The notes beneath the pieces were generated by a model. That model was not told the DNA's origin and did not search any database. It worked only from the letters and a program-made list of their open reading frames with translations. 53,346 bases of DNA, taken from NCBI GenBank assembly GCA_001643675.2, contig LSRY02000080.1, forward strand, positions 1 to 53,346, written 5' to 3'. Each line of letters opens with the position of its first letter. Within the stretch, counting starts at the first letter, position 1. This document shows, piece after piece, positions 1 to 53,346 of this stretch. This stretch comes from Monocercomonoides exilis PA203. Its lineage: Eukaryota; Protista; Preaxostyla. A program made the position numbers and the translations under genes.

Positions 1-3000
1 AAAATGATTATGCTTTTTTAAAAAAGCCTTTTCGCCATAAAGTGTTCGTTTGTGAAAAATCAAAGGTAAATTATTTGTACCGAGAATTATGAATGAAAAA
101 ATTTCGATTACAAATAAATCACAGATTACAAAAATGCACCACTGATATTTGAAATATTAATAGTGAAATCACAAAGTTTCTCATTTTCATACGGAATGTT
201 TTTTTTTTTTTTTATTTTTTTTGTTGTTTAATAGAATTGCAATTCGTAATTGGATTATTACCTATTTGCTAATTCTTTTGGAGATAATAGGGTCATATTT
301 CAAATATGGTTTTTTTTTGGCACTTTTTTGTTTGAAGCTTCCAATAAATCAAAAATCCATTATTCGTGTCGGCACATATTCAACACTTTTATGTAAGAAA
401 TACACTATAATTCACTGGCTTGTTTTTTTATTTTTATCTATAACACATTGAGATATTACAATTTTTTGGTAAAAATCCAAGTGACTTTTTATAGTCAACG
501 AAGCCTTTTTCAAAATTTTAGAGTTTTGTTTTTGAAACCACACACATTTCCCATTTTTTCTTCAAATTCTTTTATTTGACACTTTCTATTTTGTTGATAT
601 TTTCGCATTTTATTAAATTATCAAGGAAATAATCATTAAAGAGTGAGCATGTGGAAAAAATAAATGAGTTAATTAAAAAAAAATTATATTAGAAGATACA
701 AAGAGGAACGAAATTCATAAAGTTAAAAAATATCATCCCAGTTCTTTATCAATATAATTCTTTATTTTAAGTTGGCATACTGAAACTAAAAGGACATCAA
801 TGAAAATTCGCGATTATCACTTATTCCTTTTCCTTATATTATATTAATGAACAATTGAAGGTTTTTTCATCAGAAACGAAAGGATTTCAGACGATGAGAA
901 ATAAAGAAAATCCAGTTTTTCTCATAAATAATGGAATGATCAAAAAGAATTTGTTCGACATTTTTCACTATTGCTTGAATGTCATGCATATCAGAATCTT
1001 ACAAACAATTACACTCCATTTTCGAGAGGTTTTTATTTGAAAGCAGTGCAATAGGCTTTCTTTTTGAGAATGTAATTCTTGTCAAACCCCTAAAATGCAA
1101 AAATGGTCATTCAAACATTTTAATTGTTTCTGAACATGGATGCAAATCTAATTATTCATGTTCCACGAGCAAAAAAAGAATTTTAATCCGTTCTCGAACG
1201 ATTTCTGTTCGATCACTATGAAAAAATTTTCCTATTTTAATATTGTCTTATTGTTTTTGGTATCATATCAGTAACACTCAAGCTTCATTCATATCAGGTG
1301 TTGAAGTCCATTCTGTTGGTGCATTTTACAGTATATTCAGAAGAGCTTGCTCGATGTTTTTATTCAAAAATCCAAGAACGATAGGAGGTCCTGGCGTTGA
1401 GGTGGAAATTGATGAATCGGCTTGGCGGAGAAGGAAATATAAAAGAGGTGTGATTCATTCACATATTTTTTTTATAATTTCAAAAAATTGTTCTAGGGAA
1501 AAATAAGAAACTTATTTGGCTTTTCGGGGCAATTGAACGTCAAAAATCAATTGGATCAAAACATTCAATGGTAGCTTTTTTTGTAGGAAGGCGATCAGCA
1601 AACGTGCTTCTTCCTCTTATTCAAAAAATAATTAAGCCAGGTTCAGTCGTTGTTTCGGATCAATGGAAAGCATATTCCAAACTCTCTGAATTAGGATATA
1701 TCCATCATACTGTTAATCATTCAAAAGAATTTGTGAATGTAAAGGGAGAATCAACGAACACTATCGAAGGATCTTGGGCCCACTTACGCCGTTACATGCC
1801 TCCATTCGGAGTGAAATATACTGATCTGGAAGAGTATCTGTATGCGTATTTGTATCAGCATCATGAAGATAAAAATTTTTTGGAATTCATGAAAATTTTG
1901 GTTTTTTACAATGAAAATGAATATCACGAAGTAAACATTTACGTCACACGAACGTTTCATATCCACGTCAGTCAGTTTCGTCCCACAGTTTTTCACAAAA
2001 AAGAAATGTTTATATTTATGAAATTTATTGAATTGTTTTTCTTTTGAAAGAATAATTATTTGATATTCATTCTTTAATGATATATGTTTTTTGATCATTT
2101 ATTTATGAATAAAAAAATATTCCACACTCATCCAAATTGAAACCATTTAATTTGTCAGGATTTTCCATAATATAATATTTGAAGTTGTAAATTTTTATTG
2201 ATGAATATTTGGATGAATAAAAACGAGTTTGTCCATATAGAATGTGATATTTGTTTTTCATCTGCCACATCCTTGTCATTTATTGAAAATTTCTCTTCCA
2301 CAACTTATGAAATTCTCTGTGTGATTGTTTTTCAATTTTAATAGCGTTTGTTTATGTTTTCAGTATATTGACTCATTATTGTTTGAATATTTAAAAATCA
2401 ATCAAAGACAGCAATTGTATTGAAAGATTTTTCATGGAATATTAATTCGTTGTGGAAAGTTCATATTTTTTTTATCCTTATTTCTCAAAAAAGCTAATTA
2501 TTTTATCTGAAGCTCTTCTGACATAAAGACACAAACAGGTTATTTCCTTTCTATTCACTTTAATTGAATAAGCTGAACGAAATTCATTCAATCTTTTTTT
2601 TATGATCGTTTCATTAAGACAAGAAATTAATAGCTGTTTTCTCTTCGTTGAAAGTTAAGATCTTGTTTCCGCTATTTTCATTTTGATTATCAATCTTGTT
2701 TTGTTTGTTAACAAACATTTCATTGTTATATCACATATTTTCCCAAGCAAACGAATAAATTTTAATCTTGTTTGAAAGGATAGATTCAAATGTCTGTGTG
2801 TGAAAGCTTTTTATCTTTTTTTCTCATAAATCTTTGAATAAAGAACTGTAGAACAAGTTTATATTTGAAAGATAAAGAATAAAAGAAATAATCTTTGCGA
2901 AATAACATTTAACATTATGAAAAAAACACAACCGAATGAATATTAAAAGAAGAAATGTGAAGCTTGCAGTTTTAACTTATAATATCAAAAAACAATTCTA

Positions 3001-3310
3001 TAAATCAAAAAATAAAATGCATCACTTCTTTGACAACTTTCTTTTTTTAAATTCAACGGTTTATAACAATTGAACTTTGGTTTTTTTTTCAATTTAAAGC
3101 GGTTTCATTATTTCTGAATTCAATTAATTCTGAATTCTTTATTAAATGATTGGATAGCAATATGATTAAAATTATTTCTTTCTAATTCAAACAATATTAA
3201 TTTCACAGTTCTTTGCTTCAGTTCTTTATCTTTCTGTCGTCATTGTTTGTTATATACAAAACTTCATTTCAAAAAATAAATATATTCACCTTTCCGCACA
3301 TTCTCGATTG

Positions 3311-3657
3311 CTTTTTTCTCTTTCTGCGCCTTCACTTTTGCTTCCTTCTCTTTCTGCGCCTTCACTTTTGCTTCCTTCTCTTTCTGCGCCTTCACTTTTG
3401 CTTCCTTCTCTTTCTGCGCCTTCACTTTTGCTTCTTTCTCTTTCTGCGCCTTCACTTTTGCTTCCTTCTCTTTCTGCGCCTTCACTTTTGCTTCCTTCTC
3501 TTTCTGCGCCTTCACTTTTGCTTCTTTCTCTTTCTGCGCCTTCACTTTTGCTTCTTTCTCTTTCTGCGCCTTCACTTTTGCTTCCTTCTCTTTCTGCGCC
3601 TTCACTTTTGCTTATTTCTCTTTCTGCGCCTTCATTTTTGCTTCCTTTTCTTTCTGA
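3311..3657 (-). repeat. 30-bp minisatellite, 11 units, coding KAQKEKEAKV on the minus strand
   Basis: Unit ttctctttctgcgccttcacttttgcttcc counted directly. One GAA>TAA change at about 3612-3614. Confidence 0.97.
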
Positions 3658-3987
3658 GCTTTTTCAATAAAGGCATTTTATTAAAAATCTTTTGAATAGT
3701 TTATTTCAAACAATTTTATATTGTTATTTGATCTTTGATTTTGATGTTTAATTTCTTTCAAACAAAAAGAGCAAAATAATATATTATGTATTCAAAGTCC
3801 AACATCACACTGTGATTGCCTTTTTCACAAAGTTTTCAAAATCAGATGTATGAAAAGTTTTTTTATTTTGAACAGTTTGCTTATTCAACGGTCGCATTGT
3901 TGACTAAAATTACAAAACTTGAATGCATGAGATGAAAAACTGTCAAACGTTAACAAACGAAACATTGCATTACAAAAAAAAAAACAA

Positions 3988-6834
3988 TCACAAACGCATG
4001 AGTGTGTTCAAAGAAATCAATGAAAGAGAATGTCTTCTATCTCCAACAATTCTTCTTGCCTTAGAAAACATTCGTTCACAAAAGGCTTCACTGCATGGGG
4101 ATGCAATTAAATTGAAGGCAAAATTAGAATAAACAGTTTCCACATCACCTTTCAGAGCCAGCTCTTCGTAATAGACATATGGATCGTCCTCAATAACAGC
4201 ATCATCTTGAACAAGCAAACTTCTTCGAAAAAGTGCTTTGCATCCTGAAATAAGAATATCATTCATTCCTTGCAAAATGATATTTATTGCTTCGTTGAAG
4301 GCAACAGTTAGTCGAGGATACCAATCATCAAAAACGGCTTTGTGAATTTGCTCCAACGCTTCATTTTCAATTGTTGAATCACATTGCAATATTCTTTTCC
4401 TTGACGAAAAGTTTCCAAAGCAGAGAATATCATCTTCATTGGCAAATGATATTTCGCACTCTCGTCTTATTATTTTATCTTCGTTACTATTTTCCTTTTC
4501 TGCATCATTTTCTTCTTTGTCTCCAGCTATTTTTTTTTCATCTTTCGCTCCAGTTGTATTTCTAGTGCTGTATGTTGAGACGTTTTCTTTATCTGAAAAT
4601 GATTCTGAATTGTTTTCGAAATAATCTTCATCATTTGAAGAAAAACATTCACCACTTTCGAATTCTTCTTCTTCCATATCATATTCTAATTCTTCATAAT
4701 ATCCATCACTTTCGCTTTCATCTTCTTTTGCAATTTCCATTTCGGTTTTTCAATATGATCAATAATTTCTTGAACAAATTTCATTATTTCTGAGCAATTT
4801 TTTATGTTTGCAAAGTCGGTTTTGCTTGGGCAAATCAATGTTGATGAAGAATACAATTGTTGTGTGCGTAAACTTAATCGATTCTGAAATCTTTCCATTG
4901 CTGTTTTGACATGAAGAATGTCAAAATGAGTTAAATTTGGAGCAGTTGAGTTCGGCTGTGAAGATGCAGATATAGATGGAATTGAATTTGATAAAATATT
5001 AGTTGAACAAGAAATGAGCAGTGGAGACATTTGTTGTTGAATATGAGAGGATAACAGAGAAGAAGAAGAATGTGTTTGAGTTGAAGATAATTGAAATGGG
5101 ATTGTAGATGACGAGGAAGTTGGCTGAGAATAATTTGAAGATGGAAATGATTTGATTAATGATTCAATCGCATTTGATGAAGATGGAATATTCGATAAAT
5201 TGTCCTTTATTAAGCTTTGGTGCTTCGAAATATCAGAAAATATTATATCGCAATTTGTGAACAAACCTTTTCGATATTTTCCTGCTCCAATTGGTGAAAG
5301 AGCATAAACAAAGGCAAAAAATCTGCCTCTTTCTCCAGAAAATGTGTAGTTGAAAAGCAGAATGATAATGTCTGTTATTGCATTGTGCCAATCTTTCTGT
5401 TGAAATATATTCAATGTTGAATAATAGAAAAATAAGCTCATTGCATTCAATAAAATGGGAAATACAAAAGATAGCTTTGTGGAGTCTTTTTCGAATTGGA
5501 GATGCAAATAGTTAATCGGAAATAGTAAAAGTTCTGTTATTCCAGCAGCTTTAATGTTTTCTTCATTCAGTAACTTGCTCAAACGGACCCTTTGGATATT
5601 TGTCCTAACATAATTGCATATTTGAAATAAACACAACCACCTTGTTCGGATAAAAGTCGGACATTTCCGAACCAATATTTTACGATTGACCGTTGAATGC
5701 GATGCAGTGCTGAAATTAACGAGCATTTCTCTCACATTGTTCAAGAATTTATTATCTTGAAATGCGTGACTGATGATCAAATTCACCAGATGATTCAAGC
5801 AAGGAACGAAAATAGGATTAAACAACGACAGACCGACAGCATGTTCCATTGGAACCTTGTTAAACGATTGGCACAATTTTGTGAGTGCTTGAACCTGCGA
5901 TTTCAAGCCATCAGAACAAAAACATCTGACATTTGAACCAATTTTTCCAAACTCAATCAACAAAGTCTGACCAAGTTCGAAGTAATCTTTTTCAGTTGAG
6001 CAGCCTTCAAACAAATTGAAGAACAAAGGAACAGAATTAAAAGATAATGGCACAACTCCAACAACTGTGTAATTTTTGTTTCCAATTTTCCCGCTGTCCA
6101 TCATAATTGCAATTGGTTTATTTCTAATTGTTGACAATAAATTAGTTACCTTAGAATCATTTGTTTGAAGAATGATTTTTGATATAGATTTTCCAGTTAA
6201 ATAGGGGAATATGTCTTCTCTCTTTGAATGAGGATGTGACTGAGACTCTTTTATTAAAGTGGTTATGAAATCGTTCAGGAAACTGCAGGAAGATTTAAGA
6301 AAAGATATGTTACAAGCACCCACTAATGAAATGAATGTGTCCACTAATTCATAACCAGTTTTGCAAAATTGTTCGCTGTGTGTATCAACTGTATATTTTT
6401 TATTATCCATGCCAATTTTTGCACTCAGGAAAAATCTCTGAATTGAGTTCTGCTTTAGCAACTTGCATTTGTGAAATTTGATTGATGAGTAGTCTCTTCT
6501 TCCTGTAATTCCACATATTGAATCAGATGTTGCATTTGGGCACAAATATAAACGATGGTACATTTTTTTATCTGATAAGCTGAGAAAAACAGGAGAAAAT
6601 CCAATAAACAAATTGTTATTCACCACTTCAAATGCAATTTTGCTGAGGGCTAAATTCTTGTTTGTCGGATGTTTATAATCTTTGAAGTGACAAATTTGAA
6701 CAAAAAATCAAACATAATGTTAAGATCATTATTGCAAACATTGCCTTTTTGGAGTTAATTGCAACTTCTCCAAAGTGATGATATGCCCTTTCTCCATTTG
6801 CAAAAGTTTCACATGCTTTATATATGCTGTGCAC
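3988..6834 (-). CDS. hAT transposase of copy A (ORF-track pieces 4686-6626 and 3988-4740; 1-bp homopolymer shifts near 6705 and 4745)
   Basis: IAIMMDSG (D1), FCSDG (D2), CLNH (CxxH), TRW and SEAFCERMFSKA (E, in the C-terminal hAT domain), plus a Cys/His BED-like N-terminal segment. The 5' exon is unresolved. Confidence 0.85.
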
Positions 6835-7906
6835 TTGAAAAAGAAATATTTTATTTTGATAAAACAGTTGATAACAAGTTAATCAGAAAAAATTTCAAAC
6901 CACATCAGGATCTTTTAAGCTCAGTTTGAGTTCATCATTCAATTCGAACGTTGACAATAAGTCTTCTCGATCCATGGTTATATAATAATCAACAAATCTA
7001 CGTGTGACAGGAACTTTTTTTCTTCCGTGTCAGATTTTTCAAAAATCCGCAATTCAAATATGCCGCGGAACAACCCATTTTGATTTTTTTGGAAGTATAC
7101 ATTTCCCTTTTGAAAAAATGTTGTTCATGTTTTATTCATTTTTTTAATTGTATTTATTAAATCCTTGTGCATTGAACTATGACGTTAAAAACTTTTCTCC
7201 GTAAGTCACATTGGCTTTTCAAAAAAGTCAAAGGCAGATTGCCGCAATGGTTTATCACGAAGAACTCAGAAAATTCTTTCCAGATGATGACATCGATCAA
7301 GATCCTTCAGAAGATGAGATATCATCAGATTCATCAAACAATTTCGAGTATGAAAAAGATGATATAATTGATGACGGAAGTGGAGCAAGTGACTGGTCAG
7401 ATACAGAAATGACTAAAAAAAGAACGAAAGCTCTTCAATAAATCCATTTCATTTTTTACTTTCATGACACAATTCAACTTATAAATTAAACCATTGCGGC
7501 AATCTGCCTTTGACTTTTTTGAAAAGCCAATGTGACTTACGGAGAAAAGTTTTTAACGTCATAGTTCAATGCACAAGGATTTAATAAATACAATTAAAAA
7601 AATGAATAAAACATGAACAACATTTTTTCAAAAGGGAAATGTATACTTCCAAAAAAATCAAAATGGGTTGTTCCGCGGCATATTTGAATTGCGGATTTTT
7701 GAAAAATCTGACACGGAAGAAAAAAAGTTCCTGTCACACGTAGATTTGTTGATTATTATATAACCATGGATCGAGAAGACTTATTGTCAACGTTCGAATT
7801 GAATGATGAACTCAAACTGAGCTTAAAAGATCCTGATGTGGTTTGAAATTTTTTCTGATTAACTTGTTATCAACTGTTTTATCAAAATAAAATATTTCTT
7901 TTTCAA

Positions 7907-10704
7907 GTGCACAGCATATATAAAGCATGTGAAACTTTTGCAAATGGAGAAAGGGCATATCATCACTTTGGAGAAGTTGCAATTAACTCCAAAAAGGCAA
8001 TGTTTGCAATAATGATCTTAACATTATGTTTGATTTTTGTTCAAATTTGTCACTTCAAAGATTATAAACATCCGACAAACAAGAATTTAGCCCTCAGCAA
8101 AATTGCATTTGAAGTGGTGAATAACAATTTGTTTATTGGATTTTCTCCTGTTTTCTCAGCTTATCAGATAAAAAATGTACCATCGTTTATATTTGTGCCC
8201 AAATGCAACATCTGATTCAATATGTGGAATTACAGGAAGAAGAGACTACTCATCAATCAAATTTCACAAATGCAAGTTGCTAAAGCAGAACTCAATTCAG
8301 AGATTTTCCTGAGTGCAAAAATTGGCATGGATAATAAAAAATATACAGTTGATACACACAGCGAACAATTTTGCAAAACTGGTTATGAATTAGTGGACAC
8401 ATTCATTTCATTAGTGGGTGCTTGTAACATATCTTTTCTTAAATCTTCCTGCAGTTTCCTGAACGATTTCATAACCACTTTAATAAAAGAGTCTCAGTCA
8501 CATCCTCATTCAAAGAGAGAAGACATATTCCCCTATTTAACTGGAAAATCTATATCAAAAATCATTCTTCAAACAAATGATTCTAAGGTAACTAATTTAT
8601 TGTCAACAATTAGAAATAAACCAATTGCAATTATGATGGACAGCGGGAAAATTGGAAACAAAAATTACACAGTTGTTGGAGTTATGCCATTATCTTTTAA
8701 TTCTGTTCCTTTGTTCTTCAATTTGTTTGAAGGCTGCTCAACTGAAAAAGATTACTTCGAACTTGGTCAGACTTTGTTGATTGAGTTTGGAAAAATTGGT
8801 TCAAATGTCAGATGTTTTTGTTCTGATGGCTTGAAATCGCAGGTTCAAGCACTCACAAAATTGTGCCAATCGTTTAACAAGGAACATGTGGGTCTGAATC
8901 ATCTGGTGAATTTGATCATCAGTCACGCATTTCAAGATAATAAATTCTTGAACAATGTGAGAGAAATGCTCGTTAATTTCAGCACTGCATCGCATTCAAC
9001 GGTCAATCGTAAAATATTGGTTCGGAAATGTCCGACTTTTATCCGAACAAGGTGGTTGTGTTTATTTCAAATATGCAATTATGTTAGGACAAATATCCAA
9101 AGGGTCCGTTTGAGCAAGTTACTGAATGAAGAAAACATTAAAGCTGCTGGAATAACAGAACTTTTACTATTTCCGATTAACTATTTGCATCTCCAATTCG
9201 AAAAAGACTCCACAAAGCTATCTTTTGTATTTCCCATTTTATTGAATGCAATGAGCTTATTTTTCTATTATTCAACATTGAATATATTTCAACAGAAAGA
9301 TTGGCACAATGCAATAACAGACATTATCATTCTGCTTTTCAACTACACATTTTCTGGAGAAAGAGGCAGATTTTTGCCTTTGTTTATGCTCTTTCACCAA
9401 TTGGAGCAGGAAAATATCGAAAAGGTTTGTTCACAAATTGCGATATAATATTTTCTGATATTTCGAAGCACCAAAGCTTAATAAAGGACAATTTATCGAA
9501 TATTCCATCTTCATCAAATGCGATTGAATCATTAATCAAATCATTTCCATCTTCAAATTATTCTCAGCCAACTTCCTCGTCATCTACAATCCCATTTCAA
9601 TTATCTTCAACTCAAACACATTCTTCTTCTTCTCTGTTATCCTCTCATATTCAACAACAAATGTCTCCACTGCTCATTTCTTGTTCAACTAATATTTTAT
9701 CAAATTCAATTCCATCTATATCTGCATCTTCACAGCCGAACTCAACTGCTCCAAATTTAACTCATTTTGACATTCTTCATGTCAAAACAGCAATGGAAAG
9801 ATTTCAGAATCGATTAAGTTTACGCACACAACAATTGTATTCTTCATCAACATTGATTTGCCCAAGCAAAACCGACTTTGCAAACATAAAAAATTGCTCA
9901 GAAATAATGAAATTTGTTCAAGAAATTATTGATCATATTGAAAAAACCGAAATGGAAATTGCAAAAGAAGATGAAAGCGAAAGTGATGGATATTATGAAG
10001 AATTAGAATATGATATGGAAGAAGAAGAATTCGAAAGTGGTGAATGTTTTTCTTCAAATGATGAAGATTATTTCGAAAACAATTCAGAATCATTTTCAGA
10101 TAAAGAAAACGTCTCAACATACAGCACTAGAAATACAACTGGAGCGAAAGATGAAAAAAAAATAGCTGGAGACAAAGAAGAAAATGATGCAGAAAAGGAA
10201 AATAGTAACGAAGATAAAATAATAAGACGAGAGTGCGAAATATCATTTGCCAATGAAGATGATATTCTCTGCTTTGGAAACTTTTCGTCAAGGAAAAGAA
10301 TATTGCAATGTGATTCAACAATTGAAAATGAAGCGTTGGAGCAAATTCACAAAGCCGTTTTTGATGATTGGTATCCTCGACTAACTGTTGCCTTCAACGA
10401 AGCAATAAATATCATTTTGCAAGGAATGAATGATATTCTTATTTCAGGATGCAAAGCACTTTTTCGAAGAAGTTTGCTTGTTCAAGATGATGCTGTTATT
10501 GAGGACGATCCATATGTCTATTACGAAGAGCTGGCTCTGAAAGGTGATGTGGAAACTGTTTATTCTAATTTTGCCTTCAATTTAATTGCATCCCCATGCA
10601 GTGAAGCCTTTTGTGAACGAATGTTTTCTAAGGCAAGAAGAATTGTTGGAGATAGAAGACATTCTCTTTCATTGATTTCTTTGAACACACTCATGCGTTT
10701 GTGA
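7907..10704 (+). pseudogene. hAT transposase of copy B (four 1-bp losses and a 45-bp in-frame loss removing the CxxH Cys)
   Basis: ORFs 7907-8215, 8222-9448 and 9301-10704 match copy A. KVPMEHAVGLSLFNPIFVPCLNHL is reduced to KEHVGLNHL. Confidence 0.83.
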
Positions 10705-11034
10705 TTGTTTTTTTTTTTGTAATGCAATGTTTCGTTTGTTAACGTTTGACAGTTTTTCATCTCATGCATTCAAGTTTTGTAATTTTAGTCAACAATGCGA
10801 CCGTTGAATAAGCAAACTGTTCAAAATAAAAAAACTTTTCATACATCTGATTTTGAAAACTTTGTGAAAAAGGCAATCACAGTGTGATGTTGGACTTTGA
10901 ATACATAATATATTATTTTGCTCTTTTTGTTTGAAAGAAATTAAACATCAAAATCAAAGATCAAATAACAATATAAAATTGTTTGAAATAAACTATTCAA
11001 AAGATTTTTAATAAAATGCCTTTATTGAAAAAGC

Positions 11035-12009
11035 TCAGAAAGAAAAGGAAGCAAAAATGAAGGCGCAGAAAGAGAAAGAAGCAAAAGTGAAGGCGCAGAA
11101 AGAGAAGGAAGCAAAAGTGAAGGCGCAGAAAGAGAAGGAAGCAAAAGTGAAGGCGCAGAAAGAGAAAGAAGCAAAAGTGAAGGCGCAGAAAGAGAAGGAA
11201 GCAAAAGTGAAGGCGCAGAAAGAGAAGGAAGCAAAAGTGAAGGCGCAGAAAGAGAAGGAAGCAAAAGTGAAGGCGCAGAAAGAAGGAAGCAAAAGTGAAG
11301 GCGCAGAAAGAGAAGGAAGCAAAAGTGAAGGCGCAGAAAGAGAAGGAAGCAAAAGTGAAGGCGCAGAAAGAGAAAGAAGCAAAAGTGAAGGCGCAGAAAG
11401 AGAAGGAAGCAAAAGTGAAGGCGCAGAAAGAGAAGGAAGCAAAAGTGAAGGCGCAGAAAGAGAAAGAAGCAAAAGTGAAGGCGCAGAAAGAGAAGGAAGC
11501 AAAAGTGAAGGCGCAGAAAGAGAAGGAAGCAAAAGTGAAGGCGCAGAAAGAGAAGGAAGCAAAAGTGAAGGCGCAGAAAGAGAAGGAAGCAAAAGTGAAG
11601 GCGCAGAAAGAGAAGGAAGCAAAAGTGAAGGCGCAGAAAGAGAAGGAAGCAAAAGTGAAGGCGCAGAAAGAGAAAGAAGCAAAAGTGAAGGCGCAGAAAG
11701 AGAAGGAAGCAAAAGTGAAGGCGCAGAAAGAGAAGGAAGCAAAAGTGAAGGCGCAGAAAGAGAAGGAAGCAAAAGTGAAGGCGCAGAAAGAGAAGGAAGC
11801 AAAAGTGAAGGCGCAGAAAGAGAAAGAAGCAAAAGTGAAGGCGCAGAAAGAGAAGGAAGCAAAAGTGAAGGCGCAGAAAGAGAAGGAAGCAAAAGTGAAG
11901 GCGCAGAAAGAGAAGGAAGCAAAAGTGAAGGCGCAGAAAGAGAAGGAAGCAAAAGTGAAGGCGCAGAAAGAGAAGGAAGCAAAAGTGAAGGCGCAGAAAG
12001 AGAAAAAAG
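11035..12009 (+). repeat. 30-bp minisatellite, 32 units, coding KAQKEKEAKV
   Basis: Counted as 8 units, a 2-bp deletion near 11281, then 24 units. Confidence 0.97.
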
Positions 12010-13538
12010 CAATCGAGAATGTGCGGAAAGGTGAATATATTTATTTTTTGAAATGAAGTTTTGTATATAACAAACAATGACGACAGAAAGATAAAGAACT
12101 GAAGCAAAGAACTGTGAAATTAATATTGTTTGAATTAGAAAGAAATAATTTTAATCATATTGCTATCCAATCATTTAATAAAGAATTCAGAATTAATTGA
12201 ATTCAGAAATAATGAAACCGCTTTAAATTGAAAAAAAAACCAAAGTTCAATTGTTATAAACCGTTGAATTTAAAAAAAGAAAGTTGTCAAAGAAGTGATG
12301 CATTTTATTTTTTGATTTATAGAATTGTATTTTGATATTATAAGTTAAAACTGCAAGCTTCACATTTCTTCTTTTAATATTCATTCGGTTGTGTTTTTTT
12401 CATAATGTTAAATGTTATTTCGCAAAGATTATTTCTTTTATTCTTTATCTTTCAAATATAAACTTGTTCTACAGTTCTTTATTCAAAGATTTATGAGAAA
12501 AAAAGATAAAAAGCTTTCACACACAGACATTTGAATCTATCCTTTCAAACAAGATTAAAATTTATTCGTTTGCTTGGGAAAATATGTGATATAACAATGA
12601 AATGTTTGTTAACAAACAAAACAAGATTGATAATCAAAATGAAAATAGCGGAAACAAGATCTTAACTTTCAACGAAGAGAAAACAGCTATTAATTTCTTG
12701 TCTTAATGAAACGATCATAAAAAAAAGATTGAATGAATTTCGTTCAGCTTATTCAATTAAAGTGAATAGAAAGGAAATAACCTGTTTGTGTCTTTATGTC
12801 AGAAGAGCTTCAGATAAAATAATTAGCTTTTTTGAGAAATAAGGATAAAAAAAATATGAACTTTCCACAACGAATTAATATTCCATGAAAAATCTTTCAA
12901 TACAATTGCTGTCTTTGATTGATTTTTAAATATTCAAACAATAATGAGTCAATATACTGAAAACATAAACAAACGCTATTAAAATTGAAAAACAATCACA
13001 CAGAGAATTTCATAAGTTGTGGAAGAGAAATTTTCAATAAATGACAAGGATGTGGCAGATGAAAAACAAATATCACATTCTATATGGACAAACTCGTTTT
13101 TATTCATCCAAATATTCATCAATAAAAATTTACAACTTCAAATATTATATTATGGAAAATCCTGACAAATTAAATGGTTTCAATTTGGATGAGTGTGGAA
13201 TATTTTTTTATTCATAAATAAATGATCAAAAAACATATATCATTAAAGAATGAATATCAAATAATTATTCTTTCAAAAGAAAAACAATTCAATAAATTTC
13301 ATAAATATAAACATTTCTTTTTTGTGAAAAACTGTGGGACGAAACTGACTGACGTGGATATGAAACGTTCGTGTGACGTAAATGTTTATTATAAATATCA
13401 AAAACTATAATATTTACTTCAAAAAAATTTTTTATTAAAAAATGACTGATGTGCTCCAAGTTTCATTATGCCTTTAAGTTTTTCAAAAAAATCTGCTAAT
13501 GAAAAAAGTTAGATAAAATCGTAATATGTACATAACAT

Positions 13539-13742
13539 GGCTAATCCTTTTTGAAACAATCCTTTTGCTCGAGTTTTGAACAAAAAATTATAATTTTTTG
13601 TGGGAACACTTTTTCAAAAGTGTATCGATTATGTTAATTGATAGATATTATAATCTCAACACACTTTTGAAAAAGTATTCCCACAAAAAACAATTTTCTG
13701 TTCAAAATTTGAACGAAAATATAGTTTAAAAAAGGAATAGAC
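13539..13742. mobile_element. MITE-like imperfect hairpin (about 85-bp arms)
   Basis: ctaatcctttttgaaac...tttttgtgggaacactttttcaaaagtgt pairs with acacttttgaaaaagtattcccacaaaaa...gtttaaaaaaggaatag. No clean TSD seen. Confidence 0.65.
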
Positions 13743-13798
13743 ACAAAAATAATAAAAGGAAGCAAAATATAAATATCTGATCTTCAGAGGAAATCAAT

Positions 13799-16700
13799 TT
13801 ACATCCCCACTGCTTTTTTCATAATTAGAGGAATATCAGCAAGAGAATTAATAAAATGGCTTTTCTCTTCATTTTTGAATGGAGTTAAAGAAAGGAATTG
13901 AGAGGATATACATTCTCCTTCTTCAACACTATTTAGGGCTTTTGATGTAATTTCTTTAAAACTTTGAACTTCTCTTCTAACCAATGAAGTGCAAAGCTTT
14001 TGCTCGGGGAAAAGAATATCTTGAATCTTGCGAAACGGACTCGTAAATGAAGCATATCTGTACACATCATCTGCAGCAACGTCGTAAACACAAAACAATT
14101 TTTCCTTCTTTTCTTTTTCAATGTTTTCTTCTTCTTTTTTCGAAGTTTCATCACACCCGATGCTTTTTTCATCTTCTCCATTCTCAAAATGACAACACAA
14201 AAACGGCCGCTCCCAACACACTGTCACAGAACACACATTATTCGACTGACGATACGCAAGTTTCTGAGTTGTCCGTACTGAAGAGCTCAAGGAATCACAT
14301 GAATTTTCCAAAAGCGGTTCGATAAGGAATGGATGGTCGCACGGAATCGAAGAGTGCTTATAACCCCTTGTAGAACATCTGGAACAGTCAACTGCATCGC
14401 TTCCAACAGCAGGTGTTTGAAGAACCTTTGCATGCATTGGGCATATGTCGTAGTGAGAGGGGGTGGGGTATGCTGAGGCAACAACTCGGCCTAACGTCCC
14501 AAAAGGAACGAGTCCAGTTGCAGCAACTGACACAACACGATCACCGATGCGCAGCTGCCCGCCAGCTGTGTCGCTTCCATCGTAAGTAATACTGCGAATC
14601 GCAGAAACAAGGCACTTTGGATGTATTGAGCATGTCACCTGAATGCGCGCTCCTTTTGCTTTTTCGTTCTTTGAAAGAACGTCAGTTGAAGAAGATGGCA
14701 AGCCTCTTTCATTTTCATCACAAGTGAAAGTATTCTTCAACCATCCACTTTCTTTCTCATATCTGTCCATCACATTCATCCCCATTTTCGTAAGTTTCAT
14801 TGAAGTGCATTTACCGGCTTTTGTTCCAGACTGCTTGAACATCAACTCCATCTTCTCATTCTTCCAACTTTTGAATCTTTTCATTTCTTTCTCTTCATCG
14901 ACAAAACCGAACAAGGAAGAAGCATCACATTCCATCTTGTGATTTGGAATTGAAGTGAATACTTCACACAAATTAAACACATTTGGAAATTCCTTTTTGT
15001 ATTCCTGCAACATCTGCATCGCTAAACTCGAGTATTCTGCACAGCCCTTCATCGGATTGAAACGCGCATATGGAGGAGAGTGAATGTTTTTAACTAGATC
15101 AATGAATGGGAATGATAAAGTTACCTCTGAAACATAGAAAACTTTCTCTACATCCGTTTTTTTATCCTCTGGCAGATCTCTTTGGTTATTTGCATTTGAA
15201 TTCCTTCGAATTCTTTGCTCTTTACACCAGATTTTAATAGCAGATTCAGAACCACTATAATCCTCAATCTTCTTTTCAACAACTCCATTCAATCGGTCTG
15301 CATGGAAACATCCTTTGTAAACGCGATAAGCATCGATAATCAACTGACCTCTTTTCTCGCGTTTTCCGCTATTTCTTTTCCTGAAGCGAATTCTCTTTGT
15401 GAGTGTTAAAGAAAAGTTAGGCATTGTTAATATAAGAATGGTTAAATGAGACACGTGTAATAACTTTGAAACTTCATCCACATCAAACCATAAAAATGAA
15501 GATGGCAAATAGGAAGAAAGAAGATTTGGATAAAGTGAATATTTTGGAGGAAGAATAGTCAGTTTTGTGCCACTTTCTGCTGATCTTTGGCTCAAAATTT
15601 CTGAATGCAAAAGAGTAAATGGAATATTGCTGAATAAGCTTGCTTCTTTCCCTGAAATTTGTTCCTCAAATGCATCAAATTCAACCTTTATTATCACATC
15701 TTTATTTTTATCATCCGCATTTGCTTTCATATTATCTCTGTTTTCAACCATTAATTCTTTATCTGTCGCATTGCAAACACTCAAAACAGATCCAGATGCA
15801 GTCAGAAGAGCGAGTGGATGAGGAATAGAAGAGATAGAAACAGGAACAAGCTCTCCTGAATCATCTCGTCTTGATACAGAAAGGACACTCAGATTGCTTC
15901 CACAAACGCATATTACATCGCTTGGAGACAAAGACGGGGTTTCAGTCGGAAATGATTGAAAGGCTACAAGTTGCTGTTTCAATTCAGCTAATTGTTCTGA
16001 CGTCGCATTAACTGTTTCAGCAAACGAAGGGATTGCTGATATTAACTGTATTGGCACACACATTGCATCACCCACGTTGTATTCAGCAGAAACCACTTCT
16101 TCATCATAATCATAGATGTCGTTGAGCATGCTTTCACTATTAAATTTTTCTTTTCCATTTCCCTTTTGTGGATTCCAAACATCACATATCCCAATCTTTC
16201 CGTCTGTTGCAGATCTTGTAGAGTAAAAACCATACAGTCCCTTTTCCAGTCTTCTTTGTGCTCTCTCCAAATCTGCTTTGCTCACCTCTTCTCCATCAGC
16301 TCGACTTCTCTGTACCAATTTTTCGGCTTCTGCGTAATTTAACATAAATTTCTTTTTTTCATATTTGAAATCATTATCATCATCATCATCATCATAGTCT
16401 TCATCTTCTTCAACTGTATCATTTGGATTTGTATATATTCCCCAACTTTGGTATTTATTTTGTTTCTGTAGCTCATCGTTCATTTCTTTTTCTTCCTCCT
16501 CCACTCTCTTCATCTCGTCTTCTTTCATTGCTCTTCTCCTCTTTCTCCATCCTTTTTTCATTGAGCACAAAGGGTGCACATAGCACAAAATACTCGATGT
16601 CTTTCCCACATCAATGCCTTGCTTTTCAAACTTATTTTTAACGAACAAGAATCTACTTCTAAAACATCCATCAGAAAGTGGCTGAAGAGGAACAGAACGA

Positions 16701-18622
16701 GCAATCAAGCGAGCAAAAAGAGAAGGGCAGTTCAAAGAAAGAACGTAATGAATCTGAAGAATAGATTTAATGAAGGAAGCAGACAAACAAGTGCTTTTTG
16801 ATCGTTTGGCACGAGGTGTTCCTCTGTTGAAGCTTTTGTTATCATAACTTTGGGATTCGAATTGCGCTTGCGTTCGTGAAGCAGATGCAGTGGCGGAATA
16901 TGGAAAAGAAGTCGAAGGAGAAGGAGAAGAGGAAGAAGGAGAAGAAGAAGGAGAAGAAGAAGATGACGATGAGGGAGAGGAAGGAGAGGAAGGGGTTATG
17001 GAACGAGGGGAAAGAGAAGGGGATGTGAAGGAAGAAGAAGAAGAAGAAGAAGTAGAGGAAGAAGAAGAATCTTTCTGGTTTTTTGGAAAGCAGCACTGTG
17101 ATTGCGAGTGGTCAGATGGAGAATGAGATTGGGAATTTTGATTTCTCATTCCAGAAAAATTTTCAAGTCTCTGAGTATTTTGATGTGGCGAAGGGGGTAC
17201 GCATAAATGCTGTGATTCTTCTTTACAAGTTTCTTTTGTCTGCACTTCATTCAGTGTTTCATTGCTGTCCATGCTGTCTTTTGAATCATCAAACAATTTC
17301 ACTTCGTTATCATCTATCTCTTCATCGAAATCATCATCATCAGCATCTTCTTGACTTTTGTTGTGTTTATGTCTGAGCGTTTCATTCTTCCACATTGCTT
17401 TCATTATCTCGCAAAATATTGCTTCCTCTTCCCTTGCTTTTTTCCATTCTTTGTATTCTTCCATTGTTTGTTCATCAATGTCTTCACAAGAACCAAATCC
17501 AGATAGCTCTGAAAGTCTTTCTTCTTTCATTTTACTCTTAAATTCATCCATCTTTCTCTCCAATCTCCTCATTTTCAGTTCTTCCTCTTCTTCCCTCTCG
17601 CTTGCCATCGGGTCGAGGACAAAACTAATTCCCGGCGCATCAATTCTGTACACTCTCGCTGGAATCAAATGGGGATAAGAAACATAGCACACACACCCAA
17701 CAAGCAACCGAAGCACATCACTGACCATCTGAAGTCGTGAGGAACATGAAAGAGAGGCAAAAGAACGAGGAAGAAAAGTTCTTAGATCAAGTTTCGTTAA
17801 CGAAGAAGAGTGAGATAACATCTTTGTCATTTCTTCTTTCAGCTTTTCTTTCTCCTCTTTTTCATCGTCTTCATCGCTTTTCTTTGAGGAATCTGTATCC
17901 ATATCTGTATTTTCCTCGATCTTGCTTGATTTATCAAACATTTTTCCATTCATTTTCATCGCGCCGTCATTCTCATCCTTCGCCTCTCTTCTTCTGTTCA
18001 CATCTTTTCCATCTTGAAGTTGTTGATGCAGCTTTTGCTGTTCTCCTAAGTTGTTGATTTTTTGCTCTTCAAGTCTTTCTCTCTTTTCAATGCTTTCATG
18101 TTGCTCTTTCGTCTTCTTTGTACTCTCCTCTTGCACATTTTCATTATCCATTTTTGTGAAAAGAAGGTTTCCTACACAAATAATCGGTGAGGTACAATCC
18201 GAGTCGTTCGAAAAAGAATTCATCTTCTTATTTTGATTAAAGGCAGCCTGATTTAAAAGAGATTTGCTAAAGCAGTCAATTTCTCTCAATATTTCTTCTT
18301 TTTCTTTTTCTCCACTTCTATTTGCTTTTTCTTTCTTCGGATTCTCTTCTTTTTGTCCTGTCAAATAGGGAGAATTCGTTAAGCAACTCACACTTGGAAC
18401 TGTCATCGGTATCCGATTGGCTGCTGAAGATGGCAAAGGAAGTGAATGTGAGAAGAAGAACGAAATAGAAGGCTTGCGCAGAACATAAAGCGACGAAAAG
18501 CCAGAACGAAGATAAGAACCAGGAAGGAGCTTTGACTCAAATGGAATGAAATTTTCTCTCCAAGACTCGATCGAACCTGAACATGAGAAGATATAAAAAA
18601 AAGTGTTACGCCAATGGGATAT

Positions 18623-18674
<52 letters not shown>

Positions 18675-18754
18675 TAGATAGATAGATAGATAGAGATAGA
18701 GATAGAGATAGAGATAGAGATAGAGAGAGAGAGAAGAGAGATAGAGATAGAGAT

Positions 18755-18813
<59 letters not shown>

Positions 18814-21800
18814 ATTTATTATTTAGCGTTCGAATAAATATTAATAAATAAATAAATAAAAATAATTTTCAAAAGTGTTAATCAAAATTTCAAAAAATAA
18901 AACCAAACCTGAAGTTGAGTATGTCTTCAAGTCGTATTCATCTGTCTCCTCAAGCGGCAAATCTGAATGGGGCTCTGCTCTGAACACCACAACTCGACAT
19001 TGCTTGAGTGAAGGGAAAGTCAGAGTTGCAGAAGCAGGCGAATCGGGGTACAGAGGCGGCTCTAGCAAACGAGACGGATATGCTGCCTCTATCTTGGCCT
19101 CTTCTTCATTCTCAATTGACACAAGCTCTTCGTTCAATTTGTTTCGGATGTCTAATTTCCTTTCTTCATCATCATTTTCTTTTTCCTCTTCTTTTCCCCC
19201 TTTCTCTTTCACTCTTTTATCTTCCTCCTTTCTCCACTTCTCAATCGCCTCTTTCCTCTTCTCCATTGCTTCCTCTCTAATCCTCTCCATTTCTGTTTTC
19301 CTCTCCGGATGCTTCGGCCCCATTAAAACCAGGTTCCATTTTATTTGATTGCGCTTCATTTCTTCTTTGCTGACTTTCGGATAAAGCTCTTCTGCAGCTT
19401 TGATGACAATAGCTGGGTCAATAAGCGGAAGAAGGGCAATCGATCCTATATGAAGTGAAACAATCTTTTCTCGGTCTATGATATCGTCTGTTGGGAGAGG
19501 CTTGAAAGGAAGGAAAGAGGAAGAGGAAGAGGAGGAAGAAGAAAATGAAGAGGTGGACGATGAAGATAATAGTGCAGAAGATGCATTTGTTTTAGAAGCT
19601 GAGAGACCATTCTTACCTTGTTGCATATTCTCAACACACGATCTTTCCTTTCTATTCTCTTCTTCTTCTTCATCTTTCCATATCTTATCATCCATCGTAT
19701 ACTTCACCAGCGCTTGCTTATTTCTTTTTAAAAATCTATCGGGCGTGAATCCATTGTCAACATATAGTGTGGAATCAATGTATTTTGAAAGCGGAGAAGA
19801 AGAAGAATTCAACAAAGATCGAAGAGGCTGGGGAAGAATATGTGAATAGATTGGATGCAGCACAGAAAGCAGCTGCTCGAAAGGACGAAGAGGTTGACTA
19901 AGTTCAAAGGGATAGAGCGAGTCTGCAATGATGACAGGGAAAACAAGGAACAAAATGAAAAATGATAAAAGATAAGCAGAATGAATTCAAATCGAAAGGT
20001 AGTGGAAGCAAAAAAAAATTTTTTTTCGTTTTTCGAAAAATAATCATAAAATAGTTTTCAAAATGTCATTTCAAATAGAATTTTTTGAGGAGATAAGAAG
20101 AGAATGAAGAGGAAGAGGTGAAAAAAGACAAAGACAAAGATGAATGCAAAAATTTGGGTGAAAAGATTAAATATATTGCATCAAGTACTCTCGTTGGGAA
20201 TAAGATATTCTCTAATTCCTTCATTCGATTATTCCTTTCATCGTCTTTCTTTGAAATTATTTTTTATTTCCTTTCTTTTAATAATTATTACAAGCAAACC
20301 TATTTTATCTTTCTCCTCGCATTCCTTCCTTCCTCTCTCAAACTTTTCTGTGAACTGCGAAAGACACACAAGATCGCTCAGCAAAGGAGGATAAAAAGGA
20401 GAATAATGATAATTCCAGGAGGGGCAGCCACGCGTGTAATACAAAAAGACGAATTGCACAGCGGTGATGTAATCAGAGACAAGATTGAACAGAGGATGGG
20501 AGTTGGAAGAAGAAGAAGAAGAAGAAGAAATTTCTTTTTTTCCTCTTCCTCTTTTCTTTTTCTTTTCCTTCTTTTTCTCTTTCATCTTTCCTCCATCTTT
20601 TTCTAAAATACCCATTGATGCATCACATGAAGAAGAACAAGAAGAAGAAAATGATGATGATGATTTATCTTTTCCATTCGCTGTTTCGTTATCATCAATA
20701 GATCTCTTTATTTCAGCTGCTTCTCTGAGATCTGGCAGTGGTAAAGGGAAATGGAGCTTCATTTTGTAATACATTTCTCTCCAAGTGAGATCAGCAAACT
20801 GAGTTGGTTCTGTTAATGAATGGAAAGATAAAGAATCAGAAGAAGAAGGAAATTGAAGCGATGATGGATTTCTTGTCCCATTTCCCCTCATTCGCGGAAA
20901 CATCAAATCACTCACAGTTTTGCTCTCCTCCTTCGCCAACTTCTGGCAGATCGCTTCGAATGCTCCCCAGTCTGTCACCCACCCCCTTTCTGTGAGAAAT
21001 GAGTGCATTGTCGGAAGAACCTCTTTGTAGGCAGTCAGGATCTTTGGAATCGCACGTTTACAGACTTCCAGCGACACAATACGGGGAATGAAGTCGTTTC
21101 CGAGGAGAAAGCAGAGGAGCACGAAATCGTCAAGCACTCGCTCAAAGTCAAAGTGGAAAGATAAAAGATGTTTTGAGGAAGAGTTGGAAGAAGAAGAAGT
21201 GGTAGCAGTAGAAGAAGAAGATGATGTTGACGAAGAGAATTCAGATGCATGTGTTACTTCTTTCTGAGAAGATGGAACATTTTGAGCTTTTTCTGATGTT
21301 TTGATATTCGTTCTTGCAACATTTTTTGTTTCATCCAAAGCATTTCTTCCTTTTTCCTCTCTTTCTCTACCGAATCTTCTGTTCATGCTGTTGTCACTGT
21401 CAACTTTGTCATCGTGCATAAACTCTTTGAACCACATCCCCAAGTATTCTCTGAGAATGTTGATGTGCAGAAACTGCAGCTTCATGCGGTGGTTCAAGCC
21501 GAGCTGAGGGTTGTTATTCGACGAACCATTAATCTCTCGCAAAATCACAATGTTTCGCTCGTGTGTCAGCAGTGCCAGCATTATTAGATCTGCATCTCGT
21601 CCGAATATGCAGTGCGATGTGGACGGGTCGTAGCCCTTCTCCCGCCTCTTGTTGCGGATGAATGATATGATTTTGTGTTCTCCTTCGCCTGGAACATCGC
21701 TTCCGGAGATAATCACCTTCAGCCCTTCCCACGCTTTATCTGTACTCATTCTCATCTGCGCATAGTATTTCACCCACTTTTTCAGTTTGCGCATAAGGTT

Positions 21801-22534
21801 TGTTCCTGGCATGACGCAGTCTTTGTAAAGATCGTGCTTTCCTTTTTCAATTTCACTGTGAGTCTCTTCAACCATTACAGCTTCAAATGCAGATAAATAC
21901 CACCCTCGTCTTTGAGGGCGCACTTTTGTCATTGGTGCAACTCCTACATTGTTATTTATTTATGAAAATTTCAAAAAAATAATTCTTCAAAATAATTTGA
22001 AATCAAGCCATCCATGGCGAAATAAACAAGCTTCTTCGGCCTGGCAGCTAGAAACAATCTGTCGAATGTTCGAAATACTTCTGCCATAGCTTCTTCTTCA
22101 GGGCATTTACTTTTTAATAATAATTCATTCCGAATAATATCAAGAGCAATTTCGTTAATATCCAAGTATAAGTTATCTTTCAAAAAATAGTGAAAAACGT
22201 TAAAATTAAAAATGAGGTAAAAAAATACAAAAATAAATAAAAAAATAAAAAATACAATAAAAAAATAAAAAATAAAACATTAAAACATTAAAAAATTGAA
22301 AATTGAAAAATTGAAAAATTGAAAAATTGAAAAATGTGAAATGAAAAAAATAAAATACAAAAATAAATTCCAAAAATTTGAATAAATCGGAAAATACCGA
22401 TATCAGGAGTAGATAAAGGATCTACTGGTGAAAATATTAATGGATAATGTTCACTCATCCATCTATCATATCGCGTAATAAACTCAAATAAAGCTAAATA
22501 CATTATCACACTTAAGCAGATTTGGTACTCCCAT
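13799..22534 (-). CDS. XRN1: XRN1-family 5'-3' exoribonuclease, 6 exons (22534-22512, 22462-22398, 22176-22009, 21943-20300, 19922-18909, 18576-13799), about 2563 aa
   Basis: MGVP..W.SEHYP, DNLYLD, FAMDGVAP, SDVPGEGEHKI, GRDADL, LGNDFIP, GCPSW, PFEQLLSVL and the C-terminal IGDRVVSV..GLVPFGTLGRV typical of XRN1. Exon lengths sum to 7692 nt, a multiple of 3. Confidence 0.88.
18626..18808. repeat. Compound (GA)n/(GATA)n/(GAGATA)n microsatellite in XRN intron 5
   Basis: Directly visible; lies within intron 18577-18908. Confidence 0.97.
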
Positions 22535-22901
22535 TTATGAAACACAATCGTTCAATAAAAGAAAAAAATATTTAATTTCTTTTTTTGAAAAAGAAGATCA
22601 CAATAAGTGTAATATTTTTTGAATGAGCTGCAAAGATTATCATATAAAAATCGATAAGCCAACCATTTTAATAACGAGAAGTTAAGAAGGTTGTTTTTTT
22701 TCAGGATTTCAAAACGTGATCAAAATTTATATATTTAAAGTTAACTTTATAAATGACTTGGGGTAAAATGTTTGCAATTATGAAAAAATCTAAGATTTAT
22801 TCCAAACTTTTTCTGCAATTTCATCACAATAAGTCAACCACAACAATGCAAAAAAACATTGAAATTTATGAAATAATAAGAAAAATACTTTAAAATATTG
22901 A

Positions 22902-24260
22902 ATGGAACATGATTCATAAAGCAAAATATTCTGTCCCACTTCATATCTTCACCGAAGAGGGAAGATGTTGAACAATTTTAAAAAATGTTAAAGTTCAGAC
23001 ATTTGAAAAATTTGACGTGCATAAAATGACCATGAATCAAGAATAATTAACAGGATTTTCCACAAATCCAAAAACAAGACAAATACTGGTGTCGTTGGAC
23101 TAAATGAGATACGGAAGCTTCGAATTGACGCCCAAGAAACTGCACATGCATCTTTTATATCTATTGTTAACATAACTTCTGATCGTCCCTCTTGTCTAAA
23201 ATTTACTCGACTTTACAAAAAAGATCCAATTGAAGCGGAATTGAAAGCGAGCGATCAGTCAAATGATGAACATCAAAAGGGCAGTTCTAAAGAATTATTT
23301 TCTTTGTTTCTGGATGAAGTAAGTTGAGATGATTATATATTTTACTCCACATTTGCAGTGATATCGTCGAATATTACAAGATATCCCGTGGCACTGGATT
23401 TGTTGTTTCACACAATTTGTGTTAAAAATGCTCTTACGAAAATGGAAAGCATAGCCCACGTTTTGATGCGGACATATCAATTTTGAGATTTGCTTACTGC
23501 TTTTTGAAATCAACTCAATATGCTGAAGAGGTGAAAAGCTCAAAAGATAAAGTTCAATTTGGCGGTTCATAACACTGGGTTACATCGGAGCTGATGAGCA
23601 TATAATAACTTCCAGAATGCAGAGCAGTCCTCCTCCAAAGGCAAAAACAACGAAGTATTTCATCATCCGCTTCTTCAACAGCTTCTGTAAGCCTTCCTCG
23701 TCCGATACTTATTGGAAATTTGATTCCTTTTATAAGGCATATTGACTTAATGCGTCGCGGAGGAATTATGGGCACCATACGCAACTGTCTGGTGGAAGGA
23801 AGCGAACTTTTAAGATTACTTGGCCCCTCTTTAAATTCATCGGCAAGTTCATCAACTTCTTTTCCAACAGAAACATCGACAGAAAAAGCCGAGCACCCTG
23901 GTTTTGATCTGATAGCTTCGCTTCTCCAGACGATGCTGATGAAGATGGAGAATATTGGCCAGGCGAGCTTGCTGAATTACCTGACATTTTGTCTCAGAGA
24001 CTGCCTCGCAACACCGCAAAAGAGAAGATGAGAAAAATAGCACAACAGCTTACTTCATCTTCAGATGGCACTGAAGATAAAGGCAGTGCAGAATACAAAG
24101 AGCATCAGAGGGAAGCGGAAAGCGATGGGACGGGTTCGATTGGATATGCGGGCAAAAATCATTGTGGACAGAGTAGCAAAGAGGAAGATGATGACATGTT
24201 CTACACAAATCGTGGTGCATACGCGCTATATGGATGAGATCAAGATTCTAAAAAGTATTT
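22902..24260 (+). pseudogene. HGH1: HGH1 (FAM203) eEF2-chaperone-like pseudogene
   Basis: LIPFIRHIDLMRRGGIMGTIRNCL matches the HGH1 RRGG..TI.NC motif. Upstream fragments SFISIVNITSD and HWVTSELMSI**LPECRAVLL also fit. Several in-frame stops and frameshifts; boundaries approximate. Confidence 0.62.
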
Positions 24261-25286
24261 CAGTGAAATGTCCATCAACGTCACTCCATCTTTTTCCAAT
24301 TCCTCTTAATATATGCTTCAACAAAACAGCTATTTCCCTTTAATTTGTAGTCGAATATCCCATCTTGTCTTTTTTCCTCTTTTCTCTCTCTTCTTTTATT
24401 TCGTTCAAAATCTCCACTTCATATTTTTCTTAGGAAAATGTTTTTCATCATTATCATCACTCAAAAAAATGAACTTTTTTATTTTCATCCAGTTTTCCGC
24501 ATCCAGAGGTTTTCTATTCCAACTAAAACCACTTTTCATTTTATTTCAAAAAATTGCATATTGAATTAAAAATCATAAATAAAATTATTCATTAAAACAT
24601 CCTCATATTATTATGCACTCTATTTGAAAGCAAACAATTGGCTTGATTCCTCGCTGTTGTGCTCTATGAGATTAAACTAACCAAAAAAAATTGTCTAAAC
24701 TCATAGTCTTGGAGAGGCAACAGACAGAAATATCTTTACAATCAATAGAACAATGTAAATAACACACATTTTGTCTTTTTGTGTTATTGATGAAATTGTT
24801 ATATTCCATCTGGCCATCCAATCTCCAAAATTATCAAATAAAATTTCAAAAATATTGCATAACCACCATAGTTTGTTATCTCCACAGGAAATAATATTTC
24901 TAGTTCTAAAGATAATGTTCACTCAAGGAATCTCAATCGGTGCTTGAATATTCAATTTCAAAGAAAACAATTCGATCAATGAATCCATTACAAATAAAGA
25001 CACATTATAAAGCATTGCTTTCTCCATTATCTTTTGATAAAAATGTCAATAAAAGAAAAAACAGTGTGAATGAATATATTTTTATATCTTGTTTGGTTTC
25101 CTTTTTCCATCTAATTCTTCTACAAAATATATATTCAAAATCAATTTTTATGGCTTAATGGTGTTGTTTTCTGAATGCAATGTTTATGAAAATGCAGGAG
25201 GCGAACAACACAAAAAATTCTCTGGTGTGCAATTGCAGTTGCAAACGAATTCATGTTAATGTGATCATTTCAAATTTTATAAAGAA

Positions 25287-26600
25287 TTGTTTTCTGAACT
25301 AGAATGTTGCAATAAGGAAGAGCAGAAATGGAAAATTGAAGAAATTAATGAAATGATGGAAGATATGGACAAAGAGGAAATTAACTTTGTTTTAACCAAA
25401 AAATTGTTCGATAAAATGAACAATATGATTGAAGAAAAGAAATTGTCTGTTGAAAATGCTATTTTGTTGCTAAAGCACATGGGATATTTTAATGTGTTGA
25501 AAGGTACATTTAATTTCGATTTTTATCGTTCTATATTGAACAAAAGATTTGAGAAAATGCTTGTTGATGAAAATAAGAAAAATGAAGAAAAGAACGAAAA
25601 GCTACTGGCAGATTTTTGCGAATGCTATCTTTTGCTTAACGAAGGAATTTCTTCAAAAACGCTTTCAATCAGTGTGCCTTGTCTTCTGAAAGTTGGATTA
25701 AAGAAAGAGGAAAGCGAAGAAGCTCAAAAAGAAGTGGAAATGGCGTTGCTTGCTTTAAGTAATATTAACTTATCATGGGTAAGGAATTGTTTTTGTAGCT
25801 TTATTTTCATCATCAATTTTTTCTTTAGAATTATCAGAGAGTGACAAAAGAATTGTATTTCAGTGAGATTACAGAAATCATCGAATACCATCAGGAACAC
25901 AGAAATCTGACACGACTTGCCTATCAATCAGCTTGGAAGTTTTTGATTAACAGATTGGACAATGACAAAGGCTTGGAAGAAATAATTATAAATGAGCTGC
26001 ATTTTGTGGAAGAGGCTGCAAGAGAGTTGAAAGAATTGACAAGAAATGCGGATTGGATGAAAACAGAAGAGAAAGATGGAGGAAAAGATGCAAAAGAAGT
26101 ACATTTTCTCATTAAATGGTTCAATGTTATTTATAAATACTTATACTCCTGCAACTCGTGGAACAAAGGAAATGTTGGGTTAATATGCTGCGTTGTGAAC
26201 TTGTTTCGAACAGTGAAAGACGATTACAGAGAAATTAGTGTTTTATGCTCTGATTTCTTTGGAGATGCAATGAGAAGCAAATCTGTCAAAGTTGATGATT
26301 TGTTGAAAGGCGAAGCAATTGATCTATTTTGGAAAAATTATTCAATCAACATTGAATGACAAAATGACATATGTACACCTGCTACGCTTCATGAATGTTT
26401 CAAGGCAGTTGAAAGGGAAGGAGAATGATGAAAAGAGGAATCGAAAAGAAAGACCACAAAAAAGAAAGGAATTGGAAAAGATGGAAGAGGAAGGACATGA
26501 AGACATCATCACAAGCTTTCATGAAATAATAGATTTTCTCAACAGAAAATATCACCGTCAATTATCAACAAATATTTCTGATTATTTTGTATATGTTTGA
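25287..26600 (+). pseudogene. Lineage-specific expanded family protein, paralog 1 (intron 25779-25828; frameshift near 26330)
   Basis: Aligns with 29707-31062 (EEKNEKLL, QKEVEM.LLALSNI, YHQ.H.NLT.LAY..AWKFLI, K.EE.G..D.I.S, SD.FV) and shares its phase-0 intron position. Start uncertain; the frameshift may be a sequencing error. Confidence 0.7.
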
Positions 26601-26693
26601 GACAACGAAGCTCATTATTTATTTTCACTCTGAAATTATAATTTTACCCTATCATTTCACAATTTACAATCAAAATTTGTTGAACATTTTTCT

Positions 26694-26740
26694 TTTGCTT
26701 CTTATTTTGCTTCTTATTTTGCTTCTTATTTTGCTTTTTA
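26694..26740. repeat. 12-bp tandem repeat (ttttgcttctta) x about 4
   Basis: Directly visible downstream of paralog 1. Confidence 0.85.
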
Positions 26741-27362
26741 TTTTTAATTTTATTTTATTTTATTTATTTATTTATGTTTTCATGAATGCTTTGAATGAAT
26801 AACCATTCTTTCATTGTGATAAAAGAATTTCCATTTTCATTTTTTGCACATGTATATTCTCGATTTCATTCAACCACAAAGGCACTTTGAATATTTGTAG
26901 CATTTACCATATCATTTTTATTTTAATGAAATATGAAAATCTCTCTTCCAAATACTTCAAAAGATTACAGTTTCATGAAACAAAAACTTGTCTATTTTAA
27001 TTTTAATTTTATTGTTCTGTTGAGTTTTGATATTTTCAATATTTCGACATCTAAAATAATAATAAATATGATTATCAAACATTTCAAATAAAAATTTCAC
27101 AAAATCAGAAAACAATTGATATCACGATGACAAAACCAGATAAAGTTATATATATTTAAGAATACATAAAAAAATAAAACAAAAGCCAAAAAGAGAACAA
27201 AATTTCATTGGCTACAATAACAATAAAAATGAAAATAAAAAATAAAAGAAAAGATAAAAGAAAGAAAGAAAACATTTCTTTGCCAACTTGAAAGAAATAA
27301 GATTGAACATGGAAAATACATGACTATAAACAAATTTCTATTATTTTTGGCCAAAGTTAACA

Positions 27363-29245
27363 TTACTCTAGTTTGCCGAGTGGAACAGGCTTGTTCAGTG
27401 GATCGTCTGACTTATGGGCCTTTTCAAACAATTGCTTTGCGAAAAACCTCATTTCATGTCTGAACTCCAGTGTGTCCAGATGAAGAGGATTAACACCATC
27501 AATCCCATACATGGCTCCATACCTTAAACGCAGGCATAATGCAATTTGAATAAATACAAAAGTGTTTTCATTGACATTTCACAGACATAAAGGAAAAAAA
27601 ATAGAAAAAGAAAAAATGAAAGAAAAGAGATGATGAAAATGCAAAACTCAAAATTGATTACATAAATTCAAAATAAAAATTGTTTTCATTGTTCCAACAA
27701 AAAAAAATGCAATAGCCTGAAATATATATCTCAACATACAATGAGCATGCAACACCAGCTGTTGAGTCGCTATCTCCAGAATGGACAGCTGAGTGCATAA
27801 GGAGTTCATTCCACATCTTCTCTGGAGGCTCGTGCATTGTGTGAAGCAAGCAATCATACGCTATAATAAGAATATCGTGTCCACTTGCTCCGCCTCTTCC
27901 ATTGAAGGATACAGACTTTAAGATAACAAAAGAAAAAATTAAAAAAAAAAAAATAGTTTTCAATAAAAATATGTGATCAATATTGCTAATGAAGAATTAC
28001 CTTGAAAAATATATCTCTTTCCTTCAATCCATACGATGTTGGAAAGACCGGCTCTTTTGTGTTGTCCTTCTCGTCTATTCCTCTCAAAGTGAGATACTTG
28101 TTCCAATTCTTCACAATCACACACGTCATTTTGAAAAGAAGATCAAATTATAATAAACTTCAAACTTCTTCGAAATATGCGAATGCTTCCAAATTGCGCT
28201 CTGGTTCGCGATCTTCCATTCCTTTGATATGTTCCTTGCAAAGTGGAATAACTTCATCCCTAAACTTTGCGCCCCATGCCACAAGAGGAATTTTCTGAAG
28301 TGCGTAACTAAGTTGAAAATAAAAGTCAATTGCAAATGATTGAAAATATTTGAAAAGAAGCAATATTTCCTGACCTTGTAAACGCAGCAACGCCAACACC
28401 TCCAAGATAGCCTGTGGGATGATGATGGGAAAGCCTTCCAGTTTCGATCGCTGTTATAATTAAATTCGGCAAAAGTTCTGGCGAAGGAAATCGTAGTCCA
28501 ATGCACATTGAGCGCATTGCTGCCCCGCAACCTCCACCAGAACCACTAAATGGAACAGTATTCCACGTATTAACATCCTGAATAATACACATCATTCATT
28601 ATTTTAAATAAATTTGCTCAAAATATTACACTAAAGTATATTTGAAACTTCAAACCTTATCTCCGTAAAGATCTTATTTTAGGAAAATTGAAACACATTT
28701 GTGTGTAAAGGTCAATATCATGTTAAAAAGAAAAAATTGTTGTAATATAATTTTCAAACATCTGCAGCATGTTCCTCCTGGAGCCCTCCCTGCCTGAACG
28801 TGATAACAAACCAAATTATGATTTATTTCATTCAAAATATTTATATTTTGTACCATTTTTTTCATTCCAAAGCAATAAGCTTGAAATACATTAATTATCA
28901 GTTGTTTCATTGTCGTAGCCGGTGCAAGCATTCCTTCTGCAGTTGCTATATGAAGAACTGTATCATCTATAAAATGATGAGAAACAAAAACAGAATACAA
29001 AATTGCAGAAAAAATGCAAATCATGCCCGAAACAATCCAAGGAGTTCCTTCCAGTTTAATCTGAAAATAAAAACATCACGAAGTTTTAAGCAATTAATAA
29101 TCCAAACCTTATCAATTCCTCCAAGCTCCTCAATTCCTTTCAAAATGTTATCCTGCGTATTAAACTCCCACTCTCCCAAATGATATCCCAAAGCATCTCC
29201 AGCTCCACCAAGCAGAAGACATCCAATATATTGTTCAACTGACAT
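27363..29245 (-). CDS. ADPRH: ADP-ribosylarginine hydrolase (ARH1-type), 10 exons
   Basis: [68 protein letters not shown] and YGAMYG. All exon joins are in frame, using one GC-AG intron and a 17-nt exon. Confidence 0.9.
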
Positions 29246-29706
29246 CAAAGTCTTTCTGAATATATGTCCCTAAAGTTTTTTGTTTTTAAGTTTACCATAA
29301 CAAAAATTGATTTTTGTATTTTTTTCATATTTTTTGAAGAAGTGGAATTGAAATAAAATCCTCATTTTATATTTCATAGAATAACTGCATTTGAGAATTT
29401 ATTATTCAGAAAATTTGAAAATTGTCACTTATCTGATTATTGAGGAAAAAAATTGGAAAAAAAAGAAAAATTGTGATTTCAGTTTTTTGAATAGCCAGAA
29501 ATAAATGTTGTATTATCTTTTAATAATTTTTGTTGAAAGAGGTCAAATGAAATATTTTGGAACTATTAACATGAATCATTTTTTCACAAGAAAATAATTT
29601 ATTTCTTATGGATAAACCATGATCGATATTTCATTGCGTGAGAAATTAGGCATTTAATCGAATAGGATGCAATTGACAAAATGTTTTGAAGGCTTGCATT
29701 AGGCAT

Positions 29707-31062
29707 ATGTTTTCAAAAATCGAAAGCGTTGTTTTGATTACACAAATATTAGATTTGTTCCATCAACTTGAACACTACAGTGGCAATGAGCAAAAACAGA
29801 AAATAATTGAAATTAATAAATTGATAAATGAAATGAGTGAAAGCGAACTGAATTCTGTAATCACGAAGAAAATGTTCGATGAAGTTGAAAAATTGATTAA
29901 AGAAACGAAATTATCATTGGAGAATATGTTTCTTCTATTAAAACAAATAGGATATTTGAAAATGTTGAAAATTGCATTTAATGAAAGTTTTGAATTTTCC
30001 TTATTAAGAAAAAGGCTTGTAAGCCTTATGATAGAAGAGGATAAAAGAAAAGAAGAAAAGAACGAAAAGCTTCTTATTGATCTTTGCCAATGCTTTCTTT
30101 TTCTTCATGATTGCTATTTCAGCTTACCAGAGATGCATCTTTTTATTTGTATGCGTTACTTGATGAAGGCTGCTTTGAACAAAAATGAAGATGAGGATAC
30201 ACAAAAAGAAGTAGAAATGTGTTTGCTGGCTTTGAGTAACATAAACCAAAATAAAGTTTGAATATTTCATAGCTGTTTTTAATATTTGTTGAGTGATTTA
30301 TTTGATTTTTAGATTGTTGAAAGAATATTATACCAAACTGACATACCAGAAATTATCATATATCATCAGCATCATCACAACCTCACTCAACTAGCCTATT
30401 ATGCAGCTTGGAAATTTTTAATCGATAGATTTTTAAATAACAAACAGCTTGAAGAAGTAATTGCTTATAAATTGCATTTTACAAGAGAAGCAAGAAAAGA
30501 ATTGGATGAGCTTGAGCGATGTGTGAGTTTGAAGAAAAAGGAAAATGAAAGAAGGAAAACGAAAGAAGAATACATCATTTGGAATTGGTACGAAATTTTA
30601 AATACTTACTTTTCTGAGAACAGTTTATGGGGAATAGAAAATGTTGATTTTTTTGCCCGCACCGCGAAACTGCTTGGAGAAACAACGAAAAGAGAAAAAT
30701 ATTTTCATTCTTACTATTTGTCAAAGCTATGTAGAATAATTGAAGAAGAAGAGGTTTCTCTTTGCGTAATTGTGCGTACCAAAGCTATAGAAGCCATGCT
30801 TGCGGAATGTTACCAAATTTCAAATCGCTTTTATGTTGTGAATCAATGTATTTTATCGTTTTTTTCGCTCGCAAACAGATTGAATGCTTCAAGAAGAAAA
30901 TGTACCGAAGAAATAGATTTAAAGATTATCAGAAAAGAAGCATGCGATAAGTTTGAAGAAGGGGGGTATTACGATACTATCATATCCTTAAGTAGAATAA
31001 TACTCAAAAGAGAAAAATATTCCACTCCAAAAAAACTATCAGATTTTTTTGTGTGCTGTTAA
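29707..31062 (+). CDS. Lineage-specific expanded family protein, paralog 2 (exons 29707-30255 and 30313-31062)
   Basis: GT-AG intron 30256-30312 joins ORFs 29686-30261 and 30472-31062 in frame. Similar to paralog 1. Confidence 0.78.
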
Positions 31063-31563
31063 GCGTTGAATTCATTTATCAACAATACAAAACCTGGAAC
31101 TGGAAAAATTTTCCTAATTCAATAATAATTTTTAATGTTGAAAATGAGCATGCAAAATTTGGAAATAAAATTTTTAGTGTTTATTATTTTGCCTTTCGAA
31201 CCAGTTTTTCGTACATGTGCATACAAAACTTTTATCCTACAAATAATTTCTTATCAAGCTTTAGTATGTGGCATTGCTTCAAATTTCTAATAATAATACA
31301 TTTTTTCGAAATAACTGAATTCATTTTTAAATAAGGGCTATGATTTCCTATAATTAGCATGAGTAAAAGTATTTTCGTTTATTCGCAAATATTGAAATAA
31401 TTGTGAAATAATCAATGATGCAGCTGACAAGTTGTGGAAAGCCAAACCTATCAAATATTGCTATCGTTTTTTTCATCCAACTTTTTCTTTTAATAATTAT
31501 TACAGAAGATTTGAATTTATTCTTTTCACATCCTGTTATTCTTACCCATTTTATTTTATTTTT

Positions 31564-34500
31564 ATGCCCAAACAAAATTTGCACCATGAAAAGAAAGGTA
31601 AAAGCTTTGTAGTGGATGAAGCAGCAATAATCAAATCACATATTAATCAAAAAAATTTAACTCAAAGACTTTATTCCCCTGTTAAGCCAAAAATTACCTC
31701 ACAACTTCCAATTCTTCATGAATTGAATTCTTCTAAAAGAAATGAACAAATTGGATTTGTATGCAATTGTTTTTAGTTATAACTATTTCAGGTAAATTCA
31801 CTTCTTTTAATTCATTGTGCTTTATGTTGTTTGTAATGAATACAATAAATAAAATATGATTTACTATTCTTTCATTTATCTTTTCAGCTCCCTCAATTGC
31901 CACCTTTGCAACCATTTAAAACAAAAGATAACTCCATGTTATTTTCTATTTCACATCAAAGAGGTATTATTCCTTTGAAGCAAAACAGCCCTCTTCGATC
32001 TTTAACTCAAGTGAAAACATCAACACAAAATGTGCCTTCAGCTACACCTTCCACGTTTCAAAAGCACTCATCAACTCCACCTCCATCACCAACATTAGAA
32101 CCTTCCATGAGACTTCCTCCCCTTGGCTCAAGTTCAAAACCTAAATCTGGCATGGCACGCCATTCTTTTGATGGCGTGACGCAACTTTACAAAAACTCAT
32201 CTCACAGGCGTTCAACTTCACCCTATTTACATTCAGTTGCACCACAATCAATTTCAAAGCGCACTTCATCCGGGACTGTCAATCTTGATCAATTCAAAAT
32301 GTCTCTTCCATCTTCTGTTCCAGAATCAAAAAGTGTGCTTCGTTTTCTTGCACATGCATGCACTCAACCAGATAGCACAGATTTTGTGTACTGTAGAATT
32401 GCAGGGGATGCATGTGACATGTTCAATCCTTATGATATGGAGATTATTTCGCACGAAGAGATTGACAAGCGCTCTTTCTTCACTGCATCTTCAACTGGAC
32501 TTACACATTACTACGACGATGATTCCGAACACACAAGTATTTCACAATGGCTGGCCGAACTGCGATTGTTTGAGACAGTGGTGCAGATTCCTCTGTTTCG
32601 TACATTTCGCACGTGGCGCTGCTTCTCTGCTTGGGAGTGCTATGCCAGGCGGCGGCGTGTGCTGCAGGCGCATCGCGAATTAGTCGAGACACACTTTTTG
32701 GCAAACAAGGCACTGCACAGTGCGCTGCTCGAAGTGAATTCTGCCTGCCTGGCATTCAGCCGCACGCAGATGTTCCACACAGATGATGCGGAAACATACA
32801 CCCTCGAGCACTTTTCGGAGGAAATGGCGCGGCAAAGTCAGAAGTTCAAGGCACTTTTGGACACTTTTTCCTCGCAGATTGAGCAGATTGTGCAGCGTGC
32901 CTGCAGAGAGGTGCTCTGCTCAAAAGGGTTCTTTGACAGTGCTGCCGAACTGTTAGGGCTGCAAAGCAAGAAAAGCGAGGCGGCTGATGCTGCTCAGGAC
33001 GATGACAACACAGATGGATTCAGCAGCGAGATGCACATGCTGCTTTCTTCGCCTCTCTCTCAAAAGCCGCCACCATCACGGCAGTCAGCAATCAGACTTG
33101 TTGTGTCTGGAGACCAGTCGCATTTCGATGCTACACCTGTTGCATCGCCCGATGCAGAAATCGTTTCCTCGCTTTCGTCGACTCCTCAGCCAGCTTCGTC
33201 TCTTCCTTCTTCGCCATCACTTCTCCCAGCATTCATGTCACCCTCATTTCAGATGAACACATCGCAGCACGACACATCAGCAGCCATATCACCGTTCCCT
33301 CCGTTTAGCCTATCAAACAAGACAGCAACCACATCCACTTCATCATCATCATCATCATCATCGAACTCTTCTTCTTCTTCTTTTCCCACTTCAGCTGGCA
33401 AGAGCGAGCCCATCAGCTACACAAAGATGGCAGCCAAGCGGTTGGAATATCGCCGTCTGGTGTGCTTCATCCGGGCAGTTGACTACATCGTCATGGACAC
33501 TCAACACAAGCTGATTGTGCAAGCAACATCTGAGCTGCTGGACACGCTTCACCGGCGGAGCAAGAGAAAAGCACCGGCAGACCCAGCCACTCCTGCGCTG
33601 GACGAAGTGAAGAACCAGCGGATTGCTCGCAGAGCACTGAGCAAGGCAGCAAGCACTGCTGCTATGAAGAAGAAGAAAAAGAAGAAGAAAAAGAAAAATA
33701 CAAACACAGGAAGAAAAGAGAAAAACTGGGCAGACAAGAGAATGCGAAGTGATGGTGGAGGATACAACAGCTCAATGGAGGAGAACAACGAGTTGATGGG
33801 ATGGAGGGGCAGAAACGGAGAGGAAGACAGAGAAAACGAAGAAACAAACTATGGAGGATATCGAAATAACGAAGAAGAATATGATAATGACAGAGAAGAT
33901 GAATATGAAGAAGACGATGAAGAGAACGAGGAAGTTAGAAGAAGAAGCAGAAGTACGAAAGAAGTTATTCTTGCACCGCTGTTTAAGACTGAGCTGCTAA
34001 TCGAAGATGGACGAATGAAATTGTCTCACAATGGAGATGACTTTGAACGGTGCATCAACCAACAGCTGGAAAGATTTGTGAAAGATGTTCTGGCAAACGA
34101 AAGATGCATTTTGAGTGGAACGTTCAAGTCGTACACAACACTCAGTGAAATTGGAGGAGGAGGAGGAGATGGAGACGGAGATGAAGAGGAAGACGTTGCA
34201 GACGATGGAGGAGATGAAGACGAAGGGGATGAAGTCGGGGAAAAATCAGAGGTGATCATCGGAGAGCGGTTGCAGCAGGACAAGCAATATCAGCAGCTGA
34301 AGGCGGAAATAGAAAATCAGCTTGTCAGCACATTCACCGCAGTGGTCAACCATGCCGCGAAGTTTAGGCCGTTTTTGAAGATGTACCAGAAGAACATTGA
34401 AATGGATGCAGATGCCATTGAAGCAAAGGATCCGCCGACGACATGGTATGCAGAGGCATTGGATGACCATGCTGCTCAGCTGGCTGATGCAGAAGCTCTT

Positions 34501-37500
34501 CCAAACTGCTTTGAGGTGCAGCTGTTCACAGTGGCAGTGCCACAGCTGAAGCAGGCAGTCAGCGAGTCTGCCAAGCGATGCATTGGAATTCTGCACAATG
34601 TGCTGCCTCTGATTGCAGCAAAGAAGCGCACAGCACATTCAGCAGCGATACGATCGGCGTATGGCCAGCTGACAGCGCGGCCGGAGAGTGTGGAGGAGTA
34701 TGCGTCGTTTCTGGCGACGGTCGATACGATCAACAATCAGCAGGTGCAGCTGCGGCACAACTTCGATGTGGTCGAAGCGTTCTATCAGACCATGCGCGAC
34801 AACGGAATTGAGGTCAGCAGTTCTGATCAGGCGAATCTGCAGCTGATGGAGAAGAGTATGTCGCAGCTGACAGCAGCATTCACCACAACAGAAAGTGCAG
34901 TCGATGAGCAGACACAGCGCTTCAACAGAGAGCTGACGAGACATGTGACAGAATTGAAGGCGCAGATTGGGAAATTGAAGGCGAAAGCAAACGAGCCAAA
35001 TCTTCTGACGCACCCAGAAGAAGCAACAGCAACGCTGGCTGAGATAGAGCGGCTGACTGCCTCTGCTCAGAGACTGAGATGCGAAGCAGACAAAGCGGTT
35101 GGATTCCGACAGCTGTTTGGGGCGAATGTGGATTCGTGGGAGGAGCTGGCAGAAGTTGAGAAGGATATCGCAACGAAGCAGATGCTGTGGCAGAACCTGA
35201 GGTATTGGGAAGTGTTTGTGGAGGATATCAAAAAGGCGCCGTTCCAAACGTTGGAGAAGGAGAACGTGCACAGTGCGTATAGCAAGACACTCAAAGTGTA
35301 TGGCCAGCTTGAGAGAGAGCTGCCACCGAACGCGGTGTGCGATGCATTCCACGAAGGGCTTGCCAAGTTTGGTGCCATCATTCCTTTGATCGATGCCCTG
35401 CGGAACGAAGATCTGAAGCCGCATCACTGGATGACTATAAGAGAGACGCTGACTGGATCGCCTGACCATTGGGATCCCCAGTTCTCGCTGGGGTGGATGC
35501 TTTCTCGAGTCGCACAGGAGAAAATAGGAGAGCTACGGCAGATCAGCGAAGAGGCATCGCAGGAAGCCGTGCTGACAGAGATGCTGCACAAAATCATAAA
35601 CAAATGGACGAATTTGGAGCTGCGAACGAAAACCTTCCGAAATGAGAACTATCTTCTGGTCGAAGTGGATGATGTGCTGCGGGAGTACGATGATGCGAAT
35701 GTACAGCTGGAGACAATCAAAGGTTCAAGACATGCTGATCCAATCAGAGAACAGGTGGATTTCTGGTCGTCGCGGCTGAGCACATTCAACGAGGTGCTCG
35801 AGCAATGGCTTGCCTTCCAGAAGAAGTGGCTGGCACTGGAGCCTGTGTTCCAGAACGGAGATCTGCTGAAGGAGCAGGCAGGAAGGTTCCACGAGTGCGA
35901 CAAGTTCTGGCGGGAGGTGATGAGAAAGACACACGAATTTCCTGCTGCGCTCCGGGCGACGCAGCAACCTGGGCTGGCGTCGATATTCAGGCAACACAAC
36001 AGCACATTGGAGCAGATTGAGGCAGCGCTGGATGGGCTGCTGAACACAAAGCGCGCTCAATTCGGAAGGTTCTTTTTCCTGCCGAACGACGATTTGTTGG
36101 AGATTCTGAAGGAAGGGAAGAACCCGATGCAGGTTATGCCGTACATGAACAAGTTGTTTGACAACATCAAAACACTCAACTTCTCATCGCCTGACGATCC
36201 ACGAAAAATGGAGGCAATTGGGATGATTTCGGCAGAAGGCGAGATTGTTCCATTTGGCGAAGAGAAAGTGAATCCCCGTGGGAAATCTGTGGAAACGTGG
36301 CTGAAGCTGATAGAGACAGCAATGGTAAGATCTCTCAAGACACTTTTAAAGGTGGCATTGAAGAAGCTATTTGCAATTGTGGCAGCAGGAACATCTTCAG
36401 CGACAGTTACTGCTTCACCACTTTCATCAGCTACATCTTCTACAATGTCCGCTGTTCAATCTTCTACCGTTCTTCCATCACTGTCATCCTCATCAGCTGG
36501 CACTTTCTCAGCCACCGGAACAGCTTCAAATGCACGCCAGCAGTGGATCTTGTCGAACAAAGCGCAGATTGCAATGGCTGGCTCGCAGATCCTGTGGACA
36601 TCGCAAGTGGAACAGGCATTGGCAGCTGAGCGGTCGTCAGAAGAGCTGAAGAAGATGGCAGCTCGATGTGAAACCACGCTGAGTCTTCTGACAGATCTGG
36701 CAAGGGGCCATCTGGATGCTCTGCAGCGTGTGAGTGTTGGTGCATTGATGGTTTTGGAGGTGCATGAGCGCGATGTGGTGGAGGAGCTTATTTCAGAAGG
36801 AGTGGGGTCAACTGGAGACTTTGACTGGGCAAAGAGGCTGAGGTATTACTGGGACTCGAGAGAGGACGAATGCACCATAAGGCAGACCAGTGCGTCATTC
36901 AGATATGGCTACGAATATCTCGGATGCACATCGAGGCTGGTAATCACTCCTCTTACTGACCAGTGCTATATTACACTCACCTCGGCTCTCCAACAGAAGC
37001 TTGGCGGTGCTCCAGCTGGACCTGCTGGAACAGGAAAGACAGAAACTTGCAAAGATCTGTCAAAAGCAGTGGCAAGACAGTGTGTTGTATTCAACTGCTC
37101 CGATGGACTGAATGTGGGGACGATGGCACAGATGTTCTCTGGAATGTGCCAGGCAGGCGCATGGTTCTGCTTCGATGAATTCAACAGAATAGACATTGAA
37201 GTCTTGTCTGTGGTTGCGCAGCAGATACGGGAAATTCAAAATGCGCAGCAAGCAAATCAGTCCACATTTGTATTCCAAGGTTTTCGAATCCCGTTGAATC
37301 CTAGTTGTGCCATTTTCATCACAATGAATCCAGGATATGCTGGTCGAACAGAACTTCCAGATAACCTTAAATCACTCTTCCGCCCAGTTGCCATGACAAT
37401 CCCTGATTATTCTCTGATAACAGAGATTTTGCTCTTTTCAGAAGGTTTCCGCTCTGCAAAGGTGCTGGCACAAAAAATGACACAACTATATCGACTGGCA

Positions 37501-40500
37501 TCAGAGCAGCTGTCGCAGCAAAAGCACTACGACTTTGGCATGCGTGCTGTGAAATCTGTGCTTGTGATGGCAGGGCAGCTGCGTCGAGACAATGCAGACT
37601 TGAGTGAAGAGCAAGTGGTGATACGCGCAATGAGAGAGAGCAACCTGCCAAAGTTCCTTGCAGGTGACATCCCTCTCTTTGAAGCTATTGTCAGAGATCT
37701 GTTTCCAGATGCGTTGATTGTGGGAGGAGAACACGATGAGCTGGAGAGGATGATACGTGAAGTGTGCTATGCAAAGGAGTATTCTGTACTCAATTACCAG
37801 ATGCAGAAGATCATTGAACTCTTCGGCATATGCTGCTTGAGACACGGCGTGATGATTGTGGGGCCAACAAGAGGCGGAAAAACAGTCTGCAGAGAAGTGC
37901 TTGCAGAGTCCATGACTCGTTTGCGTAAAGATGTTGGCAGTTCAAATCCGATGTTTCAATCAGTTGAACAGAGAAGGCTCAATCCAAAGGCAATTTCAGC
38001 GGAAGAGATGTTTGGCAGCTTCAGTGCACTAACACAGGAGTGGAAAGAAGGGCTGTTGTCGTGCTTTGTTGCTGAGGTTGTGAAGGACGATGGACCAGAT
38101 CTCAAGTGGATTGTGTTCGATGGGCCAGTTGATACACTCTGGGTTGAGTCGCTAAATACTGTTTTGGATGATTCGCGAACTCTCTGTCTTCCAAACAGAA
38201 AGAGAATCAAACTGACTCGAACGGTGTCGCTTCTATTTGAGGTGGAGAATGTGGATGCAGCATCGCCTGCAACCATCTCGCGCTGTGGGATGGTTTATGT
38301 GGATCCATCAGGAATGCCATGGCTGGCATTCGTGCAGCGGTGGGCAGCAGAGCTTTCTGATGCTGTGTGGCCATCATTCTTGAAAGCGTATGTTGTCAGT
38401 CTGTTTGAGGAGTGGCTGCCTCCATTGTTAGAGGGAGTGACGAAGATGAAAGAGGATATCGCGCAGCCTGTTCTCACAAAGGTGGCAAACGTAACACGTA
38501 TCATGGAGTCTGCTCTCACACCTGAACATGGCTTCATGCCAGGACCAACATACACAAATTCCGAATTATTGGGATCTGGATCTGAAGACGGACTGATGAA
38601 TGAAGCTGAAGGGGGTTTGGGAATACGTCGTTCGCAATCCTTCGTCAGAGCACGATCGTCATCTGTGGTAAGTCTCGCATCTGTATCTGGATCTGGAAGT
38701 GGAAAGGAGAGAGGAGGGAAAGTTCATGCAACAGATTGGGAAGCATGGATCAGGAGCGTGTTTTTATTTGCGTGTGTTTGGGGCATTGGTGGTGCGCTAG
38801 TGGAATCTTCAAGAGAAGCGTTCGATGCGCTGATCAGAAAGTACGTTGAAGGAGTGTTTATGCCAACCACCGATAGTGTGTTTGACATTGTCTTGGATTA
38901 TGAAAGCAAAGCTCTTGTTCAATGGGATATCCCTGAATACCAGCACAAGTCTGGCACTCCATTTTTCTCGATACTTGTACCAACAATCGACACTGTGCGC
39001 TATTTGTTCCTAACTTCGATGCTTATTGACGTGACAAAGCCTGTAATGGTCACTGGAGAAACAGGGGTGGGCAAAAGCATCATTGTTTCTAGTATTTTTT
39101 CTGAGAGCTCAAACACCGAAAAATCCGAGGCAGAATCTGCTGTAACATCAATAGCAGCACAGTCAGCTTCATCAGCGTCAGCATCTGCTTCAGCCTCTTT
39201 CTCTTCGACCTCAACTTCATCTTCAACATCATCTGGAGCGCTCCCTGAAGAACTGAGCAAGCCGAAACAAAAACGAGTTCCAGTGACTCTTTCATTCAGC
39301 GCACAGACAGACAGCAACCGCACACAGCAGATGATTGAAGCCAAACTGCACAACCGAAGAGATCACTTTGCATCAGCGCCTGGCACGCTCACTGTTTTAG
39401 TGCTGGAGGACTTCAACATGCCCTCCCCAGACGCCTTTGGCTCGCAGCCGCCACTCGAACTGGTGCGACAGCTACTCGACACAGGCGGATGGTACGATCG
39501 GGTGCTGCTTCAGTTCCGACCAATCAAAGGAACAACAACAGTGACCGTGTGTGGACCGCCCGGTGGTGGAAGGAATGTGATGTCGTCGAGAATAAGCTCA
39601 CTATTTACTCAACTGCGCGTGCCTCAGCCAAGCGAAAAGTCTCTTTTCACAATCTTCTCGTCAATTATGTCTGGAGTGATGGAAGAGAAGCAGTTCACGA
39701 GATCTCTTCAGGATATGGTGCCAGCTGTGGTAAGAGCATCCATCGAGCTGTACACACATGCTGTTACTGAACTGAGGCCAACTCCGTCAAAGTCTCACTA
39801 CAAGTTCAATTTGAGAGATGTGGGGAAGATATTTCAGGGGATGATGAGTGCATCGCCAGAGACTGTGCCTGATGAGGCCGTGCTTCAGCGTCTATGGTGT
39901 CACGAATCATTGCGAGTATTTGCGGATAGATTAGTCTCAAAGGAGGACAGGGCAATTGTGACAACGCGCATCTGCGAGCTGGCAAAGCAATACTTTCATG
40001 TGCAGTGGAACCACGAAGAACTGTTTGTCTTCAAGACACCGCAGATGTGGGTAGACTTTGCACAGCTGGAGAAGGAAGTCCCTCGACCATATGAGGAAAT
40101 AGGAGATATTAAACAGCTACAGAATGTGCTTCAATCAGCGTTGGCAGAGTATAACACAATGATCGCGAGCAGAAAGCAAAAAGAAGCAGACCTGGTGTTC
40201 TTTGAGGAGGCTGTGGAACATGTGGCGCGGCTCACTCGAATTCTGAGGCAATCAGGTGGACATGCCCTTCTTGTTGGAGTGGGTGGATGTGGAAAGCAGT
40301 CGCTTGCACGCTTGGCTGCATTCATTTCTGGATGTGGTTGCTTTGAAATAAGTTTAACCAAAAACTATGGACATAACGAGTTTAGAGAGGATCTGCGAAA
40401 GCTGTACATGCAATCAGGGGCTGAAGGAAAATCGATAGTGTTTCTGCTTAGTGACATGCAGATTGTCAGCGAAGCCTTTCTGGAGGATGTTAACTGCATT

Positions 40501-43500
40501 CTGTCGAGCGGAGAAGTTCCTGGGCTGTTCGACTTCCAGCAACGTGAAGTGGCCATCAAAAAGCTGCGTGCGTGTGCTGGAAGCGATGGAAATGTTCCGA
40601 ACTCGCCAGAAATGGCAATGCAGTTTCTGATTGATCGTGCGCGAGAGCGGTTGCACATCATTCTGTGCATGTCTCCCATCGGCGATGCATTCAGAAGACG
40701 ATGCCGGATGTTCCCGTCGCTGGTGAATTGCTGCACCATCGACTGGATCTCCAGCTGGCCACCACGAGCACTCCATTCTGTTTCATTGAAGTATCTCTCT
40801 CAGGCTCCGCTTGGACAAGATCCACTTTCCCTGCAGAAGCCTTCATTAGGTTCTTCTTGCTCATTTACTCTTGCATCGCCTGCGGGTGCAAATCATTCGG
40901 AATCAGCTGCTTCTTTCCCTCTTTCTGCTTCTTCTGCTTCCATCAACTGCATCGCTACTCCGCTTGTTGAACGTATCGCTGAAACTTGTGTTGAGATACA
41001 CACTTCGATTGAGGAGGCATCTGAAAGATTCTTTCAGGAGACTAAGCGGAAAACGTATATAACGCCAGCCTTGTTTTTGGAAATGGTGCGTCTGTTTTTG
41101 GATCTTATTGGCGAGAAAATGGCAGAGCTGAAAGAACAGATCGAGAAATATGAAGGTGGAATGACAATTATCAGAGAGACGCAAAGGTCGGTGAGGACGA
41201 TGAAGGAGGAGCTAAAAAGGATGGAGCCAATGCTTGTGCAGCAGAAGGAGCAGATAACTGAGCTTATGGAGCAGATTGAGAAGGACAGAGCACGGACTGA
41301 AGATATGCGCGAGGTAGTTTCAGCAGAAGAGGCTGTTGTCAGAGAAGAGCAGGAAAAGGCAGAGGAAATGAAGAATGAGGCGCAGAAGGAGCTAGATACC
41401 ATTACTCCTGTCTTTCAGGAGGCAACAAAAGCACTTGAATCGCTCTCCAAAGCAGCTGTGAATGAGGTGCGCACCTTTGCGAATCCTCCTGAGCAGGTGA
41501 AGAGAGTGATGTTTGCTGTCTGCACACTTTTTGGGAAGAAGAACGATTGGGACTCTGCGCGTGGACTGTTGGCACAGCCAAACTTCATCCAGATGCTGCT
41601 GAACTTCGACACTGTAGAAATCACAGAAGCTGTGGATAAGAAGATGAGAGCAAATTATTTGGATGACCCAGACTTTTCGGCAGAGAAGGTTGAGGCAGTG
41701 TCAAAGGCTGCGTCAAACATCTGCTCGTGGGTAGTTGCCATCGTGGAGTATGCGCGTGTGAGCAAGATAATCGAGCCGAAAAAGCAGGCCGCAGCGCTTG
41801 CTCGTGCGAAATCAGACGAACTGACAGCAAAGCTGAATGCCAAGCGGAAGCAGCTTCATTCACTGGAAGAGGCGCTGGAGGCGCTGGAACAACAGTTTGA
41901 GCGAAAGAAGAAAGAACAAGCACAAACAGAGGCAGACATCGAGCAAACACAGCGGAGATTCGCAAATGCAGAGCAGCTTCTGGGCGCACTGGGTGACGAA
42001 GGAGAAAGGTGGGAGGAGAAGCTGGTGCAACTGAGAGATTCGCTGAAGTATTTGCAAGGGAGCACTGTCATGGATGCTGCATGTCTGACTTATCTGGGTC
42101 CATTTGATGCGCCAAATCGACGGAGGCTTATTGCTCAATGGACAGAAAGCTGTGCCAAGCACGAAATACCAGCTGTGTGCAAAGGAGAAGATTCAGTCTT
42201 TTCACTGGAAAGTGATCTTTCCACACCTGTTCAGACAAGAGACTGGCTGATTGAAGGGCTGCCATCTGATGCGCAATCAGTGGAGAATGCGATCATTGCT
42301 ACTCGGACGAGAAAATGGCCTCTATTTATCGATCCGCAGGGACAAGCAAATCGTTGGATCAGAACGAAAGAGAAGGAGACAAAGCTACGTGTGATGCGAC
42401 CAGGTGAGCCAAACTTCTTACGAACACTTACAAACGCCATACGGTTTGGGCAGCCGGTGCTACTCGAAGACGTTGGAGAAAGTCTTGAGCCGCAGCTGGG
42501 ACCGCTGCTGAAGCGACAGATGGTCAATTACAATGGACACAACATCATCCGAATTGGAGACCAGGATGTGGACTACAACACGCGATTTAGACTGTTTATA
42601 ACAACCAAAATAGCAAACCCAAAATTCCTTCCTGAGATGTTCATGAATACCACAATCATTAACTTTGCTGTTACACAAGATGGATTGGAGGAGCAGCTAC
42701 TTGGCACAGTTGTGTCGCACGAAAAGGCTGAGATAGAAGAAGAGAAAGACAAGTTGGTAAGGCAGATGGCAGCAGATGCGAAGCTTCTCGATCGCACAGA
42801 AGCGCAAATGTTGGCACTGATGAAGGAGACAAGCGTGCAGGAGCTGCTCGATGACTTGGCACTGATCAACACATTAGATCAATCAAAGCAGACATGGAAA
42901 GAGATCAAAGACAGAGTGAAAGACGCAGAAGAGGCAGAGCTGCAGCTGCTGGCAGCGAGGGACGAGTTCAGAGCAATGGCCGTGAGGGGCACAGTGTTGT
43001 ATTTTGTGCTTGTGGACTTGGCCAGCCTTGATCCGATGTATCAGTATTCGCTTCAGTACTTCAGCTCTATTTTCAGCACAGTTCTGGAAAGAACTCCAGC
43101 AGCCGATGAGTTGGATTCTCGTCTGCAATCGCTGATTTCTGCACTGACAGAGATGGTCTATTGGAGTGTATCGCGCGGACTGTTCGAGAAGCATCGCATC
43201 CTGTTCTCGTTTTACATGACTGTGCAGATAAAAAGAAGAGAAGGGGCCATCTCAGAAACAGACTGGGATGTGTTTGTGCGCGGAACAACTGCACTCCCTC
43301 AACCACCTCTTATGACAAAGAGTGGCATGCTGCTTTCACCTATCGGTACTCCGGCTTCTCCTTCCTTCGGAAATGCAAGCAAAATGTATGAATATCAACA
43401 GGCACAGCCAGAAATCCCTGCTTCTGTTAGCGAATTTGTTTCGCCACAATGCTGGGCAGAGCTGCGGACAATGGAAGAGCGCTGGGGTGAAGTGTGGAGA

Positions 43501-46500
43501 GGGATAACAGCAAGTGTGGCAGGAGAAGACTTGGAGCCTGATGATGTTGATGCTGAGCCTGTCTTTTCTCAGAATGACCCTGACTTTACGTTGATAACAG
43601 GTGACTCAATTGCACAGCTGCAGCCTTATCACGGTCCTAACTCGTCTTCTCAGCTGACATTTTCTTTGCCCGCCCGGCCTCTCACAACATCTCGCTCAAT
43701 TTTTGGAAGAACGCTATGGCTGAAAGTTCTTCAAGCGCCTGTTCCCACAATAGAGGAGTTCCCAGAGAGGTGGAATGAAAACTTAACTTCGTTTCAGCGG
43801 TTGCTGCTTATTCGAGTCTTGCTGCCGCATCGACTGCAAGGCTGCATGATTGCTTATGTGCGGCAGGAATTGGGCGAGCAATTTATAAAGTCACCTCCAC
43901 TGGATCTCGAACGAGCACACTCAGACTCATCGTGCCGCTCTCCGATCATATTTGTTCTTTCGCACGGAGCAGATCCAACGCAGCGAGTGATACGCTTTGC
44001 ACGAGAAAGAGGCTTTGGCGATCGGCTGAGGATGTTGTCGCTGGGACAAGGGCAAGGGCCAGTAGCTGTGGAGATGATGGAGCAGGCAGCACAGAAGGGA
44101 GAGTGGGTATTCCTTCAGAACTGTCACTTGGCTGCCTCGTTTATGCAGCAACTTGAGCGTGTGTGCCTATCATTCTCTTTGGCTGAAGCATCGCAGGTGA
44201 ATGAAGAGTTCAGATTATGGCTAAGTGCAATGCCAACTCCGACTTTTCCTGTGAGTGTGCTGCAGAACAGCATAAAGCTTACAAATGAGCCTCCTGCAGG
44301 TGTCAAGGCGAATATGGCAAGGTCGCTGAGAGTGTTGGGAACAAAGACATATGAAAGTGACATTGGCGGAAGAAGGTCATTTGCGTGGAGGAGGTTGCTT
44401 ATTGGACTGACATTTTTCCATGCTCTTGTGCAAGAAAGAAAGAAGTATGGTGCGCTCGGCTGGAACATCCAATATGAGTTCAATGAAAGCGACTATGAGA
44501 TATCCATCAGCCATCTTCGGCTGTATCTGACAACAGGCAGCAGTGGAGCTGGTGGAGGCAACAGCGGGAGTGGGATTGGGGCAGGAAATGAGAAGGAAAA
44601 GGAAGGGGACATTCCATGGAAAGCACTGAGATACATGACAGGGGTGGTGAACTATGGCGGGCGTGTGACTGATGAATGGGACAAGCGAACGCTGATGGCG
44701 CTTCTGCGGCGGTTTTACGAAGAAAGCATTGTGATTCCAGGAAAGCCATATGATCTGGGTGCACCGCGTGTTGGGCAGACTACACTGACGCGGCAGGCTT
44801 CGTGTGTGGAACAAGAGCCTGCTGATAACTCTGCCTCCGCAGCTGTCCTTCCTCAGCACGCTTCTCCGCTACCTTCGCCAACCACATCGCCAATGCCAAT
44901 GCCACTTCAGATGCCGATGCTTTCGCCTCATGTCTCCACAAACTCGATGGCATCCTCTTTGTCTGTGTCGAGTTCTGGCCAGCTGCCATCGCTTGCAGCT
45001 ATTGGGAGATCAAAGAGCTATGTGAGCACAGCTGGGTATGTGGCTGCATACAAAAGAAACAGATATCTTCTTCCGTCTGATCTGAAGACGCTTTTGCAGC
45101 TGCTTCAGTTTGTGGAACGCCTGCCATCCACCGATGAGCCAGAGCTGTTTGGGATGCACAGCAATGCTGAGCAGGCCTTCCAACAGAGCGAAACAGAGCG
45201 GATGCTCCAGGCGTTGATAACAATGACGCCACGATCTGCTGCTGGCTCCGAATGCCCCACCCTCTCTCCATCTCCGCTGTGCACTCTGCCTCAGTCACCG
45301 CTTGCTGTGTCTTCGCCTTCATTCCGCAATGCCACCCCAGCAGCTATTGGAACACCACAACAATCCGACAAACGCAACAGGAAGGCAATTGAGGCAGCAG
45401 ACAAAAGCAGATCGAAAGAGCACCTTCCTCTTTCACAGCAGAGATTATCAGTGAAGAGCCTCTCCACCAAACCTTCTGATCGATCACCATCACCGAGTAA
45501 TGCATCCAATTCCAGCGAGAAGGCGCCCTTGAAAGCGATTGGGGAACTTCTGAGGACAAAGAAGACAGCTGACGAGGAGGTGCTGGAGCTGGCGAAGGAA
45601 ATCCTGCAGAAGCTGCCTCCGCTGCTGGATCGGTCAGAGGCAGCAGAAGGGGTGCTGCCGCAGTTTGTGTGCGCAGGCGAGAAGGAAAACACAAAGCGAG
45701 GCAGAACGGACGAAGCAGCAAAGAGAGAGCACGAGCTGTCTGGTGCTGCACCAACAGGATCGTCTCAGCTGCGTTTGTGGAGTGGGAGCGAAGGGAAGGT
45801 TGGAGAAAGCGGACTCCACCCATCGACAGCAGCGAGTGTGAATTCGCTGTCGATTGTGCTGTCGCAGGAGATGGAGCGGTTCAACAGGCTGCTGCAGCTG
45901 ATGGGCTCGACGCTGCGGGAGCTGGAGAAGGGGATTGCGGGGCTGGTGGTGATGTCGCAGCAGGTGGAGGAGGTGTACGATGCGATGCTGAAGCACACAG
46001 TGCCAGGGGTGTGGAGGGCAAGTGCGTATCCATCGCTGCTGAAGCTGGGAGCATGGGTGGACGATGTTGTGCGGAGAGTTGCATTCTTCCGGCACTGGTT
46101 GCGTGAAGGTGTGCCGAAGGTGTTCTGGCTGCCTGGCTTTTTCTATCCACAGGGCTTTCTCACAGCTGTGCTGCAGACATATGCCAGGAAGCACCGTGTG
46201 GCCATCGACACACTCCGCTTCCGCCACACGCCTCTGCTCTCACCCGACGACAAGATATGCTCCGCCCAATCATCATCTTTGTCATCGTCTTCTTCCTTGT
46301 CGTATGCAACCTCCTTTCCCTCTTCTTCAACATCTGTAACGCTGCCATCATCATTGTCTGTCTCATCTGCCATCTCCACATTCACCTCTCCACCCTCAGC
46401 TTACTCTTGCAACATGCTGTCGTTGTCAGCAAGTGTCGCATCCTCTTCTGCGCTGGGTGCTCCTCCAGATGGTGTTCTAGTGTCAGGCCTGTTTGTTGAA

Positions 46501-46791
46501 GGAGCGCGGTGGGACTTTTCGACGATGCAGCTGGCAGAAGCGCTGCCAGGGGAAATGTTTGCAGCGATGCCTGTGATCCACTTTGTGCCTCAGAAGGACT
46601 ACAGCCCCCCGCCAGCATGCTATGTTGCTCCACTCTACAAGACCGCCCAGCGCCAGGGGCAGCTGTCGACGACTGGACAGTCCACCAACTTCATCACCAC
46701 TGTTGTGCTCAGCACACTCCTCCCCTCTGACCATTGGATCCTTCGTGGAGTGGCGCTGCTGTGCGAACCCAAAATGCTTTCTGACAGCTGA
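31564..46791 (+). CDS. DNAH6: Axonemal inner-arm dynein heavy chain, DNAH6-like (short 5' exon(s), then one ~14.9-kb exon)
   Basis: P-loops GPAGTGKTE, GPTRGGKT, GETGVGKS and GVGGCGKQS; WFCFDEFNRI, QQKHYDFGMRA, coiled-coil stalk, WVFLQNCHL and HWILRGVALL. The subtype is inferred from the P2/P3 pattern and the NPYD-containing tail. The start codon is tentative. Confidence 0.9.
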
Positions 46792-47299
46792 AACACACTT
46801 CAATCAATTCACGTTTGAGCAGCCCGAATGTCATGGATTACTTTATGCATTTATAACAGTCTTCATTTACCATGTTTTTTATGTTTCTTTCCGTTTGTGT
46901 GTGTATGTGTGTATGTAATCTTGATATGTTGGTATGTTTTATGTGCAATTGGCGTTTCATTTCCTTCGTATATTTTTTCATTTCTTTTCTTTTTTTCATT
47001 TCCATGTTTGATGTGTTGTTATTACAATCTTTTCATTTTGGACAAAAACTCCTTTTTCTTTTGTTGCAAAGGTTTTTGTGTGAGAATTGATAATCTGGAA
47101 ATAACAATTGAAAAATGAGGGGAAAAAAAGACCCGAACACAACAAAGAAAGTTTTCAAATTTATTGCTCAGAACCAGGTGAAACGAATTGCCGTTAATTC
47201 TAGATAGCACAATTTTCACAGATAGTTCTCATTTCCATTAAAATAAAATTAAATAAAAAAATAAAAAATGTTTATGAAAATGAGATGTGAATATTTTGA

Positions 47300-48560
47300 A
47301 TGGATCATGCAATAAAAGCATTTATTCTCAATTGTGAAATCATCAACAAACAGCACAATTATTTCAATCTCCTTTTGCTTTCATTCTTTTTTCGCTTTTA
47401 GCATATGCCTTTATACATCCGGAGCAATTCCCACATAGAAATAATCAATCGTCTCTTTCTCTTCGTATGTTCCTGTTGGCATTGAATTCAACTTCACTAG
47501 CAACTTATCGGTAAGACATTTGCAACTGTTTTTGTCTTTCATATTTCTCATCCTGCAAAGTGAATGAATTTGTGTATCCAGCTATTCGGCATACTGCACA
47601 TTACTAGCTGCTTTTTTGGATTCAGGAAATGAATTGTTCCTTTATCTTGCCCAACTGTCAAGTAATTCAGAACTTAATCAGCAGAATTATCGTTTCATGT
47701 AAAAGACAATCAAGCGCTTCGGATAATCATGAGGAACTTTCTGTAGGCACTTGGATGTTAAATCACAACTGAAGAAATTGATACATGGAAATCCACTTGT
47801 AGAATCCAATCAGAAGAGTGGAAATAAAGCGATGAAACAGTCAATTGATAAGAGTCATTGAATGGAAGAAAAGTGCAAACGAATCGAATTGCAAAAAGCT
47901 TTTTGCTTTAATATCATTTTCAAACAGGACGCTGACTCACATTAATTTCAATATTCTAAACACACAAAATGTTTTGATGATAAATGATGAAATTCAATTC
48001 AAATCAATAAAACTATTCCCAAAAATATCGATACAGTATTCCAAGTGTTAATATGGTCTGTGATAAACAAAATAAATCAATTTTTCGATTTGCAATCGTT
48101 TCTGAATGCAAAGCCTTTGCCTGCAGAAAGAATCAAGAAATGAGTCATTGATAAAAATTCGATTTCTTGTTCATCACATTTGCTCAAAAATAGAAGCTTC
48201 ATTAAAAGTTGCATGAATTGATCGTTTAGAGAAAAATCTGGATAAAATTTCACAATTCGACTTGCTAGCTCGGGAAGCTTAAAAACGAATGTTGTGATTA
48301 TTCACTCATAATGAGGATCATCAAAGAATAGCATTCTTGATTTATGTTCAACAACGTGTTGTATCAGTAATTTTGATGTATTTCAGAAATTTTCTATGTA
48401 TTTTGTTGTTTTTCCAAATTATGTGCGTGCTCTTTCAATTTTGCAGTTTTCCATTCTTTTTGGTAGCTTTTTTAAGAATATTGAATCTTCTCAGCCTCAT
48501 TTCCAATTACTTTCCTTTTTTCAATACAGTTTTCGTATTCCAAAGATAAGCAGAAAATTC
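47300..48560 (-). pseudogene. Possible decayed coding sequence of unknown family
   Basis: The minus strand reads as protein-like stretches broken by isolated stops (e.g. EYENCIEKRKVIGNEAEKIQYS*KSYQKEW; KLNSMPTGTYEEKETIDYFYVGIAPDV*). No family recognised. Confidence 0.25.
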
Positions 48561-48863
48561 ATATCAAAAATGCTTAAAATAGTAGTTTCGATGATAATAA
48601 TTATCCTTTTTTGCTATTTGCTAATCAATCATCCCAATTGAATAATTTTAATGAAGTGTATTTTCATGCCCATATACGATAGAAAAATTTGGAGATAACT
48701 CAAAAATACCTACAAATCATTATCACAAATCCAAAATTTTTATATTAAGGTATTCACCAAATAATTCAGAGATGTTTCAAACAACATTAATGTTTTTGAA
48801 ATATCGATTAACACGATTAGCGAAAAAAGAAAAGATCGTTACCACAACAAATTCAATAATTGT

Positions 48864-50490
48864 ATGTTTTTGAAGTTTATGCTATTACGCGCCAATGCAT
48901 CATTTAAAAAAGTTGCACAATCTGATCAGCAAAATTCAGATAATAATAAACCTCCGCAACCGAAATTTATCCAACTTTTGAAAAATCTAGGCTTGATATT
49001 TGAAGATGGATGTTTTATGTTTGGTTTGTTGTTGTTGTTTTATATCTCTCTAAAAATCTTAATGACTCGTTCGTTCTATTAAATTTATTTCAGAGGCAAA
49101 TTCGTTTGAAACAAAAAGTAAACTTGAACTGTATCTTCAAGACGATGAAAAGAAAAATGAATTCTTGAGATTGCTTGATGATTACACCTCGTCTATGAAA
49201 TCTTTTCATGCGCTTCTTGTCGGAGTAATTTCTCAGTCATTGTTTGTGCTTGTTTTTCTCAAATATTTCACATTAGTTTTGAAAGAGATCAATCAATTTC
49301 TTCATTATCATGGGGGACTGGGGAAAGTGTAATTAGAATGCTATTGAATTCTGCTAAAATACAAAAGATGTTGCATCTATTTTGTTGGATCGAATTCTAG
49401 AATTCGCAATGGAGATGTGTGCTTTTCAAAAGTTATTTTTTCATTCGTTGATTTTCTTTTATCATTTTTGAAAAGAGAAACAAAGCCTTCTTTAATTGTG
49501 TCATCACCTCAACATGTTACTATTATTCAGCTTTCTCTGAAACAGCTTTCCTGGCTGGATAATCTTGAATGTGATCGATTTGTTATCAACAGACTGATAG
49601 AGATAGTCCAGATGATAACCCCACGAACTGTGAACTTGTCCAGCTCAAGAAGCAATGGAAACTCTACGTCTACGGTGAATTGCGATCTGCGATCAGAAAT
49701 TATTTTGGCACTTCCAGGAATTGCGTCTGATGCCATCCATCCAGTCGTTGCTGAGATGCTCTGTCGTATTGCAAAGGAGACTGATGGTGAGAAGTCGCTG
49801 CCAGCCATCCTACAAACATTCTCGTTCCTTCGAATACCCGAAAAGCAGGCTGAAGAAGCGCGTGCGTTGTGCATGACTGCACTTCGCACGGCGCCGTTCC
49901 ATCTTCTTCCGCCAATTGTGGACTATCTGTTCACGAACAGCTCAGCGGGGTTGCTTGGTTTACGCGATGATGCAAAGAAGAAGAAGGCGTATGGATTGTT
50001 TGATGAGATACTGATGAACATCAATCTGTGTGTGTTTGGGCGAGAGAGAGAAAGAGCACTGGAAAAGGAAAGAGGATATGAAGGTGGAGAGAAGAGTATA
50101 GTCAGAGGCAGAAGCATTGGGAGTTACTCTCAGTCAACTTCTTCTTCTTCTTCTTCTTCATCGTCTGCGCTCAATGCACAAAACATTGCAGAAGCAGAAC
50201 TTGCTGCTATGCTCAAAAAAGCGTGCACATCCAATCCTGATTTTGCTGATTATCTGAACACTCGCTATCACAGAATATTCACTTCTTCTTCATCTCAATC
50301 TTCTTCTTCCTCCTCCTCTCCTTCTTCCATGGCACATCAATATCCTCCTCTTTCTAGTCAGTTCATTTCATCTTCTTTGTCTCCTCTCTCTTCTTCGTCT
50401 GCATCTCGCTTCTCTTCTGATCTCTTTCCACTAGACATTTGGCTTCTCTTCTTTCTGTTCTCTTCCACTTCATCCACTTCATCATCATCA

Positions 50491-50521
<31 letters not shown>

Positions 50522-53346
50522 TGTCTGCTTTGTCTTCTGTCCAATCGTCTCACCGCTTTTTGCTGGGCAGGTGTGGCTGAAGGCAGCTGAACGAGAAGGG
50601 AACACGCTCATTCCTCTGATTGAAACTGCCCTCAGCCCACTTCATTCGACTGCTCTGAACGACAATTACGAGGCTGTTGGACTTTGGCATCGATGCTGAT
50701 GCTGCGGGAAGCGACGGAGAAGGGAAAGGAAAGGGGAGAGGGAGAGGGAAGAAAAATGGAATGGGGTCCGGAAAATAGTGGGCGGAGAAATAAAGAGAGA
50801 GATAGAATTGCTGCTGATGAAGTCTATTTCAAAATCTCCTCTTGCTCTTTCATCGTCATCGTCATCCATTTCGTCCTCATCAGCAACTTTCTCTTCTTCT
50901 TCACTCATTCACAAATGCCAGCAGCTGAGCAGCACGCTCTTTCTCTGCTCCTTCTCCACTTTTTCGTCTCCTTCATCTCGTCAGGATATTCTTGCCCGTC
51001 TCCTCACATTTGCTGGCTCTTCCAACCAGCACACATCTGATGCCTCTCTTTCTCTCTCCACATCTGCGAGCAGAAGACAGAAGAAATGCGTCGGGTAGTT
51101 GCCTTTGCGCAGTCGCTGATGGAGTTTGTAGGTTCGTTTTCGCTGCAGCAGATAGAGAAGGTGTTCCGAATAGAGGCTGTGCTGGCAATGAGAGGGGCAG
51201 ACATCAATGAAGGGCTGAAGGAGACGCTGAACATGGTCATTGTGAAGGAGGTGAACAGGCCAGTGAACAAGACACTCGAAGGCGTGAGGAGGGTGCTGCT
51301 GCTGAGGAGAACTGCTGTGGAGGATGGGAATGCGCAGAATGACAGATTGTTTGGGAGAATGAAGATGTCAAATGGGAAAGATAATGGAAATGAAGCTGGG
51401 GAAGAAGAGAACTCAGAAATGGAACATTCAGTTGTGGATGACATGCACAATTCATCATCATCGGCTTCTTCTTCATATTCTTCATATTCTTATCCTTCCT
51501 CTTCCTCTTCCTCTCTTTCTGTTGCGAGTCATGAAAGCAATGCCACTATGTCCATTTTGGCTGTCTTCCAGACATTCACATCGCCTCAACATCAGTCTTC
51601 CTTCCTTTCTGTTTATTCTTCTTCATCTGGCTTCTCTTCTCTGCCTTCTGCACTAACAGCCCTTGTTCCTCAGACAATTGGAGTGATTGGAGTGATTAGC
51701 TTTGTGCATGAGTTGTCTCTCAGATGTTTAATACTATCGAATGAGTCAGCTCTTTCATCTTCATCCTCTTCTTCTTCTTCTTCTCTCTTTGAGCATCAGC
51801 AGGAAATCTCTTCTCTCATCACTTTTGCTCGTTCAAAGCTGAAGAACAGTTCTCCTCTTTCTCGCATTCTCCTGCTCCGCTTGCTATCCAACGAGGTGCG
51901 TTTGTGCAGTCTTCCGCAGGACGCTGCATTCACTCTGATAGAAAGTGTGTCTGATGAAGTGGAACGATATGGTTTGGAGCTGAATCAGATGGGGAGTGTG
52001 GAAGGAGCAGTTGGAGATGATGGGTATGCTGGCTCTTCTTCCTCGTCTCTTTCGACTGGCGGAGCGAATTTTCTGTCAGCAGAGGCAGTCAGACAGCAGA
52101 TAGCTGCACAGTCGCTGATGGCAGCACTCAAAGAGAGAGCGAGAAAGCACAGGAAAAAGAGCATGAGAAGGAAAAAGAGATCGACAGGCAGTTGGAAATG
52201 AGCATATTGAGGCAGAAGAATGCGCTGGAGAAAGGCAGCATCACACCCGAACAGCACAAAAGAAGCGTCGACATTCTGAAGAGTGAAGCAGAAGAGCAGA
52301 AGAAGCAGCTGCGGGAAGAGCTGACCAGTTTCCTGCAGCAGCAGAGCGAGCAGCAGTTCGCACTGGAGCAGCAGAGCCAGCAGTACCAGCAGCTCTATCT
52401 GATCTCCTCGCAGCCACCACCGCCTCGCTTCCGGGTGAACACATCGAGAGACGCTTTTCCGCCTGTGTTGATTCCGCGTGTGGTGTTCAACACAGAACAG
52501 GAAGACAGTCAGATCCTGTTTAACATTCTGAGATGTGTGAAACGGAACCCGTCGGAGGCGCTTGTCCACCCAGCCAGACTCACTTTCATTGCATCTGGGA
52601 CAATCTTCCAGAACATCGTGGCACCTCCTCAGCAGACACAGATGATGGAGTCGCTGACTCCTTCTTCTTCTCTTTCTTCTTCCTCTTCCTCTTCTGCCAC
52701 GCCTTCTCCTCCGTGTTTCCCTTCAACATCAGCTGTGGCAAATGCGTTGTCTGATATTAGTGGGATTCTTCTGTCTTGTCACTGTCTGTTTGATGAAAAG
52801 ACGCTGCTGAGATTTTATCTGAATCAAAACAAACAATATTTTGATGGAGAAGGGAACGAAAGGAATAACAAGATGAAGATATTATCAGATGATGAAGAAA
52901 ACAATGAAAATTATGAAGCTGAAGATGGCAATGATGGCAAAGAAGAAGAAGAAAACAATGATGCTGAAAGAAGCAGCAGCAGAAGCAAATGCGATGACGA
53001 TGATGTTGTGGATAACGATGGATTCACAAGAATGCAGCCAGATGAAGAGTCAGATGATGAAGGAAACACAGAAGAAGAAAAAGGATCTCTTCTTCAAGCA
53101 AACAAAGCGACTCAACAAAAGACATGATATCTTCTCATTCAAATTCAAAAACTTCTTCTTCTCTTCCTCAGCTGTCTGTTGAGCCTTATCACTTAAACAC
53201 AGCGTGTTTGTCTCTTTACCTGTCTCTGTCTTTTCTGAGGGAAGTGCTGAATGTCTATTCGTTCTCAACAGAAAGGACAGTCCAGTGCATTCTTCTCATT
53301 CAGCTGAGCAGAGCTGTGTCATTAGCACGCTGTCTGACAAGATGGG
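48864..53346 (+). pseudogene. FANCD2: FANCD2-like gene, frameshifted in this sequence and running off the window
   Basis: KQLSWLD, EIILALPGI, LPAILQTFSFLRI, LLPPIVDYL, RQDILARLLT, SLQQIEKVF, NMVIVKEV and IGVIGV follow the order of FANCD2 N-terminal motifs. The frame changes at about 50570, 50690, 50780, 51090 and 52195. Confidence 0.75.

Follow-up and report, generated by a model that had tools for sequence, protein, structure and literature searches.

The transposon nest at the left end of contig C81 of the Monocercomonoides exilis nanopore assembly, the single assembly analyzed here, has most likely arisen through three successive cut-and-paste insertions, the last of them a local hop of a hAT element whose donor was kept. 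The features of the locus within the window, by which we mean the whole stretch of 53,346 nucleotides analyzed, are summarized in Table 1. All six 8-mers listed as target site duplications (TSDs) in the preliminary description were found at their positions and match base for base, the probability that an 8-mer recurs by chance at a set position being 8e-5, 9e-6, and 2e-4 for the three TSDs. The description also had each TSD flanking matching terminal inverted repeats (TIRs); the TSDs are perfect, whereas the TIRs are imperfect, with 21 matches in 26 bp for the Merlin element (GGCAT at both ends) and 8/11 and 11/16 matches for the hAT elements, whose ends were set by four sister copies. Imperfect TIRs are typical of both the Merlin and the hAT families.

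Removal of both inserts with one copy of each TSD rebuilds a Merlin of 1458 bp, as had been proposed, and in a genome search this element aligned end to end with uninterrupted copies on C33, C11, and C10 (94.8, 91.4, and 90.7%). The three sister Merlins are 1457–1458 bp long, contain no insertions and have the same ends as the host Merlin. They are flanked by other 8-mers, perfect in C33 (ACATCTGG) and with 7/8 matches in C11 and C10, and the four copies thus have four different 8-mers. The hAT target TCACGAAG is single in each sister Merlin and TTATAAAT likewise (TTTTAAAT in C11). Since the sisters have other TSDs and each hAT target is single, the 8-mers are true target duplications, and the proviso that they might instead be internal parts of the elements is ruled out by the three empty sister Merlins. 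The identity of the host is borne out by a match to DDE_Tnp_IS1595 (PF12762; E 5.5e-17, 62.6 bits, cut-off 27) and by the transposase blocks EIDES, SDQWKAY, and TIEGSW with D, D, and E present. Merlins were defined by this domain, by TIRs of at least 24 bp starting with GG, and by an 8- or 9-bp TSD differing between copies, and the host element has all three. Merlins of Monocercomonoides have been reported as more than 100 copies in at least seven families (F1–F7), with 8-bp TSDs, TIRs of 23–29 bp starting with GG, and some copies that are pseudogenes yet retain intact ends (Lopes et al. 2021; PMC8101967); the host Merlin shares the TSD length, the GG-starting TIRs, and the decayed gene between intact ends, while nesting is not mentioned in that report. 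An autonomous Merlin would have an intact transposase frame, whereas here a TGA lies upstream of the catalytic domain. Counted, as for the hAT frames, on spliced or frame-joined models, the sister Merlins show either two stops apiece or frameshifts, and every one of the four family copies is broken. The Merlin half holding both hAT targets differs from the C33 copy at 18 of ~860 positions, and the hAT insertions are therefore younger than the split from that copy. In a search for an allele lacking the Merlin insertion, the closest paralogous flank (C36) stopped matching ~30 bp left of the insertion point and proved too diverged to be informative. Elsewhere, a pair of Merlin-like ends was observed 24 kb apart on C10.

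Table 1. Coordinates of the Merlin host and the two hAT copies in the window.
Feature	Position	Strand	Basis
Merlin TSD, left copy (TTTAAGTT)	766..773	.	8-mer located in sequence; sister Merlins with other flanks
Merlin 5' part	774..1931	+	PF12762 match, sister copies
Merlin left TIR	774-799		
Putative Merlin exon 1, in-frame TGA at 1219-1221	979-1447		
Putative Merlin 49-bp GT-AG intron	1448-1496		frame alone
Merlin DDE codons	near 1411, 1658, 1766		
hAT copy 1 TSD, left copy (TCACGAAG), part of the original Merlin coding region	1924..1931	.	sister Merlins
hAT copy 1, 5323 bp, full length	1932..7254	-	
hAT copy 1 30-bp minisatellite in 3' non-coding arm, 11 core units	3290..3662	-	
hAT copy 1 transposase frame, 906 codons, one A missing in homopolymer ~4746-4750	3988..6707	-	
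hAT copy 1 D-D-CxxH-RW-E residues (E catalytic)	D near 6098, D near 5912, CxxH 5801-5790, RW near 5642, E near 4077		
hAT copy 1 TSD, right copy	7255..7262	.	
Merlin middle part (spacer), in its original orientation, with the acidic C-terminal tail and a stop codon at 7439-7441	7263..7478	+	
hAT copy 2 TSD, left copy (TTATAAAT), part of the original Merlin 3' UTR	7479..7486	.	sister Merlins
hAT copy 2, 5902 bp, in opposite orientation to copy 1	7487..13388	+	
hAT copy 2 30-bp minisatellite, 32 core units, 628 bp longer than that of copy 1	11030..12030	+	
hAT copy 2 TSD, right copy	13389..13396	.	
Merlin 3' end, right TIR 13447-13472	13397..13472	+	
Merlin TSD, right copy	13473..13480	.	

The assignment of the inner elements to hAT holds, as profile and fold match Hermes (hmmsearch E 5e-21) and the D-D-CxxH-RW-E residues are present, with D, D, C, H, and R invariant in an alignment of 73 homologous sequences. 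In a Foldseek search with the predicted model of a genomic relative, the top 12 matches were all Hermes (E 1.6e-9), with Mutator-like and P transposases far behind, and a P element or Mutator identity was rejected. Single-sequence searches with the hAT frame returned nothing from PDB or a set of 5.8 billion sequences; distant homologues were detected by index-free search and by profile only, the nearest proteins outside the genome being metagenome sequences at 25–30% identity. The Pfam match falls below the cut-off, and the inner hATs represent a deeply divergent hAT clade missed by Pfam. The elements combine the Hermes/Ac-like transposase, 8-bp TSD, and short TIRs that define a hAT, and share with Hermes and other hATs the fold, the D-D-E triad, CxxH, RW, a C-terminal dimerisation motif, and the imperfection of the TIRs. 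They differ by a transposase identity of 11–17% in structural alignment, a low-complexity insert of ~250 residues before the last E, and ends starting with TAAAC. The same element ends are bordered by TSDs matching at 7/8 positions on C58 and 6/8 on C27, compared with the two perfect ones here. With regard to a BED zinc finger, homologues have a C/H pattern near the N-terminus, and the N-terminal exon(s) of copy 1 would lie upstream of the 906-codon frame. The family is large in M. exilis, with four other long copies at 85–91% to the pair. Nesting had been implied to be rare, which is wrong for this genome, because every one of these other long copies carries nested insertions.

The two hAT copies are 99.77% identical, and at 172 columns, including a change in the right TIR, both differ from C58, C48, and C27 alike. 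The next relative is a 1053-bp fragment at 98.1%, and a genome search found no third full-length copy of this lineage in the assembly. These observations support the recent local hop suggested earlier, just as the distinct perfect TSDs and the empty sites in the sister Merlins uphold two separate transposase-made insertions. The probability of a second copy landing at random within 232 bp, the distance between the hAT ends with both inner TSD copies included, is ~6e-6. In copy 1, the transposase frame is open once one homopolymer base is counted, and this base is present in copy 2 and four sisters; its absence is probably a sequencing error; dN/dS against the older sisters is 0.33–0.49, and there is no private stop. 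Copy 2 has five one-base homopolymer losses and a garbled net loss of 45 bp at 8883–8894, which removes the C of CxxH, and nearly all derived differences between the arms, mostly one-base losses and this one garbled stretch, fall in copy 2. These derived changes are no ground for calling copy 2 the gap-repaired donor, since C81 and C65, two assemblies of the same DNA (compared using search tables and the first 2.4 kb of C65), differ from each other by one-base losses of this kind at a rate of 13 per 2.4 kb. C81 is short, starts 765 bp left of the Merlin, and was not merged with C65 on its right; it is an unmerged extension of C65 that adds 15.6 kb, and the inverted hAT locus marks a likely cause of a contig break.

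As the TSD, the sister copies, and the stop codon show, the 1458-bp Merlin inserted and subsequently decayed, and a young member of the large hAT family inserted into it. This hAT would then have left its site and integrated again 232 bp away, now facing the other way; the donor would have been kept either because the hop took place during replication or because the gap was repaired from the sister chromatid. The hAT itself may have supplied the transposase, since a single homopolymer base separates copy 1 from an intact 906-codon frame. Either copy may have come first.

Two independent insertions from a donor elsewhere, with the dead Merlin as a safe, open hot spot and the arms possibly homogenised later by conversion, would be in keeping with transposons inserting into one another throughout the M. 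exilis genome. We consider this unlikely: the closest candidate donor, at 98.1%, is a 1-kb fragment, the host Merlin family is not a general hot spot because all three sisters are empty, and the arms are alike up to both tips with no older patch. A remote donor, if cleanly excised, would leave no trace, and arm-to-arm gene conversion could make the pair seem younger than its real age. It is highly improbable that copy 2 is an assembly artefact made by a nanopore fold-back or chimeric read, even though an 11.5-kb palindrome on a short, unmerged contig invites suspicion and differences confined largely to copy 2 are expected when inverted duplicates pass the nanopore (PMC7229812). Such a fold-back would not start and stop exactly at the hAT tips, nor would it leave 232 bp of spacer oriented as in the Merlin, duplicate a second and different 8-mer that the sister Merlins have just once, and continue afterwards into the Merlin 3' end. 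The nanopore error pattern accounts for the differences between the arms, not for the existence of the second arm.

The preliminary description further held that the 12.7-kb unit could be moved as one Merlin composite by a transposase acting in trans. Its Merlin ends equal those of the sisters in quality, its TSD is perfect, the genome has at least 150 Merlin-domain matches, many in open frames, and large Merlins do occur, as seen from a 9.75-kb Merlin with perfect TSD on C27. Nevertheless, no positive evidence of movement emerged, and there is very little likelihood that the unit is or was mobile: the tested inner junctions (one query, 13150–13560, includes the copy 2 tip, the mirror image of 1932–2170) are found only on C81 in this assembly, neither a second copy of the whole composite with a new TSD of its own nor an excision product was seen in it, and stops or frameshifts are present in every copy of the host family. 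Re-mobilisation is not required to explain the perfect TSD, because the C33 sister, with as many private changes as the host Merlin (29 each), also has one. Hardly more credible is a Mu killer-like locus at which a Merlin promoter reads through both inverted copies to give a hairpin RNA silencing the hAT family. The geometry fits, as a Merlin 5' transcript would run through copy 1 in antisense and through copy 2 in sense, but on that strand copy 1 has 22 matches, the first at 2108, to the two polyadenylation hexamers of M. exilis (PMC8767320), an argument that is weak in AT-rich DNA. In addition, the transcripts of the hATs do not fold back, since their own genes point away from the spacer.

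A local hop with retained donor has close counterparts. In rice line OsRLG5-161, two inverted Ds elements, separated by 1.1 kb and each bordered by an 8-bp TSD of its own, arose by local transposition with the donor kept, as found in 0.7% of the lines screened at that locus, and rearrangements were seen in 107 of 300 plants (Xuan et al. 2011; PMC3239180). Linked re-insertion with donor retention is also known for Tol2 (PMC2753552). The M. exilis locus likewise has one hAT element twice, inverted and closely linked with separate 8-bp TSDs, but the pair is natural, only 232 bp apart, in a protist, and inside another transposon, its element carries a nearly intact transposase gene, and the spacer is not inverted and no rearrangement is visible. 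The geometry also fits a chromosome-breaking inverted Ac/Ds pair, which would be marked by breakage, deletions, or spacer inversion that depend on transposase. Outer ends that bracket a large internal segment recall Ac/Ds macrotransposons and bacterial composite transposons. What defines these is that the whole unit has been seen to move, which is not the case at this locus, and the inverted hAT pair cannot form a macrotransposon because both its outer ends are 3' ends. The 11.5-kb inverted repeat is without function of its own, and, judging from inverted Ds pairs, the pair should favour sister-chromatid transposition, breakage, and spacer inversion over clean movement of the Merlin composite.

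The locus does not reveal a new mechanism, as nested DNA transposons, local hopping, and inverted pairs were all established already and nests are common in M. exilis; it documents cleanly how a hAT has hopped locally in an oxymonad under natural conditions. The transposase to which it leads ranks among the youngest in the M. exilis genome and may still be active. We regard it as doubtful that copy 1 is an autonomous hAT currently active in the strain under culture and that the pair is a natural, still-segregating chromosome-breaking or hairpin-silencing locus. If true, this would also explain the assembly breaks on both sides, and the pair would offer a first tractable example of alternative transposition among metamonads, in a hAT clade without named relatives.

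Copies and junctions of the nest, a Merlin element carrying two inverted hATs, were searched for in 82,301,135 bases (101 contigs); the M. exilis PA203 nanopore assembly (82.3 Mb, 101 contigs) was made with Canu, Nanopolish, and Pilon (PMC8767320). All three 8-mer pairs named as target site duplications (TSDs) in the preliminary description were found immediately outside matching element ends at the expected positions, and the two inner elements form a single inverted repeat (1932-13388) with 232 bp between the arms. Excision of both hATs, each together with one of its two TSD copies, leaves a Merlin of 1458 bp with an unbroken reading frame across the first insertion site, and this rebuilt element matches end to end (bases 1-1458) the uninterrupted sister Merlins on contigs C33 (94.8% identity), C11 (91.4%), and C10 (90.7%). 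Each hAT target 8-mer occurs once in these sisters and their flanking 8-mers differ, which rules out that the 8-mers are internal parts of the elements and identifies them as target duplications; the same evidence shows that the Merlin inserted first and the hATs later. The nest is real, and had been correctly described and classified.

Coordinates of the nest, neighbouring genes, and related insertions (window, contig C81; other C-numbers, contigs of the same assembly)
Feature	Location	Strand	Remarks
Host Merlin	window 774-13472		TSD 766-773/13473-13480
hAT copy 1	window 1932-7254	-	TSD 1924-1931/7255-7262
hAT copy 2	window 7487-13388	+	TSD 7479-7486/13389-13396
Xrn1-like 5'-3' exoribonuclease gene	window 13799-21932	-	three frames
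Multi-copy family member	window 24600-26640	+	68-72% matches on >25 contigs
Dynein heavy chain	window 31897-46791	+	4964 codons, one frame
9.75-kb Merlin	C27:188301-198049		~180-bp TIRs, perfect TATTTTTC TSD, 643-codon transposase frame
Insertion in sister hAT	C58		4.8 kb
Insertion in sister hAT	C48		14.7 kb
Insertions in sister hAT	C27		9.7 kb, 6.6 kb
Insertions in sister hAT	C36		1.4, 0.85, 3.6 kb

The outer element was confirmed as a Merlin by a PF12762 match of 62.6 bits, all three catalytic blocks, the 8-bp TSD, and imperfect 26-bp terminal inverted repeats (TIRs) starting with GG. Merlin is already known from M. exilis, where at least seven families together comprise over 100 copies (PMC8101967), and we counted at least 150 Merlin-domain matches in the genome. 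Given an inferred 49-bp intron, the host gene has 360 codons, with a TGA (1219-1221) upstream of the catalytic domain, and the three sisters carry two stops each or frameshifts, as counted in spliced or frame-joined models. The host is a mosaic, differing from the C33 sister at 18 positions in the 3' 860 bp and at 54 in the 5' 600 bp. Since both hAT target sites lie in the young 3' half, the age of the hATs is bounded at less than ~2% divergence. MITE-like small palindromic multi-copy elements flank the Merlin on both sides (13538-13743 and about 290-625). On C33, two Merlins 11 kb apart (649806-651262 and 661968-663700), 76-83% alike overall, have a frameshifted exon 1 stretch in common almost residue for residue, which looks like local gene conversion.

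For the inner elements, Pfam gave a sub-threshold hAT dimerisation match alone, and single-sequence searches with their transposase gave no matches. An index-free search recovered 207 relatives (21-41% identity), and those checked were metagenome or Logan proteins without names. The alignment retains D, D, CxxH, RW, and a terminal SExxCERxFS, and the derived profile matched Hermes (E 5e-21), with no other convincing match. In comparisons with a structure model of a relative from C36, Hermes structures ranked first, and Mutator-like and P transposases, far behind, were rejected. Profile, motifs, and model together support the proposed hAT identity. The wider family occupies at least 68 places in the genome, and at many of these a frame is open over 800-1000 codons. 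Outside the nest, the narrow family consists of four long copies that are older (85-91%) and a single 1053-bp fragment (98.1%), and two of its members have 8-bp TSDs at the same element ends. A second member of the hAT family, its frame open over 816 codons, is found at C36:1069127-1071577, 2.4 kb away from where the C36 sister hAT is truncated.

Identity between the two hAT copies is 99.77% across 5273 aligned bases, and they have 172 changes in common against three older sisters. Excluding the minisatellite, copy 1 is derived at a single homopolymer, and copy 2 at five homopolymers, one substitution, and a garbled stretch with a net loss of 45 bp, in which the CxxH cysteine is missing; for a second substitution in copy 2, at 12329, the polarity is uncertain. 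C81 and the start of C65 represent the same DNA in two assembled versions, of which that in C65 shows 13 one-base losses within its initial 2.4 kb, and nanopores miss base calls at inverted duplicates (PMC7229812). The differences between the copies are therefore not taken as biology, and the two arms may be identical in the living cell. Once the single missing A is counted, copy 1 is free of stops over 906 codons and retains all catalytic motifs, and its transposase shows dN/dS of 0.33-0.49 to sister hATs, without a private stop. The 30-bp minisatellite core unit occurs 11 times in copy 1 (3290-3662), and 32 times in copy 2 (11030-12030). In older hATs the unit is degenerate and occurs one to three times, or at most a few; the array has grown in the young lineage. 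The minisatellite is not part of the transposase gene; one of its frames reads as a K/E/A/Q repeat.

That the second arm is a fold-back artefact is unlikely, since a fold-back is unable to create a second, different TSD exactly at the element tips. Chance alone would place another copy of this young lineage within 232 bp with p about 6e-6, and no donor closer than the pair itself was found elsewhere in the genome, the 1053-bp fragment being nearest. Local transposition with the donor retained is therefore the best account, in agreement with the recent local hop suggested previously: the hAT would have moved from a site inside the Merlin, the new copy landing inverted. We consider such a recent hop inside a dead Merlin quite probable. 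Rice OsRLG5-161 is an exact precedent, an inverted linked hAT pair in which a Ds copy lies 1.1 kb from its donor and each copy has its own 8-bp TSD (PMC3239180), and Tol2 likewise shows linked re-insertion and donor retention (PMC2753552). Among 300 plants regenerated from OsRLG5-161, 107 carried rearrangements produced by the pair: deletions, duplications, inversions, and inversion of the spacer (PMC3239180). By analogy, the M. exilis nest is likely to become unstable by alternative transposition or inter-arm recombination; its spacer keeps the orientation of the Merlin, which means that no net inversion has taken place.

The suggestion that the 12.7-kb composite between the Merlin ends could be mobilized in trans was not borne out by any sign of movement. 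Junction searches matched C81 alone, with hAT ends and empty Merlins matched separately elsewhere, and no intact transposase was found among copies of the host's own Merlin family. The perfect Merlin TSD is expected from the age of the copy, since the C33 sister, which is just as diverged, has a perfect TSD too. Mobilization by the transposase of a related Merlin family is conceivable, and large Merlins occur in the genome, such as one of 9.75 kb with a perfect TSD on C27. This element holds cargo and a further TIR element, and sits inside a sister hAT in reverse nesting. On C10, the Merlin left end is matched at two places 24 kb from each other and in opposite orientation (1100116-1100165 and 1123973-1124022); these may be the Merlin-like termini of one large element.

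The right 37.7 kb of C81 (window 15601-53346) recurs with about 100% identity in the initial 37.9 kb of C65 (C65:2-37916). C81 therefore extends C65 leftward without having been merged with it, and the two contigs are probably joinable. The assembly breaks 2.1 kb to the right and 765 bp to the left of the nest, plausibly caused by the hAT palindrome. The hand-corrected 'scaffold80-53332' of the assembly paper (PMC8767320), near C81 in size, is a candidate match. The Xrn1-like gene contains an AG/AGAT microsatellite (about 18626-18810) and has four paralogues (77-84%) on C36, C57, and C33 (two); five copies exceed the usual number. The last 2.8 kb of the dynein gene has a 94% copy at C11:103427-106255. 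The multi-copy family member has two short frames and gave no Pfam match.

Insertions were present in all four other long copies of the narrow hAT family; several of these insertions have clear TIRs and TSDs, and some contain further elements. Two of them are Merlins within a hAT, nesting reversed relative to C81. The C81 nest is consequently not very unusual for the M. exilis genome, and what sets it apart is limited to the young age of the pair and the near-intact transposase.
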